Part shown: piece by piece, positions 1-64,000 of the stretch | Position numbering within the stretch: the stretch's first letter is position 1 | Layout of the letters: every line of letters begins with the position of its first letter | Origin: an uncultured Thermotogaceae bacterium | Lineage (GTDB): Bacteria; Thermotogota; Thermotogae; MWEM01 | NCBI GenBank assembly: GCA_964604305.1 | Contig: CAZRYM010000004.1 | Span: forward strand, 4,553-68,552 | Direction of reading: 5' to 3' | Length of the DNA: 64,000 nt | Translations under genes and position numbers: made by a program | The notes under the pieces: generated by a model | The model's database searches: none | Seen by the model: only the letters and a program-made list of their open reading frames with translations | What the model was told of the DNA's origin: nothing

Positions 1-206
1 AAAGAGTAAAGTATCAGGGAGATAAAATAGAACTTGATCCAATGTTTTCATTTGAACGTAGGATCGTACATGAAACCATCAAAAGAATCAATGGTGTACG
101 GAGTTATTCAAAAGGGCTAGAACCATACAGATACGTGGTTATTGAACCTCAGAAATATGGGAAGAATAATTCTATCGGAAGAAACAACAGGAGGAATGAA
201 AATTGA
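1..206 (+). CDS. C-terminal fragment (R3H domain) of Jag/KhpB-like RNA-binding protein. The 5' end lies outside the window
   Basis: Frame 3 reads ...FERRIVHETIKRINGVRSYSKGLEPYRYVVIEPQKYGKNN... to a TGA at 204-206. The ERRIVHE...RYVVIEP pattern is typical of the R3H domain at the C-terminus of Jag/KhpB. It is not in the ORF track because it has no start codon in the window. Confidence 0.45.
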   Translation, partial: RVKYQGDKIELDPMFSFERRIVHETIKRINGVRSYSKGLEPYRYVVIEPQKYGKNNSIGRNNRRNEN

Positions 207-559
207 AAGAGGGAAAAGTAATAAATTGGAAAGAGATTAGCCCAGAAATCATCAATACCCAAGAGATAAAAGGTGTTAAAAAGAGGGTTGTCATAGGAGA
301 GAAAGAAGGAGCTGAGAATTTTATTCTTAGAGTTTTTACAGTAGCTCCCGGAGGTTATTCTCCAAGACATGTCCATCCGTGGGAACATGAAGTGTTTGTT
401 TTACGTGGAGAAGGGAAGGTTCTCTTGGGAGATAAATATTCTAAAATTTCTCTTGGACAAGCTGTCTTCGTACCAGAAGCTATAGAACATCAATTTGTCA
501 ATACATCTGAAACGGAAGAGTTTGAGTTTATATGTGTTATACCAAAAGGTGGCCTTTAA
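203..559 (+). CDS. Cupin-domain protein
   Basis: 118 aa. GGYSPRHVHPWEHEVFVLRGEG is a cupin motif-1-like G(X)5HXH(X)3,4E(X)6G. The start is TTG and is preceded by AGGAGG at 187-192. Confidence 0.65.
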   Translation: MKEGKVINWKEISPEIINTQEIKGVKKRVVIGEKEGAENFILRVFTVAPGGYSPRHVHPWEHEVFVLRGEGKVLLGDKYSKISLGQAVFVPEAIEHQFVNTSETEEFEFICVIPKGGL

Positions 560-563
560 ACTT

Positions 564-592
564 TTTACAAAATGAGAGACCTGTGTTATAAT
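564..592 (+). promoter_or_regulatory. Sigma70-type promoter upstream of the ACP-like gene: TTTACA, 17 nt spacer, extended -10 TGtTATAAT
   Basis: TTTACA at 564-569 and TATAAT at 587-592 are preceded by TG at 584-585. The start codon at 617 is preceded by GGGGTGA. Confidence 0.45.
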
Positions 593-616
593 TCCAAGAA
601 TTAAAAACAAATCGGG

Positions 617-922
617 GTGATATACATGACAAAAAGTGAGATTTTTAAACATTTGAAAAAGATGCTAATGGAAAAATTCAATCTTGAAAGTGATGATGTA
701 AAACTAGAGTCCACCTTTGTAGATGATTTTGGAGCCGATTCGCTGGATTTAGTGGATTTTGTTATGGCTATTGAAGATGAATTTGGGATAAGGATAGACG
801 AAGACGACACTGACAAAATCACTTGCGTTGAAGACGCTGTCAATTTTATTTTCGAAGAAATGGGTGGTTCAGCAGATGAAGAAGATATAATTGATGATGA
901 TGAAGAAGAGGAATTAAACTAA
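617..922 (+). CDS. Acyl carrier protein-like with an unusual poly-acidic C-terminal extension
   Basis: DSLDLVDFVMAIEDEFG contains the ACP phosphopantetheine-attachment DSL motif. The protein is 101 aa against roughly 77 for canonical AcpP. The tail is EEMGGSADEEDIIDDDEEEELN. Confidence 0.7.
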   Translation: MIYMTKSEIFKHLKKMLMEKFNLESDDVKLESTFVDDFGADSLDLVDFVMAIEDEFGIRIDEDDTDKITCVEDAVNFIFEEMGGSADEEDIIDDDEEEELN

Positions 923-945
923 CAAAACACACTTGTTAATTATAT

Positions 946-986
946 GGGGGCGGTGAAATCAAACGCCCCTAACTTATTTCTGTTTA
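946..986 (+). terminator. Rho-independent terminator after the ACP-like gene
   Basis: A GGGGGCG...CGCCCC hairpin (946-969) is followed by T-rich TAACTTATTTCTGTTT. Confidence 0.5.
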
Positions 987-996
987 TGGAGGAATT

Positions 997-1644
997 ATGA
1001 TAAAAATCGCTCCATCCATACTATCAGCAGATTTTTTAAATCTGGAAAGGTCTATCAATTCCATCATTGATGATGCTGATTTCTTACATATTGATGTAAT
1101 GGATGGGCATTTTGTTCCCAATATCACTATAGGACTGCCAGTAGTAAAGGCGATAAATGACGCCTTTAATATTCCCCTAGATGTTCATTTAATGATAACG
1201 AACCCGGATCAATATATCGAGTCTTTTGCCAGGGCAGGTTCGGATATATTAACTGTACATTTTGAAGTATGCAATCATCTTAATCGAATTATCAATCTTA
1301 TCAAGTCATTAGGAATGCAGGCATTCGTTTCATTGAATCCTCATACGCCGATACACTTTTTATCTGATATCATAGAATATCTTGACGGGGTGCTTTTAAT
1401 GAGTGTTAATCCAGGTTATGGAGGTCAAAAGTTTATTGGAAGTTCCATACGACGAATCCAAGAACTGAATAAACTTAAAATGGAACAAAATCCCTCAATG
1501 ACAATATCCGTTGATGGGGGGATCAATACTGAAAATGTCTTCAAGGTTGTTAGAGCTGGTGCTGATATGATCGTAGCCGGAAGTGCAATCTTCAACTCCA
1601 AAGATCCTTTAAAGACCATAAAAATCATGAAAGGCTTATTATGA
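997..1644 (+). CDS. rpe: Ribulose-phosphate 3-epimerase
   Basis: SILSADF...HIDVMDGHFVPNITIG and MSVNPGYGGQKF are Rpe signatures. The ATGA overlap with ligA indicates translational coupling. Confidence 0.9.
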   Translation: MIKIAPSILSADFLNLERSINSIIDDADFLHIDVMDGHFVPNITIGLPVVKAINDAFNIPLDVHLMITNPDQYIESFARAGSDILTVHFEVCNHLNRIINLIKSLGMQAFVSLNPHTPIHFLSDIIEYLDGVLLMSVNPGYGGQKFIGSSIRRIQELNKLKMEQNPSMTISVDGGINTENVFKVVRAGADMIVAGSAIFNSKDPLKTIKIMKGLL

Positions 1645-3641
1645 CAAAGCAGGAAGAAAAAGCAAAAAAACGTATAGAGGACTTGAGAGAAAAAATTGAG
1701 AAACTCGATTACAATTATTATGTTCTAGCCTCTCCAAAAGTTAGCGATCATGAGTATGATCAGCTTTTCAAAGAACTTGTTGAATTAGAAGAAGAATATC
1801 CTCAGTTTTTTTCAAAAGCCTCTCCAACTCAGAAAGTTGGCTCCAAGATATTAAAGGATTTCAAAAGAGTTGAGCACTCCCAGCCAATGCTAAGTCTTGA
1901 TAATACCTACAATGAAGAAGATATTTACGCCTATTCAGAGAGAATCAAAAGAAACAACCATGAGTCCTTTCATTATTGTGTTGAACTCAAGATCGATGGA
2001 GTATCCTTTGCCGCTAGATATGTGGAGGGGAAACTGGACAAGGGTATTTCCAGAGGAAATGGCGTTTTAGGAGAGGACATAACCGAACATCTCAAACAAA
2101 CTAAGGGGATCCCCAAAAAGCTCAACGAACCAATCAATCTGGAAGTCAGGGGAGAAGTTTACATGCCGGAAGAAATCTTTGTGCAGGTAAACAAAGTTCG
2201 TGAGGAGAATGGCCTAGAAGTTTTTGCCAATCCCAGGAATGCAACAGCAGGAACATTCAGACAATTAAATACAATAGAAGTCAGAAAACGGGGTATAGGA
2301 TCATTTACATACTCAATCATTGAACCTGAAAAGTTTGAAATCACAACTCAAACTCAGATGCTTGAACGACTAAAAGCCCTTGGGTTTGTTGTGGAGACAC
2401 ATCACAAAAGGGTTAATTCAATAGCTGATGTAATCGATTATTGGCAGAGATGGACACAGAAGAGACATGAGCTTAACTTTGATATTGATGGGCTGGTTGT
2501 GAAAGTTGATGAATTAGGGTTACAAAAAAAACTCGGAACTACTTCACATAGTCCAAGATGGGCAATTGCTTTTAAATTTCCAGCTGAACAAAAAGAAACG
2601 ACTCTGGAATCGGTTGTTTGGAGTGTGGGAAGAACAGGAGTAATTACCCCGGTTGCACAGCTTGCCCCTGTAAATCTTGCCGGAACAACTGTAAAAAACG
2701 CCAACCTTCATAACATGGACAACATTCGGGAAAAAGATATCAGAGAAAAAGACAAAGTTATAATCGAAAAAGCCGGGGAGATCATTCCACAAGTTGTCAG
2801 TGTTTTAAAAGAGAAGCGAACCGGTAGAGAAAAGAATATCCAATTGCCTGAGAATTGTCCTGTTTGCGGTGGGGAAGTGGGGAAAACCAAACCTGAGGAA
2901 GTTGCCATCAGATGCCTAAATCCAGCGTGTCCGGCAAAAGTGAAACGTGCTTTACAAACTTTCGCTTCAAGAGAGGCAATGAATATCGAAGGGTTGGGGG
3001 AAAAGATTATACACCAGCTGGTGGAAAGAGAACAAGTGGAAGATGTGGCTGATATTTATTTCTTATCAGAAGACAAGTTAATAACGTTGGATAGAATGGG
3101 TCAAAAGTCAGCTAATAACCTTTTGAGAGAAATTCAACAGAGTAAGAACAAACAGCTACATAATCTTTTAACAGGCTTGGGAATTCCTAACGTAGGTAAA
3201 AAGACGGCAAAGGAGATTTCAAAACATTTTACTTCTTTGGATGAAATTGCAAAAGCTGGCGTAGAAGACCTTAAAGAGATAGAAGGCGTGGGAGAAGAGA
3301 TGGCTAGAGGCATTTGCCGTTTTTTTAATAACGACAGGGTAAAAACAATCATAGAAAAATTTAAGAAGGCTAATGTTAAATTGTCAGAGGAAAAGAAAGA
3401 ACAAAAGGGAACCCAATTGGTAGGTTTGAAATTTGTTATTACAGGAGAGCTAGAAACTGCTACAAGATCTGAGATTAAGGAAATGATTGAAACAGAAGGT
3501 GGTGCAACAACTAGTGCTGTTTCCAAAAAAACTGATTATCTTCTTTGCGGTGAAAATCCGGGAACAAAATTGGAAAAGGCAAAAAAACTGGGTATAACTA
3601 TTATCTCCGAGAGGGATTTTTACAATCTGTTGAATAGATAG
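1641..3641 (+). CDS. ligA: NAD-dependent DNA ligase
   Basis: 666 aa. The adenylation motif is CVELKIDGVS (KxDG). The zinc finger is CPVCGGEV...CLNPACPAK. HhH and C-terminal BRCT regions are present. Confidence 0.95.
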   Translation: MTKQEEKAKKRIEDLREKIEKLDYNYYVLASPKVSDHEYDQLFKELVELEEEYPQFFSKASPTQKVGSKILKDFKRVEHSQPMLSLDNTYNEEDIYAYSERIKRNNHESFHYCVELKIDGVSFAARYVEGKLDKGISRGNGVLGEDITEHLKQTKGIPKKLNEPINLEVRGEVYMPEEIFVQVNKVREENGLEVFANPRNATAGTFRQLNTIEVRKRGIGSFTYSIIEPEKFEITTQTQMLERLKALGFVVETHHKRVNSIADVIDYWQRWTQKRHELNFDIDGLVVKVDELGLQKKLGTTSHSPRWAIAFKFPAEQKETTLESVVWSVGRTGVITPVAQLAPVNLAGTTVKNANLHNMDNIREKDIREKDKVIIEKAGEIIPQVVSVLKEKRTGREKNIQLPENCPVCGGEVGKTKPEEVAIRCLNPACPAKVKRALQTFASREAMNIEGLGEKIIHQLVEREQVEDVADIYFLSEDKLITLDRMGQKSANNLLREIQQSKNKQLHNLLTGLGIPNVGKKTAKEISKHFTSLDEIAKAGVEDLKEIEGVGEEMARGICRFFNNDRVKTIIEKFKKANVKLSEEKKEQKGTQLVGLKFVITGELETATRSEIKEMIETEGGATTSAVSKKTDYLLCGENPGTKLEKAKKLGITIISERDFYNLLNR

Positions 3642-3666
3642 TGCACTCTTACATTGAAAAATCTTA

Positions 3667-4827
3667 TTAATTTGAAAACTTCGAAATCCATTCTTTAAAG
3701 GCATACAATAATTGTGTATCAAGTAACAAGTAAAAGATTGTCCCAAGCAAAACAAAAAGAATATCCGGTCCCCAAGTCGCAAATATGGGGTTAATGTGCC
3801 AGGGACTCCAACGATCGGCTCTTCCCATAGCAGCCATCCACTGTGTTGAGCCCTGATAAAGTGCAATGAGCAGGAAAGTAAAGATGACACTCCAAGCTTT
3901 GCTTTTTATATTTAATGCAAGCGACAGAGGAACGCCCAATATGGCGATAACAAGCGGACCCAAAGATTGTGCATAACGTGTATGGAGTTCGACTTCAAAG
4001 GAGAAGGTTTCCCGATTGTTTATTCCCCTTTTTTTATTTTCACGAATGATGTACAACAGTTCGCTTGAGGTCATGTTGTATTGATTCTTATTGGTGAGTA
4101 GAAAATAGTAATTAATATCAGCGTTGATCATCTGCTTTTGTTCATCTGAAATAGGGCGTTGAATCATTTTTGAATCCTCTGTAGCAGTGTATATTTTCAT
4201 TTCAGAGAGATCCCAAATGTCTCTATCATTATCATAAGTTATCTGTTCAGCATAATAAATATCCATTATGTTTTTTTTCGAGTTGATATCGTAAAGAAAA
4301 ACACCGTTTAACTCTTTCCTGTTTGCATATACTCTTTTCATAAAAAGATATCTATCATCACTGAGAAGTAGGAATTTATCAATTCCCGAAGAAAGATAAA
4401 TTTCTGCCTGTCTGTTTCGATAAAGCTGTGGTACAACAGATTCTTTTAAGAAGAAAGTAAAAATAGATAAGATTATTCCCAGTATCAAAAAAGGAGTAAC
4501 GATTCGTTTTAATTTGATGCCATGTACTTGAAGGGCAATAATCTCGTTATTTGACTCTAATTTTGATAGCAACCAAAAGATTGATAAGAGAACCCCCACC
4601 GGAATGGCTTGGGGAATATATCTTGGGATTTGTTGCAAAATAAATGGAAACATTCTCCAAAATGACATGTCGTTTCTAACAATTTCTGATGACACTTCTA
4701 TTAGGATAAATACGTTGGCATATAATAAAAATCCCCCAAAACCAAGAATAAATGGCAATACCGAGGATTTGATAATGTATCTCTTCAAGATACTCAAATC
4801 TTTTCCTCCGTTCTCATTTTCTAACAA
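3667..4827 (-). CDS. LptF/LptG-family (YjgP/YjgQ) LPS export permease
   Basis: 386 aa. TM segments lie at both ends around a large central periplasmic beta-jellyroll-like domain. It is paired with a paralog immediately upstream. Confidence 0.7.
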   Translation of the reverse strand: MLENENGGKDLSILKRYIIKSSVLPFILGFGGFLLYANVFILIEVSSEIVRNDMSFWRMFPFILQQIPRYIPQAIPVGVLLSIFWLLSKLESNNEIIALQVHGIKLKRIVTPFLILGIILSIFTFFLKESVVPQLYRNRQAEIYLSSGIDKFLLLSDDRYLFMKRVYANRKELNGVFLYDINSKKNIMDIYYAEQITYDNDRDIWDLSEMKIYTATEDSKMIQRPISDEQKQMINADINYYFLLTNKNQYNMTSSELLYIIRENKKRGINNRETFSFEVELHTRYAQSLGPLVIAILGVPLSLALNIKSKAWSVIFTFLLIALYQGSTQWMAAMGRADRWSPWHINPIFATWGPDILFVLLGTIFYLLLDTQLLYAFKEWISKFSN

Positions 4828-6031
4828 ACTGCTCTTTCATAAAATAAATGATTTTTGTATCCAGTAAAATGAATAACAACAAACCTAAAAAAAGAAAGAT
4901 TAGATCAGGTGTCCATACAGCCAAAGAGGGGTTTAACCTATACCTGGTGTTGGCATTGGAAGCGACGTTATGTAATGCGACACTTTGCATAAAAATTTCC
5001 CCTGCTTTAAAACTACCGATTAACAAAAAGCTGATAACAATACTCCAGGATTTGCTTTTAATGTTTGACACAAGACATATAGATGTGCCTAATAGCGCTA
5101 TAATGAAGGGGCTTAAAGATTTAGCCAATCTGGAATTTAACTCTAGAAATGCCCTGTCTTGCTTTTCAGGAATGTTTAACATCTTATACAATTCTGCAGA
5201 TGTTGAATATTTGAATGGATTTTGTTGGTTATTATCTTGCTGACCATAGATATTGACTTCACTGAAAATACTCATTGCATCCTTCAAAGAATCGCTCAGT
5301 TCTTCAGATAATTCTTCAAATTCAGTTTCATCAAACTCTACATTCAGGGTTAAACCTCTATCATCATCCAAATTAACTACCTGACCGTCTATCATTCTCC
5401 AATTGTCATTATCAGTTCGTTTTTCCAATTCATCTGCAAAGATTGTCTTGACAGATGATTGTCCAATTTCATAAACAATCACATCATCCAGGGTATGGTT
5501 ATTGATGGGTTGTTTGACGTAGAAATACTTATTACCTGTAATGGGTAGAAATTTATTTGAAATTGTTGAATATCCGATAGTTTCAGACATAAAATCGGTC
5601 AATTCCCTTTCTTTTTGAGTATTGAACATGGGTATAATGTAATCATTTAATAAAAAAGTAAAGAGACTCAACATCAATCCAAAGATTAAAAAAGGTATTA
5701 CAACGGTTTTGAAGGAAATCCCATGTACTTGTAAAGCCATTAATTCGTTTTTTGTGGACATCTGAGACAGGATCCAAAAAATCGACAACAAAACACCCAC
5801 CGGTATTGCCTCAGCTCCAAGTTCCGGTAAAAAGAAATATAGAAGCTGAAATAATCTCCAGGGTGGTATGCCATAATCGATGATATTTAATGAGAGAAAG
5901 TAAAGCAGATTTACACTGACAAATATTATAAATCCAAAAAAACCCAGAAAAAACGGGGATATTCCATTTCTCCAAACATATCTGTTAAGTGTTTTCAAAT
6001 TACGGCTCCTTCTACAATGCTCAAGATACAT
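4814..6031 (-). CDS. LptF/LptG-family (YjgP/YjgQ) LPS export permease
   Basis: 405 aa. It has the same architecture as its neighbour and overlaps it by 14 nt. Confidence 0.7.
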   Translation of the reverse strand: MYLEHCRRSRNLKTLNRYVWRNGISPFFLGFFGFIIFVSVNLLYFLSLNIIDYGIPPWRLFQLLYFFLPELGAEAIPVGVLLSIFWILSQMSTKNELMALQVHGISFKTVVIPFLIFGLMLSLFTFLLNDYIIPMFNTQKERELTDFMSETIGYSTISNKFLPITGNKYFYVKQPINNHTLDDVIVYEIGQSSVKTIFADELEKRTDNDNWRMIDGQVVNLDDDRGLTLNVEFDETEFEELSEELSDSLKDAMSIFSEVNIYGQQDNNQQNPFKYSTSAELYKMLNIPEKQDRAFLELNSRLAKSLSPFIIALLGTSICLVSNIKSKSWSIVISFLLIGSFKAGEIFMQSVALHNVASNANTRYRLNPSLAVWTPDLIFLFLGLLLFILLDTKIIYFMKEQFVRK

Positions 6032-6086
6032 TTTATCATATTTTCCTTTGATTTCCCCATTTTGTTACTTTTTATAGGTTTTAGTG

Positions 6087-6115
6087 TTGACATTATCTGT
6101 ACTATCTGTTATAAT
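6087..6115 (+). promoter_or_regulatory. Perfect-consensus sigma70 promoter: TTGACA, 17 nt spacer, TATAAT
   Basis: TTGACA at 6087-6092, the spacer TTATCTGTACTATCTGT (17 nt) and TATAAT at 6110-6115. AGGGAGGA at 6124-6131 precedes the ATG at 6139. Confidence 0.6.
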
Positions 6116-6138
6116 ACACTAATAGGGAGGATGATAAG

Positions 6139-7446
6139 ATGAAAATGGTTATAGTAATTGTTTTGGCATTATTAGTGACTGCTTCATTTGGTTTTTCTCA
6201 GGACAACGATAAAGAGGTTTTTGAAGATTATCTGACATCTTTTTTGAATGGGGATTATGATAGGGCAGTTGAAATGCAGACTGAACAGATGACAAAAGTC
6301 TTTAGTATTCAATCAATGAAACAATCTTCAGATGTTATTGTCAAGCAATATGGCAAACCTGAGTCTGAATACAGTACAGAACTGATTGAACAGGATGGTT
6401 TTAAAGTTTATATCAGACTGATGAAAACGACGAAGGGCTATATCAAATTTACGGTTACGGTGGATGAAAATTCAAAAATATCAGGTTTTTTCGCTGCACC
6501 GGTACAGGATCCTAGGAAAAGCATACCGTATGTGAACAAAGATTCATTTACAGAACAAAAGGTGAAATTTGGAGTTAAAGAATGGAAATTGGATGGAGTA
6601 TTGACAATCCCCAATAATAAGGATACTTACCCTTTAATGATAATCGTTGGAGGATCAGGTCCCACTGATATGAACGGTACTGTTGGACCTAATACTCCAT
6701 ATAAAGATATTGCCGAAGGATTGGCAACTTCGGGAATAGGTGTTTTAAGATATAATAAGCGTGCTGCGCAATACAGTTCCAAGATTAGTTCAGCCATAGA
6801 GGAAATCGAGAATATTTTGGATTTTGAATATGTGAATGATCTTTTAGAAGCCATTGATTACGCCTCAAATATTGAAGGAGTTAATCAAATTCTTCTTGCA
6901 GGACACAGTTTGGGAGGAACTATCGTTCCGAAGATTGCATCGAATTCCAAGAAAATTGACGGAATTGTCTTATTAGCTCCCGGTGTCAGAAGATTTGCCC
7001 AGATTAGTCTGGATCAAAATAGATATGCAAAAGATTACTTTGGTATAACAGATGAACAAATGAAACAAGTGGAACAATTATTCACGATGATTTTAAATCA
7101 TGAATTACCTGAAAATATGTCTATACAAGAAGGATTGACGGTAGGTTATTATTATGAAATGGATCAGTATAGGCCCCTTGATGATTTGACATCCTACAAA
7201 AAGCCGACTTTAGTTATACAAGGTGTAGAGGATTTTCAAGCGACCATGAAAGGGGATTTTTTACCTTTGAAAGAAAAATACGGTGAAAGGAAAAACTTTT
7301 CTTTTATTGCGTTGAACGGTATCAATCATTTATTTATGAAAAGTGAGGAAGGTGTATTTCATTGGACGGATGAATACAACAAACCTGGCTTTGTAGACAA
7401 AAGGGTGATTGATGCAATAGTTGAGTGGATAGGAATTCACTTTTAG
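6139..7446 (+). CDS. Secreted alpha/beta-hydrolase (serine esterase or peptidase-like)
   Basis: An N-terminal signal peptide (MKMVIVIVLALLVTASFGFS) and the GHSLGG nucleophile-elbow motif. Confidence 0.6.
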   Translation: MKMVIVIVLALLVTASFGFSQDNDKEVFEDYLTSFLNGDYDRAVEMQTEQMTKVFSIQSMKQSSDVIVKQYGKPESEYSTELIEQDGFKVYIRLMKTTKGYIKFTVTVDENSKISGFFAAPVQDPRKSIPYVNKDSFTEQKVKFGVKEWKLDGVLTIPNNKDTYPLMIIVGGSGPTDMNGTVGPNTPYKDIAEGLATSGIGVLRYNKRAAQYSSKISSAIEEIENILDFEYVNDLLEAIDYASNIEGVNQILLAGHSLGGTIVPKIASNSKKIDGIVLLAPGVRRFAQISLDQNRYAKDYFGITDEQMKQVEQLFTMILNHELPENMSIQEGLTVGYYYEMDQYRPLDDLTSYKKPTLVIQGVEDFQATMKGDFLPLKEKYGERKNFSFIALNGINHLFMKSEEGVFHWTDEYNKPGFVDKRVIDAIVEWIGIHF

Positions 7447-7496
7447 TACCTGTTCTCCCAATGAGTTTTCTGTTATAATCTCATTGGTGATAAAAA

Positions 7497-9206
7497 ATGA
7501 CAAATGGCAAATCAATTTATAACAGTTTAAAAAAATGCTATCCTGAGAATGTTGAATATTTATATCATGAGATTGAGCAAAAAATTGTCCGTTTCAATGT
7601 AAGTCAGATTGAAGAACAAACTCACGTATTAGAAGAAATCAACGCAATTCTAATCACTTACGCAGATACACTCAGAGGGGACGATTCCCCTCTGAGTGTT
7701 TTGAGGTCCTTTCTTTTGGAATATGTGCAGACATCGTTCAATACAGTCCATCTTTTACCGTTTTTCCCCTATTCATCTGATGATGGATTTTCAGTGTTGG
7801 ATTATGAATCTGTTAATCCCAATTACGGAAGTTGGGAAGATATTCAAAAGCTCTCAAGCGAATATAAGTTGATGTTTGATGCAGTCATCAATCACATATC
7901 CCAAAAAAGCTATTGGTTTCAGTCTTTTTTGAAGGAAGAAGAAGTCTTTAAAAATTACTTCATCTGTGTCAACGAGGATGAAGATCTTTCTAAAGTAACC
8001 AGACCTAGAGCAACACCATTACTGACTGTGTTTGATACCCCTTCTGGCAAAAAACGAGTTTGGACGACCTTTTCTACTGATCAAATTGACTTGAATTATA
8101 AGAATCCGGATGTTTTACTCAAAATTATAGATATCCTTTTTTTGTACATTAAAAAAGGTGCAACTTTAATCAGACTTGATGCTATCGGCTATCTGTGGAA
8201 AGCTCCAGGGACTTGTTGCATCCATCTTGACCAGACCCATGAAATTGTGAAATTGTTTAGAAGTTGTTTGGATGCCCTAAAGAAAAACGCTTTGCTGATT
8301 ACCGAAACAAACGTTCCCCATGATGAAAATATCAGTTATTTTGGAAGCGGGAAAGACGAGGCACACATGGTTTACAATTTCCCCCTCCCTCCTCTTGTAT
8401 TACATGCATATCTTCAAAAGTCTTCAAGAGATTTAAACAGTTGGGTTGAAAATTTGTGTTATCCTGGGACGAGTGCAACGTATTTTAACTTTTTGGCTTC
8501 TCATGACGGGATTGGCTTGATGCCTTTAAATGGACTGGTGAAAGACAGCTTTATAAATGCTTTAGTCAAAAGATGCGAGGAAAATGGGGGCAGGATCTCA
8601 TACAAACGCAATGAGGATGGAACACAGACTCCTTATGAGATGAACATTACATATTTTGATGCAATAAGTGAAAGGAAAAATTCTCCAGATGATAATATCA
8701 GAAAATTCTTGGGAGCTTATTCAATTGCCTTTGCCTTGAAAGGCATCCCGGGGGTCTATATACACAGTTTGCTGGGATCGGTTAATTGGCAGGAGGGGGT
8801 AATGATCAATGGTCATAACAGGGCAATTAACAGAGAGAGAATCGATTTAGAAAATCTCATTGCTCAGCTCCAAGACAAAGATTCCAGAAGAAATAATATC
8901 TTTTTTGGTATGAAAAAGATGCTTGATGTGAGAGCGTCTCAGAAGGCGTTTTCGTTAAAGGCTGATCAAAAGGTTATTCATGGGGATAATAGACTCTTTA
9001 TCATCCAAAGGTCATATGACGGCGATTGTGTTATCGTGATTATAAACTTGACTGAAGAGCAGATGAGTGTTGATCTTCATGAAATGAATGGATATGATCT
9101 TTATCGTGATATTCTGACCAATGAAAAATATCATCGTTATACAAACCTTGAGGCCTATGGGTATCGTTGGCTTAAAAGAGAAAGGGGTGTTTCCGATGAA
9201 AAATGA
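7497..9206 (+). CDS. GH13_18 sucrose-phosphorylase-family glycoside phosphorylase. Substrate unknown: sucrose, glucosylglycerol or glucosylglycerate type
   Basis: LITYADTL...HLLPFFPYSSDDGFSVLDY...GSWEDI...FDAVINHIS...IRLDAIGYLWK aligns with the conserved blocks of sucrose phosphorylase. Confidence 0.75.
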   Translation: MTNGKSIYNSLKKCYPENVEYLYHEIEQKIVRFNVSQIEEQTHVLEEINAILITYADTLRGDDSPLSVLRSFLLEYVQTSFNTVHLLPFFPYSSDDGFSVLDYESVNPNYGSWEDIQKLSSEYKLMFDAVINHISQKSYWFQSFLKEEEVFKNYFICVNEDEDLSKVTRPRATPLLTVFDTPSGKKRVWTTFSTDQIDLNYKNPDVLLKIIDILFLYIKKGATLIRLDAIGYLWKAPGTCCIHLDQTHEIVKLFRSCLDALKKNALLITETNVPHDENISYFGSGKDEAHMVYNFPLPPLVLHAYLQKSSRDLNSWVENLCYPGTSATYFNFLASHDGIGLMPLNGLVKDSFINALVKRCEENGGRISYKRNEDGTQTPYEMNITYFDAISERKNSPDDNIRKFLGAYSIAFALKGIPGVYIHSLLGSVNWQEGVMINGHNRAINRERIDLENLIAQLQDKDSRRNNIFFGMKKMLDVRASQKAFSLKADQKVIHGDNRLFIIQRSYDGDCVIVIINLTEEQMSVDLHEMNGYDLYRDILTNEKYHRYTNLEAYGYRWLKRERGVSDEK

Positions 9207-10293
9207 GCAGAAGGATATTCAAGAGCTTATCAAAAAGTACGAGAGTTCGATTCTTTCTGATATTGATTTAACGAATACAAACCAAATCCAACCATCTCTT
9301 TTGGCGAATGCCCAAAAGGTTATCAATAACCAACTCATTCCAGAAACAATTAACATACAGATGCCGCATTCTGACGAAGAAACAAAAGAACGAATGAGAT
9401 ATGTCACAGCTTTGGAGATCAATCAGAAAATTGATAGAATACCGGTATTTTATATTCCACAAGGAAAAGTGGAATTTACTAGTTTTGAACGCCTATCAAT
9501 TCCCGCTGTGATTGGAGCAGCTTTGTTTGGATTAATTTTCTATTATGCCTTTGGTTCCTTCTTTAAAGAACCGCTTTATTCCACTCTGATCGGTATGCCA
9601 ATTGGGGCTGGTTTTTTTGTTTGGCTTTTTTCAAAGGTTATTAGACACCCCTTGATGAGTAAAATGGTCAAATGGGTAAGCGTTGCCGGACTTGCTGTTA
9701 TTACCATAGGGGCTGTTTTTTCCGGACTCAAGAAAACAATTGTATTCAAACCGAGAATCTCATTTTTGCAGTGGTTGTGGTTGACAATTTTAACTATATT
9801 AACTTTTTGGATTCTACATCTTTTTAAACCTAGAAAAGCAGATAATAGTGAGGAAATTGAACGTTGCTTGAAAGGGCAGCTGAAGATATTTCTTTTAGAT
9901 GTTTACGAAATATGCACATTTTTGCTGAAGGAAAATACTGAAAAACCGTTAACAGAAACAGGTCCATTTAAAAATGAACCCCAAAAAAATATGTTCTTTG
10001 AAAATTCACAACACATTGCATCTTCTGTACAACAGATGACATACGCTGTAAATAATCAGGATAAAGAAGCTGCTTTGTTATCAGTCAACAGTTTTTTGAA
10101 CAGTTTGAATTCTTTGGGAATTCATGAGAAGAATAATGAGAAAATGTTTAAATACACCAAAGAAGATTCAGATTACTATGACAGCTTTGGTATTATTCGA
10201 GATGGAGATATGGTTGAACAGCTATATAGTTCATGGGTAGATGATCAGGAAAGGTGTGTTTTTAAAGGGAAGGTAAAAAAGGTTAAAAAATGA
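9196..10293 (+). CDS. Polytopic membrane protein of unknown function
   Basis: The start is placed at the internal ATG 9196, preceded by GGGGTG. An N-terminal soluble region of about 110 aa is followed by about 4 TM helices and a C-terminal soluble domain of about 140 aa. It overlaps the upstream phosphorylase by 11 nt and the downstream ATPase by 4 nt. Confidence 0.5.
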   Translation: MKNEQKDIQELIKKYESSILSDIDLTNTNQIQPSLLANAQKVINNQLIPETINIQMPHSDEETKERMRYVTALEINQKIDRIPVFYIPQGKVEFTSFERLSIPAVIGAALFGLIFYYAFGSFFKEPLYSTLIGMPIGAGFFVWLFSKVIRHPLMSKMVKWVSVAGLAVITIGAVFSGLKKTIVFKPRISFLQWLWLTILTILTFWILHLFKPRKADNSEEIERCLKGQLKIFLLDVYEICTFLLKENTEKPLTETGPFKNEPQKNMFFENSQHIASSVQQMTYAVNNQDKEAALLSVNSFLNSLNSLGIHEKNNEKMFKYTKEDSDYYDSFGIIRDGDMVEQLYSSWVDDQERCVFKGKVKKVKK

Positions 10294-12311
10294 GAGAAGA
10301 AGAAAAAAAAACCAGACATATATTTGGACTTGATTTTGGAACATCAAATACACATATGAGTATATCCACTGCGGCAGAAGCTTTTCCGATAGTTGATGAT
10401 GTAAAGCTTGAATCAAACGCTTCAGTTCCTTCTGTGATACTTTATGATGAAAGGACTTTTGAAGTTCTTGGGTTTGGGCAACCCGCACTGGAAGAATGGT
10501 ATTCAATGAGCAGTTCACAGAGAAAGAAGTATACCCTTGGCACCGGTTTCAAACAACGCCTTGCATTCAACAAGCGAGCAGAAACAGAGACTGAATTGTT
10601 TATGGAAGCCTTATTTTCAAATCTCGAAAAACAAAAAATCTTTGAAGTTAAAAATTTTATGAACAATACTGAAATGGCATGTGGTGTTCCTTCAAAGACC
10701 ATCGAAAGCCATACCCAAAAAATATCAACAATTCTATCAAAGTTAATAGGACGCACACCAGTACTGATAGAAGAACCTTTAGGTGCTCTTTTTTACCATT
10801 TACTTAGAAAGGATATTACCAAAGAAGATGGTCGTGGTGGTGTATTGGTCATTGATTTTGGTGGGGGAACATTGGATCTGGCCTATATTAAAAATTTTAA
10901 AATTCAAAAAGTCTGGGGCTCTCCTTTAATTGGGGGGATTCTATTTGATGATCTCTTTTATAATCTATTTCTTGAGCAGAATCCCAAAGTTAAATCAACC
11001 ATCGAAAAAGAAGGCTTAAGTGGATATCTACGAACTGTTTTATTTAAGAACTTAAAAGAAAAATATTCTGTTTTGAATGCTACTTCAGGAAATCCTCAAT
11101 TTAGCGAGAATATTGTCTTTGGAAGTTCATTATACGGAACTTTGAAAATACCAAATTTAGAATATCTGTTAGAGAAAATGAGGCATTATCAAATGAGTAA
11201 GGAATTGAAACACGATTTGATGGGATCCAATTATTTGGATAGGATAAGCGTTGATGAAAAAATAGATTTACCAAAGATTATTACTCAAGAAGTATTACGA
11301 GGTAAAAGAGAATATGAGATTAGAACTGATACTGTTTCTCTGGTAATTTTAACAGGCGGCAGCAGTCGATGGCAATTTTTTATAGATATCATTGAAAAGG
11401 AATTTCCATATACCAGAATTTTGGCATCATCTGATCCTGAAGCAACCATTAGCAGGGGTCTTGGGCTTTGTTATTCTGCTAAACTTTACGAAAAAAAGGT
11501 GCGTTCTCAATTAAGTACAACCAAAGGAGAACTGATAAAAAGACTGGAAGATTCATACAAGAAATCCTTTAAAGCCTCTTTAGAACAATACACTCACACA
11601 GTTTATTCCATCTATTCACATGTCATTCAAACAGTTGTTTCACGGTTTATAGAAAAAGGGGGTTCAATAGCCGAACTTGAAGGACACTTGCGAGAAGCCT
11701 TTTCGGAAAGACAATTTGAGTTAGAGCGGTTAAATGAAGGATTCTTACAAAAGATTAATTACGAGATTGACGAAAAGACAAAAGAAGAATTAAGCAGATG
11801 GTTCAACCGTTCTTTAATCAATTATGAATTTCTTGATAAGACAAGTGTTGGAAGTGAAAAACTTATCAATGCAAATCGCGATTTGAGTATTTTGAATGAT
11901 GTTGTGTACTCCAGAATAACAGTCATCTCATCGGTTATTGTCGGTATTTTTTCAGGGACATTACTGGGTGGAGGAGGTATAGCACTAATTACCGCCGGTC
12001 CGTTGGGATGGTTGGGAGGATTTATCGCGGGTGTTTTATTCGCAATTGCATCTGCTATGGGATTAAAAAAAACTACTACAGATGCAATGAAGAAAATTAA
12101 AATTCCCAAATGGGTTATGAAAACACTTTTTATATCAAAAAACAGAGTGATAAAAAATGCAAAGAAAAAGCTTGAAAAGGATTTAACGCATTCACAAAAA
12201 AAGATTTACGAAACCTTTTTAAAACTTCTCAGAGAGAGTGATGAAAAGCTGGAATTACTCATAGAAGAACAGATTCAGGAGATCAGCTATTCAAATATCT
12301 TGGATTTTTAA
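10290..12311 (+). CDS. Hsp70 nucleotide-binding-domain-like ATPase with coiled-coil and C-terminal glycine-zipper membrane anchor. No substrate-binding domain
   Basis: Hsp70 phosphate-1 (GLDFGTSNT), phosphate-2 (VLVIDFGGGTLDL) and adenosine (ILTGGSSRWQF) motifs. The membrane anchor is near the C-terminus: GIFSGTLLGGGGIALITAGPLGWLGGFIAGVLFAIASAMGL. Confidence 0.6.
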   Translation: MREEEKKTRHIFGLDFGTSNTHMSISTAAEAFPIVDDVKLESNASVPSVILYDERTFEVLGFGQPALEEWYSMSSSQRKKYTLGTGFKQRLAFNKRAETETELFMEALFSNLEKQKIFEVKNFMNNTEMACGVPSKTIESHTQKISTILSKLIGRTPVLIEEPLGALFYHLLRKDITKEDGRGGVLVIDFGGGTLDLAYIKNFKIQKVWGSPLIGGILFDDLFYNLFLEQNPKVKSTIEKEGLSGYLRTVLFKNLKEKYSVLNATSGNPQFSENIVFGSSLYGTLKIPNLEYLLEKMRHYQMSKELKHDLMGSNYLDRISVDEKIDLPKIITQEVLRGKREYEIRTDTVSLVILTGGSSRWQFFIDIIEKEFPYTRILASSDPEATISRGLGLCYSAKLYEKKVRSQLSTTKGELIKRLEDSYKKSFKASLEQYTHTVYSIYSHVIQTVVSRFIEKGGSIAELEGHLREAFSERQFELERLNEGFLQKINYEIDEKTKEELSRWFNRSLINYEFLDKTSVGSEKLINANRDLSILNDVVYSRITVISSVIVGIFSGTLLGGGGIALITAGPLGWLGGFIAGVLFAIASAMGLKKTTTDAMKKIKIPKWVMKTLFISKNRVIKNAKKKLEKDLTHSQKKIYETFLKLLRESDEKLELLIEEQIQEISYSNILDF

Positions 12312-12392
12312 ATCAGAAAAACAACAGATGCAATTTATAACGTCAAAACATATGATAGAATTGTCATATCAATTATTTTGGAGGTAGACTCT

Positions 12393-12860
12393 ATGAAAAG
12401 ATTAATTTTAGTAATGATGCTGATGGTAATGGCTGGAATTATTTTTTCTGCCATGATGGCAACAACAGATGACGGCAGAAGGGTTGTGTTGAATAACAAC
12501 GGAACATGGGAATGGTTGAATCAACCACAGCCAACTCCTTCACCTCAAGCTCGATTGCTTTATGATATTACAGGTTCCTGGAAAATTTCCTTTACTATTG
12601 GAATCTTCGATGAAAGTTTTGATATGGATATATCATTGGAAAACGGTTCTTATATTGCGCTTTGGCATGGAACTTTTTCAGATGAAAAATACCCAATTAC
12701 AGTGCTAAACGAAAGGGAGATTAAATTTCAGGGGAAGTCATTCCACAATGGTGTTTTATCATTTGATGCCACAATAAAAGATTCGAATAACATGCAGGGA
12801 ATAGCTTCAAGTAGTGGAACCTTTGCAAAATCAGGTTCATTTAAAGCAGTTAGAAAATAG
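12393..12860 (+). CDS. Small secreted or exported protein, hypothetical
   Basis: Signal-peptide-like MKRLILVMMLMVMAGIIFSAMMA. GGAGGT sits 8 nt upstream of ATG 12393. Confidence 0.45.
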   Translation: MKRLILVMMLMVMAGIIFSAMMATTDDGRRVVLNNNGTWEWLNQPQPTPSPQARLLYDITGSWKISFTIGIFDESFDMDISLENGSYIALWHGTFSDEKYPITVLNEREIKFQGKSFHNGVLSFDATIKDSNNMQGIASSSGTFAKSGSFKAVRK

Positions 12861-12873
12861 GAGAGGTGAAAAA

Positions 12874-14100
12874 ATGAATAAAAGCGTTGAACTTGGTGTC
12901 AAAAAAATGGAATGGGCTTGGCAGTATATGGATGTTTTAAGAGAGATTAAAATGAGATACATAAATGAAAAGCCCTTCAAAGGTGCAAAAGTAGTTGTAT
13001 GTTGTCATCTCGAGGCCAAAACGGCTAACTTGGGCAGATTAATCGGAGACCTTGGAGCTGAAGTTTGGGTGACGGGTTCGAACCCCTTGTCTACTCAAGA
13101 TGATATTGCTGACGCCTTAAGAGAACATTATGGTGTAACGGTACATGCAAAACATACGAATGACGATGAAGCGTTCAGAAAAAATTTGTATAAAGTCCTG
13201 GAACTGGAACCCGATCTGATTTTAGATGATGGTGGTGATCTGGCGACAATTGTTCACACCGAATACACCAATTATTTGAAGAATCTGAAGGGAATTTCGG
13301 AAGAGACCACTACAGGAGTACACAGACTCAGAGCACTTGATGAGGCAGGAAAACTGGCTGTCCCAGCCATAGCTGCAAATGATGGTATGATGAAATATCT
13401 TTTTGACAACAGGTATGGAACGGGTCAATCAACATGGGATGGTATCATACGAAGCACAAACGTTTCCATAGCAGGTAAAAATGTGGTTGTGGCGGGTTAT
13501 GGTTGGTGTGGTAGAGGTGTTGCCATGAGAGCTAAAGGACTTGGTGCAAGCGTTATAGTTACAGAAGTAGACCCGATAAAATCTATTGAAGCGGTAATGG
13601 ACGGTTTTAAAGTAATGACTATGGAAAAGGCAGCATCTATTGGAGATATTTTCACTACGTTAACCGGGGATATTAATGTCATTACCAAAGAGCATTTTGC
13701 ATTAATGCAAGAAGGAGCTATCCTGGCAAATGCCGGACATTTTGATGTGGAAATATCAATGAAGCAACTACGTGAATACAGTGTAGAGCAATGGGAAGCC
13801 AGACCAAATGTGATGGGATACAAGCTACCTAATGGGAAAAGCATTTATGTGATAGCGGAAGGAAGGCTTGTAAATCTTGCTGCTGCCGATGGACACCCCA
13901 TTGAAATTATGGACACCTCATTTGGAGTTCAGTTGATGAGCCTCAAATACTTGTGGGAAAATCGAGGAAAACTTGAAAATCACTTGATGAATGTTCCGGA
14001 ACAAATAGATAGAGAGCTGGCGGCAATTAAATTAAAGACAATGGGAATTACTATTGATGAGTTGAGCGAGGAACAAAAGAAATATCTATCAAGCTGGTGA
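12874..14100 (+). CDS. ahcY: Adenosylhomocysteinase
   Basis: The N-terminal and NAD-binding blocks (VAGYGWCGRGVA) are those of S-adenosylhomocysteine hydrolase. The start is ATG 12874 after GAGAGGTGA. Confidence 0.9.
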   Translation: MNKSVELGVKKMEWAWQYMDVLREIKMRYINEKPFKGAKVVVCCHLEAKTANLGRLIGDLGAEVWVTGSNPLSTQDDIADALREHYGVTVHAKHTNDDEAFRKNLYKVLELEPDLILDDGGDLATIVHTEYTNYLKNLKGISEETTTGVHRLRALDEAGKLAVPAIAANDGMMKYLFDNRYGTGQSTWDGIIRSTNVSIAGKNVVVAGYGWCGRGVAMRAKGLGASVIVTEVDPIKSIEAVMDGFKVMTMEKAASIGDIFTTLTGDINVITKEHFALMQEGAILANAGHFDVEISMKQLREYSVEQWEARPNVMGYKLPNGKSIYVIAEGRLVNLAAADGHPIEIMDTSFGVQLMSLKYLWENRGKLENHLMNVPEQIDRELAAIKLKTMGITIDELSEEQKKYLSSW

Positions 14101-14104
14101 TCGA

Positions 14105-15631
14105 ATGAATATTGAACGCGCCTTAATATCAGTCTATGATAAGACCGGTATTGAATACCTTGCCTCCTATTTAAACAACAATGGGGTTGATATCATTTCA
14201 ACAGGCGGAACTTATGAATACCTAAAAAAATTTGGGATAAAGGTTCAATCTGTTGAAGATTACACCGGAGTAGTAGAGATGTTTGATGGCAGAATAAAAA
14301 CCATTAGTTCCAGAATAGCAGGTGGAATACTTGCTGACAGATCAAAAAAAGATCATGTGAATCAGATGGTTACTGCGAATATACCAAACATAGATATGAT
14401 TGTTGTTAATCTTTGTCCTTTTAAAGAATTTTCCAAAGATACATTTGATGAATTTGAACTGATTGACAAGATAGACATAGGCGGTATCAATTTAATCAGA
14501 TCGGCAGCAAAAAACTACAGGGATGTATTGCCTATTGTGAATCCTTCTGATTATGAGAAGATTATTAAAAGTTTTGATTTGTGTGGAGATGTGCCCCTGC
14601 AAAAAAGACGTAAGCTGGCACTTAAGGCATTTTACAGCACGATGAAATATGAAGAAAGCATACATGAAGCTTTATCGTTTCTGTTTGCTGAAGAGAAGTA
14701 TAAACATATTACTCTTGAACGGCTTGAAGATTTTAAGTATGGTGATAACCCGCATCAGGAAGCATTTCTTCTGAAGATTGCAGGAGAGGAGTCATTATTT
14801 GATCATGTGGAATTTATTGTCAAAAACTCCCTCACTTTAAGATTATACCGACAGATTTTCAACGGAATCAGTTTTATGAAAAATATTTCATCAGGTGGAT
14901 TCACCATATTAATCAATCTTTCACCTGTTTTCTTTTCACAAAAAGATAACGATAAAGAGTATTTAAAGATGATTGAAAGTGATTTAAATAAAAGATCCAA
15001 TGGGAATTTAGCTTTAGTTAGTAAAGGTACTATCAATTTGTCAACAGCTCAATATATTATCGCAAATAAAGTCAACACAGTGGTGGCTACTGAATTTTCT
15101 GAAGATGCATTGTCATTGCTTAAGTCTTCAAATATACCAATTTTAGCAAGATGTCACAATTTTGAGCATTCCAATACACAAAGGATATTTCTTGAAAATG
15201 AAGTGCTTTTTCAACAGAAAGATAATGTTGAAGACTTTGGTAATATTATTGAGAGAATTAGTCAAAAAGAGAAGAAGCCTTATAGAGAAGACCTTCTTTT
15301 GATGATTCAAATGATACGTGTACTTGAAACAAATTCAATTTTGAGAATAAAAGACGGTAGAATACTTTCTGTTTCAAGCGGAATGCTCGATGATAAAGAG
15401 TCATTGGATGTTGCGATATCCAGGTTTGAAAAATTGACCCAAGAAATAAAGGGTGGTGTACTTGGATTTGACTCAGCCCCAAGCATTCAAGTGATCAAAC
15501 GAGCTTATAATCAATTGGAAATTGAATGCATTGTGAAACCAAAAAGTAAAAGAGACGAAGAAGAAATTCTTGATTTTGTTGAAGATAAAGGAATTAGTTT
15601 ATATGAATTTGAGAGACGACATTACAGATAA
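14105..15631 (+). CDS. purH: Bifunctional purine biosynthesis protein PurH-like (IMP cyclohydrolase/AICAR transformylase), divergent
   Basis: N-terminal MGS-like blocks ([52 protein letters not shown]), the YGDNPHQ motif and a C-terminal ...FERRHYR match PurH. The C-terminal half is divergent. Confidence 0.6.
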
Positions 15632-15653
15632 AAGAACGACTCGGGAGGCATGT

Positions 15654-16676
15654 ATGGAGAAAAAGAACGAAATATTTGAAGAACTTGAAAAAGTTAGCCA
15701 AGAAGCAGTCAAGGAGATAGAAAATGTAAAAAATCATAATGAACTCGATGTTATAAGGATCAAGTATTTAGGAAAAAAGGGGATATTGACAACCAAATTT
15801 TTAAAGCGCTTGGGTAAACTTGATCCAGAAGTAAGACCCGAAGTCGGTCAAAAAACAAATATATGCAAAGAAATCATCAATCAGCACTTGAGTGAAAAAA
15901 AGAATGGTCTGGATTCAATTGAAAAAGAAAAAAGAGAAGAAGACCTTTACGTTGATATAACCAGACCCGGTGCTCGAAGGCGAATCGGATTCGAACATTT
16001 GCTGAAGAAAACACAAAAAGAGATTGAAGAAATCTTCATTTCTCTTGGATATGCCGTTAAAGAAGGCCCTGAGATTGAGGATGTTTTTTATAATTTCGAA
16101 GCGTTAAATACACCCGAATGGCATCCGGCAAGAGATGAGCATGATAGTTTTTATTTACGTGAAAACGAATATCTCCTGCGAACTCACACCTCACCTGTTC
16201 AGATTCGAACCATGCAAAAAGAAGAACCACCGATTGCAGTAATAGCCCCTGGAAAAGTATATAGAAGTGATTACGATGCGACACATCTTCCAATGTTTCA
16301 TCAGACAGAAGGCTTATTTGTTGACAAAGATATCAATGTAGCCCATTTAAAAGGAACACTTGAACATTTTATGAAAGAACTTTTTTCAGAGGATATCACC
16401 ATTAGGCTTAGACCATCGTTTTTCCCATTTACCGAACCCAGTTTTGAGGTTGATATCAGTTGGAAGGATAAATATGGAAAGGAACAATGGCTTGAAGTTC
16501 TTGGGGCAGGGATGGTTGATCCCAATGTCTTTAAGGCGGTAGGCTACGATCCGGAAATTTGGAGTGGCTTTGCCTTTGGGGCTGGAATAGAAAGATTGAC
16601 CATGCTAAAATATGGCCTGACTGATATTAGAGACCTGGTAAGAGGCGATATCAGATTCTTGAGACAGGAACTTTAA
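15654..16676 (+). CDS. pheS: Phenylalanine--tRNA ligase alpha subunit
   Basis: [12 protein letters not shown] and GAGMVDPNV are class II aaRS motifs. The start is ATG 15654 after GGGAGG. Confidence 0.9.
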
Positions 16677-16687
16677 GGAGGTAAAGA

Positions 16688-19126
16688 ATGCTAATTTCCA
16701 AAATATGGTTGGATAAATATATAGATGTTATGGATCTTGAAGATGAAAAATTGGAAAGACTTTTAAGCTTAAGCGGAACGTCGGTAGAAAGTATTGAACA
16801 GCCCTGGGAAGAGATCTCAGGTGTTTATACCGGAACAATAACCGAGATAAGGAATCATCCTGATGCTGATAAGCTTATTATTTGTACGGTGGATACCAAA
16901 GATGCAAAGCATCAAATTGTTACTGGTGATAAAACTTTAAAAGAGGGAGATATCGTTCCCCTGGCAATAATTGGGGCAACGCTAAAAGAAGGTTTTAAGA
17001 TAAAAAAGGCGAAACTTCGAGGCGTTCCCTCAGAGGGTATGATGTGTTCTCTTGAGGAGTTAAAACTGGAGCAAAAATCTGATGCCGTCTACCGACTGAA
17101 CGATGAGGTTGAAAACGGCTTAGACATCTGTCAGCTGTTCATGCTTGATGATAGTGTTTATGATTTGGAAATTACTGCCAACAGACCTGATGAACTTGCA
17201 TTTTTGGGTATCGCTCGTGAAGTAAAGGCACTTTTGGATGATAAAAGAGAAATCAAGAAACAACCTGTAGCCTATAATGTTAGTAATAAAAAAACCGCTT
17301 CCTTTATGTCCATACGGATAGAAAATCCGGAATTTTGCAACAGGTATACTGGATTGATCATTGAAAATGTTAAAGTTCAGGAATCTCCGTTGTGGCTTAA
17401 ACGTGACCTGATGTCAATAGGCATCAGACCCATAAACAATGTTGTAGATATTACGAATTATATCCTGATGGAAACGGGACACCCGGTTCATGCATTTGAC
17501 TATGATAAGTTGCAACATAAATCTATTGTTGTTAGATTAGCAAAAAAGAAGGAAACGCTTCAGTTGCTGAATGAAGAAGAGCCGGAATTTGAAGGCGATG
17601 AATTGCTAATCACAGATGGTGTAAATCCTTTAGCATTAGCCGGTATTATGGGGGGAGAAGGAACTGGTGTTACAGAAGAGACAAAAACCGTCTTTTTGGA
17701 AGTTGCATATTTTAATCCTGTCAAAATTAGAAGAATCGCAAGAAGACTTAATATCATGAGTGACTCTTCATATCGTTTTGAAAGAGGTGTCAATCCCAAC
17801 GATGCAGAATATGTTATTAACCGTTTGGGACATATGATCTCGAAATTGGCTTCAGGACTCCCCGCAGCAGAAATGTTGGATGTCTATCCAAATCCTATCA
17901 AGCCGAAAAAAATTAATCTCAGAAAGGAAAAGGTTGAAAATCTTCTTGGAATTGATTACAGTAAAAAGCAGATTGAAGACTCTCTCTCAAATCTTGGATT
18001 TGAAGTTTATGCTAAATCAGACAGGACAAGTTGGGAAGTAGTAATACCCACTTTTCGCCCTGATGTTGAGCGAGAAGTTGACCTGATTGAAGAGATTGGA
18101 AGGATTGTGGGGTATGAAAAGATACCTTCCAAAATCCCTTACTTAAAAGGCTATTCACTTTCAAGAGATTCTTATCAGAACTTCAGATACAAGTTAAGAA
18201 ATTTGGTAATGGCTGCCGGTTACAATGAAATTATTCCCATTTCACTTATTGACCCTACAGATATAACTAAGATATCAAAAGACCCGGATTTCGAATGGAA
18301 TAAAAACAAGATTGAAATTATAAAATCCATTTCAAAAGATATGTCGATTTTAAGACCATCATTACTCATAACCATGTTAAAGACCATGGGGTACAATCAT
18401 TCACATCAACAATATAATTTAAAACTTTTCGAAACAGGATCATCTTTTCAGAGGGATGGAAAAGGGAATTTTCAAGAGTATGAACAGCTGGTAATGGCTG
18501 CAACTGGGGAAACTGAACCTGAAAATTATCAGAGCAAACAAAAAATGGACTTTTTCAATTTTAAGGGTTCAATAGAAGAGATTTTGTGGCATCTGGAAAT
18601 AGATAATGAAAAAATTGTCTTTGAAAGACCAAAAAATGATACCATTTATACACAGATCATGTATTCAGCTCAAAGTGCGAGAATTTTATTTGACAATGAA
18701 GAAATTGGTTTCTTTGGCTTAATTAGAAGGGAAATAGCTGATGAATTTTCGATCAATGAAAACACTTACTTTTGTGAGCTGAGTCTAGAAAAGATCCACA
18801 TACTCCAAAAAGAATTGCAAAGAAAATGGAGGTCCATTTTGGGAACGAATTTCCCCGCCAGTAAGAAGGATTTTTCGATACTGGTTGGAAAAGGAACGGA
18901 AATCGGTCACATTTTAAAAAAGATCAAAAATATTGAAAATGTTGAAAATGTAACCATTATCGATGTTTACAGTGGGAAAAATATACCAAAAGGATTCAAC
19001 AGTATTACCTTATCCGTCATATTCAGATCAACTATTCGCACTCTTTCCGAAGCAGAGTTGGATCAGAATTTTAACGCTGTGATTGATATCTTTAGAGAAG
19101 AAGGATTGGAGATGAGGGAAGGATAA
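16688..19126 (+). CDS. pheT: Phenylalanine--tRNA ligase beta subunit
   Basis: 812 aa. It lies immediately after pheS. It has tRNA-binding, B3/B4, B5 and FDX-ACB regions. Confidence 0.9.
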   Translation: MLISKIWLDKYIDVMDLEDEKLERLLSLSGTSVESIEQPWEEISGVYTGTITEIRNHPDADKLIICTVDTKDAKHQIVTGDKTLKEGDIVPLAIIGATLKEGFKIKKAKLRGVPSEGMMCSLEELKLEQKSDAVYRLNDEVENGLDICQLFMLDDSVYDLEITANRPDELAFLGIAREVKALLDDKREIKKQPVAYNVSNKKTASFMSIRIENPEFCNRYTGLIIENVKVQESPLWLKRDLMSIGIRPINNVVDITNYILMETGHPVHAFDYDKLQHKSIVVRLAKKKETLQLLNEEEPEFEGDELLITDGVNPLALAGIMGGEGTGVTEETKTVFLEVAYFNPVKIRRIARRLNIMSDSSYRFERGVNPNDAEYVINRLGHMISKLASGLPAAEMLDVYPNPIKPKKINLRKEKVENLLGIDYSKKQIEDSLSNLGFEVYAKSDRTSWEVVIPTFRPDVEREVDLIEEIGRIVGYEKIPSKIPYLKGYSLSRDSYQNFRYKLRNLVMAAGYNEIIPISLIDPTDITKISKDPDFEWNKNKIEIIKSISKDMSILRPSLLITMLKTMGYNHSHQQYNLKLFETGSSFQRDGKGNFQEYEQLVMAATGETEPENYQSKQKMDFFNFKGSIEEILWHLEIDNEKIVFERPKNDTIYTQIMYSAQSARILFDNEEIGFFGLIRREIADEFSINENTYFCELSLEKIHILQKELQRKWRSILGTNFPASKKDFSILVGKGTEIGHILKKIKNIENVENVTIIDVYSGKNIPKGFNSITLSVIFRSTIRTLSEAELDQNFNAVIDIFREEGLEMREG

Positions 19127-19130
19127 AAAG

Positions 19131-19493
19131 ATGTTGATCACTAAAATTTTTAAATTTGATGCTGCTCATCACCTGATTCAATATCATGGAAAATGCGAAA
19201 AACTGCATGGTCATACCTATCGATTGGAAGTAACAGTCGAAGGGGAATTAAATGAAGAGAAAATGGTCATCGATTTTCTGTTGTTGAAAAAAATTGTTCA
19301 GGAACGGGTCTTAGGTGTTCTTGATCATGCCTATATCAATGATTTCATTGAACAACCAACTGCAGAGAATATTGCTATATGGATTTGGGAAAAGCTTGAA
19401 AGAGAACTGAACAAAGACAATCATCATCTCGACAAAATAAAAGTTTATGAAACTGAAACGAGCTATGTTACCTACAGAGGTGAATTGCATTGA
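19131..19493 (+). CDS. queD: 6-carboxy-5,6,7,8-tetrahydropterin synthase (QueD / PTPS family)
   Basis: 120 aa. The zinc-binding CEKLHGHTY motif. Confidence 0.75.
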   Translation: MLITKIFKFDAAHHLIQYHGKCEKLHGHTYRLEVTVEGELNEEKMVIDFLLLKKIVQERVLGVLDHAYINDFIEQPTAENIAIWIWEKLERELNKDNHHLDKIKVYETETSYVTYRGELH

Positions 19494-19738
19494 TTAATCT
19501 CTTGTTGGTTTTTTCGCTCATTGCTCTTATTGGTTTTCAGCTTTTGAATTCATTTAGAAAAAGAAATAACTGGAATATTCTTGTTCAGATGAATTCGGTT
19601 GGCATGAAGGTGTTGATTTTATTTATGTTTTATTCCATGATAAACGGACTGGCTTACATCCTTGATATCATTCTCGTTTTGTTAGTGCTAAATGTAGTTG
19701 GTACGATTATAATTTCAAGATATAATAGCAAAAATTAA
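19490..19738 (+). CDS. Small hydrophobic membrane protein, hypothetical
   Basis: 82 aa with 2-3 predicted TM helices. The ATGA overlap with queD. Confidence 0.35.
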   Translation: MINLLLVFSLIALIGFQLLNSFRKRNNWNILVQMNSVGMKVLILFMFYSMINGLAYILDIILVLLVLNVVGTIIISRYNSKN

Positions 19739-19835
19739 CAAAAATATAATTTACTCTGTATCTATTTGCAACGAAAAACTGTTAAAATTATAGATGATTA
19801 AGATATAGCATGATTGGGAGGTGCTGAAGAAAAAT

Positions 19836-20273
19836 ATGGTAAATGATATTTTAAGAAAGGAATTAAAGGATAGAAATTTTCGTATAACAGCTCAGAGAGA
19901 GCTTATTATGAGGATTTTTGCTGAATCTCCTGAAGATCACCTAAGTGTTGAGGAAGTTTACAGGAAATTGTTGGATAAAAGATCAAGGATTAGCAAAGCC
20001 ACTGTTTACAGAACGGTTGAATTGTTAAGTGATCTTGGACTGTTAAGAAAGATTGAAATCGACGAAGGTATTGTTCGATTTGAACTTGCAGACAGTAATA
20101 AACACGGAAAGCATCATGCCATTTGCACAGATTGCGGTGAAACAATCACCCTGCCGGATGAACTGGTAGAAAAAATTGAAGAACTCGTGACAAACGAAAT
20201 GGGTTTTGAACCTGAAGACCACAATATCAAATTTTACGGAAAATGTGCAAATTGCATTAAAAATCAGAAATAA
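19836..20273 (+). CDS. Fur-family metalloregulator (Fur/PerR/Zur)
   Basis: A wHTH (ATVYRTVELLSDLGLL), the HHAICTDCGE...CANC metal sites and the start ATG 19836. The track's alternative GTG start at 19821 is also possible. Confidence 0.8.
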   Translation: MVNDILRKELKDRNFRITAQRELIMRIFAESPEDHLSVEEVYRKLLDKRSRISKATVYRTVELLSDLGLLRKIEIDEGIVRFELADSNKHGKHHAICTDCGETITLPDELVEKIEELVTNEMGFEPEDHNIKFYGKCANCIKNQK

Positions 20274-20287
20274 AAAAGAATAAAACA

Positions 20288-20325
20288 ATGACGGGTGGAA
20301 AAGTTTTTCCGCCCGTTTATAATAT
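20288..20325. terminator. Bidirectional rho-independent terminator between convergent fur-family and DUF503 genes
   Basis: An ACGGGTGGA...TCCGCCCGT hairpin is flanked by A-rich and T-rich tracts. Confidence 0.5.
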
Positions 20326-20601
20326 TTCCAAAAATTCTTTTTCTACAAACCCCTCACTTATCAACTCAACCTCTTCGTTTAATTTATCCAAAATTGATTG
20401 CAAAGCATCCGCCTTATTAGATAATATTCCAACAGTAATCCCTATATATCTCAGAGAATCCTGATTGTGCGTTTCAGCAATACATGCATTGTAAGAACTG
20501 AGAACATGCGACTTAATTCTTTTAATGATGGATCTTTTTTGTTTGAGTGAAAACACTTCATCAATCCTTACTGTCATTGTAATTTTGGCAAGCACAAACA
20601 T
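20317..20601 (-). CDS. DUF503 (YlxP-like) family small protein
   Basis: 94 aa. The pattern SLKQKR...IKRIKS...AE...QD in the protein resembles YlxP/DUF503. Confidence 0.45.
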   Translation of the reverse strand: MFVLAKITMTVRIDEVFSLKQKRSIIKRIKSHVLSSYNACIAETHNQDSLRYIGITVGILSNKADALQSILDKLNEEVELISEGFVEKEFLEIL

Positions 20602-20607
20602 AATGCT

Positions 20608-21384
20608 TTATTTCCTCAAAACGATCTGTGGTTTATTATCTTCTTTATGTTGAATGATGTAAGAATCTGCATGATAGACATTCTCCAGCAATTGATTATT
20701 GATGACTTCTGAAGGTATCCCTATAGTTTCAAATTGTGAGTTGTTCATAACTGCTATTCGGTCACAATAAAGGGAAGCGATATTAATATCATGAAAGATA
20801 CCAACCACTGTTATTCCATCTTCACGGTTTTTTTTGTATACCCGTTTGATAAGTTGTTGTACGTGTCCAATATCAAGATGTGCCACAAATTCATCCAATA
20901 AAATGATTGGTGTGTTTTGAGCAAAACATTTAGCTATCAATACTCGTTGTTTCTCCCCGCCACTGAGATGATTGAACAATTTTTCTTCAAATCCTTCAAG
21001 TTCAGCTTCTTTTATTGCTTGTTTCACCATTAGACAATCTTCCTTTGATTCATCGGAAAACATATTCAGATAAGGAGTTCTGCCAAGATGAACGATTTCT
21101 TCAACCGAAAAATCATAAGCCGGGTAGAATTCTTGCATGACAGCAGAAATCTTTTTGGCAATCTCTTTTCTTTTCATTCTGCCCAAGGATTCACCCAGAA
21201 TTTCAATGAATCCATTTGAAGGGGTTAAAAAACCCAACAAAAGTTTAAAAAGAGTAGTTTTACCTGCACCATTAGGTCCAATGATACCAAAAAATTCTCC
21301 CTTCTTAATTTTGAGCGATAAGTTGTTTAAAACCGGTTTACTTCTTGGGTCATAAGAAAAAGTCAGATTTTTTATGTCTATCAT
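20608..21384 (-). CDS. ABC transporter ATP-binding protein, FepC/FhuC/BtuD-like (iron-complex/B12 type), orphan
   Basis: Walker A (GPNGAGKTT), the signature LSGGEKQRV and a FepC-like C-terminal H-loop block (IFHDINIASLYCDRIAVM). No permease or substrate-binding protein is adjacent. Confidence 0.8.
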   Translation of the reverse strand: MIDIKNLTFSYDPRSKPVLNNLSLKIKKGEFFGIIGPNGAGKTTLFKLLLGFLTPSNGFIEILGESLGRMKRKEIAKKISAVMQEFYPAYDFSVEEIVHLGRTPYLNMFSDESKEDCLMVKQAIKEAELEGFEEKLFNHLSGGEKQRVLIAKCFAQNTPIILLDEFVAHLDIGHVQQLIKRVYKKNREDGITVVGIFHDINIASLYCDRIAVMNNSQFETIGIPSEVINNQLLENVYHADSYIIQHKEDNKPQIVLRK

Positions 21385-21442
21385 TCTATCTCCTTGATTC
21401 CTTGATTAACAAATTTAATTTGTAAAAATGGCATAAAAAGTA

Positions 21443-23950
21443 TTAAATCATTCCCATGAGGGAGTTCTGGATGCCTATTTTCGGTTGAATCTCTTCTCCG
21501 ATATAAAAATCCAATGTAAGACGAAAATCCAACCAGTATTGTACTCCGATGTCTATCCACATTCCTAAAATTATTGCATAGGGTATTTCTTTTGAAAGGT
21601 CTTGACTCAGTCCAAAATGAAAGACTGGCGATGATAACCTGAATTTCCCTTCCTGTGTGCCTACCGGAGAAATGAAATTCAGTGGATACCAACTTTCAGC
21701 TGTTAAAATGGTTTTTGAGTAAGCGGTTGTTTGGCTTATCATTCCGGTCATAGAGTATGGAAGAGCCAATCCGACAGCCGATTGAGAGAAAAATCCCGAA
21801 GTTCCCAATTGGATTATTTGTTGAAACTGCGGGACGGAAATGGGATTATCCGGATAAACGATGGGCTTAAACGCTTGATGAAGATAAAAGTCCGTGATTG
21901 GTTTCCATGGCAGATCATCACTTGTATGATTAATGCCGAGATTTAAAGCAGGTTCAATGTACGCAGCTCTTTCGTCTTCACGTAAGGCAAAAGGAAATCG
22001 GAAAGAAGCTGACAATTCTTCATACTCGCTTGTTCCATTCCAAGTTAATTGAAAGTCGGGAAAACCTCTGTGAATAAGGGAATAATCCCATACGAAATAA
22101 TCTCCGATTCCACCCAGATATCCATACCAGATCCATTCCTTCATATCATCCCACCCTGCAATGCCTGCAACACCTATTAGTTTATCTTCCAAGGCAAAAA
22201 GAGCAGGGATTCCAAAACGGGGGATGGGTAAGAGAGTTTGTTGATAATCCCAATTTTTAAGAAGGCTATCATAAACAGGGTCTTCATCAAGATTTAGTTC
22301 AACATATTCTATCCGTTGCTGTTCGATAGTTAATGGTTCTTCAGCCGAAGAAAGCAGCCGATTAAAAACAAACCCTTTACCGGAGTAGCTTCTGAAATAA
22401 TAATCTCCATTAAAAAAAACCGGTTTATATGCACCAAATTCGGAATCGGTAAGTTTTGTACAACTGGATTTCAATTCATCGAAGAAGTAAATGTTGTATT
22501 CGCCCTCTTTGTCACTGGCGTACAAAACTCCATCAGAGTAGAGAAATGGATCTATTTCGTTTTCAGGTGTCCGCATTACAACGGATAATTTATCAGTTTC
22601 TAAATCCAACTCGTAAAGATCAGCATTTCCGTTATATGTAATAGACATGATCATACGTCCATCGTAGCTACTCATGTTGTTGATATAGAAATCCGAATTG
22701 GGAGACAGGTAATAAGCAATCTTTTCAGTTATTATATTGTATGTAGCTAATCCTGTACCCCCTTTTTCCAAAAAAGTGTAAATAAGTGTTTCATCATCCA
22801 ACCATTCGACAGACTGTGGTCTTTTCACCTCTTCTAAACGCTTAAATGACCCCTTAAAGCCACCTATATATAAGCTGAGGTCATATTGTTCATAACCGTT
22901 GGAATTTGCGTAAATTATGGCAATATTATCAGAAGGTGAAACTGCAAAGTTTGTTGGTATTGGAAGTGTCTTTGAAGATATAGATTCATCATTTCGACGA
23001 TAAAGTTTTGTTTGCGCACCGGGAACTTGAACAAAATAATAAAGATATGAATCGGAAACAGCGCTTAAACCTGAATAATAAATCGATTCCGTAACCTTTT
23101 CATAGATATAGTTTTCTGATATTTTCTCCATAGAGGTTATACTATAAAGCCAGGCCTTCCAAGCTGAAATAAAATCTGAAAAGCCGGAACCACTTATATC
23201 TTCTATCATTCTGATAAAGTTGAATCTATATTCATTACCGTATTCATTAACCATTTTTGAAACTGCCTGCTCACCGAAGGTTTCTTCCAGATATTTAACA
23301 AAAAAAGAACCGTAAAGATAGTTAAAACCAATAGGGGTAAAATCGGGAGAAGTCATTCCTCCAGCCAAGCTCAGCCCTCTGAATCCATTATCTTGTATTT
23401 CGGCTTTTAAATAGGAAAGATATCGGCTATCGTTGAGTCTTCCTTTTTCAAAAAGTAATGACTCTGAATAGATTGAAACTCCTTCGTGCAAAAAGGAAGG
23501 TGTAAAAGCAGTATCAAAAAGGACTGATACCGGATGTCCAAACAAACCGAGCAAATCTTTCATCCAGTCCGATTTATTGGCCAGCAAAATGTGTGTCAAT
23601 TCATGTGAAAACACAAAAGGGACCCACCATTTATATGTGTTATTATAATAATCAGATGAACTTCTATTAGTATAAATGATGATTGCATTTGAAAAGATAT
23701 CCGCATAGGCATTTGCAAAATCCACTGTATCTAACAAATAGACCTTCAATCGTTTTTTTAGTGTTATGCCGTAAAAATCAGTTAAGGTTTTGTATATTTC
23801 ATCCCCTTGTTGTATTAATTGAACAGCGGCATCATGGACGGATTGCTGATAATAAACGTCAAAATGTTCTGCAGGAAAATGATAATAACTTTGAGAAATG
23901 GATATAGTGGCAAGTAAAAGAAAAAATAAGATCAATATGAATCTTTTCAT
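21443..23950 (-). CDS. Large secreted protein with an N-terminal HExxH zincin-like region and a TolB/PD40-like beta-propeller region
   Basis: A signal peptide, an HELTH (HExxH) motif and repeated ...DG...Y...D... propeller-like segments. It has no recognisable named family. Confidence 0.45.
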   Translation of the reverse strand: MKRFILILFFLLLATISISQSYYHFPAEHFDVYYQQSVHDAAVQLIQQGDEIYKTLTDFYGITLKKRLKVYLLDTVDFANAYADIFSNAIIIYTNRSSSDYYNNTYKWWVPFVFSHELTHILLANKSDWMKDLLGLFGHPVSVLFDTAFTPSFLHEGVSIYSESLLFEKGRLNDSRYLSYLKAEIQDNGFRGLSLAGGMTSPDFTPIGFNYLYGSFFVKYLEETFGEQAVSKMVNEYGNEYRFNFIRMIEDISGSGFSDFISAWKAWLYSITSMEKISENYIYEKVTESIYYSGLSAVSDSYLYYFVQVPGAQTKLYRRNDESISSKTLPIPTNFAVSPSDNIAIIYANSNGYEQYDLSLYIGGFKGSFKRLEEVKRPQSVEWLDDETLIYTFLEKGGTGLATYNIITEKIAYYLSPNSDFYINNMSSYDGRMIMSITYNGNADLYELDLETDKLSVVMRTPENEIDPFLYSDGVLYASDKEGEYNIYFFDELKSSCTKLTDSEFGAYKPVFFNGDYYFRSYSGKGFVFNRLLSSAEEPLTIEQQRIEYVELNLDEDPVYDSLLKNWDYQQTLLPIPRFGIPALFALEDKLIGVAGIAGWDDMKEWIWYGYLGGIGDYFVWDYSLIHRGFPDFQLTWNGTSEYEELSASFRFPFALREDERAAYIEPALNLGINHTSDDLPWKPITDFYLHQAFKPIVYPDNPISVPQFQQIIQLGTSGFFSQSAVGLALPYSMTGMISQTTAYSKTILTAESWYPLNFISPVGTQEGKFRLSSPVFHFGLSQDLSKEIPYAIILGMWIDIGVQYWLDFRLTLDFYIGEEIQPKIGIQNSLMGMI

Positions 23951-24026
23951 AAAAAAACCTCCCTGAAATTCTTTGCATTTTGAGAAATTTAATATATAAT
24001 AAAAAAAACGAAGGGGATGAAAAGAT

Positions 24027-25172
24027 TTGGATATTTACGAAAAGGCTCTTGAACACCATAGAAAATGGCAAGGAAAGATTTCTACTTATGTGAAATCTAT
24101 CGTTCAAAATAAAGAAGATCTTAGTTTAGCTTACACCCCCGGAGTTGCCGCTCCATGCAAAGAAATTGTAAAGAACCCTGACAATATATATGATTATACA
24201 ATAAAAGGCAATACAATTGCCATAGTAAGTGATGGCTCAGCTGTATTGGGATTGGGAAACATTGGTCCACAAGCCGCTATTCCTGTGATGGAGGGTAAAG
24301 CGGTCCTGTTCAAAGCATTTGCTGATTTGAATGCTTTTCCAATTTGCCTAAATACTCAGGACAGTGAAGAGATCATCCAAACTGTGATTAATATTTCCCC
24401 TGTTTTTGGAGGAATAAATTTGGAAGACATTTCTGCACCACGTTGTTTTTATATTGAAAAGAGGTTAAAGGAATTGTTGAGTATACCTGTTTTTCACGAT
24501 GATCAACATGGAACTGCGGTAGTGGTACTGGCAGGAATCATTAATGCATTAAAGTTGGTGAAAAAATCGATCATGCAATGTAAGGTTGTGATCAATGGAG
24601 CAGGAGCTGCTGGAATTGCAATTGCTAAATTACTCAGCAGTTATGGTTTTATTGAGATCGTTTTATGTGATAAAAAAGGTGCTATTTACCAAGGTGCAGA
24701 CTGGCTAAATGATGAACAGGAATACATGGCAAAAGAAACCAATCCCTATAAGGAAAAAGGAGATCTTCGAAAGGTTATTGCAAATTCTGATATATTTATC
24801 GGTGTATCTGCTCCTGATGTGGTTGATGGAGATATGATTAAAAGTATGAACAAAGATTCCATCGTTTTTGCTATGGCGAATCCAAAACCTGAGATATCTC
24901 CAGAACTTGCTAAAGCCGCCGGTGCAAAAATAGTTGGGACAGGAAGATCTGATTATCCAAATCAAGTTAATAACGTACTGGCCTTTCCCGGTATTATGAA
25001 AGCTGCTGTAAAAATGAAGAAACAGATTACTGATGATGTTAAAACAAAAGCTGCTGAAGCATTGGCATCATTTATTCATGAGGATCAGCTATCTTGCGAA
25101 AAAATACTTCCTTATCCTTTTGAAAAGGGTATAGCTGAATATATTGCCAAAGCGATTGAAGGGGATTTTTGA
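24027..25172 (+). CDS. NAD(P)-dependent malic enzyme (short form)
   Basis: [11 protein letters not shown] and the NAD-binding [11 protein letters not shown]. Confidence 0.85.
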
Positions 25173-25199
25173 CTCTTGTGAATAAAATGGAGGTTAAAG

Positions 25200-26123
25200 A
25201 TGAAAAAGGTTGTTTTACTTGGAGAAGCCTTAATAGATTTTCTTTCAGATGATTATTCAGAGCATCTTTCAGATGTGGAAGGTTTTAAAAGGCATGCAGG
25301 CGGATCACCTGCAAATATCACCGCGAATCTTCTGAATCTCGGTGAAGATGCCATCCTCATAACGAGAATAGGCAAGGATCCCTTTGGTGATTATCTCACT
25401 CATACCTTCCAGGAAAAGGGAATTGATACCAGCTATGTACAAGTCGATGAGGAGAGAAACACCTCTTTAGTTTTTGTTGCCAAATCAAAAGGTAATCCTA
25501 AATTTTTACCAGTAAGATCTGCTGATTATTATATTGAAAAACCAAATAACATAAAAGAAGTGCTTAAAGAAACAGGCTTTTTTCACATCAGCTCATGGAG
25601 TATATCTCATAATCCCTCCCGTAAAACTGTTTTTAGTATCATAGATGATATTGCGGATACAAAGATAAAATTATGTTTTGATCCGAATTATCGGAAGATA
25701 TTATGGGAAAGAGAGGATGATCCCATGATAACCATTTCAAAGGTTCTAAAAAACACATATCTTTGTAAACCTTCAGATGATGATGCCTTTCATATTTTTG
25801 GGAAAATGGACAGTGAAACATATGTAAAAGAATTTCATAAATTAGGAGCACAAAATGTCATCCTTACCATGGGAAAAGATGGCGCACTTGTTTCAGATGG
25901 TAAAAAAATGGTTCATCAGGAAACTGTTAGTCGAGTCGTTGTGGAAACAACAGGTGCAGGTGACGGTTTTTGGTCAGGAGTCTATTGTGCATTTATTAAT
26001 AATCAAGACATCTTTACAGCTGCAAGGTGGGGTAGTGCGGTAGCAGCTTTCAGACTTAGAACGGTCGGATCAGATCTCCCTTTACCTTCGATGGCAGTTA
26101 TCAGATCCGAGTTTTTGATGTGA
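25200..26123 (+). CDS. PfkB-family sugar kinase, probably fructokinase
   Basis: A ribokinase-like fold with the N-terminal GEALIDF motif and a C-terminal TGAGD anion-hole motif. It lies directly upstream of a sucrose-phosphate-synthase-like gene. Confidence 0.7.
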   Translation: MKKVVLLGEALIDFLSDDYSEHLSDVEGFKRHAGGSPANITANLLNLGEDAILITRIGKDPFGDYLTHTFQEKGIDTSYVQVDEERNTSLVFVAKSKGNPKFLPVRSADYYIEKPNNIKEVLKETGFFHISSWSISHNPSRKTVFSIIDDIADTKIKLCFDPNYRKILWEREDDPMITISKVLKNTYLCKPSDDDAFHIFGKMDSETYVKEFHKLGAQNVILTMGKDGALVSDGKKMVHQETVSRVVVETTGAGDGFWSGVYCAFINNQDIFTAARWGSAVAAFRLRTVGSDLPLPSMAVIRSEFLM

Positions 26124-26190
26124 AAATATGAATCTAATAAGCATGAAATAAAAGTAACTACGTTTATGAGCTCGAAAAAGGAGTGAAAAG

Positions 26191-27591
26191 ATGAGAATAG
26201 CTTTTTTAAACCCGCAAGGTAATTTTGATTCCAAAGATAGTTACTGGACAGAACATCCTGATTTTGGAGGTCAACTTGTATATGTCAAAGAATTGGCTTC
26301 AGCAATGGCAGAGACAGGAATTCAAACAGATATTATAACTAGAAAAATTATTGATTCAAAATGGCCTGAATTTCAATCTGAGACAGATGTATATGAAAAT
26401 ATTAAGGATTTAAGAATAATACGTATTCCCTGTGGCCCTGAGACCTTTTTGAGAAAGGAAGATTTATGGCCTTATCTTGATGAATGGTCTAAGAACATTG
26501 TCGAATTTTACAAAAGAGAAGATGAATATCCTGATTTTTTTACCGGACATTATGGCGATGGTGGTATTGCCTGTGCTATGATTTCTGATATAAAGAAGAT
26601 TCCTTATTCTTTTACAGCACATTCACTGGGTGCTTTAAAAATGGATAAGCTTGGTATAAACAAGGAAAATATCAACGATTTTGAACGTATATTCCATTTC
26701 AGCAAGCGGTTAGCAGCTGAAAGAATTTCTATGAAATACTCATGTGTCAATTTTGTCAGTACTGAAATGGAAAGATTCGAACAATATGGTCATCCAAAAT
26801 ATGAAAGATGGATCAATGTAAAGGATGATTCTCATTTCAAAGTAGTTCCTCCAGGAGTCAACAGAAAGATTTTTAATGAAACACCATCTTTTGAAGATCA
26901 AGCTGCTCAGCAACAGCTAAATGCCTTTAAAAAACCTCTCGTTATTCTCTCTAGTAGAATCGATGCCAAAAAAAATCATTTAGGAGTGATTAAAGCATTT
27001 GCCAACAACAAGGCATTAAGAGAAAAAGCTCATTTGGTGATCGTAGTCAGAGGTGTGGAAGATGTTTATGAAAGCATTGATACACTAAAAGAAAGTGAGA
27101 AGAAGATTGTAAAAGAATGGCTGACTTTTATCAAAGAAAACAGATTAAAGAATCATGTATCTTTTTATAATGCTGAAAATCAACATGATTTAGCAGCTCT
27201 TTACAGGACTGCAAGAGAAAAAGGTTCTTTTTTTTGTAATCCCGCTTTGTATGAACCCTTTGGGTTGACAGTGATAGAAGCGATGTCCTGTGGACTTCCT
27301 GTTGTGGCAACCAGAAATGGTGGGCCCAGTGAAATATTACGAGAAAATGGGTTTAAATATGGTTTTTTATTCGATCCCGAAGAAGTTGATTCAATCATAG
27401 AGGCTTTAAACAAGTGTTTAATGACAAAAAAGGATTACCAAAAATATTCTGAACTTTCTATTTCAAGAGTTCTTGAAAAATATACATGGTCGAAAACTGC
27501 TCAGGAATATTTAAAAGAAATCAAAGCAAAGCTTGTAGATTATAAACCTGGAGTGATAAATCTAACAGCTTTTTATGAAACTTTAAAATAA
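26191..27591 (+). CDS. GT4 glycosyltransferase, sucrose-phosphate synthase-like
   Basis: The N-terminus IAFLNPQGNFDSKDSYWTEHPDFGGQLVYVKELA is characteristic of bacterial SPS. The C-terminal GT-B E-x7-E region is FGLTVIEAMSCGLPVVAT. Confidence 0.7.
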   Translation: MRIAFLNPQGNFDSKDSYWTEHPDFGGQLVYVKELASAMAETGIQTDIITRKIIDSKWPEFQSETDVYENIKDLRIIRIPCGPETFLRKEDLWPYLDEWSKNIVEFYKREDEYPDFFTGHYGDGGIACAMISDIKKIPYSFTAHSLGALKMDKLGINKENINDFERIFHFSKRLAAERISMKYSCVNFVSTEMERFEQYGHPKYERWINVKDDSHFKVVPPGVNRKIFNETPSFEDQAAQQQLNAFKKPLVILSSRIDAKKNHLGVIKAFANNKALREKAHLVIVVRGVEDVYESIDTLKESEKKIVKEWLTFIKENRLKNHVSFYNAENQHDLAALYRTAREKGSFFCNPALYEPFGLTVIEAMSCGLPVVATRNGGPSEILRENGFKYGFLFDPEEVDSIIEALNKCLMTKKDYQKYSELSISRVLEKYTWSKTAQEYLKEIKAKLVDYKPGVINLTAFYETLK

Positions 27592-27598
27592 TAAAAAA

Positions 27599-27954
27599 TG
27601 GTGGAGGCGGGGGGAATTGAACCCCCGTCCGAAAGTAGCGTATAGAAGGCATCTACGTGCGTAGCTTTTGTTTTAATTTCGGATCAACCAGGTACAAAAG
27701 CAAACCCCGTTAATCCTATCCGCTAAATTGTCCTTATGCTCATTGCGGAAATGAACATAAGTGAGCTCGAATTATCGTCGCTCTTTCAGTCCGTCTCGAG
27801 CTAAACAGTCTGAAGAACGGTAGCCTTTTTTAGGCTGCTAAAGCAAATTCAGTTTCGTCAATTAATTTGATTGTTCACCCGTTTAACGAGTCTGATGAAA
27901 ACTCGGCACGCTTCCTTTTATCCGTCAACTTCCGTCGAACCCTGATCGCCCCCC
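27599..27954 (-). ncRNA. ssrA: tmRNA (transfer-messenger RNA)
   Basis: The minus strand reads 5'-GGGGGCGAUCAGGGUUCGACGG...GGACGGGGGUUCAAUUCCCCCCGCCUCCACCA-3'. The acceptor and T-arm pair up. An internal reading frame ends GAC GAA ACU GAA UUU GCU UUA GCA GCC UAA, giving a tag ...DETEFALAA. Confidence 0.85.
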
Positions 27955-28016
27955 TATAGGGGTTAATTCCTTAGTGTCAGTATATGATTGTATCATAAAT
28001 ATCCGCTTTTTTCAAA

Positions 28017-28616
28017 TCAAAATTTTGGAATCAATTTCTCGAGTAGATCATCGCAACTTTTATATAAGTCTTTCAAAGTGCCGTTATTCATAATGACGTA
28101 ATCTACTTTTTCTTCATTCATCTTTTGTGTTTGTAAAATCTTTTCAATCTCTTTAGGGGGTTTATTATCCCGCTTCATTATACGTTTTATAATATCTTTT
28201 TCAGCAGCTTTTATTAAGACTGTTAAATCAAGATATTTGTTCATGCCCATTTTGAAAAGAATTGCAGCTTCCAAAAAAACTACTTTCACACCCTTTTCAA
28301 ATTCCATTGTTATCCATTCTTTTGCTAATTCATTCATCTTAGGATGTAAGATTGCGTTTAAACTATCAAGTTTTTTTTGATCGTTAAACACAATTTCTGA
28401 CAGTTTTTTCCTGTTTATGCGATTTGAGCTATCTAAGATCCTTTTTCCAAAAACTGAGATTAATATTTTTATAATGCTCAAATCATAGAGGACATCGTGT
28501 CCAACTTGATCCATAAAAAGGACCGGATAACCGGTCCTTTCGATGTATTTTGCAGCTTCAGTTTTCCCTGAGCCTATCAGACCGGTTATGCCGACACTTA
28601 TTCTATCCGGTGTCAT
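28017..28616 (-). CDS. coaE: Dephospho-CoA kinase
   Basis: P-loop GITGLIGSGKT. The start is ATG 28616, 2 nt after the pmbA stop. The longer 265-aa track ORF is an artefactual N-terminal extension. Confidence 0.85.
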   Translation of the reverse strand: MTPDRISVGITGLIGSGKTEAAKYIERTGYPVLFMDQVGHDVLYDLSIIKILISVFGKRILDSSNRINRKKLSEIVFNDQKKLDSLNAILHPKMNELAKEWITMEFEKGVKVVFLEAAILFKMGMNKYLDLTVLIKAAEKDIIKRIMKRDNKPPKEIEKILQTQKMNEEKVDYVIMNNGTLKDLYKSCDDLLEKLIPKF

Positions 28617-28617
28617 T

Positions 28618-29973
28618 CTATTCGTTTCCGGCAATATCCATTTCGTTGATAAGGACTGACGGAGTATACATACCATGTGACATGACCATTGCCATTTGTT
28701 TATCTGAACCGATTTCTTGGATGTTTTGAAGCATTTTGAGAAGATTTCCTGAGAGTGTGATCTGTTCAACAGGATAGGCCTTTTTGCCATCTTCAATTTT
28801 ATAGCCTTCAGCACTCAGAGAGAATTCTCCTGAGACCGGATTGGCTCCCGAATGCATTCCTTGTACTCCGGTAATGTACAAACCTGATTTCATAATTTCG
28901 AAAAGACCTTCAAGGCTAATATCTCCTTCCTTAAAGTCGATATTAACGGGCAGTATCGATTCGGTGCCCTTATAACTTCCTCTAAAAGCATTTCCGGTAG
29001 GCGCTACACCATCTTTAAAAGCGGTCTTCAGACTATGAAGATAGGTTGTCAATACACCCCCTGAAACAATCTCTTTATCCTTTGTCAGTGAACCTTGAGA
29101 ATCTGCAGGACAGTTAAAAATACTGTCTTTATAAAATCTTCTATCCATGATGGTTATCTTTTCGGAGAAAATCTTCTCACCGAGTTTGTTTTTTAAAAGA
29201 GAAAAGCCCTTTTGAACGTTTTCAGCAGAAATCATTTGAACAAGAAGCCCAAGGATATTTCCAAGAACATTGTAGTTTAAAATAACCGGGTATTTTCCGC
29301 TTTTAATGCTTTTAGCGTCCAACAAACCAACCGATTTGTCTGCAACTGATAAAGCAAGGGCTTCAATATCTATTTGGTTAGGAGTTGTAGTAAAAGTAAA
29401 ATCCATACCGAACTTGTTTTGTTTTCCGTTAGTAGCCATAGCACCAGCATACATACCACCGCCGCCATTTTTATAACCGTATTCTACACCGTTAGAATTA
29501 GCAAAATAGATTTCATTATACATATCCATGTTAAAACAGTATGGAACCATTACAATTCGTTTATCTTTTTCCAGAATCTTTTTTTCCAATAATTGAGTAT
29601 CTTCAATTTTCTGCTTTGGAGAAATTTTATCAAAGGCCATATCGTAGTCTTTCCATATACTTATTTCAGCTCTTGAGGTTCCAATAATTTCCTCATCATC
29701 CGAATCTATCAGTTCCAAATTTTCAAGTGCATCTGTGACAATCCTCTTTGCTTCATCTTCGTTATAGTCCTCCGTATAACTATAACCGGCCTTTCCGTTT
29801 TGAAGGGCTTTAAAACTGGCACCACCATTTTCTGCATCTTTATAGCTTTGAATTTCTCCTTTGTTGATAGAACATTCGAATTCATGTGAGCTGATATGAT
29901 ACAATTCGTAATTTTCTATTCCCTTTTTGTTTGCGTTTTTAAAAACCAATTTCTTGAATTCTTTTATTTTCAT
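28618..29973 (-). CDS. pmbA: TldE/PmbA-family metalloprotease subunit
   Basis: 451 aa. It has TldD/PmbA-family fold blocks and is paired with tldD. Confidence 0.8.
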   Translation of the reverse strand: MKIKEFKKLVFKNANKKGIENYELYHISSHEFECSINKGEIQSYKDAENGGASFKALQNGKAGYSYTEDYNEDEAKRIVTDALENLELIDSDDEEIIGTSRAEISIWKDYDMAFDKISPKQKIEDTQLLEKKILEKDKRIVMVPYCFNMDMYNEIYFANSNGVEYGYKNGGGGMYAGAMATNGKQNKFGMDFTFTTTPNQIDIEALALSVADKSVGLLDAKSIKSGKYPVILNYNVLGNILGLLVQMISAENVQKGFSLLKNKLGEKIFSEKITIMDRRFYKDSIFNCPADSQGSLTKDKEIVSGGVLTTYLHSLKTAFKDGVAPTGNAFRGSYKGTESILPVNIDFKEGDISLEGLFEIMKSGLYITGVQGMHSGANPVSGEFSLSAEGYKIEDGKKAYPVEQITLSGNLLKMLQNIQEIGSDKQMAMVMSHGMYTPSVLINEMDIAGNE

Positions 29974-31355
29974 TAGCTTCTCCCCCCTACTAAAAGTTCA
30001 GAGACCCTAATCGTTGGTTGACCTACATCTGCGGGAATAGAACCTGAAACTGAACCGCACATGCCCTCGTCTCTAGCCAGATCGTTGCCGATCATGTCGA
30101 TTTTTGTAAGTATTTCAAATCCCTTACCGATAAGCGTAGCACCTCTTACCGGTTTTATGACTTTGCCATTTTCCACCAAATAGCCTTCTCTAACGGAAAA
30201 ATTGAACTCTCCTGTTGAGGGATTTACGGAACCGCCTCCCATTTTTTTGGCGTATAGAGCCTTTGATGTATCGGCAATAATCTCTTCGGGTAGGTATTTC
30301 CCTGGCAGAATAAAAGTGTTTGACATTCTTGAAGTGGGAGCATATGTATAATTTTGCCGCCTTCCACTTCCGGTTGAGGGCATGTTCATTCTTATGCCGC
30401 CAAGTTTGTCGATAAGAAAACTCTTGAGAGTGCCATTTTCAATCAGGAGTGTTCTTTGGGTAGGGGTTCCCTCATCATCTATGTTCGCTGATCCCCAAGC
30501 GTTTGGTATTGTGGCATCATCAACAGCGCTTACACAATCATTTGCAATTTTTTGTCCCAATTTGTCTGCAAAAACAGAGGCACCTTTAGCAACTGAAGTA
30601 GCTTCAAGAGCATGACCGCAGGCTTCATGAAAAATGACACCGCCAAATTTATTAGAGATAATAACCGGCATCTTTCCAGCAGGGGAAAATTCAGCATTAA
30701 TCATTTTTGTGGCTATTCTTGCAGCTTCTTTACCTGTTTCTCTTACATCAAAGGTGTTGTAAAATTCAAATCCCATACCGGCCCCTGGTCCAATAAAACC
30801 GGTTTCTTTCTCATTGCCTTTGGTGGCAACAGCGAATATCATCAATCTTGTCCGGATTCTTTCGTCTTCTGTCAGAAGCCCTTCAGAGTTTGCGATCAAT
30901 ATATTTTGACGATAGTCGAAGTAATTTATCCTCACTTCACTGATTTGTTCGGAGTAAGTTGAAGCACCTTCATTTGCCAATTTCATGATTTTGTATTTTT
31001 CGCTTTTCTTTATCTTATCCGGAAAAATTAATACCGGACTGAGATTTTCGAACTTTGTTTTTGTGAGATTGATCTCAATACCTTCTGTTACAGTTGCTTC
31101 TATTGCTTGCGCAATTCTTTTTGAGGCGTTAATAACAGAATCTTCACTCAGATCATTAGTGTAAGCGTAGATTGCCTTTTTTCCGGCTATTCCTCTTAAG
31201 CCTATCCCGTGGATGAGACCTGAATTAACCTTTTCCAATTTTCCGTTATTCATTTCCATGTTATTACTGGTTCTTTTTTCAAGAAAAATTTCCGCAAAAT
31301 CAGCCCCACCTTTCTTAATAACTGCCAAGGCTTTTTCAATTAATTTTCTTTTCAA
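29973..31355 (-). CDS. tldD: TldD-family zinc metalloprotease
   Basis: The HEACGHALE (HExxxH) metal-binding motif of TldD. A 1-nt overlap with pmbA. Confidence 0.85.
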   Translation of the reverse strand: MKRKLIEKALAVIKKGGADFAEIFLEKRTSNNMEMNNGKLEKVNSGLIHGIGLRGIAGKKAIYAYTNDLSEDSVINASKRIAQAIEATVTEGIEINLTKTKFENLSPVLIFPDKIKKSEKYKIMKLANEGASTYSEQISEVRINYFDYRQNILIANSEGLLTEDERIRTRLMIFAVATKGNEKETGFIGPGAGMGFEFYNTFDVRETGKEAARIATKMINAEFSPAGKMPVIISNKFGGVIFHEACGHALEATSVAKGASVFADKLGQKIANDCVSAVDDATIPNAWGSANIDDEGTPTQRTLLIENGTLKSFLIDKLGGIRMNMPSTGSGRRQNYTYAPTSRMSNTFILPGKYLPEEIIADTSKALYAKKMGGGSVNPSTGEFNFSVREGYLVENGKVIKPVRGATLIGKGFEILTKIDMIGNDLARDEGMCGSVSGSIPADVGQPTIRVSELLVGGRS

Positions 31356-32733
31356 TTTTTGAACCCTCCTTTTTTATTTCGCTTACAATCTTTTTGTTGT
31401 AATTTTTGATTAACTCAATTTCTTCTATAGTCAACCCCCCATGCCAGTTAAAACTGAGTATGGTATTATTCAACAATAAAGGGTCAAATCCCTCAGGTAA
31501 ATTGCCATTTTTGAAAACTCTTTGAAAATCACTAGTTCCTGGTATTGGTGTATATTCATTAATTTCCGGTATTATTGAAAGTTCTTTACAGATGTCATGA
31601 ATTTCGATAGTTTCTTTAAAACTCTGTCCCGGAAGATTAATCATGATAAAAGCAGCGATTTCATTTTTTGTGAAACCTGTTTTCTTTAATATTCTTATAG
31701 CGTTGTAAAAATCACTATTTGTTACCTTACCGCCAGTAGAAGCCTGTAGTTCAGGATTTATGGTTTCCAATGCTACTTTAATTGTTTTAACATTAGCTTG
31801 CATCATCAGCTCGGCTGTTTCTTGAGTAAGTAGTTTCGCGTGGATTCCGTTCGGTATATGAATAATTATACCCCGATTTGTTATTCCTCTTTTAATGATT
31901 TGATTTAAAATGATATCAAAATGTCTTTCGTGATTAATCAGTATGGCATCATCGAAAAAGGCAATGTTTTTTACATTAAATATAGAAGAGTACCTGTCAA
32001 TTGCATCAACGATTTTTTCAGGTGTTTCTTGAATAAAATCTTGCAGGAAAGGAGTTGCGCAATAGGTACAATTGTATGGACATCCAAGGGAAGTTAAAAA
32101 GACTAAATGGCTCATTGGATGATTGTACAATTCATAGAGTGGGATTAAATCATTCTGAAGATAATCTGTTCTATTTATCTCTATACCGTTTGCGGATAAG
32201 AATTGGAGAACTTCTGTCATTTTACTCTTTTTGCATATTAAATCAGCCCCTGATCGTTCAGCATGGTCCAGCATGAGATTGCAATAATTACCTCCAAGGA
32301 CTACTTGGGTATTAGGGATTTCTTTTTTTACGATTTTAACAGCTTCAAATGGTCCAGGATACCAGTAAGTCATTGCAGATGTAATAAAAGTAAAGTGGGG
32401 ATAGAATCCGCTTTTTTGCAAGTCTGATAATTTCTTTTTGAAAAGGGGTTTTGGTAAACCATACCTTTTAAAATATCTTGGTACATTAGATAATTGTGAT
32501 GGTTTTACTACTTTTTCGGAATAAAATTTACCTGTGCCGTTCCATTTGCTTTTTAATGGTTTTCCGGTGTAGTCTTTCAGTTCTGGATCATACCTGTCCA
32601 AGCAATCAATCAATTTTAATTCATGCCCGCTTTCATGGAGTTTTCTAGCCAACATAAGCAGTCCTAAAGGTTTTAACCAATAATCAAAGGAAGCCACATC
32701 GTAAATCCATGGATTAATCAGAAGTATCTTCAT
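31336..32733 (-). CDS. B12-binding-domain radical SAM protein
   Basis: The N-terminal Rossmann-like cobalamin-binding region MKILLINPW...KPLGLLMLARKLHESGHELKLID. The CPYNCTYC (CxxxCxxC) radical SAM cluster motif. A 20-nt overlap with tldD. Confidence 0.75.
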   Translation of the reverse strand: MKILLINPWIYDVASFDYWLKPLGLLMLARKLHESGHELKLIDCLDRYDPELKDYTGKPLKSKWNGTGKFYSEKVVKPSQLSNVPRYFKRYGLPKPLFKKKLSDLQKSGFYPHFTFITSAMTYWYPGPFEAVKIVKKEIPNTQVVLGGNYCNLMLDHAERSGADLICKKSKMTEVLQFLSANGIEINRTDYLQNDLIPLYELYNHPMSHLVFLTSLGCPYNCTYCATPFLQDFIQETPEKIVDAIDRYSSIFNVKNIAFFDDAILINHERHFDIILNQIIKRGITNRGIIIHIPNGIHAKLLTQETAELMMQANVKTIKVALETINPELQASTGGKVTNSDFYNAIRILKKTGFTKNEIAAFIMINLPGQSFKETIEIHDICKELSIIPEINEYTPIPGTSDFQRVFKNGNLPEGFDPLLLNNTILSFNWHGGLTIEEIELIKNYNKKIVSEIKKEGSKIEKKIN

Positions 32734-32745
32734 CCCAAACTTCTC

Positions 32746-34140
32746 CTATCCCTTTGAAATAAACGATTTATCCATGGAGAAAAACCCCACAACTGTTGGA
32801 TCAAAGATTAAATTAATGCTTCCAACCGGTCCGTTTCTTTGCTTTCCAATAATGATTTCTGCAGGATGAGGATGGTTAAGCATTTGAATTTCACCAACAT
32901 CATCTTCTTCCTCAAATTTTGCGCGTTTATAATAGGATTCTCTATGAATGAATATGACAGTATCTGCATCTTGTTCTATTGCTCCTGATTCTCTCAAATC
33001 AGATAACCTGGGTCTTTTGTCCTCTCTTTGTTCTACAGATCTTGAAAGTTGAGAAGCAGAGATTACTGCGATATCCATTTCCCTTCCCAGAACTTTAAGA
33101 CTACGGGAAATTTCCGAAATTTCCTGCTGCCTGTTTTCTCTGTTTCTACCGCTATTCATTAGTTGAAGATAATCTATCACAATTGCATCAAGACCATATT
33201 CCTTTTTTATCCTTCTGACTTTTGTTCGGAGTGCTCTTGGATCAAGCATGGAATCATCGTCAATGATGATAGAGGCTTTCATAAACTTGCTAGCTGCGGC
33301 TGTAAGTCTATTCCATTCATCAGCTGATATATCCGCTTTTCTTAATTTTTCAAAATTGACTTTCGATTCGAGACTGAGCAACCTTAGGGCAATTTGCTCT
33401 GAAGACATTTCCAGGCTGAAGATTCCAACCTTATAGCCATATTCAACAGCCATATTTCGTGCTAATTGAAGGGCTAAAGCTGATTTCCCCATTGAAGGTC
33501 TTGCTGCAACGATAACCAAATCAGAACGGTGAAAGCCGGTTGTCATCTCATCAAGTGATTTGAAACCCGTTGCAAGTCCTGTAACGAGAAGGGAGCCTTC
33601 AGGAGAATCATGCCTCACCTTTATTTGATCTAGTTTATCAAAGGCATCATGGACGATCTTGCCAATGGGGGAATAAGATTTCTCGATGTACCTTTCTCCG
33701 ATGCTTAGAATACTTCTCTCTGCCTGATCCAATATATTGTCAACGTCATCCAGCGAGAAGGCACTTTCTACAATCTTGCTTCCGGAATTTATGAGATTTC
33801 GCAATATGGATTTCTCTCTGACTACTTTTGCATAATGGGTTGCATGAGCAGATGTGGGAACACTGTCAGCCAATTGCGCAATGACTAATTCCCCTCCTAC
33901 CTGTTCAAGTTGTTTTTGTTTTCTGAGAAGGTCAGAAACAGTTAGGGGGTCTATTGCTTCTGCATCATCATACAAAATTTCCATACAGTGGTAAATCAAT
34001 TTATGAGAATGACTGTAAAAATCTTCATGTCTGAGTATTTCAAATACATCACCCGCCACTTCCGGATCGAGCAATATGGAACCTAATACTGCTCTTTCCG
34101 CTTCAGGATCATTCGGCGGGATTCTAGTTATTTCTTGCAT
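32746..34140 (-). CDS. dnaB: Replicative DNA helicase
   Basis: Walker A GARPSMGKSA and the DnaB C-terminal RecA-like motifs. 464 aa. Confidence 0.9.
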   Translation of the reverse strand: MQEITRIPPNDPEAERAVLGSILLDPEVAGDVFEILRHEDFYSHSHKLIYHCMEILYDDAEAIDPLTVSDLLRKQKQLEQVGGELVIAQLADSVPTSAHATHYAKVVREKSILRNLINSGSKIVESAFSLDDVDNILDQAERSILSIGERYIEKSYSPIGKIVHDAFDKLDQIKVRHDSPEGSLLVTGLATGFKSLDEMTTGFHRSDLVIVAARPSMGKSALALQLARNMAVEYGYKVGIFSLEMSSEQIALRLLSLESKVNFEKLRKADISADEWNRLTAAASKFMKASIIIDDDSMLDPRALRTKVRRIKKEYGLDAIVIDYLQLMNSGRNRENRQQEISEISRSLKVLGREMDIAVISASQLSRSVEQREDKRPRLSDLRESGAIEQDADTVIFIHRESYYKRAKFEEEDDVGEIQMLNHPHPAEIIIGKQRNGPVGSINLIFDPTVVGFFSMDKSFISKG

Positions 34141-34158
34141 ATAAGATTATTCTTCCTT

Positions 34159-35052
34159 TCAATTCTTAGCTTGGGTCGTTTTTGTTTTGGCGTTTTTTCC
34201 GTATTTTCTTAATATAACAAAGAGGATTGCACCGAAGATTATCAAGATAATGCTGGTAATTTGAGCAGCTCTGAAATCTCCCCAATATAGGCTATCCAGT
34301 CTTAAACCTTCGATAAAAAATCTGGCTATTGAATACAGAATCATATACAAGGCAAGAATTTCTCCGAAGTTTTTTCGTTTGTTTTTATAGAACCAGAATA
34401 AAAACACGAAAACTCCTAGATTCCATAATGATTCGTATAAAAATGTTGGATGAAAAAACTCAAAAGCTTCATATCCAGGCATTCTAAATCTTGGTGGAAC
34501 ATACATTTTCCATGGAAGTTCCGTTGGAGAACCGTATGCTTCGTGATTGCAAAAATTTCCCCATCTGCCAATTGCTTGAGCTAAAGGGAGCATTAATGCT
34601 GCGATATCAAAGCCTTGTAAAAAGGTAAAAGAACATTTTTTTCTGAGCCTGGTGTATATTAAAACCCCAATCATTGCACCAATAACACCACCATGGATGG
34701 CCATGCCACCATGCCATGTCTTAAATATTTCAGCCGGCACCTGTGAATAAATATCCCACCTTGAAAAAACATAGTATAATCTTGCACCAATGATTCCAGT
34801 AATAACTCCTACAATAAGTGCTTCGGCAACATGTTCGTCATCAATCCCCTCTTTTAGTGCAAGTCGTCTTCCCAGTAGATAACAGATGATTATTCCGGTG
34901 GCAATGATAACACCGTACCAATGGATCTCAAAAGGACCAACTGTAAAGATTATCGGATCAATGAATATTTCATTTGCAAAGCTCGCCTTCAGGAAAAAAA
35001 ACATTCCTAAAAAAACGATAATGATTAAAATCCCTAAAACAATCCTTTTCAA
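34159..35052 (-). CDS. lgt: Prolipoprotein diacylglyceryl transferase
   Basis: The Lgt signature blocks HWYGVIIATG, HPTFLYESLWN and GRWGNFCNHE. Confidence 0.9.
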   Translation of the reverse strand: MKRIVLGILIIIVFLGMFFFLKASFANEIFIDPIIFTVGPFEIHWYGVIIATGIIICYLLGRRLALKEGIDDEHVAEALIVGVITGIIGARLYYVFSRWDIYSQVPAEIFKTWHGGMAIHGGVIGAMIGVLIYTRLRKKCSFTFLQGFDIAALMLPLAQAIGRWGNFCNHEAYGSPTELPWKMYVPPRFRMPGYEAFEFFHPTFLYESLWNLGVFVFLFWFYKNKRKNFGEILALYMILYSIARFFIEGLRLDSLYWGDFRAAQITSIILIIFGAILFVILRKYGKNAKTKTTQAKN

Positions 35053-36098
35053 AACACTTCCCCCTTAATCCTTTTTGTTTTTAACTGACCGCAAGCGCCA
35101 GCTATATCCGTTCCTTTTTCATGACGCACATTAATCTCAATACCACCTTTTTCCAACACAGACTTAAATGCTGCAATGTGTTTTATTCCAGGTCTTTCAA
35201 ACTCAGGATTTACCGGATTGACTGGAATTAAATTCAAGTTTACTTTTAACTGCTTTAACGTCTTTAATAAGGAAGTAGCATCTTCCAATGAATCATTCAC
35301 CCCTTTAATCAATACATATTCTATTGTCACCCGTTTACCAGTGAATTCATTGTATTGCTTGATGGTATTAATTAGCTGTTCAAACGGATATTTTTTACTT
35401 ATAGGCATGATTTTTTCTCTCAATTTATTATTGGGAGCATGTAAAGAAACCGAAAGAACCACTTCAGGGAAATCTTCCGCCATTTTCAACATGCCCGGTA
35501 TGATTCCGGCAGTCGAGACAGAAATACGTCTCTTTGATATATCAAAAGCTTCCCTTGAATGAATGATATGAATGGCTTTTTTGAGATTATCATAGTTTAA
35601 AAAAGGTTCTCCCATGCCCATAAAAACAATATTGCCTATTCTTTCACCGTGTTCAAAATTCATTGCAAGTATTTGCCCGATTATTTCAGAAACCTTTAAA
35701 TTTCTTACAAAGCCTCCTTTACCTGTTGCACAGAAACTGCAATTAAGGCTACAGCCAACTTGTGTTGAGATGCAAGCGGTGTTTCTGTCTTTATGAATTA
35801 AAAGTACTGATTCTATTTGCTCACTGTCATTTAAACTCCAGAGATATTTTTTTGTACCATCAACAGATGAGATGAGTTGATGATTTAATTCCGGTAAACC
35901 GACTGTGTACCCATTTAGCAGGATTTTTCTGAAATCTTTTGGTAAATTCAGCATCAGGTTGAAATTAAGCACATGCTTCTTATAAATCCAGTCGAATAGT
36001 TGTTGTGCTCTAAACGGCTTGATATTTTTTTCTGCAAAGTGTTCTTTCAATTCCTTCAGCTCGAATTCAAGGATGTTAATCATATTTTGCATCTCCAT
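35049..36098 (-). CDS. rlmN: 23S rRNA/tRNA (adenine-C2)-methyltransferase RlmN
   Basis: The radical SAM motif CSLNCSFCATG, the block GMGEP and a conserved C-terminal Cys (GACGQL). Confidence 0.85.
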   Translation of the reverse strand: MEMQNMINILEFELKELKEHFAEKNIKPFRAQQLFDWIYKKHVLNFNLMLNLPKDFRKILLNGYTVGLPELNHQLISSVDGTKKYLWSLNDSEQIESVLLIHKDRNTACISTQVGCSLNCSFCATGKGGFVRNLKVSEIIGQILAMNFEHGERIGNIVFMGMGEPFLNYDNLKKAIHIIHSREAFDISKRRISVSTAGIIPGMLKMAEDFPEVVLSVSLHAPNNKLREKIMPISKKYPFEQLINTIKQYNEFTGKRVTIEYVLIKGVNDSLEDATSLLKTLKQLKVNLNLIPVNPVNPEFERPGIKHIAAFKSVLEKGGIEINVRHEKGTDIAGACGQLKTKRIKGEVF

Positions 36099-36672
36099 TT
36101 ATAATAAGTTTATTGTAAGCAACTACGGTTTCTTTTAAAATAAGCTGCTCTTTTTGCAAGGCAAACCTAAATTTTCCCTTTAAAATCAGAAAGAAAGCAG
36201 CATCTAAATCTTCTATGGACAGTTTCCTCAATTCATCAACTCCTGGATAAATTCTGTTTTTTTCCAAAGAATCAGCTATAAAAATTATCTTCCCGATCTT
36301 AGAACCAAAATCATACCCGCTTGTGTGAAATTCCACAGCCTCAGCAATTTCATCCAACCTTGTCAGTGAAGGATATTTTTTTTTAAGATCAAAAGCAGCC
36401 AATCTCCCGTGCAAAAGAATCGGATTATACATTTCTTCCCGAGTTATTGTCAGACAGTTTTTTTTGGCGATGTCAAAAAGCTCATTTCTAGAGTGATTTC
36501 GGTATGCATCGTGGTATAGAGCTGCAATCTTTACCGGCAATTCATCTTCTTCATGCTTTTTGGCTAATAAAATTGAATAATCCAAAACCCCCAAGGTATG
36601 TTTTAGGCGTTTTGGATTAAGGACTTTATTTATTCTTTCTGTTATTTGCTCAACGATCATATCTGATTTCAA
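36076..36672 (-). CDS. yqeK: HD-domain hydrolase YqeK-like (Ap4A hydrolase family)
   Basis: HTLGV...LYHDAYR HD motifs. About 198 aa. Confidence 0.65.
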   Translation of the reverse strand: MKSDMIVEQITERINKVLNPKRLKHTLGVLDYSILLAKKHEEDELPVKIAALYHDAYRNHSRNELFDIAKKNCLTITREEMYNPILLHGRLAAFDLKKKYPSLTRLDEIAEAVEFHTSGYDFGSKIGKIIFIADSLEKNRIYPGVDELRKLSIEDLDAAFFLILKGKFRFALQKEQLILKETVVAYNKLIINGDAKYD

Positions 36673-37922
36673 AGGTTACCTCTGCTTCCATTTCCGGATG
36701 CAGCTTAAGTGGAATTTGAAGCAATGTTGCAATTGGTCTTGAATAAGAGTAAACATCTACTTCAACATCTGAATCCCTGGGTAAAGTGAAATTCAATTGT
36801 ATGGCCTTTTCTTCGGTTGAAAAATTCTTTGCTGTAAATTTATAGGCTTCAAAATAAGTGTTTCCACTCCGGTTGGATTGTATCAATTCAATTTTCCCCT
36901 GTAAATCATAAGCTTTTCCAAATTGAATCTCAAGTAACTGACCTTTACTGGAATTGGAGATGTTGTTTTCACCAAGAAAAATAACCTTATTGCCATCATT
37001 TTTCTGAATCCTGATTTTTCCGGCCATCAATGCCCTTGATAATTCTGGTATTCTAATAGTTTGATCTAAAGGTTCAAAATCCTGATTTCTGTTAGAGTAG
37101 TACGTATTATATGTATAGATTTTTTCATATGATTCCCGACCATTAAGAAAATTGATGTATTCTGCCGTTCCCTTTTCAAAAGAGAATGAACCCGGAATTG
37201 AATATATCTTGTAATCGTTAAAATTTTCCATAGTGGAACCACTGTTTTGCATATCTGCTTCATAACTTAATGTTCTCATTGCCTTGAGGGCGTAATCTGT
37301 CGAGAGGGTGTTTATTTCTCCGGAAAATATATGAAGATTTTTCGTTTCAAAGTCTTTATTCGAGGAATTTCTAATCAAAATTGTTCCAAAAATTTCAGCT
37401 TCTTCCTTTTCATCGTCAAGATTCATGACGTAAAAGGCATTGTAAGAAAGATTTCTAAACATATAGGAGTAATTAAGTTGTTTAAAATAATTAGGAAAGG
37501 AAAGATCAAGATATTGTCTTGATTCTTCTATATTAACCTCCGAAAATACTGCTGTTCCATTTTTTGGTGAAAAAACTCCGTTGTTATCTGATAAAAGAAG
37601 AGGATCATCCAGCAATAATGTGTATTGTTTTATTGTTCCATCCTCGAATCGCCACTTTATATCATTTCCAATTGCTTTTTTCAGTTCATCAGTATAACTG
37701 AAAGAACTGTTTGAAACATGTTTATAAGCAAGAGGAAATGGCTCTGAAGTAAAGGAATCAGTCACCCATGTGTCTGGAACATCTAATTGAAAAGTATCAG
37801 ATTGTACTAGAACCGAATCGCCCTTCATAGCCAATCCGTTTGGGTATAACATAATAAATTCTGTTCCAAAAATCGTTAAGATCAACAGACTCATTATTAA
37901 AAAAAAGACTATTTTTTTCATG
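36650..37922 (-). CDS. Secreted protein of unknown function, possibly DUF4139-like
   Basis: The start is ATG 37922 after AGGAGG, giving the signal peptide MKKIVFFLIMSLLILTIFG. The longer track ORF is an N-terminal extension. Confidence 0.45.
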
Positions 37923-37934
37923 ATTGTTTTCCTC

Positions 37935-38492
37935 CTATTTCCATAATTGTGTTTTACTTGTTGATATTGCCTTTGCTCCACATTTGAATAAGGCTTCGGT
38001 TTCTTCTTTAGTTCCAATCAATCCGGCTGCTATCATATCTTGGGTTTTCAACCCTTTTACTTCTAAATAATCGTAGACTTTAGGAAAAGCACTACCCGGA
38101 AGTATTTCCAAAAACATAGGGTTAATATTTGTAATCATTTCTGTGATTCTTAATAGAGAATTGCTATCAAGGGCGAAACTTCTTAAAACGTTGGGAACTC
38201 CATAACTATTTGCGATTTCTATCATCTTTGGTTTAACAGTGATTATGCCGTCCACACCTTGTAAAGTTGAATATCTAAAAGCATACTCACCATTACCAAG
38301 CCCTTCGCAGAAATCAATATCAAGGAAAACTTTGAATCCCTTTCTTTTGATTTTTTTTATATGATTACTAAGATTTACAAGATCAGAACTTAAAAGAAAG
38401 ACGGTATTTCCAGTATATGAATCTAATTTATCGATCTCTTCCCTTGGGTTCCATATAGCGGCAACTATTCTGGAAATTTCATATGTTTTCAT
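37935..38492 (-). CDS. GlpP-family protein (glycerol-3-phosphate-responsive antiterminator-like)
   Basis: 185 aa. The blocks VFLLSSDL, DGIITVKP, LPGSAFPKV and IAAGLIGTKEE...GAKAISTS...LW match the GlpP family layout. Confidence 0.5.
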   Translation of the reverse strand: MKTYEISRIVAAIWNPREEIDKLDSYTGNTVFLLSSDLVNLSNHIKKIKRKGFKVFLDIDFCEGLGNGEYAFRYSTLQGVDGIITVKPKMIEIANSYGVPNVLRSFALDSNSLLRITEMITNINPMFLEILPGSAFPKVYDYLEVKGLKTQDMIAAGLIGTKEETEALFKCGAKAISTSKTQLWK

Positions 38493-39388
38493 TCTGTAGG
38501 ACTTCTTCGCATAAATGAGATAAATCTTTCTCCCAAATCAGGATCAAATAATTTTCCGTTATCATTTTCAATGATTTCCAAAGCTTCATCCTTACTCATA
38601 ACTCCAATAGAAAATTCTGAATCAACAGTATTAAGGGCATTGTCATACCAATTGACAATCGTAAGAACCCGAACCCAAAAAGGGATTTCTTCGCTTTTGA
38701 GGTTATCTGGAAAACCTTTCCCATCGTATCTTTCATGATGGCTTCTGACATAGGGAACGAAATCATTTAAAACCTCTAAGGTAGATAGATAAACAGAACC
38801 CGTAACCGTATGATCCTGACCTGTTTCTTCGAAATTTCTTAATCGTGTTGGTGAATAAAGCATCAGCTGTTCAACACCAATTCTCCCCACATCGTGAAGC
38901 ATGGCATAATGGATAAAAAGTGACCGTTCATTTGGGTTTGCTCCTAATTCTTTTGCAAATGATGAGAAAAGATTAGCAACCCGTTGCGAATGACTGTATC
39001 CTCTGGCATCTTCAACTTCCATCAAAACAATTAACGGTTCCAAAACGGATATAATCCGTCTTCTCATAGAATAGGGGGAGCAAAAATCAAAATTGGCATT
39101 TAAATTATGTTCTAAAAACCAATTTACCCCTAAAAAAATGTTCTTGTTGTTAATGTTGTCTTCCAAATAAAATTTTCTTTCACCGTCAATATAACCGAAC
39201 AATCCCTTTCCATCCAATATTTGAAGGTGTGTTCCCTTTTTGATCACTTCGCTATGGTCGCTAATGATGGCGTTTATGGGATAAGGTATATATTCTAAAT
39301 ATACATCAAGCAGTTCTTCAACTATTTTTCTGTAAATATCATTATCGATTTTTAAAAATTTGTGAAAATGAGCCTTTTCATTTTTCAT
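38489..39388 (-). CDS. HD-GYP domain phosphodiesterase
   Basis: HD (HSQRV...LHDVG) and the HHERYDGKGFP (HHExxDGxGYP-type) motif. Confidence 0.7.
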   Translation of the reverse strand: MKNEKAHFHKFLKIDNDIYRKIVEELLDVYLEYIPYPINAIISDHSEVIKKGTHLQILDGKGLFGYIDGERKFYLEDNINNKNIFLGVNWFLEHNLNANFDFCSPYSMRRRIISVLEPLIVLMEVEDARGYSHSQRVANLFSSFAKELGANPNERSLFIHYAMLHDVGRIGVEQLMLYSPTRLRNFEETGQDHTVTGSVYLSTLEVLNDFVPYVRSHHERYDGKGFPDNLKSEEIPFWVRVLTIVNWYDNALNTVDSEFSIGVMSKDEALEIIENDNGKLFDPDLGERFISFMRRSPTE

Positions 39389-39403
39389 AAAACCCCTCCA
39401 ACT

Positions 39404-40087
39404 TTATCCGAAGATACCGGATAAATTAATAAACATTGTGTTAAACCCGGATATTACCGGATACATGATAGCCTGTACTATCCCCATGATAATGAGTATT
39501 AATAATATAAGAATACCATACACCTGATATTTCATAACAGTTTTCATATGCTTGGTTGTTATAAAAACAGACCATAAAGCAGAAGCATCCAAGGGCATAA
39601 TCGGGATCAAATTAAATATGGCAATGATCAAATTGACTACCATAAAAGATCCTAGAACATCAGATAAATAATTAATCAAAAACAGTGAATTCTTCGGATT
39701 TGTATTAAAAAACCAACTGAATTTATGAATACCGAAACCATAAAAAATAAAGGCTGCAATAACAGCTAATAAAATACTCAATGCCGGACCTGAAAAGGCG
39801 ATAATGAACGTGTCTTTATTTTTGTTACTTAATTTCAGATTATTTACAGGTATTCTTCTAGACCATCCAAAATTCAAAAGTATAAAACATGCTAAACCAA
39901 TGGGATCTATGTGCTTAAACGGATTAGCAGTATATCTTTTTAATAAAACAGGTGTATTATCACCAAGCTTTACAGCCATAAAGGCGTGAGCATACTCATG
40001 TAATCCAAGCGCCAACAAGACAGCCGGTGATCTAACTAAAATTTGTCTTAAAAAAATTGTTAAATTGAAATTGTCAAAAAAAGACAT
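39404..40087 (-). CDS. M50 (site-2 protease) family membrane metalloprotease
   Basis: The HEYAH (HExxH) motif inside the first TM helix. A polytopic membrane protein. Confidence 0.6.
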   Translation of the reverse strand: MSFFDNFNLTIFLRQILVRSPAVLLALGLHEYAHAFMAVKLGDNTPVLLKRYTANPFKHIDPIGLACFILLNFGWSRRIPVNNLKLSNKNKDTFIIAFSGPALSILLAVIAAFIFYGFGIHKFSWFFNTNPKNSLFLINYLSDVLGSFMVVNLIIAIFNLIPIMPLDASALWSVFITTKHMKTVMKYQVYGILILLILIIMGIVQAIMYPVISGFNTMFINLSGIFG

Positions 40088-40096
40088 AAAAACCCT

Positions 40097-41356
40097 TCAT
40101 TGATACAATTTGACGAATTTTTCCATGAATTGTTTCCTGACAGCCTCCTCATTTATCTTCGGATACTGACCAAAATAATAAATAAAATCACCATTTACCA
40201 TGGTGGCTAAAACATCTGAACCCCTTCCTGAATAAATGATGTTTGATATAGGGTTAATAAAGGGGAAAAGATTAATATTTTCTATGTCCAAAAAGACGAT
40301 ATCTGCCTTTTTTCCTTTTTCCAAAATACCCAAATCTTCGTTCCTCATTGCTTTTGCCCCATTGCTTGTTCCCATTTTAAAAGAAAATGATGCTGGAACT
40401 GTCTGTGGATTTCTTGATTTTCCCTTGTGGATTAGAGAAGCCAATAACATTTCTTTAAAGATATCCAAATTATTGTTACTAGAAACACTATCAGTGCCCA
40501 AACATACATTTACACCTTCTAGTATCATTTCTTCAACAGGAGCTATTCCATTTGCCAATTTTAGGTTGGAAGAAGGATTATGTGCCACTGAGATATCATA
40601 TTCCTTTAATATTTTTATGTCATCGGAGTCTGCATAAACACAATGGGCTGCTATTGTATTTGTATTAAACAATCCCAATTTTGCTAGTTCGCGGAATGTG
40701 TATTGATTTTGTTCTTTTTGGCTTTCTTTTAAATGGATATGAACCAGGGCATTTAGTTGTGTTGCCACATCACCAATGGTTTTTAAATAATCCATTGAAC
40801 ATAAATAAGGCGAATGAGGACCGAATCCGATAGAAATTCTACCTTTGGCTGTGTTATGATATTTTTCATAAGTCTTAATATTTTTTTTAAGCCTGCCCCC
40901 ATCATCTTGGTTATTATCCTGTAGGCCTCTACAGATATAAGCCCTCATTCCAAATTCGCTAACCGCTTTAACAATAGAATCGAGCATCATATACATATCA
41001 ACGAATGTGGTAATACCATTTCTGGCCATTTCCATCTGTGATATCATTGCAGAAAGATATATCATCTCTTCATCCAATTTTTCCTCAAGGGGGATGATTT
41101 TATCAAATAACCATTTTTCAAATGGCAAGTCGTCACCTGATCCTTTTAAAGCAGCCATTCCAGAATGTGTGTGTGAATTGATTAGTCCAGGTATTGCCAA
41201 AACCTTTCTGCCTTTTAGATCTATTTGTTCCATTTCCTTTTCTTCTGTCGAACCTTCGCCGATATCCTTAATGATACCATCTTCAAGTAAAATAAACCCT
41301 TTTTGTATTATTTGTTCATCAGTTAGAATTTGAACATCTTTAATAAGTTTTTTCAA
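40097..41356 (-). CDS. Amidohydrolase-family deaminase, MtaD/SAH-deaminase or chlorohydrolase-like
   Basis: The metal-binding NSHTHSGM motif, with the downstream HxH...D residues typical of the MtaD/Atz/Trz subfamily. Confidence 0.7.
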   Translation of the reverse strand: MKKLIKDVQILTDEQIIQKGFILLEDGIIKDIGEGSTEEKEMEQIDLKGRKVLAIPGLINSHTHSGMAALKGSGDDLPFEKWLFDKIIPLEEKLDEEMIYLSAMISQMEMARNGITTFVDMYMMLDSIVKAVSEFGMRAYICRGLQDNNQDDGGRLKKNIKTYEKYHNTAKGRISIGFGPHSPYLCSMDYLKTIGDVATQLNALVHIHLKESQKEQNQYTFRELAKLGLFNTNTIAAHCVYADSDDIKILKEYDISVAHNPSSNLKLANGIAPVEEMILEGVNVCLGTDSVSSNNNLDIFKEMLLASLIHKGKSRNPQTVPASFSFKMGTSNGAKAMRNEDLGILEKGKKADIVFLDIENINLFPFINPISNIIYSGRGSDVLATMVNGDFIYYFGQYPKINEEAVRKQFMEKFVKLYQ

Positions 41357-41359
41357 CTG

Positions 41360-41707
41360 TCATCCCCTCTTTGAAAAACGGTTGTTTTTTTCATAATCAA
41401 CCTTTGATTTGAAATACCCGTTTTTTACTGCTTTTTTTCCTTTTGAAACGGTGTTGATTGATTCTTTTATTTCGGTAGTATGATCCTTGAGCAGTTCAAA
41501 CATCTTCGATTCTATTTTTTCGATTCTTCGAAGAGCATTTTTTTCGGATTCAGGATTGGTGCTTTTCGCCCTCTCCAAAGATGTAATCAATATTCTACGA
41601 TTTTCAAGGATTTCTGGTAATAATTCAAGATTATCTTTTTTGATAATATCAAGAAGTTTTTGAGAAATAGCTTCGATACTACACAGGATTTCCAAGGCAT
41701 TTTCCAT
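41360..41707 (-). CDS. Hypothetical coiled-coil protein
   Basis: 115 aa. It shares a transcription direction with the amidohydrolase and has no recognisable motif. Confidence 0.3.
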   Translation of the reverse strand: MENALEILCSIEAISQKLLDIIKKDNLELLPEILENRRILITSLERAKSTNPESEKNALRRIEKIESKMFELLKDHTTEIKESINTVSKGKKAVKNGYFKSKVDYEKNNRFSKRG

Positions 41708-41816
41708 AGATTACCATCCCCAGTTAACACTTTAGTGTATTATATCATTTAATCAGTTGATATAAGGAATAAGATTTTTTCTGTGATAAAATAAAATAAC
41801 AAGAAGGAGGCTGAAA

Positions 41817-42899
41817 ATGAGAAAGAAAATAAACATAATTATGATACTGGCAATATTTGTATTAGTGATGAGTTTTGCGAATCCACTCAGAATAGCTTGT
41901 CTAATCAATGGAGAACTAGGTGATAAATCCTTTTTTGATTCGGCTGCTAAAGGCTTACAACTTATGGAAGATAAAATGAAAGCGGAAACAAAAATCATAG
42001 AGATGCAATATAACGCTGCTGTATGGGAACCCACTCTGGATGATATATCAAATTCCGGCTATTATGATTTGATCATTGTTGGAACTTGGCCAATGGTTGA
42101 TCCCCTAAGTAGAATTGCCCAATTTTATCCTGAAAACAGGTACATCCTCTATGATGCAAAAGTAGATTTTTCAAAAGATGATTTAACAAATATTTATGCT
42201 ATCTCTTACAAACAAAACGAAGGGTCATTTATGGCAGGAGTTTTAGCGGCTCTTGTTACAGAGTCCGAACAATTGGATTTTTCAAACAATTCAAAAACGA
42301 TAGGTGTTTTAGGCGGAGTAGATTCCCCAATAGTAAATGATTTTATCATCGGATATATTAAAGGTGCCCAATATATCGATCAAAATATAAGGGTTTTGGT
42401 TTCTTATGCAGGAGTATGGAATGATCCGGCCAAGGGAAAAGAGCTTGCAAACGTCATGTATAAAAACGGAGCAGATGTTGTCTTTAATGTTGCAGCAAAT
42501 ACAGGCAGTGGGATTTATCCCGCAGCGGTTGAAAACAACGCTTGGGCAATAGGTGTTGATTCCGATGCTCATCTGGTTTTTAAAGAGTCTCATCCTGAAT
42601 TTACCGATCATATTCTAACATCAATGATAAAAGATATTGGGCAATCTCTTGTCCAAACGGTTGAACTATACCAAAAAGGCGAATTGGAATTTGGGGAAAA
42701 CATATCAATGGGAATAAACGAAGGCGTAATTGGTCTTACCTATAATGAATATTTTAGAGAGTTTCTTGTACAAAATCCCGATATAGAATCAAAATTGAAA
42801 GAAATCAAGAATAAGATTTTAAACGGAGAAATTACTGTTCCTACAGCAATTGGTAAATCGTCCGATTATGTATATGATATAATAAAATCAGCTAATTGA
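41817..42899 (+). CDS. BMP-family (PnrA/Med-like) ABC substrate-binding lipoprotein, orphan
   Basis: A signal peptide and the BMP-family blocks (IACLINGELGDKSFFD, GTWPMVD, GVDSD). No permease or ATPase is adjacent. Confidence 0.7.
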   Translation: MRKKINIIMILAIFVLVMSFANPLRIACLINGELGDKSFFDSAAKGLQLMEDKMKAETKIIEMQYNAAVWEPTLDDISNSGYYDLIIVGTWPMVDPLSRIAQFYPENRYILYDAKVDFSKDDLTNIYAISYKQNEGSFMAGVLAALVTESEQLDFSNNSKTIGVLGGVDSPIVNDFIIGYIKGAQYIDQNIRVLVSYAGVWNDPAKGKELANVMYKNGADVVFNVAANTGSGIYPAAVENNAWAIGVDSDAHLVFKESHPEFTDHILTSMIKDIGQSLVQTVELYQKGELEFGENISMGINEGVIGLTYNEYFREFLVQNPDIESKLKEIKNKILNGEITVPTAIGKSSDYVYDIIKSAN

Positions 42900-42998
42900 C
42901 GTCAAATAAATAACTGATACAAGATAAAGACACAGGTACAATGTGAAATCAGGTGTTCTTTAAACCTGAATTTTGATCAAATACGAAAGGAGCATTAT

Positions 42999-43427
42999 AT
43001 GTCAAAAGCTAAAAGCGGAGATACGGTAAAAGTACATTACACCGGGACTCTTGAAGACGGAACACTTTTTGATTCATCAAGGGAAAGAGAACCCTTGGAG
43101 TTTACAATAGGAGGAAAGCAGGTTATTCCCGGATTTGAAAATGGAGTGGTTGGACTTGAAGAAGGTGAAAAGACCAGCATAAAGATCCCCCCTTCTGAAG
43201 GTTATGGAGAATATGATGAAAAGCTAAGATTTATATTTGATAAGTCACAATTTCCAAATGATTTGGAATTAAAACCCGGGCTAAGGTTAAATATGCAGGG
43301 TGAAGGAGACAAAGTAGCGGTATTTACAGTTGTTGATATCCTTGGCGATGAAGTGATATTAGATGGCAATCATCCCCTGGTGGGTAGGACGCTTCTTTTT
43401 GAATTAGAGCTTATAGAAATTGTTTGA
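42999..43427 (+). CDS. FKBP-type peptidyl-prolyl cis-trans isomerase, SlyD-like
   Basis: GDTVKVHYTGTLEDGTLFDSS...IPGFENGVVGLEEGEK, the FKBP fold with an IF-domain insertion. Confidence 0.8.
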   Translation: MSKAKSGDTVKVHYTGTLEDGTLFDSSREREPLEFTIGGKQVIPGFENGVVGLEEGEKTSIKIPPSEGYGEYDEKLRFIFDKSQFPNDLELKPGLRLNMQGEGDKVAVFTVVDILGDEVILDGNHPLVGRTLLFELELIEIV

Positions 43428-43526
43428 GTATTTTTTAATAGGTTCCCTGAAGTAATTACTGAACTTTTGCGTCTTTTATTATATGATTATTTTTTTATCC
43501 ATATTATTTTATAGGGGGTCGGTATT

Positions 43527-43667
43527 ATGAGATTTACAGTTGATTACCTGAATGGAGATACAATCAAATCAGTAAATATTGATGCGACAAACCAAAAAGA
43601 AGCTAAGATTAAAATTAAAAAGAAATTAGGTAAAGAAAAAATTGTGGGTGTGAAAGTTACACAGTAA
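43527..43667 (+). CDS. Small ORF (46 aa), lysine-rich, absent from the ORF track
   Basis: ATG 43527 after AGGGGGTCGG. It encodes MRFTVDYLNGDTIKSVNIDATNQKEAKIKIKKKLGKEKIVGVKVTQ and is followed by a clean terminator. Confidence 0.35.
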   Translation: MRFTVDYLNGDTIKSVNIDATNQKEAKIKIKKKLGKEKIVGVKVTQ

Positions 43668-43691
43668 AAGAAATGGAATGAATAATAAAAA

Positions 43692-43723
43692 AACAGACGC
43701 TATTTAAAGCGTCTGTTTTTTTG
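43692..43723 (+). terminator. Rho-independent terminator
   Basis: A CAGACGC...GCGTCTG hairpin followed by TTTTTTTG. Confidence 0.6.
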
Positions 43724-43800
43724 TGTCGTGCTCCAAGAATAAAAATTGCATTTTAATAAACTTTATGATAGCATAAAGAAGTTGATGAAAAGGGGGCTAT

Positions 43801-44421
43801 ATGAAGATAAAGAATGTTATTTTTGATGTCGGGGGGGTTCTTCTTGACTGGAATCCATTTGAGCTGTTAAAAACCATGTTTGACGAAAAAAAAGCGTCTG
43901 TACTAAAAGCGAATATGATGGATTCAGACTATTGGGCTGAACTTGACAGAGGCACTTTAGAAATTGATGAAGCAGTGGATATTTTTTCTAAAAAAATACC
44001 CGAACTTAGAGACGATGTAGAATTTGCACTGAAAAATTTTATTGATTATATTCCTCCCATCAAAGAAAATATTATAATCCTTAATAAACTTTCCAAGATG
44101 AACTATAGGCTTTTTGTATTGTCCAATTTTCATCTTGAATCTTTTTCAAAAGCTTACGAAAAGTATAGTTTTTTTAAACTCTTTGAAGGAATAGTCATAT
44201 CTTCTTGTATCAAGATGATAAAACCCGATAAGAAAATTTTTGAATACACTCTAAACAAATATTCCCTAACTCCGGGTGAGACGGTCTTTTTTGACGATTC
44301 AAAAAAAAATATTGAGTCTGCCAGCGATTTAGGTATTATTGGTGTGCATACTTTCAAAACTGAAATACTGCAAGAATTCTACAACAAAAGACTTAAGAAG
44401 GAAAAACCAAATGATCTTTGA
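43801..44421 (+). CDS. HAD-superfamily hydrolase
   Basis: Motif I FDVGGVLLDW (DxG at the start) and the HAD fold. Confidence 0.65.
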   Translation: MKIKNVIFDVGGVLLDWNPFELLKTMFDEKKASVLKANMMDSDYWAELDRGTLEIDEAVDIFSKKIPELRDDVEFALKNFIDYIPPIKENIIILNKLSKMNYRLFVLSNFHLESFSKAYEKYSFFKLFEGIVISSCIKMIKPDKKIFEYTLNKYSLTPGETVFFDDSKKNIESASDLGIIGVHTFKTEILQEFYNKRLKKEKPNDL

Positions 44422-45535
44422 ATCGTTAGTAGAATGGTTTATTTATTCTAATCTTGCCATGATTAACATTATGGCTCAATATTTTGAGAAAATGAGTTTT
44501 TCTCCAGTTCAAATAGGCGCATTAATGGCAATCATACCAGGGATGGCGTTATTAGCCAATCCTTTTTGGTTTAGTATGAAAAAGAAACTTGGAGAAAAAA
44601 AGACGCTTAAATATTTAACATTAGTTCCGGCAATTTTAGTATGGGGGGTTTTTTTGCTGCCCGGGTTTTTACCAAAAATGTTGGCCTTAGTTTTCTTTGG
44701 CTTTTTTGCTTCTTCAGTTGTTCCCATTGGTGAAGCAGGAGTAATGGAATCTCTAATGGCAAAGGGGTTGCATTTAGATAAGGCAAGATTAATGGGGACT
44801 GTAGGTTTTTCAAGTATTTCTCTCATTTCCGGATTTCTTTTTGAAATCAGTTTTGTGTTCATGTTCGTTATTTCTACAACAGCTCTTGTTTTGGCATTCA
44901 CATTTTCCAGAAAACTTAAAACGTATGAAATCGTCAGTGAAAGAAAATATAAAAGCGATAATTCAGGTAATTCAAGAACTTTTGTGTTTATGCTCTTAAC
45001 TGCAACTGTCGGCATCATGGGCGTTTCGTTTTGCGGATCTTTTTTACCTGTACTCGTTTCTCAAAAAGGTTTTCCCGAAAGTACAGTGGGCATTAGTTTT
45101 GCGGTCCTTTCTATCTGCGAAGTACCCTTCCTTTTATTTGCTAAATCCATTATTAAAAAAACAGGCTCTCTATTTCTTATAGCAACTGGAATATTGGCCA
45201 TTGGCATTAGGTTGTTTATCACTCCGCTTGCCCATACTCCAACATTGCTCATATTGACACATATATTACATGGTTGGAATTATATCATTATCTATTATTC
45301 GATATTCAATTATATCCACTTTAAAATTCCTGAAAATCAAGCAAACAAATCACAAGCTGCATTTTGGATGATTATCCAAGGGGGAGGATTTCTAGTCGGG
45401 TATCTTGGAGGTGGCATTTTAGTTGAGCTTATAGGTCTTGTGAATACTTATAACACACTATCAGTTATGATGTTTATTCTTTGTGTACCACTTTTTATTT
45501 GGTATTTGATCAGTTTAAAAGGAGCTGCAAAATGA
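44411..45535 (+). CDS. MFS-type transporter
   Basis: About 12 predicted TM helices. The start ATG 44411 overlaps the HAD gene end. Confidence 0.55.
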   Translation: MIFESLVEWFIYSNLAMINIMAQYFEKMSFSPVQIGALMAIIPGMALLANPFWFSMKKKLGEKKTLKYLTLVPAILVWGVFLLPGFLPKMLALVFFGFFASSVVPIGEAGVMESLMAKGLHLDKARLMGTVGFSSISLISGFLFEISFVFMFVISTTALVLAFTFSRKLKTYEIVSERKYKSDNSGNSRTFVFMLLTATVGIMGVSFCGSFLPVLVSQKGFPESTVGISFAVLSICEVPFLLFAKSIIKKTGSLFLIATGILAIGIRLFITPLAHTPTLLILTHILHGWNYIIIYYSIFNYIHFKIPENQANKSQAAFWMIIQGGGFLVGYLGGGILVELIGLVNTYNTLSVMMFILCVPLFIWYLISLKGAAK

Positions 45536-46809
45536 AAAGAACTTTAATTACATATACAATCATTTTTCTGTTGTTCGGTATCTTGTTGTATTTTTTATCC
45601 ATGTCATGGATGAATTTTCTTTTTAAACCTAATTTAAAAAAGGAAGTTGAGATACTTCTTAATGAAGTGCCAAGGCAGCATCCTTTAGCGAGTCAAGAAC
45701 AACTTGAAGCATTTTCGCTTACGGTTAATGAAGCTTTAAAAGAAGTTAGGCTCTTTTCCAGCCATTTTGAGTATTATGAAAAGTTGGCACCTTCCTTTCG
45801 AGTTTTTGAAGATACGTTTACTTATCTTGATTTTTGGGAAGGTTCTCTGCATTCAGCTTCTGTATTACCAGTACTCTTCAGATATAGAGACGGTAGAGTG
45901 TTGATTGATAAAGCTCTTGGTAACATTCTCCCTTCCGGATCTGTCATAGAGGCCATTAATGAGAAACCCATTGATGAAATTATCGGTTTCTATGGTCAAT
46001 TCGTATATGCAAACACTCAAGAAGAAAAGGGATTTTGGATTGTTGAAAGAGAGCTCTTGAATTATTTTCCTGAATTCTTCAGAGAAAATGAATATTGGAT
46101 AGAATATGTCCATGAAGGGAATCATCTAAAAGAACAGGTGAGAAGAATTCCCTATAAAGAATTTGCCTCATGGAAAAACAGGCTGGCAACTGAATGGTAT
46201 AAATTAAAAACAGAAGAAGATTTAATGGTTTTAAAAATATACGATCTGTCTTATTCAGCTCAAAATACACATGAAATTCGAAAGGTTATGAATGAAATAC
46301 TTGGCTATGACAAGTCAAAATTATTGATTGACCTTACAGACACAAAAGGAATAGGTGAAAATTATTACAATCTCCAACTGCTATTGTCATTTCTTACAGA
46401 TCGTGAGGATTATTTGATACAGAGGCAGATCACAACTTACAACACTCAAAAAGATGCTTTTTCAGTCATACCACAAAAGGAGACATTTAAAGGGGATCTT
46501 TATTTTCTCATCTCAGATTATTCCATATATCCTTATCTCAGAGCTTTGATTGGGTTCTGTGAAAGATCAGATACGGGGCTGTTCATTGGTTCGAAACCTT
46601 TAACAAAAGGTAACTATTTTTCTAATCCCAATACTGAACCGCTATATATATCATATCTCATACCAAAGGTTTGCAGAACATTCAATGAAATTAAAACAGA
46701 AGTTATTGAGGGATCGCTTTACAATGAAATTTACTTCACTCTAGATGATTATATAAAACTTATGTTATTTGAAACAGATTATAGCTCATATATTTCTGAA
46801 ACAAAGTAA
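45532..46809 (+). CDS. Membrane-anchored protein of unknown function
   Basis: ATG 45532 after AAAGGAG, an N-terminal TM helix and a large extracytoplasmic domain of about 400 aa. Confidence 0.4.
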   Translation: MKRTLITYTIIFLLFGILLYFLSMSWMNFLFKPNLKKEVEILLNEVPRQHPLASQEQLEAFSLTVNEALKEVRLFSSHFEYYEKLAPSFRVFEDTFTYLDFWEGSLHSASVLPVLFRYRDGRVLIDKALGNILPSGSVIEAINEKPIDEIIGFYGQFVYANTQEEKGFWIVERELLNYFPEFFRENEYWIEYVHEGNHLKEQVRRIPYKEFASWKNRLATEWYKLKTEEDLMVLKIYDLSYSAQNTHEIRKVMNEILGYDKSKLLIDLTDTKGIGENYYNLQLLLSFLTDREDYLIQRQITTYNTQKDAFSVIPQKETFKGDLYFLISDYSIYPYLRALIGFCERSDTGLFIGSKPLTKGNYFSNPNTEPLYISYLIPKVCRTFNEIKTEVIEGSLYNEIYFTLDDYIKLMLFETDYSSYISETK

Positions 46810-46906
46810 ACAATTAAAACAATGTGGTAAAATACTATAACGTAAGAAAATGCTTTTTTAGGTAAAAACAATATCTGTAATATCAGATTTTGATTCATGA
46901 AAGGGC

Positions 46907-47647
46907 GTGGTTATCATGGAGAAGCGGTTTTCAATTTTACTTGCCGAGGACGATTTAATCAGTCGCAGGCTGATTCGAATTCTTATTGAAAGATTAGGCC
47001 ATAAAGTAAATGTGGTTGAAAACGGGAAGAAGGCATTTGAGGCGTATAAAAATGATGATTATGATATTGTTCTTATGGACATTCAAATGCCTTTGATGGA
47101 CGGTCTTGAATGTACCCGGAAGATTCGGGAATACGAAAGAGAGGTTCAGCAACAACCTGTAACCATAATAGCAGTAACCGCTCATGCTATGATAGGGGAT
47201 AAGGAAAAATGCTTGACCGCTGGAATGGATGACTATATAACAAAACCAATTGAAGAAAAAGTATTACTGAACAAAATCAATGAACATAATTTGAATATGA
47301 CAGAGAATTTAAGAACAGGCAATATTGAGAAATTAAACAACCTTTTAGAAAATACTTCAGATGTACAGGAGATTGTCTCTGATTTTTTACAGTATTATCC
47401 GGATCAACTGAATTTGATTAAACGAAAGGCGAGTGAAAATGCCTTTAATGAAATGGCTGATTTAGTGCACAAGCTAAAAGGGAGCACATCAAATTTTGAA
47501 GCGGAAAAGGTTGTGAAGATTTTAAAGAAACTTGAGGATTGTGCAAAAGAAAAAGACAAAGTATCCATCGAAAGGTTACTGAGGGAGTTGGAAGCTGAAC
47601 TGGATTCTTTGAAAACCTATCTTCTTAAGTATCAGAATGATCAATAA
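46907..47647 (+). CDS. Response-regulator receiver domain fused to an Hpt phosphotransfer domain
   Basis: REC: LLAEDDL...DIVLMDIQMPLMDG...AVTAHA. Hpt: HKLKGSTSNFEAEKV (HxxKG). Confidence 0.7.
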   Translation: MVIMEKRFSILLAEDDLISRRLIRILIERLGHKVNVVENGKKAFEAYKNDDYDIVLMDIQMPLMDGLECTRKIREYEREVQQQPVTIIAVTAHAMIGDKEKCLTAGMDDYITKPIEEKVLLNKINEHNLNMTENLRTGNIEKLNNLLENTSDVQEIVSDFLQYYPDQLNLIKRKASENAFNEMADLVHKLKGSTSNFEAEKVVKILKKLEDCAKEKDKVSIERLLRELEAELDSLKTYLLKYQNDQ

Positions 47648-47668
47648 CAAGATTTCGGAGGCTGGAAA

Positions 47669-48835
47669 ATGTTTAATAAACAAGCGTTCAAAGGATATAT
47701 AAAGACCTTTTCTCAATTTGTTTTTATAAAGGATGGGGAGAAAACTGAAAAGGATTTTCCAGGAGCCAAAAAATCCTTAGATATATTTAAAAATCTATTA
47801 ACCAATTATGGAAGAAAGGTTCAAAAGAAAGAACTATGCGAGATATTTTGGCCTGATATGAGTGAAGAAAAGGCAAAACAAAATTTATCCTCAAACCTCT
47901 ATTATTTAAGAAAGGGTTTGGATAAAATATTTGAAAAAGAGTCATTTGGTAAATTTTTCATTCGATCTAATTCTCATGTCTGTTGGTTAAACAAACCGCA
48001 TGAGATTGGTTTTGATTTTGAAGTCTTTGAAGACCTTGTTAGCCAAGCTGAAAAGCAAACTAATCCGGAACTTAAAAATAGGTTTTTGCTCGATGCGCTT
48101 GATATTTATACCGGTGATTATTTACCGTTTTGTAATTATCGCTGGGCAAAAACAAAAAGAAAAGAGTATCAGGAGAAAGTGGTCGGGATCATACTTGAAC
48201 TGATTAATATGGATAATTTTGAATCTGAAAAAACTGTAGAAGAACTTTATGAAAAAGGCTTTGCCATTGCTCCTTTAAATGAAAAACTCGTATTGAGTAA
48301 GTTGAACTACTTAAATAACCGGGGAAAAACTCTGGAATCAATAAAAGTTTATAAAGAGTTCAAGAACAGACTGGAACATGAATTTTCAATAGCGGTTCCT
48401 TTAGAAATCGAAGCATTGATGTCTGAGATTATAAAGAAAAACACAATTATCCGCGTTCCCTCGGCTTTTAAGGAAAAAAAGAATTTCCTGGAAATTAGTG
48501 AATTTCGAAAGATTATTTCATTTGAGATGAATGCCAGAAACCCTAAATCTCTTTTATTATCAGTTTCTTTTTCAAATGGATTTGAAGAGAAAATGAACAT
48601 AAAGAAGTTTTCTGAGGAATTATTTAACAGTGTAAGAGAGGGAGATCGAATCACATATACCAATAAGGTTTTACTGGTTCTTTTTTCTGAAACCGGAAAA
48701 ATGGATTTACCAATATTGATTGAGCGATTCTACCCTTATTTCGAAAGACATTGTAGTGAATCTGGAGCCAAATATAAATGGCATGAACTAAAACACAAGA
48801 AGACAAAATTGATAACCTATGGAGAATGGAAATAG
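47669..48835 (+). CDS. SARP-family (wHTH plus BTAD) transcriptional regulator with an extra C-terminal domain
   Basis: An OmpR-like wHTH (KKELCEIFWPD...NLSSNLYYLRKGL), BTAD-like helical repeats, and about 130 aa of unassigned C-terminus. Confidence 0.5.
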   Translation: MFNKQAFKGYIKTFSQFVFIKDGEKTEKDFPGAKKSLDIFKNLLTNYGRKVQKKELCEIFWPDMSEEKAKQNLSSNLYYLRKGLDKIFEKESFGKFFIRSNSHVCWLNKPHEIGFDFEVFEDLVSQAEKQTNPELKNRFLLDALDIYTGDYLPFCNYRWAKTKRKEYQEKVVGIILELINMDNFESEKTVEELYEKGFAIAPLNEKLVLSKLNYLNNRGKTLESIKVYKEFKNRLEHEFSIAVPLEIEALMSEIIKKNTIIRVPSAFKEKKNFLEISEFRKIISFEMNARNPKSLLLSVSFSNGFEEKMNIKKFSEELFNSVREGDRITYTNKVLLVLFSETGKMDLPILIERFYPYFERHCSESGAKYKWHELKHKKTKLITYGEWK

Positions 48836-48856
48836 GACAACTGAGGTGAAAACACG

Positions 48857-50137
48857 GTGCTTGACATAAGAGAACTTAGAGTGAATACGGAACAGGTAAA
48901 AAAGGCTATGCAATCAAGAAATGAAGATCCTCAACTGATTGATGAGATTATTTCTCTTGATGAGAAAAGACGTGAGATAATCCAGCAAGCTGATGAGCTT
49001 AAGGCAAAAAGGAATCAACTGTCCAAGGCGGTTGCGAAATTAAAATCAACCGGAAGAAAGGAAGAAGCAACACAAAACATTGAAGAAAGTAAGAATATTG
49101 GAAATAGGATAAAAGAGTTTGATGAAGCCCTGAGAGAAATCGAGGGTAAACAGGAGGAGTTAATCTCTCAATTGCCTAATATTCCTTCTACAAAAGCGAT
49201 AATTGGAAAGGACGAAAAAGAAAATAAAGAAATTATGAATTGGGGGAAACCAAAAGAGTTTGAGTTTGAACCGAAACCTCATTGGGAAATCGGCCCCGAT
49301 CTTGGGATGATGGATTTTGAAAGAGCGGCAAAGATGAGTGGTGCAAGATTTGTTGTACTTTCTGATGGAATTGCAAAACTTGAAAGAGCCTTGATCAATT
49401 TTATGCTTGATTATCACTCACAGCAAAATGATTATAAAGAAGTTAATATTCCTTACCTTGTTAAAAGAGAAACAATGTATGCAACGGGACAACTTCCCAA
49501 ATTTGAAGAAGAAGCTTATAAAACTACACCGGATGATATGTTTCTGATACCCACTGCAGAGGTTTTTTTGGCTGGTATGCATAAAGACGAAATCATCGAT
49601 GAGCATTCACTTCCCCTAAAATACTGTGCTTATTCTGCATGTTTTAGGAGAGAGGCTGGAAGTTATGGGAAGGATGTTCGGGGGATGATTAGAGTTCATC
49701 AGTTTGAAAAAGTGGAATTAGTAAAATATACCCGTCCTGAGAATTCTTATGATGAACTAGAGAAATTGACAAATGATGCTGAAAATATCTTACGAGAGCT
49801 GGAACTTCCTTACAGAAAAATACTATTATGCACTGGAGATATGGGATTCGGATCAGCCTTAACTTATGATCTTGAAGTTTGGCTACCTTCGTATAAGAGT
49901 TACAAAGAGATCTCCTCATGTTCTAATGATACTGATTTTCAAGCAAGAAGGGCAAATATGCGATATAGGAATAAAGAAAACAAGCTTGAATTCGTTCATA
50001 CTTTAAACGGTTCTGGACTGGCAGTTGGAAGAACGCTTGTAGCTATTTTAGAAAATTATCAAAATGAAGATGGCACTGTGACAGTACCTGAGGCCTTAAA
50101 GGGGTACATGGGAGGGGCTGAAAGACTTTTCGGGTAA
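48857..50137 (+). CDS. serS: Serine--tRNA ligase
   Basis: An N-terminal coiled-coil arm and class II motifs (FRREAGS, GSGLAVGRTL). Confidence 0.9.
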   Translation: MLDIRELRVNTEQVKKAMQSRNEDPQLIDEIISLDEKRREIIQQADELKAKRNQLSKAVAKLKSTGRKEEATQNIEESKNIGNRIKEFDEALREIEGKQEELISQLPNIPSTKAIIGKDEKENKEIMNWGKPKEFEFEPKPHWEIGPDLGMMDFERAAKMSGARFVVLSDGIAKLERALINFMLDYHSQQNDYKEVNIPYLVKRETMYATGQLPKFEEEAYKTTPDDMFLIPTAEVFLAGMHKDEIIDEHSLPLKYCAYSACFRREAGSYGKDVRGMIRVHQFEKVELVKYTRPENSYDELEKLTNDAENILRELELPYRKILLCTGDMGFGSALTYDLEVWLPSYKSYKEISSCSNDTDFQARRANMRYRNKENKLEFVHTLNGSGLAVGRTLVAILENYQNEDGTVTVPEALKGYMGGAERLFG

Positions 50138-50235
50138 TTTGAACTTTTATCTTTTTTGAGAGTCTAAAAGATGTAAAGAAAAACAGAAATAAACCCCTCA
50201 AAAAAGAAGAAAATAAATTAAACCCCTCACATTTA

Positions 50236-50268
50236 AAAGCGGACATGCCCCCCAGGTCCGCTTTTGTG
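50236..50268 (+). terminator. Rho-independent terminator after serS
   Basis: An AGCGGAC...GTCCGCT hairpin followed by TTTTGTG. Confidence 0.55.
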
Positions 50269-50429
50269 ATGGTTATCAAGTGATTGAGCAGAAATTGCAT
50301 CTTCCTAAAGTGTTTGACTCAATATCAAATGTTATCATCATATTATAAAACTTATGGTACAAGACAAAAAAAAGTTGTTAGATTATTTTTATAAACTAAA
50401 TCATTACAGCCAATGGGAAAGGAAAACAC

Positions 50430-51716
50430 ATGGAAAACAAATCAGTGAAGGAAATTTTGGAGATATTGAAAAAAGAAGTTGTACCCGCTTTGGGATGTAC
50501 AGAACCTATAGCCGTAGCCCTTGCGGCAGCAAAGGCAAAAGAGACTCTGGGGGAAGAAACCGGAAAAGTTCACGTGTTTGTCAGCCCTAATCTCTTTAAA
50601 AATGGAATGGGTGTAGGAATTCCAGGTACAGGAATGGTAGGATTACACATTGCAACTGCATTGGGGGTTTGTGGGGGCGAATCCAAATTTGGCCTGGAAG
50701 TCCTGAAGCATGTCACGCAAGAACATATCAAACTTGCCAAAGAAAAGCTTGAAAGAAATGAGATAGAGATTGAGATAAAAAAACATTCAAATCCATTGTT
50801 TGTTGAGTGTGTATGTTACAACAAAGAGATGACTCATGAAATAAAGGTGGTAATACAAGAGGAACATTCTAATATTTCTCTGATTGAAAGAGATGACAAG
50901 ATTTTGTATAAGAAAGAACCAGGGGATTTAAAGGATGGAAACGAAAAAATAAACGACAAGTTGAATGTAGATACCATTATCGATTTTTCAAAAAGTGTTT
51001 TTATTGATGATCTTGCTTTTCTCAAAAAGGCCGTTCAACTGAATATGGCCATTTCTAAAGAGGGTCTTGAGGGAGATTACGGGATTCAAATAGGAAAAAC
51101 AATGCTTTTAGAAACTAATCTTGATGATTTTGGGAGATGTTTTTCTTCATATATAGTGGCTATGACTGCAGCAGCAGCAGATGCAAGAATGTCAGGATGT
51201 GTCCTCCCTGCCATGAGTAATAGTGGGAGTGGGAATCAGGGGATCAACGCCACGATTCCTATCAGCACATATGCCGAAAAAATGAAAATAAAAGAGGAGA
51301 ATATGCTCAGGGCTCTTGCGATGAGTCATTTACTGGCCATTCATATCAAGTCCTATCTAGGAAGATTGTCAGCTCTTTGCGGTGTGGTCGCTGCATCAAC
51401 AGGCGTAGCAGCTGGACTGACCTATCTTATGGGCGGTAATAAGTCTGAGATCATCTTATCCATGAAAAACCTGATAGCAAATCTGACCGGTATGATTTGT
51501 GATGGTGCAAAACCAGGATGCGCATTAAAAGTTGCTTCCGGGGTAAATGCAGCTTTTCTTGCTGCTAAGTTGGCAATTGCAGGCAATGGTGCTACAGAGA
51601 AAGATGGAATAATTGAAGTTGATATTGAAAATACGGTTAAAAATCTTGCCAATATCGGTTCTAAAGCCATGAAAATTACAGATGAATATATATTAAATAT
51701 CATGGTTTGTAAATAA
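50430..51716 (+). CDS. cyuA: L-cysteine desulfidase CyuA/YhaM-like (UPF0597, serine-dehydratase-like)
   Basis: PALGCTEPIAVALAAA...SPNLFKNGMGVGIPGTGMVG...AADARMSG...LPAMSNSGSGNQGI...MICDGAKPGCALKV align with YhaM/CyuA along its whole length. Confidence 0.75.
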   Translation: MENKSVKEILEILKKEVVPALGCTEPIAVALAAAKAKETLGEETGKVHVFVSPNLFKNGMGVGIPGTGMVGLHIATALGVCGGESKFGLEVLKHVTQEHIKLAKEKLERNEIEIEIKKHSNPLFVECVCYNKEMTHEIKVVIQEEHSNISLIERDDKILYKKEPGDLKDGNEKINDKLNVDTIIDFSKSVFIDDLAFLKKAVQLNMAISKEGLEGDYGIQIGKTMLLETNLDDFGRCFSSYIVAMTAAAADARMSGCVLPAMSNSGSGNQGINATIPISTYAEKMKIKEENMLRALAMSHLLAIHIKSYLGRLSALCGVVAASTGVAAGLTYLMGGNKSEIILSMKNLIANLTGMICDGAKPGCALKVASGVNAAFLAAKLAIAGNGATEKDGIIEVDIENTVKNLANIGSKAMKITDEYILNIMVCK

Positions 51717-51779
51717 TAGCATTTGGTTAGATAGTAACGACCCATTTATAATTCTAAAAATAAGGAGTTCTGCTCTTAA

Positions 51780-53561
51780 TTGATAAATATCAAAAAAAAT
51801 AATTCAACACTTATTTTGAAAAAATTTTACGGATATGACCGTTTCAGGCCGGGACAAGAGGAAATTATTGAGTCTATATTAAACAAAAATGACACATTGG
51901 CCATTATGCCAACCGGATCAGGTAAATCACTCTGTTTTCAAATTCCAGCATTGCTTTTTGAGGGAAAGAGCATTGTCATTTCGCCGCTTATTTCTTTGAT
52001 GAAAGACCAAGTGGATAATCTTAAAACAATGGATATTAATGCTACATACATCAACAGTAGTTTATCAACCGATGAGATAAATCAAAGGACAAAAGAATTT
52101 ATAAATGGTGATTGTAAAATCCTCTACATTGCACCTGAAAGGCTCAACACGGTTTACTTTCTCGAAGGGATAGCCACAGTAGAAATTGAACAGGTAGCGG
52201 TTGATGAAGCCCACTGTGTTTCCCAATGGGGACATGATTTTAGACCAAGTTATAAGCAGATAAAGGATTTTGTTAAAAATTTAAAAGGTGATCCTGTATT
52301 AAGCGCATTCACAGCTACTGCAACTCAAATGGTCAAGGGAGATATCAAAGAATTATTAGGGCTTCATACCCCGCAGTCTTTTAATTTGGGATTAAAGCGT
52401 TCGAATATTTATATCGAAGTTATCAAAGGAAAAAATAAAAGACCCTTTCTTGAAGAGCTTATAAAAAAGAGAATGGGAGAGTCAGGAATAATCTATTGTT
52501 CAACAAGAAAGACAGTAGACGAATTATATAATTATTTAAAAAAGAAGGATATAAGAATCGGTAAATATCATGCGGGAATGTCATCTGAAGAGAGAAAAGC
52601 TATGCAAGAAGCTTTCATCCTGGAAGATACTGATATAATCATTGCCACCAATGCTTTTGGTATGGGAATTGATAAGCCAAATATCCGATATATTGTTCAT
52701 TACAATATGCCTAAAACTCTGGAATCTTATTATCAGGAAATTGGAAGAGCCGGCAGAGATGGTGAACCTTCTCAGGCTTATTTGTTATACAGCGAAGTGG
52801 ATAAAAGGATACAAAGGTTTTTGATAGAGAAATCAGAATTGAATCAGGAAAGACTTGTAGTTGCAAATTCAAAATTACAAGACATGATTAATTTCTGCCA
52901 TACTCATGAGTGTTTGTGGAAATCAATTTCCAAGTATTTTGGAGAAACCGAGCAATCGGATTGTAAGAATTGCAGTAATTGCTTGGATGAAAATCTCATT
53001 GAGACGGATATAACTGTAGAAACGCAGAAAATCCTATCTTGTGTTTATAGATTGAATCAGTCCTATGGGGCAACTACAGTAGCAAAGGTTTTAAAAGGTT
53101 CGAACAGTTCAAAAATAAGATCAAAAGGTTTTGAAAGTTTGTCTACTTACGGTATAATGAATGAATTAACAGAGAAGAACATCAAAGAACTGATAAATTT
53201 CCTCTCAGCAGAAGGTTATATGGAAGTGAGTAATGGATTATACCCTATACTCAAATTAAATAAGAAATCATGGAAAGTGTTGAAAGGCAACAAAAAGGTA
53301 TTAAAAAAATCGACTTTCATAAAAAGTGAGCCAAAAGAAAATACTGGTTTATTTGAAGAATTGAAAGATCTTAGGAAAAGGATTTCTATGAAAGAAAAGG
53401 TTCCACCATATATGGTCTTTCACGATTACACATTAAGGGAAATGAGTTCTTTAAAGCCGATAACTGCTAAACAAATGCTTGAGATCAAAGGTGTTGGGGA
53501 GAAAAAACTTCAAAAATATGGAGAAGAATTTCTTCAGCTTATCAAAGAGTATAAAGGATGA
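51780..53561 (+). CDS. recQ: ATP-dependent DNA helicase RecQ
   Basis: FGYDRFRPGQEEII, MPTGSGKS, DEAH (VDEAHCVSQWGHDFR), the zinc-binding Cys cluster, RQC and a C-terminal HRDC. The start is TTG after AAGGAG. Confidence 0.9.
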   Translation: MINIKKNNSTLILKKFYGYDRFRPGQEEIIESILNKNDTLAIMPTGSGKSLCFQIPALLFEGKSIVISPLISLMKDQVDNLKTMDINATYINSSLSTDEINQRTKEFINGDCKILYIAPERLNTVYFLEGIATVEIEQVAVDEAHCVSQWGHDFRPSYKQIKDFVKNLKGDPVLSAFTATATQMVKGDIKELLGLHTPQSFNLGLKRSNIYIEVIKGKNKRPFLEELIKKRMGESGIIYCSTRKTVDELYNYLKKKDIRIGKYHAGMSSEERKAMQEAFILEDTDIIIATNAFGMGIDKPNIRYIVHYNMPKTLESYYQEIGRAGRDGEPSQAYLLYSEVDKRIQRFLIEKSELNQERLVVANSKLQDMINFCHTHECLWKSISKYFGETEQSDCKNCSNCLDENLIETDITVETQKILSCVYRLNQSYGATTVAKVLKGSNSSKIRSKGFESLSTYGIMNELTEKNIKELINFLSAEGYMEVSNGLYPILKLNKKSWKVLKGNKKVLKKSTFIKSEPKENTGLFEELKDLRKRISMKEKVPPYMVFHDYTLREMSSLKPITAKQMLEIKGVGEKKLQKYGEEFLQLIKEYKG

Positions 53562-53565
53562 AATA

Positions 53566-54426
53566 ATGGCAGATGAATTTATCAAGTTGGGACCAAAGAC
53601 ATTAACAGGAGATCTTGAAAGGATTTTCAAGAACACAATCACTGAATATTCTTTTAAAGGTTTTTTTACCTCTTTGACAAAGCAAAAGAGGATACTTGGG
53701 TTGTTTGTGTGTACTAAAGGATTTCCCGCCTTGTTTATATATGTATCTGAAACCGGACCTTTTATAATCGGTCTGACAAGTACCAAAGATACTCCAAAGA
53801 AAGCGATTGCAAAAAGAACCATCCCTATACCTCAGGAATTCAGTGAAGAATACAGGGAACTATTTAGAAGCGTCCATGTTCCTCAGCCGCAAGAAACCAG
53901 TCTTAAGATGTTTTTGGGAATGTTTTCAGAGGTCATTCCAATTCCTTCGTTTTCCGTTGTTGGTAAAAAACGCGAGACCTTTGCGTTGTTAAATCGCGAA
54001 GGTGTTTATGGAAAGAAGTTGTTTTCAGCTGCAGGAATGTTTTCAGAGGAAAAGTTTATTGCAATTTTGGCTGCGTATGAGAGATGGAAAGAAGATGGCT
54101 ATCGATTTGATTTTCAAGAGGAAAAGGTTCTATTTTCCCTAAAAATGCCAAAAAATTCAAAAAATACAGAAAATGAAGATCGGGCAATAGCGGCAATGAT
54201 TAATCACCTAATTTCTAAAACTTACCCTAATATATTTATCCCTTCAGAGGGTGAAACACTGAACGGTATTCCAAATGTTTTGACCACGTTTTTAATAAGA
54301 TTTGAACGATTATCTAAATTCCTTTCAAACCTAACCCCCTTCATTGCAAGATTTAATAAATCTTTTGGGGAAATTGACAGTATTCTTGAAGAAATTTTGG
54401 TCCCAAGGATGAATTTTTTAAAATAG
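53566..54426 (+). CDS. Hypothetical protein in the recQ-rsmD operon
   Basis: ATG 53566 lies 5 nt after the recQ stop. 286 aa with no recognisable motif. Confidence 0.4.
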   Translation: MADEFIKLGPKTLTGDLERIFKNTITEYSFKGFFTSLTKQKRILGLFVCTKGFPALFIYVSETGPFIIGLTSTKDTPKKAIAKRTIPIPQEFSEEYRELFRSVHVPQPQETSLKMFLGMFSEVIPIPSFSVVGKKRETFALLNREGVYGKKLFSAAGMFSEEKFIAILAAYERWKEDGYRFDFQEEKVLFSLKMPKNSKNTENEDRAIAAMINHLISKTYPNIFIPSEGETLNGIPNVLTTFLIRFERLSKFLSNLTPFIARFNKSFGEIDSILEEILVPRMNFLK

Positions 54427-54455
54427 TACGTTGAGAAACGATAAAAGGTAAAAAT

Positions 54456-55016
54456 ATGCAAATGATATCAATCATATCCGGAAAATTTAAAAATCAAAAG
54501 ATAGAAACCGTTGAAGACCTCCGAACTAAATACACTCCTTCAAAGGTTAAAAATGCCCTTTTTTCTATAATTGAATCAAAAATACCGATTCAAAATTCCA
54601 GTTTCCTTGACTTGTGTGCTGGAAGTGGTCAAATAGGTATTGAAGCCCTTAGTCGGGGAGCTTCTTCTGTTACTTTTGTTGATATATCTCCTCATTCCAT
54701 TAAGACACTTAAAAACAACGCAGAAAAGTTAAAGATTTCAGATGATGTTAGAATTTTTAAAAAAGATGTGATAAGATTCATTAAGAAGCCGCCGGAAATT
54801 TATGATATAGTTTTTATTGATCCCCCATTTACAGAAGGACTTTTTAATAAGATAATCAACAATCTTCTAGAAACAGAATCCATATTGACAGAATATGGAA
54901 GAATTATCATAGAATCCAAGGACGTCTTCAAAATAACTCAAAATAAAAAATATGAGATTGAAGATGAATATAATTATTCATCGATTAAAATTGCGATCTT
55001 GAAAAGAAAGGGGTAA
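54456..55016 (+). CDS. rsmD: 16S rRNA (guanine966-N2)-methyltransferase RsmD
   Basis: LDLCAGSGQIGIEALSRGA and VFIDPPF (DPPF/Y) motifs. Confidence 0.8.
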   Translation: MQMISIISGKFKNQKIETVEDLRTKYTPSKVKNALFSIIESKIPIQNSSFLDLCAGSGQIGIEALSRGASSVTFVDISPHSIKTLKNNAEKLKISDDVRIFKKDVIRFIKKPPEIYDIVFIDPPFTEGLFNKIINNLLETESILTEYGRIIIESKDVFKITQNKKYEIEDEYNYSSIKIAILKRKG

Positions 55017-55020
55017 ACAA

Positions 55021-55956
55021 ATGAAGATAGTTGGGGTTGATTTGGGAGGAACCAACATTAAAGCAGCACTTGTTGATGAAGAGGGTGTTATAGCAAAGCA
55101 GAAAACCACTAAGACATTGGTTAATGAAGGAACACAAATGATTTGCAAAAGAATTATCGACTTGATAAAGGAGATTGCAGAAGACGAACCGGTAAAAGTT
55201 GGGATAGGCTCGCCGGGTTCTATAGACCGACAAAATGGTGTGATAAAATACGCCAACAACATAACAGCTTTAAATGGTGTAGAACTTGTGAAAATGATAA
55301 AAGAAAGCACCGGATTTGATGCCTTTCTTGAAAATGATGCCAAAGCAGCAGCATTAGGAGAAAGATGGTTTGGTTCAGCAAGAAAAACAGATAACTTTAT
55401 TGTTTTGACACTTGGTACAGGTGTAGGTGGGGGTGCTTACACAGAAGGTCATCTTATCGTTGGCGGGCATGGCTTTGGGGGAGAAATCGGTCATATGATT
55501 GTAGACCCAAGTGGTCCCGTCTGTAGCTGTGGTAGTAAGGGATGTCTTGAAACTTTTTCATCTATTACCGGAATGCGGGAATGGGTTAAAGTATTCCAAG
55601 AGAGATATCCCGATTCACTTGTTTTTAAGTACTCCGGAAAAGGTCCGGTGGACGCTAAGGCAATCTTTGATGCATTCAAAGAAGGTGACCGGCTTGCAAC
55701 ATTAGTTGTTAGAAAATTTAACTGGGGGTTAGGTATCGGAATCGGTTCATTGGTAAATATCTTCAATCCTGATTTAATCATACTCTCAGGTGGAATTTCA
55801 AGAGCCAGTGATATCTTTTTAAAAGAAGTGAAGCAGGTGGCACATGAACACACTTATCCTTCATTATCTCATTCTTATGATATAATAATCAGCGAGTTAA
55901 AAGAAAAAGGGGCTATCTTAGGAGCTGCCTCTGTTGCATTAGAGAGGACCAAATAA
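55021..55956 (+). CDS. glcK: ROK-family glucokinase
   Basis: VGVDLGGTNIK and the ROK zinc motif GHMIVDPSGPVCSCGSKGCLE. Confidence 0.8.
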   Translation: MKIVGVDLGGTNIKAALVDEEGVIAKQKTTKTLVNEGTQMICKRIIDLIKEIAEDEPVKVGIGSPGSIDRQNGVIKYANNITALNGVELVKMIKESTGFDAFLENDAKAAALGERWFGSARKTDNFIVLTLGTGVGGGAYTEGHLIVGGHGFGGEIGHMIVDPSGPVCSCGSKGCLETFSSITGMREWVKVFQERYPDSLVFKYSGKGPVDAKAIFDAFKEGDRLATLVVRKFNWGLGIGIGSLVNIFNPDLIILSGGISRASDIFLKEVKQVAHEHTYPSLSHSYDIIISELKEKGAILGAASVALERTK

Positions 55957-55982
55957 ATTTTATTTTACTACGGAGGTGTGGT

Positions 55983-56924
55983 ATGTCAGTTAACTTAAAA
56001 GGAAAAGACCTGATTAGCATCAAAGATTTAACACCTGAGGAGTTTTTCCAGTTTATCGAAACAGCAATATCATTAAAAACAGGTTTGAATATGGGCCAAA
56101 GACCTGAGATTCTAAAAAACAAAACACTGGCTGAGATCTTTCAAAAGCCTTCTTTGAGAACAAGGGTGTCGTTTGAATCATCCATGACACATCTGGGAGG
56201 ACATGGGATTTATCTTGGACCAGATGATATCAAACTTGGACAAAGAGAAACAACTGAAGATATTGCAAAAGTTCTTTCAGGAATGGTAGATGTTATCATG
56301 GCCAGGGTTTTTGAAAATAAAACCGTTAAAGAACTTGCTGAATATGCAACAGTACCTGTAATAAATGGTCTCTGTGATTATGAACATCCTACCCAGGCAT
56401 TGGGCGATTTTCTTACCATTTATGAAAAATTCAGACGGTTTGAGGGACTAAAGATTGCATATATAGGAGACGGCAACAACGTATGCAACTCAACAATTTT
56501 TTCAGCAGCTCTAATGGGAACACACATAACAGCCATCACAGCACCTGGCTTTGAACCTGCTCAAGAAGTTTTAAGCGATGCAAAAAGAATAACTGAAAAA
56601 TATGATACCGGATCAAAAATAATGGTTACCAATGATGTTAATGAGGGAATAATCGATGCGGACATTGTTTATACAGATGTATGGGCAAGTATGGGACAGG
56701 AGGCTCAAGCTGAAGAAAAGAAAAAGAAATTTATGCCCTATCAGGTTGATATGGAAAAATTCAATAAAGCTAAGCCGACAGCCATATTCATGCATTGCCT
56801 TCCAGCTCATTACGGGGAAGAATGTACACATGAGGTTGCACATAATCCCAGAAGTGTAATTTTTGATGAAGCTGCCAATAGAATGCATTCAATAAAAGCA
56901 ATATTAGCGTTGGTAACTCCTTAA
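55983..56924 (+). CDS. argF: Ornithine carbamoyltransferase
   Basis: STRTR, HPTQ, DVWASMG and HCLP are OTCase-diagnostic. Confidence 0.8.
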   Translation: MSVNLKGKDLISIKDLTPEEFFQFIETAISLKTGLNMGQRPEILKNKTLAEIFQKPSLRTRVSFESSMTHLGGHGIYLGPDDIKLGQRETTEDIAKVLSGMVDVIMARVFENKTVKELAEYATVPVINGLCDYEHPTQALGDFLTIYEKFRRFEGLKIAYIGDGNNVCNSTIFSAALMGTHITAITAPGFEPAQEVLSDAKRITEKYDTGSKIMVTNDVNEGIIDADIVYTDVWASMGQEAQAEEKKKKFMPYQVDMEKFNKAKPTAIFMHCLPAHYGEECTHEVAHNPRSVIFDEAANRMHSIKAILALVTP

Positions 56925-56945
56925 AAAAGAATATTAATACTCAAA

Positions 56946-56990
56946 GAGGGGGGCAATATACACATTTGCCCCCTTTATAATTTTTTTTTA
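56946..56990 (+). terminator. Rho-independent terminator after argF
   Basis: A GGGGGCAA...TTGCCCCC hairpin followed by a T9 run. Confidence 0.6.
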
Positions 56991-57016
56991 GAAGTTTTAA
57001 TAAAGGGAGATAAAAA

Positions 57017-57763
57017 GTGAATATGAATAAAATAACATTTTTTTTCTATACTATATACTATTTTATAGCTGCTTTTATTTTATTGTTGTACGGGTATGTA
57101 CAACTTAAAAAAGCCATAAAAATTGAAAAATCCCAGAGTAGAGAAGCATCTCAAAAGTTTATCAGAAAAAGGTCTCCTGCTTTTTCCAGAAAATTGTTTA
57201 CATGGTGTGGAATACATCCCGAAATCAGAAACAGCGATAATATTCCCCACAATGACAATTACGTCATATGTATGAACCATCAAAGTTATCTTGATCCCAT
57301 GCTCATACTTGGCTATATTTCAGAACATATCTTTCTTTTAGCAAAAGAAGAGCTGAACAAACCACCTTTTTTTAAAGAAGCAATGCAGTTGTTCTGTATC
57401 ACCATCGACAGAGATAATCCCAAAAATGCAGTTAAAGCATTAAGAAAGATTTTGGAATACTTGAAAAATGGCGAAAGCATTGGGATATTTCCCGAAGGAA
57501 CACGAACAAAAGATGGAACAATCGCCCCGTTTGCACCAGGTGGCCTAAAGATTGCTTACAAAAGTAAAAAAAAGCTTATTCCAGTTGTTATTGATGGAAC
57601 TGGAGAAGCAATGCCTAGAAAAAGCTGGATCGTTAGGCCAGCAAAAGTCACAGCAATTATCCTTGATCCAATTCAACCGAATCAATTTGAAACTTACGAA
57701 GAGTATGAATCAACAATTCATAAAAATATGCAAGTTGCTTTAGATAGTTTGAGAAAAGGATAA
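57017..57763 (+). CDS. plsC: 1-acyl-sn-glycerol-3-phosphate acyltransferase
   Basis: NHQSYLDP (HxxxxD) and FPEGTRT motifs. Confidence 0.8.
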   Translation: MNMNKITFFFYTIYYFIAAFILLLYGYVQLKKAIKIEKSQSREASQKFIRKRSPAFSRKLFTWCGIHPEIRNSDNIPHNDNYVICMNHQSYLDPMLILGYISEHIFLLAKEELNKPPFFKEAMQLFCITIDRDNPKNAVKALRKILEYLKNGESIGIFPEGTRTKDGTIAPFAPGGLKIAYKSKKKLIPVVIDGTGEAMPRKSWIVRPAKVTAIILDPIQPNQFETYEEYESTIHKNMQVALDSLRKG

Positions 57764-57792
57764 ATCAAACTATAAAGTTTAAACTCGGGGTT

Positions 57793-58818
57793 TTACCAAA
57801 ATTCCGGTTTTAGATCTCTGGCCATAAGTTCTTCAATACATTTTAACGGGTCACTTTCAGCGTAGATCACATCGTATATTTTTTCTGCAATTGGCATTTC
57901 TGTTTTTTTTGTTTTAAGAATATTAATCAAGGCTTTTACTGTATAGACCCCTTCAGCGACCATGTTCATGTTCTCAAGGATTTCTTTCGTTTTCTTTCCC
58001 CTTCCAAGCGCTTCTCCCACATATCGGTTTCGACTGTGCTTACTGGTGCACGTAACGATCATATCTCCAATTCCAGATAATCCTATGAAGGTTTCTCTTT
58101 TAGCTCCAATATCTTCCCCAAATCTCCTCATTTCCATTAAAGCTCGTGTGATTAATGCTGCTTTGGTATTATCCCAGGGTCCCAGTCCGTCAATGATTCC
58201 CGCTGCAATGGCATAAATATTCTTAAGGGCTCCACAAAGTTCAACACCTAAGATATCCTTGTTTGTATAGACTCTAAAATAGTCAGTACTGAATATTCTT
58301 TGGATAGTTTTTAATGCCTCCTCATCTTTTCCGGCAGCTACGATGTTGGTGGGAATTTTATTTATCACTTCTTCAGCATGGGTTGGACCGGAAAGTGTTA
58401 TGTACTTTGATTCTTTTCCAAATAACTCTTCGCAAATCTGATGTATAAATTTCCCCGTCTCTATTTCTATTCCTTTTGAAAGATTGATGATAACTTTTCC
58501 ATTTGTATTTATACCTGTTAAGATTTTTCTTATGGCCTGAGTTGGGAGGGCAAGAACAATTATCTCAGCTGATGATGTTACCTGAATTAGATTATTTGTT
58601 ATATTTATGTTTTCATGCAATTTCTTACCAGGAAAGTAATAGGGATTTTCATTCCATTTCATGCTTTCTATAACTCTCTCATCCATTGTCCAACTGATAA
58701 TTTTATAGCCCTTCAATGCAAGTAAATCTGATATGGATGTTCCCCAGCTTCCAAATCCTAGAACCCCGATAGTCAAAATTCTTTCCTCCTTGTAAAAATG
58801 GGTGTGATAATTTGTCAA
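57793..58818 (-). CDS. gpsA: NAD(P)H-dependent glycerol-3-phosphate dehydrogenase
   Basis: The N-terminal GFGSWGT Rossmann motif and GpsA blocks. 341 aa. Confidence 0.9.
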   Translation of the reverse strand: MTNYHTHFYKEERILTIGVLGFGSWGTSISDLLALKGYKIISWTMDERVIESMKWNENPYYFPGKKLHENINITNNLIQVTSSAEIIVLALPTQAIRKILTGINTNGKVIINLSKGIEIETGKFIHQICEELFGKESKYITLSGPTHAEEVINKIPTNIVAAGKDEEALKTIQRIFSTDYFRVYTNKDILGVELCGALKNIYAIAAGIIDGLGPWDNTKAALITRALMEMRRFGEDIGAKRETFIGLSGIGDMIVTCTSKHSRNRYVGEALGRGKKTKEILENMNMVAEGVYTVKALINILKTKKTEMPIAEKIYDVIYAESDPLKCIEELMARDLKPEFW

Positions 58819-59594
58819 GTGTTTTTTATGGTTTGTCTTACATCGTCTAAATATGACTTCATTGCATTAAAATCTCGGTTTCTTATAATTTCTGTCAATT
58901 CCGTCAGCTGAGAATTGATGAATTGAATTTGTTTGATGGTGTGTGGATTGAAAAGGATCTCAGAGAGAAGATAATCGTCTTCATTCATAAGATTCTGAGC
59001 GATGTGCATGTGTTTTTTAAATGTTGTTCCAGGAACAGCTTTTTCTTTTAGGCATCCTCCAAAGACCAAAGATGAGATGAAAGGAGTTGCAAGAGAATAA
59101 GCCATCGTTTTATCATGTTCTTCAAAAGAATATTCAAACAGGTTTATCTTTAAAGAGTTAAAAAAGTTGCGAAAGAAAGATTTTCCAATTTCATCAGATT
59201 CTTTAATAATTACAGCGTTTTCCGATTGTAAATCATTTATATTGGCAAATGTGGGGCCGAACATTGGATGCGTGGAAACAAATCGATGGGGGCTGGTTTG
59301 ATAATATTCTTCAAGTCCATATTTTACAGAGGTGATATCTGAAATTATTGTATCCTTGTGTATGAACTCTTCGATTGATTTAAAAGCTTTAATGGTTATA
59401 TTGAGACTGACGCAATTAATAACAAGTTCGGGTTTGAAGGAATTCAATTCCTGAATCTTCATGAAACGTTTCACGTTGAACAGATGTTTTAATTGCCTTG
59501 AGTCCGCATCGAAAATAGCCACTTCATGATCATGATTTAATTCTTCTGCAAACCATTTACCCATCTTTCCGGCACCTAATATAAATATTCTCAT
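58815..59594 (-). CDS. Prephenate/arogenate dehydrogenase-like NAD-binding protein
   Basis: The Rossmann motif ILGAGKMG and the TyrA-like VSTHPMFGP (HPMxG) motif. A 4-nt overlap with gpsA. Confidence 0.55.
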   Translation of the reverse strand: MRIFILGAGKMGKWFAEELNHDHEVAIFDADSRQLKHLFNVKRFMKIQELNSFKPELVINCVSLNITIKAFKSIEEFIHKDTIISDITSVKYGLEEYYQTSPHRFVSTHPMFGPTFANINDLQSENAVIIKESDEIGKSFFRNFFNSLKINLFEYSFEEHDKTMAYSLATPFISSLVFGGCLKEKAVPGTTFKKHMHIAQNLMNEDDYLLSEILFNPHTIKQIQFINSQLTELTEIIRNRDFNAMKSYLDDVRQTIKNT

Positions 59595-59666
59595 TAATTA
59601 CTCCTTCCCTGATGTCTTCAGGCTATGATAGCATATTGGTCTTTGGTTAAAAAAGTCAATCTATTC

Positions 59667-62021
59667 CTAAGAGTTATTTTCCCAAAACGCTTGAAGAATT
59701 TGTATAATTTCCCTTTCATTTCGTATGTTGATGGCGTGAGACCAGTCTGCAGGAAATATTGAAGGATAAGGGTTTTGGATAAATCTTTGATCGATAAGCA
59801 TGACAACACCCTTATCATCGTGAGAACGAATTACTCTACCAACAGCTTGCATTACCTTGTTTGCTCCAGGATATATATAAGCATATTCCCATCCTTTTCC
59901 CAGTTTATTTTGATAATAGTCTTTAATAATGTTTCTGTCAAACCCAATTTGCGGTAAACCAACACCTACAATAATTGCTCCGCTTAATCTTGTACCGATT
60001 AAATCAATACCTTCACCAAATATTCCACCCATCAATACAAAGCCAACCAGTGTTTCTTCAGGTTTATGTGTGAAAGATTCTAAAAAAGATTCTCTGTCAT
60101 TTTCGTTCATATATGGATATTGAATGCTGGTTTTGATCTTTGGATATTTCAGTATGAAGGCGTTGTGTATCATCTCCATGTATTTGTAGGAGGGGAAAAA
60201 CACCATGTAATTTCCCCTGTGCCTTGAAATTAATTCGATATTTTTAACAATTGAATCAGCAGAATATTGCCTGGCATTGTACTTGGTTGAAATCATTGAG
60301 TTTACAAGCAGACATAGTCTTTTTTGATTGAAAGGCGATCTCAAAATTAATGAATAGTCATCTTTGGTAGCGCCAAAAAGGTGTTTGTAATAGTCCATTG
60401 GTGAGAGTGTTGCTGAGAACAAGACGCAAGAACTGCCTTTTTCGAGCATCTCTCTTATATGTCTTGACGGATCGATGCAATAAAGGTTGAGTGTTTCGGC
60501 AACATTGTCATAGACAGAAATATAATGGTCATCATACCTTTCCATGGTATTGTTGAAGGCATTTAGTTCGAAAAAGTATTCTGTCAGTTTTTCTTTCATG
60601 GAATCGTATCCGGGTGTCATTAGATAAGCCGCTATTTCTCTTAAAGTATCCTCAAGGGATTCTTTAATATCTTTGGGAGCTTCTTTCTTTGTCCATTTTG
60701 GTTCAAGATTCTCATTTAGAAAGTAATAAGAAACCTCTGTTTCTAGCTTTCTGGTGCTTTTACTTATTTTCGAGTTTTTGCTTTTAACATCTTCTCTCAA
60801 CTTGGACAAAGAATTCATCGATAATTTGGAAGAATACATCTCTCTAGCCCTTTCTGGTAGGTTATGTGCTTCATCTATCAGAAAAATGTAATTTCCTGCT
60901 TCATCAAAATATCTTCTTAAATAGGCTCTGGGATCAAAAAGATAGTTATAATCACAAATGATACAATCTGAGAATTCGGAAAGATCAAGAGATAGTTCAT
61001 AGGGACAGACGGTGAATGAACGGGCATGTTCTTGAATTGTTTTTCTGCTTAAATGACAATCATTCGTTATAATGTTCGTTAACGCTTCGTTTACCCTGTC
61101 AAAATGACCTTTTGCGTACTGACAATTGTATGGATCACATTTAAATTCACCATTGATACAGATTTTTTCCTTTGCGGTAATCACAATCGACTTTAATTTT
61201 AAGCCTTTATTTCTCAGTAAATCCAGTGTATTTTCAACGGTTTGCCTAGTGATTGTCTTTGAAGTCAGATAAAAAATTGAACCGCCCAATGCTTTTCCCA
61301 TAGCCTTTAGTGCAGGGAAAAGTGTTGCCAGAGTTTTCCCTGTTCCTGTTGGTGCCTGGGCGAAAAGCTTTTTCTTATCTTTTATGGAATGATAAACCAT
61401 TACAGAAAACTTTCGTTGTCCCTCTCTAAATCGTTCAAAAGGGAAATGGAGATTTTTTATACTGTTGTTTCTTTCAAGAATCCATTCATCCTTGATCTTT
61501 AACCATTTTGTGTATTTATCTGCAAGTTCGTTGATAAACTGAGTGAGGTCTTTCTTTGAATAGGTAAAGTTAAGGTGTTTGATATGATCGTTGTCTGTGT
61601 TGTAATAGGTTATTCTCAAGTTGATTTGATCTAATTTTTCTTTTGAAACAACCATATATCCATAACACATACATTGCCTTAAATGATTTTGATCTAAAAG
61701 TTCATCAATATCTTCAATTGGAATGCGAGTTGTTTTTATTTCATCAATTGTAACCTCTTGCTTGGACCTGTGAATGCCATCTGCCCGTCCAAAAATAGAT
61801 AATGAAATGTTTTTTTTTAGTATGGAACATGTTAAATAAACTTCGCTTTCAAAAGCACCCGCGAAAGTCTCTTCATAATCCTTTTGAATTTTTTTATGTG
61901 CCTTAACACCAAGTCTGCCTCTTTCTGAAAGATCTGATGCGTTAAATCTGTTATCCAAATTACCAGATCTGTAAATAAAACCTATGAGTTCTCTTACCCC
62001 AATCGTATGTTCGTTATTCAA
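59667..62021 (-). CDS. Fusion of an N-terminal PD-(D/E)xK nuclease-like domain with an XPD/DinG-family Fe-S DNA helicase
   Basis: N-terminus: GRADGIH...VTIDEIKTT (D...ExK). Helicase: APTGTGKT, the Fe-S Cys cluster CINGEFKCDPYNC...CPYE, DEAH (LIDEAHNL) and the C-terminal helicase_C_2-like block GGIFGEGIDL. Confidence 0.7.
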   Translation of the reverse strand: MNNEHTIGVRELIGFIYRSGNLDNRFNASDLSERGRLGVKAHKKIQKDYEETFAGAFESEVYLTCSILKKNISLSIFGRADGIHRSKQEVTIDEIKTTRIPIEDIDELLDQNHLRQCMCYGYMVVSKEKLDQINLRITYYNTDNDHIKHLNFTYSKKDLTQFINELADKYTKWLKIKDEWILERNNSIKNLHFPFERFREGQRKFSVMVYHSIKDKKKLFAQAPTGTGKTLATLFPALKAMGKALGGSIFYLTSKTITRQTVENTLDLLRNKGLKLKSIVITAKEKICINGEFKCDPYNCQYAKGHFDRVNEALTNIITNDCHLSRKTIQEHARSFTVCPYELSLDLSEFSDCIICDYNYLFDPRAYLRRYFDEAGNYIFLIDEAHNLPERAREMYSSKLSMNSLSKLREDVKSKNSKISKSTRKLETEVSYYFLNENLEPKWTKKEAPKDIKESLEDTLREIAAYLMTPGYDSMKEKLTEYFFELNAFNNTMERYDDHYISVYDNVAETLNLYCIDPSRHIREMLEKGSSCVLFSATLSPMDYYKHLFGATKDDYSLILRSPFNQKRLCLLVNSMISTKYNARQYSADSIVKNIELISRHRGNYMVFFPSYKYMEMIHNAFILKYPKIKTSIQYPYMNENDRESFLESFTHKPEETLVGFVLMGGIFGEGIDLIGTRLSGAIIVGVGLPQIGFDRNIIKDYYQNKLGKGWEYAYIYPGANKVMQAVGRVIRSHDDKGVVMLIDQRFIQNPYPSIFPADWSHAINIRNEREIIQILQAFWENNS

Positions 62022-62038
62022 TTCATTTCCCCATTTTT

Positions 62039-64000
62039 TTATTTAGTCTTTTCATTTGCAGACAAAGCAGATAATGGTGCATCATCTCCATAAAGAACAA
62101 AGCCTCCCCAAACCCAAGAAGGCGCTTCCCCCCATTGCCTTCTTAAAGTATTTATCATTTTTCTCTTTGATGATTTTAAGGCTTCTGATTTCTTCATTCC
62201 TGATAAGAGTTTTTTATAAAACAAAATCATAAGGTTTACCGTAAATACGTCAGGTACATTCCAAAGACTTACCAATACTGAGGATACACCAGATGATATC
62301 AATGCGGAGCATAGACCTATTATGCCTTCACCAGGTGTAATATGACCACGTCCAGTTTTACAGGCTGACAATATTACAATTTCAGTGCTCAAGAGATTTA
62401 ATGACAAAATGTCTGTTGCCGTTAGTACACCATCTTCATATAAAGTTGGAATTTCTTCTCCTCTCAAGATGTTATTTATGCCGCTTAAAGCAATTCCACA
62501 TCGGGCAAAAGGGTGAATATCAATTCTATTTTCAAGATAAAAGCCATGTGTAGCAAGATGAAGTATCTTGGGTGAATTTATTTTTTTTAATTCACCATCA
62601 TTTACTGATTCTTTGTTGTAAATATAAACATCACGTATGTCTTGTTCACTTAATAAATTGAGAATCTTTTTCGCCTCAGTTGAAGTTCCAGGTAATTGAG
62701 GAAATTGATCCAATTCATTCCTGAAAATATTGTGTTCTACTTTTTGTTTAGCATTATCGCCAAGAGGGTTTCTAGCAGGATCTAAATCAAAACTGGGATC
62801 TGCAAAAAGGAAAATACCTTCTGTGATATTATCTGTTTTTTCATGCTGATAGATCAGATTCCTTCCTGAACTAACATATTGAACACTGTAATCTTCAATG
62901 AGATATTGTCCGTTATCAAGAATAAGGGATTCAAAAGGAAGATTGTTAAATTCACCATCAGGAGAGACAATTATTTTTTTTGTTTTGTTTCTAAGCATAA
63001 CCTCTTTGTCTTTGAAGAGTAATTTCCAAAGGGTGTTTTGAACCCTTTCAGAGTTTACGTCTTTTTTTTCTTTCTTTTTTTGTGTGATAACCCCTCGATT
63101 TAAATCCGAATGATTCATATCACTTTCTTTTATTAGTTTTTCTATTTCCTTTGCATCGTCTATAATGAAAAAATCTGTTTTGTCTTTCCGGATAAAGAAA
63201 ATGATATATCCAAAGCTCGGCTGTTGTTCTTTTGTAGCGGAAAAATCAAAGAACTGGAATTTGAAGAAATCAACGAATAATGCCTCTTCAGAGATTTTTT
63301 CCTGAAGGAGTTTCACCGTGGCTGTTTTTGTTTTTGATTTTAATGAATATACGGGTACAGCACTTGATATCCTATTTTCGATTACCTCAGCTTTAGAATG
63401 GAGTGCCTTTACCTTTTCCCTGTTTTCTTCAGGCGTTTCGGTAAAATACCCCTTTGTTGTTCTCAGAACAATCTCCTCTTTTGTTTTTATGAGTGTGTTG
63501 AAGAGTTTTTTTAAGTGTGGGTCTCTATCTTTTATGATATTTCTATATCTTTCGATTCCAGTTTCAAATACTACTGCTTTTCTTCTAAGGATTAACCCAA
63601 AAACCTCTTTCAAAAGCTCATTCATTTCCAGCTCTTCTTTATTGTATTCTTTTTGCATCAAGGCAAAAAGGCTAATTAACTGATTCAATTCACCGTTTAT
63701 TTTTTGAAGAAAATTCCATGCATAATCTCTGGAAAAAGAAGTGGATACTTCAAGAAGTATTTCATTTTGAATCTCTACAGCTTTTTTAAGAATTTTAAAA
63801 ACTTGAACTTTTTCAGATAAAAAGAATTCTGTATTTGCCTTCATACCAAGAAGTTTTGTGTATTGAATGTGATTTTCACCTGTTGTTTCTTTTTGTATCG
63901 TCAAAGCTTTTTCCAAATATTCCAGTGTATTATGATAATCTTCTTTAATATAATGGATCTTTGCAATATTTGAAAGGGCTTTAACTTGAATTTCTGGTGT
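62039..64000 (-). CDS. TPR-repeat plus CHAT-domain caspase-like protease. The N-terminus is truncated by the window edge
   Basis: CHAT catalytic dyad motifs LHLATHG and VILSACKTG. Upstream of the annotated TTG, the reading frame continues without a stop to position 64000 (...TPEIQVKALSNIAKIHYIKEDYHNTLEYLEKALTIQKE) and is TPR-like. Confidence 0.7.
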   Translation of the reverse strand, partial: TPEIQVKALSNIAKIHYIKEDYHNTLEYLEKALTIQKETTGENHIQYTKLLGMKANTEFFLSEKVQVFKILKKAVEIQNEILLEVSTSFSRDYAWNFLQKINGELNQLISLFALMQKEYNKEELEMNELLKEVFGLILRRKAVVFETGIERYRNIIKDRDPHLKKLFNTLIKTKEEIVLRTTKGYFTETPEENREKVKALHSKAEVIENRISSAVPVYSLKSKTKTATVKLLQEKISEEALFVDFFKFQFFDFSATKEQQPSFGYIIFFIRKDKTDFFIIDDAKEIEKLIKESDMNHSDLNRGVITQKKKEKKDVNSERVQNTLWKLLFKDKEVMLRNKTKKIIVSPDGEFNNLPFESLILDNGQYLIEDYSVQYVSSGRNLIYQHEKTDNITEGIFLFADPSFDLDPARNPLGDNAKQKVEHNIFRNELDQFPQLPGTSTEAKKILNLLSEQDIRDVYIYNKESVNDGELKKINSPKILHLATHGFYLENRIDIHPFARCGIALSGINNILRGEEIPTLYEDGVLTATDILSLNLLSTEIVILSACKTGRGHITPGEGIIGLCSALISSGVSSVLVSLWNVPDVFTVNLMILFYKKLLSGMKKSEALKSSKRKMINTLRRQWGEAPSWVWGGFVLYGDDAPLSALSANEKTK

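Follow-up and report, generated by a model that had tools for sequence, protein, structure and literature searches.

The ATPase domains of Hsp70 proteins are known as the engines of a peptide-binding clamp. The mitochondrial import motor is an example of an Hsp70-type ATPase working with a GrpE-type factor at a membrane: soluble mtHsp70 is tethered via Tim44, together with Mge1/GrpE, and grips the incoming polypeptide through its substrate-binding domain. In bacteria, grpE followed by dnaK is a common gene order. Several other proteins, namely the eukaryotic STCH/HSPA13 and HSPA12, the bacterial YegD, and the NBD-only HSP70s of GAP1-N2 systems, have the Hsp70 nucleotide-binding domain (NBD) without the canonical peptide-binding domain, and STCH is associated with membranes (microsomes). 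A different architecture is found in the bacterial dynamin-like proteins (Nostoc BDLP, Campylobacter DLP1/2, LeoA/B/C, IniA, and DynA), in which a dynamin GTPase head is mounted on a long stalk of helices with a hydrophobic membrane-inserting hairpin (the "paddle") followed by a return helix, and whose genes occur as an operon pair. The GAP1-N2 conflict systems are GTPase centered, combine HSP70, GrpE, and NBD-only HSP70s, and are found chiefly in Actinobacteria and Firmicutes (PMC7159879). Here, we describe a gene pair from an uncultured Thermotogaceae bacterium, located in a stretch of 64,000 nucleotides (the window), whose architecture differs from those of the HSP70/GrpE systems (PMC7159879) and the Hsp70-like CnuD proteins (PMC11090510).

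The pair consists of gene A (9196..10293, + strand), which encodes a 365-aa polytopic membrane protein, and gene B (10290..12311, + strand), which encodes a 673-aa membrane-anchored Hsp70-like ATPase without a substrate-binding domain, as assigned from its open reading frame (ORF), homologues, and fold model; all features below lie on the same strand. In the ORF list of the window, the reading frame of gene A spans 9121..10293 and that of gene B 10290..12311. We place the start of gene A at the internal ATG at 9196, which has an SD-like GGGGTG 6 nt before it and corresponds to the start position in homologues; translation may instead start farther upstream, at 9157 or 9121. Bases 10290 to 10293 read ATGA, and the start of gene B thereby overlaps the stop of gene A. 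This overlap, and the translational coupling of B to a polytopic membrane protein, had both been proposed in a preliminary description of the locus and are supported by the ORFs.

Protein B begins with an Hsp70-type NBD (10317..11474; aa 10 to 395). It contains the three motifs that had been singled out as diagnostic of this domain: the phosphate-1 motif DFGTSNT (10332..10352; aa 15 to 21), the phosphate-2 motif IDFGGGTLD (10851..10877; aa 188 to 196), and the adenosine motif LTGGSSRWQ (11349..11375; aa 354 to 362). Among 40 homologues, with identity down to 21%, the invariant residues are D15, F16, G17, and T18 in the first motif; D189, F190, G191 to G193, T194, and D196 in the second; and T355, G356, G357, and W361 in the third. 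Because of this invariance and a confident fold model (AF2 pLDDT, 80.4; pTM, 0.73), we conclude that the motifs are not there by chance. Comparison of the 40-member family with E. coli DnaK using hhalign gave a probability of 96.9% (E = 1.8e-10) and aligned IDFGGGTLD with YDLGGGTFD of DnaK. In addition, D15, K88, E162, D189, T194, and D196 are invariant among the 40 homologues, and their positions match the Hsp70 catalytic set; K88 was equated with DnaK K70 by local pattern only (FKQRL versus IKRLI), not by the hhalign register. The fold of B is nearer to Hsp70/Hsp110 than to other actin-fold families, and this fold comparison, together with the alignment to DnaK, supports the Hsp70-type assignment made earlier. 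The head of B thus has the fold, motifs, and catalytic residues of DnaK/Hsp70; there are no biochemical data on its ATPase activity. Lobe IB seems shortened compared with DnaK, although this was judged by eye and is a weak inference.

A match to an actin-fold sugar kinase family had been named in advance as a result that would refute this assignment, and these kinases (ROK, hexokinase, and MurK) were neither the closest fold nor the closest family for B. The window's B sequence alone scored 18.1 bits against Pfam HSP70, under the gathering cutoff of 20.6, and its searches of Pfam, NCBIfam, and PDB sequences gave only sub-threshold Hsp70/MreB/ParM matches. A precomputed PF00012 match is recorded for many homologues, and the few public names found for them are "hypothetical protein," "Hsp70 family protein," and "molecular chaperone DnaK." The earlier statement that neither protein matches a family is therefore incorrect for B, which matches the Hsp70 family. 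For A, we found no Pfam family, and Pfam, NCBIfam, and PDB sequence searches gave nothing meaningful.

Beyond the head, B departs from DnaK: in place of the interdomain linker, the β-sandwich substrate-binding domain, and the lid, it carries a helical stalk and a membrane hairpin. After aa 383, the model is helical throughout with no β-sandwich, and sequence matches of B to DnaK, HscA, and Hsp70 end inside the NBD. The stalk (11436..11810) is formed by helices at aa 383 to 456, 460 to 473, and 475 to 507 (AF2 pLDDT, 82 to 92) and contains conserved G457 and G458, the latter invariant in 40 homologues. It is followed by a Gly-rich hydrophobic helical hairpin (11871..12065; aa 528 to 592), identified by hydropathy and modeled by AF2, with low pLDDT, as helices at aa 528 to 559 and 571 to 589. 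The hairpin includes a 41-aa Gly-rich hydrophobic stretch (aa 552 to 592) and a conserved GPxG turn, in which P571 is nearly invariant across the 40 homologues. The protein ends in a Lys/Arg-rich juxtamembrane segment, with 15 Lys/Arg among the 47 residues after the hairpin, and a long C-terminal helix (12066..12308; aa 593 to 673), the helix itself comprising aa 617 to 664 (pLDDT, 72 to 85). Model and sequence thus agree with the preliminary description both in the absence of a substrate-binding domain and lid and in the succession from a helical stretch through a hydrophobic hairpin to a basic tail. B fails the criterion for a canonical Hsp70 chaperone (DnaK/HscA/HscC), namely, a β-sandwich substrate-binding domain plus a helical lid; with no peptide-binding β-sandwich, it is therefore not a conventional chaperone. 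The import motor is only an analogy for the pair, as mtHsp70 is soluble whereas B is itself membrane inserted and has no substrate-binding domain. Although STCH/HSPA13, HSPA12, YegD, and the GAP1-N2 NBD-only HSP70s share the latter property, none has been described as having either a C-terminal stalk plus membrane hairpin or a GrpE-like polytopic partner.

Protein A is, as had been read from the sequence, a four-helix membrane protein with sizeable soluble domains at both ends (about 95 aa at the N terminus and about 155 aa at the C terminus), according to hydropathy and the AF2 model. Its N-terminal soluble region (9196..9432; aa 1 to 79) contains three helices (aa 2 to 21, 28 to 55, and 61 to 79; pLDDT, 78 to 93), and its membrane region (9481..9822; aa 96 to 209) contains hydrophobic helices at aa 96 to 122, 126 to 149, 152 to 176, and 190 to 209. 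Glycines G107, G111, G133, and G137 are near invariant among 113 family members. At 50% identity, the family comprises 238 representatives, almost all of them 320 to 400 aa long, and its distant members have two to four hydrophobic segments by hydropathy. No J-domain HPD motif was visible by eye in the partner sequences, and, as a further difference from the DnaK system, no J-domain partner is evident for B.

The most informative feature, absent from the preliminary description, is the cytoplasmic C-terminal domain of A (9847..10290; aa 218 to 365), which is predicted to be GrpE-like. It is modeled as a long helix (aa 218 to 249), a helix pair (aa 272 to 306), and a small β domain (aa 310 to 362), with a pLDDT of 71 to 89 over aa 270 to 365. 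This layout would correspond to that of GrpE, in which a long helix precedes a helix pair, forming a four-helix bundle in the dimer, and a small C-terminal β domain. The only confident Foldseek match of A among 350,542 PDB chains was Thermus thermophilus GrpE (3a6m_B; probability, 0.97; 158 columns), and the next match had a probability of at most 0.12. The E value for 3a6m_B was only 0.039, and the TM-score normalized by target length was 0.38. When the 113-member profile was aligned with six GrpE sequences by hhalign, P values were 0.003 (local) and 0.0009 (global), versus 0.29 to 0.41 for reversed controls, and the register was colinear through the helix pair and β domain (aa 273 to 362 with GrpE 94 to 190). 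Shallower alignments, of 16 to 36 partners with one, three, or six GrpE sequences, were not significant (P = 0.07 to 0.28). Two near-invariant glycines, G308 and G337, fall opposite glycines conserved in GrpE, a C-terminal motif is conserved family-wide, and the β domain is conserved as much as the membrane core. The GrpE likeness was anticipated from this C-terminal motif ahead of the Foldseek and hhalign analyses. By HMMER, none of the 113 partner members matched Pfam GrpE (PF01025), even at E values up to 10, and GrpE was likewise missing from the results when the PDB was searched with partner profiles. Because the Pfam model does not detect GrpE in A, the resemblance remains an inference; the domain is probably GrpE-like, and nucleotide exchange and binding to B are inferred only. 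A, at ~350 aa, also differs from GrpE in that it is integral to the membrane and carries an additional domain at its N terminus.

The pairing of the two genes is conserved. In 15 of 18 independent contexts, the partner gene lies directly upstream of B on the same strand, overlapping it or at most 56 nt away, and these pairs occur in Thermotogota, Planctomycetota, Synergistota, Alphaproteobacteria, and Deltaproteobacteria (at least five phyla or classes). Looking in the reverse direction, from three partner homologues, we found in each case a 691- to 698-aa HSP70-Pfam protein immediately downstream. A lack of conserved co-occurrence, which had been named in advance as refuting the module, was thus not observed, and the suggestion that the module is undescribed stands so far, as full-text literature searches brought up no account of it. 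In three contexts, from two lineages, B has no adjoining partner; B may therefore act without a partner or with a distant copy. No canonical grpE was found near the module when the window and all loci were searched by tblastn with E. coli GrpE, which gave only weak matches, upstream of other Hsp70-like genes. The order of an exchange factor-like gene followed by an Hsp70-like gene mirrors that of grpE-dnaK and that of planctomycete loci in which a GrpE-like gene precedes an Hsp70-like gene. Neighborhoods give no functional hint, as they are heterogeneous across lineages and mostly housekeeping; in the window and one other locus (L008), the pair sits, by eye, among ahcY-, purH-, pheS-, and pheT-like ORFs. 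A defence island or conserved wider context was rejected for the same variation between lineages.

We consider it somewhat more probable than otherwise that A and B form a conserved two-gene membrane module built on a nucleotide cycle of the Hsp70/GrpE type. In this reading, the last strand of the Hsp70-type head of B, taken to be active, leads directly into a ~74-residue helix and on to the helical stalk. At the end of the stalk, a Gly-zipper hydrophobic hairpin would be embedded in the cytoplasmic membrane, and the chain would continue through a basic segment, probably at the membrane surface, into a long return helix. A, with four membrane helices and both ends predicted to be cytoplasmic, may associate with B in the membrane via Gly-rich helices, and its GrpE-like domain may dock on lobes IB and IIB of the B head and control the release of ADP and the rebinding of ATP. 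In canonical Hsp70s, the lobes rotate in an ATP-dependent manner and pass this motion to the interdomain linker; here, the stalk and hairpin would receive it, such that the ATPase cycle alters the parts embedded in the membrane, in conformation or in assembly. The outcome could be membrane remodeling or repair, comparable to the use of GTP by bacterial dynamin-like proteins, or gating or sensing through A. The roles suggested earlier, in membrane remodeling, envelope stress, or conflict, are speculative. The analysis establishes the fold and catalytic residues of the head, the lack of a substrate-binding domain, the hydrophobic hairpin, and the conserved pairing of the genes; the GrpE-like function of A, direct A-B contact, transmission of force to the membrane, and the physiological role are all inferred. 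There is no A-B complex model, biochemistry, or phenotype. A could alternatively be a client, anchor, or effector of membrane-tethered B, for example, a channel or sensor, with a convergent or spurious resemblance to GrpE. We regard this reading as unlikely without dismissing it: GrpE was anticipated beforehand and was the sole confident match in the PDB, the deep-profile alignment was colinear with P values of about 0.001 to 0.003 (0.3 to 0.4 when reversed), and the C-terminal β domain equals the membrane core in conservation. We think it very improbable that B is not an Hsp70-type engine but a membrane-anchored, actin/MreB/FtsA-like polymerizing ATPase, whose filaments would form on the membrane and have A as their receptor; B neither passed the family models of the actin/MreB/ParM/FtsA filament ATPases nor was closest to them in fold.

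The C-terminal half of B also resembles LeoBC, which raises the possibility of an anti-phage or conflict module related to Leo/Eleos, in which B would be a BDLP derivative with an Hsp70 head in place of the GTPase head and would act in membrane sealing or abortive infection. The PADLOC LeoBC model matched 21 of 40 B family members (best E = 8.4e-11), with model positions of about 327 to 561 of 601 covered by the C-terminal half. Eight of 10 forward sequences matched over the full domain, colinearly, at 23 to 38 bits, whereas 5 of 10 reversed sequences gave weaker, partial matches of 12 to 26 bits, with E values as low as 8.8e-7. Forward matches therefore exceed reversed controls by about 10 to 20 bits, but the E values are inflated, because reversed sequences also match, and the LeoBC matches were rejected as proof of dynamin homology. 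The resemblance is partly architectural, and homology, judged from sequence alone, is unproven. A profile of the C-terminal half found no dynamin or other convincing match in the PDB, and B has no Pfam match to Dynamin_N or a GTPase. Apart from LeoBC/LeoB, the only PADLOC-DB 2.0 matches of B were weak ones to PDC-M61B; being short and motif level inside the NBD, they were rejected as evidence of membership in that system. Across 113 members, the partner had no consistent match to defence models, so that both components of one anti-phage system were not matched in that database. As for context, a dynamin-like GTPase pair lies directly beside the module in one alphaproteobacterial lineage only, the one exception to the absence of an accompanying GTPase that sets the module apart from GAP1-N2 systems, and in one context, the module's neighbors are a HepT/MNT toxin-antitoxin pair and a transposase; however, the pairs in the window and L008 sit among housekeeping genes, and none of the loci examined had a viral or plasmid-like context. 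A defence role is accordingly improbable in our estimation.

The favored module, with its Hsp70/GrpE-type cycle, joins an Hsp70 ATPase domain to a helical stalk and membrane hairpin and resembles bacterial dynamin-like proteins in the head on a long stalk, the inserting hairpin with its return helix, and the paired genes; its head is an Hsp70-type ATPase, A has no NTPase head, and homology of the stalk is unproven. Speculatively, and with rather low confidence, the pair could be the ATP-driven equivalent of the bacterial dynamins, in which an Hsp70-type head has taken the place of the GTPase on a dynamin-like stalk and paddle, with a cycle set by a membrane-integral GrpE-like exchange factor. 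If so, it would represent an unrecognized class of membrane-remodeling or membrane-repair machine in several bacterial phyla. Confirmation would mean that the Hsp70/GrpE cycle has been reused for membrane work otherwise done by dynamin-like GTPases and would provide a minimal two-protein system for how Hsp70 lobe movements become mechanical output. The module is phylogenetically broad, as the 238 representatives of the partner family alone indicate, and it is present in at least one cultured host, Telmatocola sphagniphila.

The upstream gene (A) lies on the forward strand of the window within an ORF listed at 9121 to 10293. Its likely start is the ATG at 9196, given a Shine-Dalgarno-like element (GGGGTG) 6 nt upstream and homologues that begin at the equivalent residue, and the product from this start has 365 amino acids. 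The downstream gene (B; 10290 to 12311, forward strand) encodes 673 amino acids, and the ATGA at bases 10290 to 10293 overlaps its start with the stop of A, as the preliminary description had stated. That description had also portrayed A as a four-TM protein with sizeable soluble ends, which agrees with the four hydrophobic helices that we found, preceded by ~95 soluble residues at the N-terminus and followed by ~155 C-terminal residues. The three Hsp70 motifs that it had read in B were all located there (DFGTSNT, aa 15 to 21; IDFGGGTLD, aa 188 to 196; LTGGSSRWQ, aa 354 to 362), as was the glycine-rich hydrophobic stretch (aa 552 to 592) with its lysine-rich tail (15 Lys/Arg in the next 47 residues).

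As a single sequence, B matched Hsp70 models only weakly: 18.1 bits against Pfam HSP70 (cut-off, 20.6; the MreB and ParM models scored lower still), E values of 3e-5 to 2e-2 against HscA and DnaK in NCBIfam, and 3e-3 against Hsp70 nucleotide-binding domains in the PDB (phmmer). At the level of the family, the sequence evidence is clear. Among 5.8 billion proteins searched, there were 55 relatives of B, mostly of 660 to 710 aa, from Thermotogota, Deltaproteobacteria, and Planctomycetota; the few that are named are called "hypothetical protein," "Hsp70 family protein," or "molecular chaperone DnaK." When 40 of these relatives were aligned (identity down to 21%), D15, G17, T18, F87, K88, E162, P163, D189, G191 to G193, T194, D196, T355, G356, and G357 were invariant; these residues take in all three motifs as well as the catalytic positions of Hsp70. 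This alignment matched Escherichia coli DnaK by hhalign over residues 10 to 243 (96.9% probability; E = 1.8e-10), and the AlphaFold2 model of B is confident (pLDDT 80.4; pTM 0.73). Thus, the family alignment, the match to DnaK, and the model identify the head of B (aa 10 to 395) as an Hsp70-type ATPase. Its catalytic set looks intact, although activity is inferred and there are no functional data. A match to a sugar kinase had been named beforehand as an outcome that would refute the Hsp70 identity; none emerged, and the identity stands.

In the AlphaFold2 model, B is helical throughout after residue 383, with helices at aa 383 to 456, 460 to 473, and 475 to 507, a hydrophobic hairpin (aa 528 to 559 and 571 to 589; low confidence) with a near-invariant proline in its GPxG turn, and a basic segment followed by a long helix (aa 617 to 664). 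This bears out both the helical stretch and hairpin proposed to follow the nucleotide-binding domain and the proposed absence of a substrate-binding domain. With neither a β-sandwich nor a lid in the model past residue 383, B falls outside the canonical Hsp70 chaperones.

The pairing of the two genes is conserved. A word-indexed search returned 11 close relatives of A, and an exhaustive profile search returned 238 representatives at 50% identity, nearly all of 320 to 400 aa; no Pfam family was found for them. In 11 contexts beyond the window, a gene for a protein of 328 to 373 aa with an architecture like that of A lies directly upstream of a B homologue on the same strand, overlapping it or separated by at most 56 nt. 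These contexts are loci from Deltaproteobacteria (L004/5), Telmatocola (L006/7), Thermotogota (L008), Phycisphaerae (L009 and L010), Synergistota (L012), and Alphaproteobacteria (L013 and L014), together with L001, L067, and L068. Reverse look-ups from A homologues found an HSP70-Pfam protein of 691 to 698 aa immediately downstream in all three cases. No A homologue lies beside B in L002/L003 and L066 (P0021/P0022; one clade with shared synteny) or in L069 (P0019), and an A-profile search of six-frame translations of L002, L066, and L069 found no partner. In L069, the B homologue instead overlaps at its end with a 716-aa protein that carries SBP_bac_3 and HD domains. The pair is therefore present in 15 of the 18 contexts, window included, so the lack of co-occurrence that would have counted against the module does not apply.

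Wider neighborhoods differ between lineages and are mostly housekeeping genes in the window and in L008, a 70%-identical Thermotogota relative; thus, context offers no clue to function. A 569-aa ORF (7497 to 9206, forward strand) overlaps the start of A by 11 nt and, by eye only, resembles a GH13/sucrose-phosphorylase-type enzyme. The three-gene order recurs in L008 (ORF at 3205 to 4911) but not in other phyla, and it is thus probably lineage-specific synteny. Just downstream of B is a 160-aa ORF (12378 to 12860, forward strand) with a hydrophobic N-terminus and no Pfam match. In L008, the module is likewise followed by a similar ORF (8019 to 8570), the C-terminal sequence of which is near-identical.

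The upstream proteins share a C-terminal motif (F/Y-D/E-x-F-G-x-I/V-x-x-G-D-x-V ... G-x-V-R/K-K-V), from which the idea of a GrpE β-domain was noted before any test of GrpE. In the AlphaFold2 model of A (pLDDT 76 overall and 71 to 89 over aa 270 to 365), the C-terminal elements follow the order of GrpE: a long helix (aa 218 to 249), a helix pair (aa 272 to 306), and a small β domain (aa 310 to 362). Among 350,542 PDB chains, the top Foldseek match was Thermus thermophilus GrpE (3a6m_B; probability 0.97, E = 0.039), aligned over 158 of 164 target positions, with all other matches at a probability of ≤0.12. We also compared by hhalign a 113-member alignment of A with six real GrpE sequences (that of E. 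coli, taken from its genome record; those of Geobacillus kaustophilus and human, taken from PDB alignments; and three planctomycete proteins encoded in the retrieved loci). A residues 273 to 362 aligned colinearly with GrpE 94 to 190 (P = 0.003, local; P = 0.0009, global), compared with P values of 0.29 to 0.41 for reversed controls, and the near-invariant glycines G308 and G337 fell on conserved GrpE glycines. HMMER-level searches gave no GrpE signal in A, and hhalign with shallower A alignments was not significant. On sequence and model together, we consider a GrpE-like fold for this domain reasonably probable; that it acts as the exchange factor for B is an inference to which we give even chances.

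Gene order grpE-dnaK is common, and the partner-then-B order is the same. It also matches three planctomycete loci in which an Hsp70-like gene is closely preceded by the gene for a 201-aa protein whose C-terminus looks like that of canonical GrpE (L020, 126 to 728; L026, 5237 to 5839; L031, 5204 to 5806). The Hsp70-like protein in these loci has 578 to 607 aa and no hydrophobic segment, and the two genes look like a second, soluble GrpE-like/Hsp70-like pair distinct from the A/B family.

The most likely reading is that A and B together run a nucleotide cycle of the Hsp70/GrpE type, embedded in the membrane. The head of B would bind and hydrolyze ATP, with exchange controlled by the cytoplasmic GrpE-like domain of A. 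The 74-residue helix attached directly to the head would transmit nucleotide-dependent lobe movements to the stalk and Gly-zipper hairpin, and the membrane parts would change conformation or assembly, leading to membrane remodeling or repair or to control of A; the conserved Gly-rich membrane helices of both proteins could pack together. Of this scheme, only the identity of the head, the lack of a substrate-binding domain, the hairpin, and the conservation of the pair are shown; the rest is inference without functional data, but it is specific and testable. As rival readings, A may serve as a client, an anchor, or an effector and not in nucleotide exchange, which we consider less likely; the module may be a Leo-like defense system, which we regard as unlikely; or B may be an actin-like membrane filament, which we hold to be very improbable.

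Residues 401 to 666 of B matched the PADLOC LeoBC/LeoB models of bacterial dynamin-like proteins (E = 1.3e-8). In the family, 21 of 40 members gave such matches (best E = 8.4e-11), and the C-terminal half of B is colinear with LeoBC positions ~327 to 561 of 601. Of ten B-family C-terminal domains, eight matched LeoBC in the forward direction over their full length (23 to 38 bits), and five still matched when reversed (12 to 26 bits; best E = 8.8e-7; partial lengths). The forward excess of ~10 to 20 bits suggests some real signal in the sequence, but much of the score reflects composition and a helix-hairpin-helix layout that is nearly palindromic, and we rejected the matches as proof of dynamin homology. 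Because reversed sequences match and a profile of the C-terminal region found no dynamin in the PDB, we take a "dynamin-like stalk and paddle" as a resemblance in possible working, not as established membership. Bacterial dynamin-like proteins, which are among the closest known systems, have a similar overall layout (nucleotide-hydrolyzing head, helical stalk, hydrophobic hairpin, and return helix) but a different NTPase, and stalk homology is unproven. The behavior of PDLC03841 (LeoBC) with B aa 396 to 673 and homologues, in which 5 of 10 reversed sequences matched with E values down to 8.8e-7, is a caution for automated defense-system annotation: composition and layout can inflate matches to helical proteins that carry a hydrophobic hairpin. 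In one alphaproteobacterial lineage, and in no other locus, two divergently transcribed genes for dynamin-like GTPases directly adjoin the module (L073, 3 to 3532; L014, 1256 to 4755; both reverse strand); one product has 543 aa and a Dynamin_N domain (Pfam, E = 7e-10), and the other has 634 aa and MMR_HSR1.

Another of the closest known systems is DnaK/GrpE, which shares the engine of the module and possibly its regulator, but its output domain differs and its GrpE is soluble. Also close are Hsp70s reduced to a nucleotide-binding domain, such as STCH/HSPA13 and the examples that occur together with HSP70 and GrpE in GAP1-N2 GTPase systems (PMC7159879); none has been described with a stalk, hairpin, or polytopic partner. 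We found no description of the A-B module in the full-text literature searched, which is absence of evidence rather than proof of novelty. The module is well supported, phylogenetically broad, and apparently uncharacterized, with no functional data. Elsewhere in the window, Rfam and ARAGORN detected a single RNA family or tRNA-type gene, a tmRNA gene (27599 to 27953, reverse strand; RF00023, 182 bits) with the tag peptide DETEFALAA.

What the first reader, a model, noticed from the sequence alone, without database searches (positions are those of the whole stretch)
59667..64000. A TPR-CHAT protease followed 17 nt later by a PD-(D/E)xK-nuclease/XPD-DinG helicase fusion: candidate two-gene conflict cassette
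The CHAT domain has a canonical His/Cys dyad (LHLATHG, VILSACKTG). CHAT is a caspase-like protease domain that recurs in prokaryotic defence and signal-transduction systems. Here it sits immediately upstream, on the same strand with a 17-nt gap, of a 784-aa protein. That protein fuses an N-terminal RecB/Cas4-like D...ExK nuclease motif to a complete Fe-S DinG/XPD helicase. A protease sensor or regulator plus a nuclease-helicase effector is a plausible abortive-infection or defence architecture. The cassette runs off the window edge, so further components may lie beyond 64000.
Basis: partly seen in the sequence, partly recalled or inferred. Interest (0 to 1): 0.65.

Follow-up and report, generated by a model that had tools for sequence, protein, structure and literature searches.

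The report
Known nuclease-helicase beside CHAT sigma switch
The two genes are real, but the helicase belongs to a widespread, recently characterised DNA-processing family (EndoDinG), and the CHAT protease's conserved partners are an upstream sigma factor and anti-sigma factor, so this is not a dedicated two-gene defence cassette.

Summary
A TPR-CHAT gene (62039 to beyond 64000; 975 aa in full) ends 17 nt before a 784-aa PD-(D/E)xK/XPD-DinG fusion (59667-62021).

The fusion is an EndoDinG. It matches the Finegoldia magna EndoDinG crystal structure 9KQH end to end (E 3e-151). All catalytic nuclease residues and the four Fe-S cysteines are conserved.

EndoDinG is widespread. In 81 loci outside one Thermotogota clade, none has a CHAT gene nearby. 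Their neighbours vary and sometimes include DNA-repair genes or a LexA-like repressor.

The CHAT gene is the third gene of a conserved module: an ECF-like sigma factor, a ZAS-like anti-sigma protein and the TPR-CHAT. Two more distant loci keep this trio without EndoDinG. A conserved motif, ATGCGAC-N16-18-GTA, precedes the anti-sigma gene.

Only in this clade is EndoDinG appended, with gaps of -7 to +17 nt, so it is probably co-transcribed.

My best reading is a cytoplasmic, CRISPR-independent relative of the Csx29/Csx30/CASP-sigma and DdvA/DdvS switches that here also drives an EndoDinG gene. The two-gene conflict cassette is only partly supported.

The parts
59667..62021 (-). EndoDinG gene (784 aa): N-terminal PD-(D/E)xK endonuclease fused to an Fe-S XPD/DinG 5'-3' helicase
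   Evidence: ORF. Pfam PDDEXK_1, DEAD_2 and Helicase_C_2. PDB 9kqh_A (F. magna EndoDinG) E 3e-151, residues 2-760 against 2-747. More than 7,800 homologues, and all 120 listed align over 97-100% of the query.
61452..62021 (-). Nuclease domain (aa 1-190) with R10, H42, E60, R79, D81, E94 and K96
   Evidence: These align with FmaDinG R10, H40, E54, R73, D75, E88 and K90, which were shown by mutagenesis to be needed for nuclease activity (PMC13650095). H42, E60, R79, D81, E94 and K96 are invariant and R10 is nearly invariant in 14 family members. The N-terminal 192 aa alone hit 9kqh_A at E 3.4e-25.
59670..61451 (-). XPD-type SF2 helicase core (aa 191-784). Walker A at 61332-61361, DEAH at 60858-60875, four Fe-S cysteines within 60996-61166, motif VI at 59823-59849
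   Evidence: A profile of the family also hits archaeal XPD (4a15, 2vsf; E about 1e-45) over the core only.
62022..62038 (-). 17-nt spacer between the CHAT stop and the EndoDinG TTG start, with a GGGGA ribosome-binding-like run and no room for a promoter
   Evidence: The equivalent junction in eight related loci is -7, -7, -7, -7, -4, -4, +11 and +12 nt.
62039..64000 (-). 3' two-thirds of the TPR-CHAT protease gene (aa 323-975 of 975). The gene start and most TPR repeats lie beyond the window edge
   Evidence: The full-length protein P0121 and the same-species contig L088 (99.57% identical over 10,047 nt) come. The AlphaFold model has pLDDT 83.5 and pTM 0.82. Its top Foldseek hits are separase, Csx29 (8eey_B, E 2.4e-11) and DdvA (8rw5, E 4.7e-11).
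62084..63043 (-). CHAT (caspase-like) domain. The catalytic His lies in LHLATHG (62543-62563) and the catalytic Cys in ILSACKTG (62351-62374)
   Evidence: Pfam CHAT E 1.2e-57. The dyad is invariant in 22 TPR-CHAT proteins. Coordinates.

Best explanation
Two functional units have been joined in one small Thermotogota clade.

Unit 1 (59667-62021, minus strand) is an EndoDinG. It is a Mn2+-preferring single-strand DNA endonuclease fused to an Fe-S, ATP-driven 5'-3' XPD-type helicase. The motor translocates on one strand and feeds DNA into the N-terminal nuclease. This mechanism was shown for the F. magna homologue. It is inferred here from end-to-end homology and conservation of every catalytic residue.

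Unit 2 is a three-gene cytoplasmic signalling module, of which only the last gene reaches into the window. It comprises an ECF-like sigma factor (363 aa), a soluble ZAS-like anti-sigma protein (258 aa, invariant H-x3-C-x2-C), and a TPR-CHAT protease (975 aa, intact His/Cys dyad).

By analogy with Csx29 cleaving the sigma inhibitor Csx30, and with the DdvA/DdvS pair, I infer the following sequence. The TPR region senses an unknown intracellular signal. The CHAT domain then cleaves the anti-sigma protein. The freed sigma factor fires the conserved ATGCGAC-N16-18-GTA promoter-like element in front of the anti-sigma gene.

In this clade EndoDinG has been appended to that transcription unit, with overlapping or near-abutting stop and start codons. 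EndoDinG would therefore be an inducible output of the switch.

Shown here: gene identities, residue conservation, the co-occurrence pattern, and motif specificity.

Inferred: the cleavage target, the signal, the sigma dependence of the motif, and co-transcription.
For: EndoDinG identity: plus PMC13650095 and PMC11981726.

EndoDinG without CHAT:
- 80 genome loci from Bacillota, Latescibacterota, Verrucomicrobia, Desulfobacterota and Chloroflexi-type records have no CHAT within 8 kb. This holds by tblastn, by a 4-sequence HMM and by a 22-sequence HMM.
- No neighbour family occurs in more than 17 of the 79 non-clade loci in which the helicase ORF was identified.
- The closest out-clade homologue (54% identity, L087) has a LexA-like repressor upstream instead.

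Trio conservation:
- Sigma-like, ZAS-like and TPR-CHAT genes are followed by EndoDinG in L088, L001, L005/L091, L093/94/96 and L002/L095.
- The trio occurs without EndoDinG in L100, where transketolase is downstream, and in L098, where a dipeptidase is downstream.

Sigma identity:
- The L098 homologue passes the Pfam Sigma70_r2 gathering score (31.5 bits).
- The L088 protein hits TIGR02937 at E 2.9e-5.
- The first 21 Foldseek hits of the model are all ECF sigma factors. The sigma-2 domain alone gives TM 0.75 at about 3 A rmsd.

ZAS evidence:
- H-x3-C-x2-C is invariant in four clade orthologues and is also present in the ZAS-like proteins of L098, L099 and L100.
- There is a weak zf-HC2 hit at the motif (E 0.067).
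- No transmembrane segment is predicted.

The CHAT fold matches Csx29 and DdvA.

Motif: ATGCGAC-N16-18-GTA occurs exactly once in each of the 14 loci whose sequence reaches the sigma-to-ZAS spacer and matches the pattern, always there. It occurs in none of the other 86 loci and not in the window, where 0.08 is expected.

Junction gaps are -7 to +17 nt.

Precedents: PMC10028731 and PMC11506125.
Against: - No experiment links any of these proteins.
- The sigma-like and ZAS-like proteins of the window's own clade score below the curated Pfam and NCBIfam cut-offs.
- The ZAS-like protein could not be modelled.
- The trio without EndoDinG rests on two loci. A third distant locus (L099) has only the sigma-like and ZAS-like pair, so CHAT is not obligatory for that pair.
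- Within the clade the whole neighbourhood is largely syntenic, so the EndoDinG adjacency could be inherited by descent without selection.
- The motif could be something other than a promoter.
- A terminator-like hairpin lies inside the 3' end of the CHAT gene (62123-62102). However, the terminator count there is no higher than in shuffled sequence.
Confidence: 0.6

Rival explanations
1. TPR-CHAT and the nuclease-helicase form a dedicated two-gene anti-phage or abortive-infection cassette. The protease senses infection and directly activates or regulates the nuclease-helicase effector.
For: - The genes are tightly coupled in nine loci.
- CHAT proteases act in several defence systems (PMC10028731; bioRxiv 10.1101/2023.06.23.546230).
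- The in vivo role of EndoDinG is unknown, and its authors list defence against mobile elements as one possibility.
- The helicase core scores 416 bits on a PADLOC profile labelled as type IV-A associated DinG.
Against: - The pairing is confined to one clade. 81 of 81 out-clade EndoDinG loci lack CHAT.
- The CHAT orthologues in L100 and L098 lack EndoDinG.
- The CHAT protein hits no PADLOC model.
- The flanks are housekeeping genes (recQ, rsmD, ROK kinase, OTCase, plsC, gpsA, PDH, rluB, dxs) in conserved synteny, with no G+C anomaly.
- EndoDinG is rare in phage records (16 of 50,697) and plasmid records (28 of 72,556, mostly megareplicons).
Confidence: 0.08
2. The juxtaposition is passive. EndoDinG is a housekeeping DNA-repair enzyme that happens to lie downstream of an unrelated sigma, anti-sigma and CHAT signalling module. 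The adjacency is inherited synteny with no regulatory meaning.
For: - Elsewhere EndoDinG is a solo gene with variable neighbours.
- It sometimes sits beside DNA-repair genes (TIGR03916/TIGR03915 in 15-17 Lachnospiraceae-type loci) or beside a LexA-like gene.
- The clade is narrow, and most of its flanking genes are also syntenic.
Against: - Start/stop overlaps of 4 or 7 nt occur in six of nine loci, and no spacer exceeds 17 nt. That leaves no room for an independent promoter and implies co-transcription.
- The four-gene block stays intact in L002 and L095 although both flanks differ from the window's.
Confidence: 0.27
3. The helicase is a CRISPR type IV CasDinG (Csf4), or the CHAT is a type III-E Csx29. 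On this reading the pair would be a remnant of a CRISPR-Cas locus.
For: - PADLOC PDLC01439 'typeIV_DinG, CAS-IV-A associated' scores 416 bits.
- The CHAT model resembles Csx29.
Against: - The curated Csf4 model TIGR03117 scores 34.8 bits against a cut-off of 400.
- The other Csf4 profiles score 20-60 bits.
- CasDinG has a degenerate Fe-S module (PMC13650095), whereas this protein keeps all four cysteines.
- There is no CRISPR-like array in the window.
- The window holds no ORF longer than 835 aa that could be Cas7-11.
- No csf or csx genes lie in the flanks.
- The CHAT protein has no sequence-level hit to Csx29 in the PDB.
Confidence: 0.02

Closest known systems
EndoDinG subgroup of DinG-like helicases. 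The type example is Finegoldia magna FmaDinG, PDB 9KQH (Li et al. 2026, PMC13650095; classification in PMC11981726).
   Same: The domain order and length are the same. The match runs end to end at E 3e-151. All nuclease residues (R10, H, E, R, D, E, K), Walker A, DEAH and the CCCC Fe-S motif are conserved.
   Different: The reviews list the subgroup in Bdellovibrionales, Eubacteriales, Tissierellales and a few other orders, not in Thermotogota. Here the gene is fused into an operon behind a CHAT protease gene, which is not described for the family.
Type III-E CRISPR accessory module: Csx29 (TPR-CHAT), Csx30 (sigma inhibitor) and CASP-sigma (Strecker et al. 2022, PMC10028731).
   Same: It also has a TPR-CHAT protease encoded beside an ECF-like sigma factor and a small sigma-inhibitor gene. 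The predicted fold of the window's CHAT protein matches Csx29 (E 2.4e-11).
   Different: There is no Cas7-11, crRNA array or Csx31. The inhibitor candidate carries a ZAS-type H-x3-C-x2-C motif. No sequence-level similarity to Csx29 was found. The activating signal cannot be target RNA bound by Cas7-11.
DdvA/DdvS of Myxococcus xanthus: an anti-sigma factor with a ZAS domain, a transmembrane helix and a periplasmic TPR-CHAT, paired with an ECF sigma factor (PMC11506125).
   Same: The three elements are the same: a ZAS anti-sigma domain, a TPR-CHAT and an ECF-type sigma factor. The window's CHAT model matches DdvA structures (8rw5 and 8rot; E about 1e-10).
   Different: Here the ZAS-like protein and the TPR-CHAT are separate, soluble proteins with no transmembrane segment, so the system is cytoplasmic. 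The His/Cys dyad is complete, whereas DdvA's active site is reported as incomplete. The co-transcribed output is EndoDinG, not a CBASS and CRISPR island.
E. coli DinG and YoaA, and the S. aureus and B. subtilis ExoDinG (DnaQ-DinG).
   Same: All share the XPD-type Fe-S helicase core and a link to DNA damage. An out-clade EndoDinG gene lies next to a LexA-like gene.
   Different: The N-terminal domain here is a PD-(D/E)xK endonuclease, not a DEDD exonuclease and not absent. The NCBIfam equivalog scores are far below their cut-offs.

Membership tests
EndoDinG | N-terminal PD-(D/E)xK nuclease domain with the catalytic H, E, D, E and K residues plus two substrate-binding arginines | tested here: met
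   Pfam PDDEXK_1 scores 24.2 bits against a cut-off of 22. R10, H42, E60, R79, D81, E94 and K96 align with FmaDinG R10, H40, E54, R73, D75, E88 and K90. Six are invariant and R10 is nearly invariant in 14 members.
EndoDinG | XPD-type SF2 core (two motor domains and an Arch domain) with a canonical four-cysteine Fe-S domain | tested here: met
   DEAD_2 and Helicase_C_2. C288, C295, C300 and C339 are invariant. Archaeal XPD structures are hit over the core.
EndoDinG | Full-length homology to a characterised member | tested here: met
   9kqh_A at E 3e-151, residues 2-760 against 2-747.
EndoDinG | Mn2+-preferred ssDNA endonuclease activity and Mg2+/ATP-dependent 5'-3' helicase activity | not testable with these tools
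   Shown only for FmaDinG (PMC13650095).
CasDinG (type IV CRISPR Csf4) | Encoded with csf1/2/3/5 genes and a CRISPR array, with a degenerate Fe-S module, and matching curated Csf4 models | tested here: not met
   TIGR03117 scores 34.8 bits against a cut-off of 400. All four Fe-S cysteines are kept. There is no array and no csf genes in the flanks. The 416-bit PADLOC PDLC01439 hit is to an 'associated' profile and remains unexplained.
ExoDinG (DnaQ-DinG) | N-terminal DEDD 3'-5' exonuclease domain | tested here: not met
   TIGR01407 scores 113.5 against 547.7, and NF005981 scores 101.4 against 789. Only the C-terminal helicase part matches.
Separase/Craspase-type TPR-CHAT protease | CHAT domain with an intact His/Cys dyad preceded by a TPR array | tested here: met
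   CHAT E 1.2e-57. The TPR families are seen in the full-length protein. H807 and C869 are invariant. Foldseek matches separase, Csx29 and DdvA at E 2e-12 to 1e-10.
Type III-E Craspase (Cas7-11 with Csx29) | Csx29 encoded with Cas7-11/gRAMP, csx30, csx31 and a CRISPR array | tested here: not met
   The window holds no ORF above 835 aa and no array. The CHAT protein has no PADLOC hits and no sequence-level hit to Csx29.
DdvA-type anti-sigma factor | ZAS domain, transmembrane helix and periplasmic TPR-CHAT in one polypeptide | tested here: not met
   The ZAS-like protein (258 aa) and the TPR-CHAT (975 aa) are separate genes. The highest Kyte-Doolittle 19-residue window of the ZAS-like protein is 1.19, so no membrane segment is predicted.
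ECF (group IV) sigma factor, for the 363-aa gene just beyond the window | [quoted passage not shown] | tested here: inconclusive
   Sigma-2: the L098 homologue passes the Pfam gathering score (31.5 bits). The window-clade protein is sub-threshold (TIGR02937 23.8 against 42.9, E 2.9e-5). Foldseek's first 21 hits are all ECF sigma factors, at E 0.04-0.3. Sigma-4 is inferred only from roughly 200-column alignments to full-length sigma factors and from a C-terminal basic helix.
ZAS (zinc-binding class I) anti-sigma factor, for the 258-aa gene beyond the window | N-terminal anti-sigma domain with H-x3-C-x2-C, encoded next to its sigma factor | tested here: inconclusive
   The motif is invariant in four clade orthologues and present in three distant ones, and the gene always follows the sigma-like gene. 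Pfam zf-HC2 reaches only E 0.067 in one member. Zinc and sigma binding are untested.
Any catalogued anti-phage system (PADLOC 2.0) | Component proteins matching a system's models in the expected combination | tested here: not met
   Only the helicase core hits DinG/Cas3-type helicase profiles. The CHAT, sigma-like and ZAS-like proteins hit nothing meaningful.

The most novel reading that the evidence does not exclude
This could be a CRISPR-independent, fully cytoplasmic 'Craspase-like' switch. A TPR-CHAT protease would sense an intracellular cue such as phage infection or DNA damage. It would cleave a soluble ZAS-type anti-sigma protein and release an orphan ECF-like sigma factor. That sigma factor would fire an autoregulated operon whose only non-regulatory gene is EndoDinG. 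EndoDinG would then be an inducible effector, either anti-mobile-element or for damage processing. This would give EndoDinG its first physiological context.
Probability: 0.25. Interest if true: 0.65.

Novelty: new variant of a known kind. Interest (0 to 1): 0.38.

Why it matters
EndoDinG was characterised structurally and biochemically only in 2026, and its cellular role is explicitly unknown. A lineage in which the gene is wired behind a protease-gated sigma switch offers a testable hint that it is a stress- or infection-induced enzyme.

Independently, the split, soluble module of sigma factor, ZAS-like protein and TPR-CHAT extends the small set of CHAT proteases tied to sigma-factor control. 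Csx29/Csx30 and DdvA/DdvS are the characterised examples cited here. This one has no CRISPR or membrane component.

Its very small family size (19 sigma-like clusters among 5.8 billion protein clusters) and its specific conserved promoter-like motif make it experimentally tractable.

As a defence-system discovery in the form proposed, however, it does not hold up.

Tried and rejected
- Exact-sequence look-ups of the window helicase and of P0001 found no contig. The extension beyond 64000 came instead from the CHAT protein P0121, on L088.

- I suspected the roughly 260-aa gene upstream of the CHAT gene might be a bacterial gasdermin, a typical neighbour of CHAT or caspase-like proteases. I rejected this because there is no Pfam or PADLOC hit and because it carries an invariant anti-sigma-type H-x3-C-x2-C motif.

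- A profile of four ZAS-like sequences found nothing in the PDB.

- A concatenated sigma-plus-ZAS query returned only sigma-like proteins.

- The generic promoter and terminator scan of 58700-64000 gave counts no higher than shuffled sequence, so it was uninformative.

Clade loci therefore had to be gathered through exact-protein look-ups and the metagenome scan.

- The ECF re-classification paper does not mention CHAT or TPR neighbours in its main text.

Full report
**1. The observation**

Both genes are on the minus strand. The helicase ORF is 59667-62021 (TTG start, 784 aa). The CHAT reading frame ends at 62039 and is still open at base 64000, so the window holds only its last 653 codons.

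The spacer between them is 17 nt (62022-62038) and contains a GGGGA ribosome-binding-like run.

Pfam gives CHAT at E 1.2e-57. For the helicase it gives PDDEXK_1 (residues 56-173, just above its cut-off), DEAD_2 and Helicase_C_2.

The quoted motifs are present. LHLATHG is at 62543-62563 and ILSACKTG at 62351-62374. GRADG/DEIK, Walker A, DEAH and the four Fe-S cysteines are also there. The description is correct.

**2. What the helicase is**

A search of 5.8 billion protein clusters returned more than 7,800 homologues. All 120 listed are 767-808 aa long and align over 97-100% of the query. They are named 'ATP-dependent DNA helicase' in Clostridium, Alkaliphilus, Tissierellia and others.

A 14-member alignment shows R10 (nearly invariant) and invariant H42, E60, R79, D81, D93/E94/K96, Q116 and Y120, together with C288, C295, C300 and C339.

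A profile of that alignment hits one solved structure over its whole length: 9kqh_A, at E 8.7e-254. The window protein alone gives E 3e-151 (residues 2-760 against 2-747), and its first 192 residues alone give E 3.4e-25.

9KQH is Finegoldia magna DinG, the first characterised member of the EndoDinG subgroup (PMC13650095; classification in PMC11981726). It is a Mn2+-preferring ssDNA endonuclease coupled to a Mg2+/ATP-dependent 5'-3' helicase. Residues H40, E54, R73, D75, E88 and K90 are required for cleavage, and all of them are conserved here.

The authors state that its in vivo role is unknown.

The protein is not a CasDinG. The curated Csf4 model scores 34.8 bits against a cut-off of 400, and the Fe-S cysteines are intact. 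It is not an ExoDinG either. A 416-bit hit to a PADLOC profile labelled 'type IV-A associated DinG' covers only the helicase core, and I could not explain it further.

**3. Does CHAT travel with EndoDinG?**

I fetched 80 genome loci with 36-44% identical EndoDinG genes. They come from Bacillota, Latescibacterota, Verrucomicrobia, Desulfobacterota-type and Chloroflexi-type records.

None has a CHAT gene within about 8 kb. This holds by tblastn, by a 4-sequence HMM and by a 22-sequence TPR-CHAT HMM. The method is sensitive enough, because the same queries detect TPR-CHATs at 24-27% identity elsewhere.

No neighbour family is shared by more than 17 of the 79 non-clade loci in which the helicase ORF was identified. 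The commonest neighbours are the TIGR03916 radical-SAM and TIGR03915 'putative DNA repair' pair in Lachnospiraceae-type loci.

The closest homologue outside the CHAT-bearing clade (54% identity, L087) has a LexA-like HTH/S24 repressor 68 nt upstream.

Homologues are rare in phage and plasmid collections.

EndoDinG is therefore a widespread chromosomal gene that usually stands alone, with hints of a DNA-repair context.

**4. Where CHAT is adjacent**

In MAG contigs that their sources assign mostly to Thermotogota, EndoDinG genes 60-75% identical to the window's are always preceded by a 974-1011-aa TPR-CHAT. The loci are L001, L002-4, L005/6, L091 and L093-96.

The stop-to-start distances are -7, -7, -7, -7, -4, -4, +11, +12 and +17 nt. 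That pattern points to co-transcription and often to translational coupling.

**5. Beyond the window edge**

L088 is a 17.4-kb contig that is 99.57% identical to window 53954-64000. It extends 7.4 kb further.

Upstream of the 975-aa CHAT gene lie a 258-aa gene and a 363-aa gene without Pfam annotation, then rluB. Both unknown genes are conserved in every clade locus.

*The 363-aa protein is sigma-like.*
- It gives sub-threshold sigma-2 hits: Pfam E 0.0022, TIGR02937 E 2.9e-5, and ECF sigma 6dxo as the top PDB profile hit.
- A distant homologue (L098) passes the Pfam gathering score.
- JGI names one member 'sigma24 family'.
- An AlphaFold model (pLDDT 77.5) has ECF sigma factors as its first 21 Foldseek hits. 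The sigma-2 domain superposes at TM 0.75 and about 3 A rmsd.

*The 258-aa protein is ZAS-like.*
- It has an N-terminal HLTxxEIExYIDSEY helix and an invariant EEH-x3-C-x2-C, the signature of zinc-binding class I anti-sigma domains. These are conserved in four clade orthologues and present in three distant ones.
- It gives a weak zf-HC2 hit exactly at the motif.
- No membrane segment is predicted.

**6. The trio is the conserved unit**

The sigma-like family is tiny, with 19 clusters in the whole protein database. Following its distant members gave three informative loci.

- L100 has sigma-like at 42%, ZAS-like at 32% and CHAT at 37% identity. The trio is intact and a transketolase gene is downstream.
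- L098 has sigma-like at 29% and CHAT at 25% identity, with a ZAS-like gene that tblastn missed but that carries the motif. The trio is intact and a beta-Ala-His dipeptidase gene is downstream.
- L099 has sigma-like at 24% identity and only the sigma-like and ZAS-like pair.

The CHAT gene's stable partners are thus the sigma and anti-sigma pair, not EndoDinG.

**7. A conserved cis-element**

The spacer between the sigma-like and ZAS-like genes has otherwise diverged, but it carries CATGCGAC, 16-18 nt, then GTA. L098 has the related TGCGTC-N17-GTA.

The pattern ATGCGAC-N16-18-GTA occurs exactly once, at that position, in each of 14 loci. It occurs in none of the other 86 loci held and not in the 64-kb window, where 0.08 is expected by chance.

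Its two-block form and spacing resemble ECF-type -35/-10 promoters. That resemblance is my inference. If correct, the sigma factor would drive the ZAS-like and CHAT genes and, in this clade, EndoDinG.

The sigma gene itself is preceded by a conserved TGTTAAAAT-type extended -10 element.

**8. The CHAT protein's relatives**

At the sequence level, only its TPR part hits the PDB, matching kinesin-light-chain-type repeats. PADLOC has no match.

A confident model (pLDDT 83.5, pTM 0.82) matches separase, Csx29 in the Cas7-11/Csx29/Csx30 complex (E 2.4e-11), and the anti-sigma factor DdvA (E 5e-11 to 1e-10).

Csx29 has been shown, and DdvA has been proposed, to control an ECF-type sigma factor by proteolysis. 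Csx29 cleaves the sigma inhibitor Csx30 (PMC10028731). DdvA fuses a ZAS domain, a membrane helix and a TPR-CHAT, and it holds DdvS (PMC11506125).

The Thermotogota module has the same three elements, but they are split into soluble proteins. It has a complete catalytic dyad and no CRISPR component: the window has no array and no ORF larger than 835 aa.

**9. Context**

The window is core chromosome. It carries dnaB, the tldD/pmbA pair, recQ, rsmD, a ROK kinase, OTCase, plsC, gpsA and a prephenate dehydrogenase. G+C is even at 0.33-0.40. The same synteny is seen in relatives. Nothing marks a defence island.

**10. Conclusion**

The finding is a correct description with an over-reaching interpretation.

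The nuclease-helicase is a new (Thermotogota) member of the known EndoDinG family.

The CHAT gene is the protease of a sigma, anti-sigma and TPR-CHAT switch that is a new, split, cytoplasmic variant of the Csx29/Csx30/CASP-sigma and DdvA/DdvS theme.

The operonic link between the two is real, but it is confined to one clade. It is best read as EndoDinG having been placed under that switch, not as a portable two-gene conflict system.

Direct proteolytic control of EndoDinG and a defence role are not excluded, but they have no positive support.

Noticed in passing
L033-L038, L041, L044-L050, L063, L067, L076, L077, L081, L085 (about 2 kb upstream of the match at 8001): In 15-17 of 79 non-Thermotogota loci, the two genes directly upstream of EndoDinG on the same strand form a known pair. 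They are the TIGR03916 'DNA modification/repair radical SAM' protein (695 bits) and the TIGR03915 'putative DNA repair protein' (245 bits). This suggests a DNA-repair neighbourhood for EndoDinG in Lachnospiraceae-type genomes.
   Followed up: partly
L087:2433-3050 (+): A LexA-like repressor (HTH_3 plus Peptidase_S24; TIGR00498 59 bits, below its cut-off) lies 68 nt upstream of the closest EndoDinG outside the CHAT clade. This hints at SOS-type control there.
   Followed up: partly
L088:5546-5572, and the same position in 13 other loci: The motif ATGCGAC-N16-18-GTA occurs once per locus, always between the sigma-like and ZAS-like genes, and nowhere else in 100 loci or in the window. It is a candidate ECF-type promoter.
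   Followed up: yes
L002:1659-2900 (-), L095:8571-9809 (-), L100:1-1140 (-), L098:8458-9810 (-): A divergently transcribed protein of 380-450 aa sits upstream of the sigma-like gene in the more distant loci. It appears to be secreted or a lipoprotein and carries GGSGDD-type repeats. The copies match one another at E 1e-5 to 1e-21. It is absent from the window's own clade and may be an ancestral target of the sigma factor.
   Followed up: partly
L088:4400-4447 and equivalents in L001, L005, L091, L093, L002 and L100: A conserved TGTTAAAAT-type extended -10 element precedes the sigma-like gene, followed by a GGAGG ribosome-binding site. The sigma gene therefore looks to be transcribed by the housekeeping holoenzyme.
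   Followed up: no
window 59670-61467 (helicase residues 185-768): The PADLOC profile PDLC01439 ('typeIV_DinG; CAS-IV-A associated') scores 416 bits on this non-CRISPR EndoDinG core. The profile may therefore over-call type IV DinG in automated defence annotation.
   Followed up: no
window 62102-62123 (-): A terminator-like hairpin with a T-run lies inside the 3' end of the CHAT coding sequence, about 60 nt before its stop codon. The count of such sites in the region is no higher than in shuffled sequence.
   Followed up: no
L089:1106-6980 (-) and 8001-11264 (+): A 27-29% identical TPR-CHAT paralogue sits next to a divergently oriented Peptidase_C14 (681 aa) and a 1272-aa TPR protein. This is a different caspase-type neighbourhood with no sigma-like gene.
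   Followed up: no
window 53479-54426 (+): A 315-aa ORF between recQ and rsmD has no Pfam hit. A 286-aa gene without Pfam annotation occupies the same position in L001.
   Followed up: no
window 50175-50229: A short 28-nt tandem repeat of 1.9 copies. It is the only tandem repeat found in the window and is not CRISPR-like.
   Followed up: no
phage-collection hits H2-H6 (OR846734.1 and others): Unannotated records titled 'Listeria phage LM 4-11-1/4-14-1' carry a 41% identical full-length EndoDinG. The identity and score equal those of Listeria monocytogenes replicons in the plasmid collection, so these records may be host DNA.
   Followed up: no
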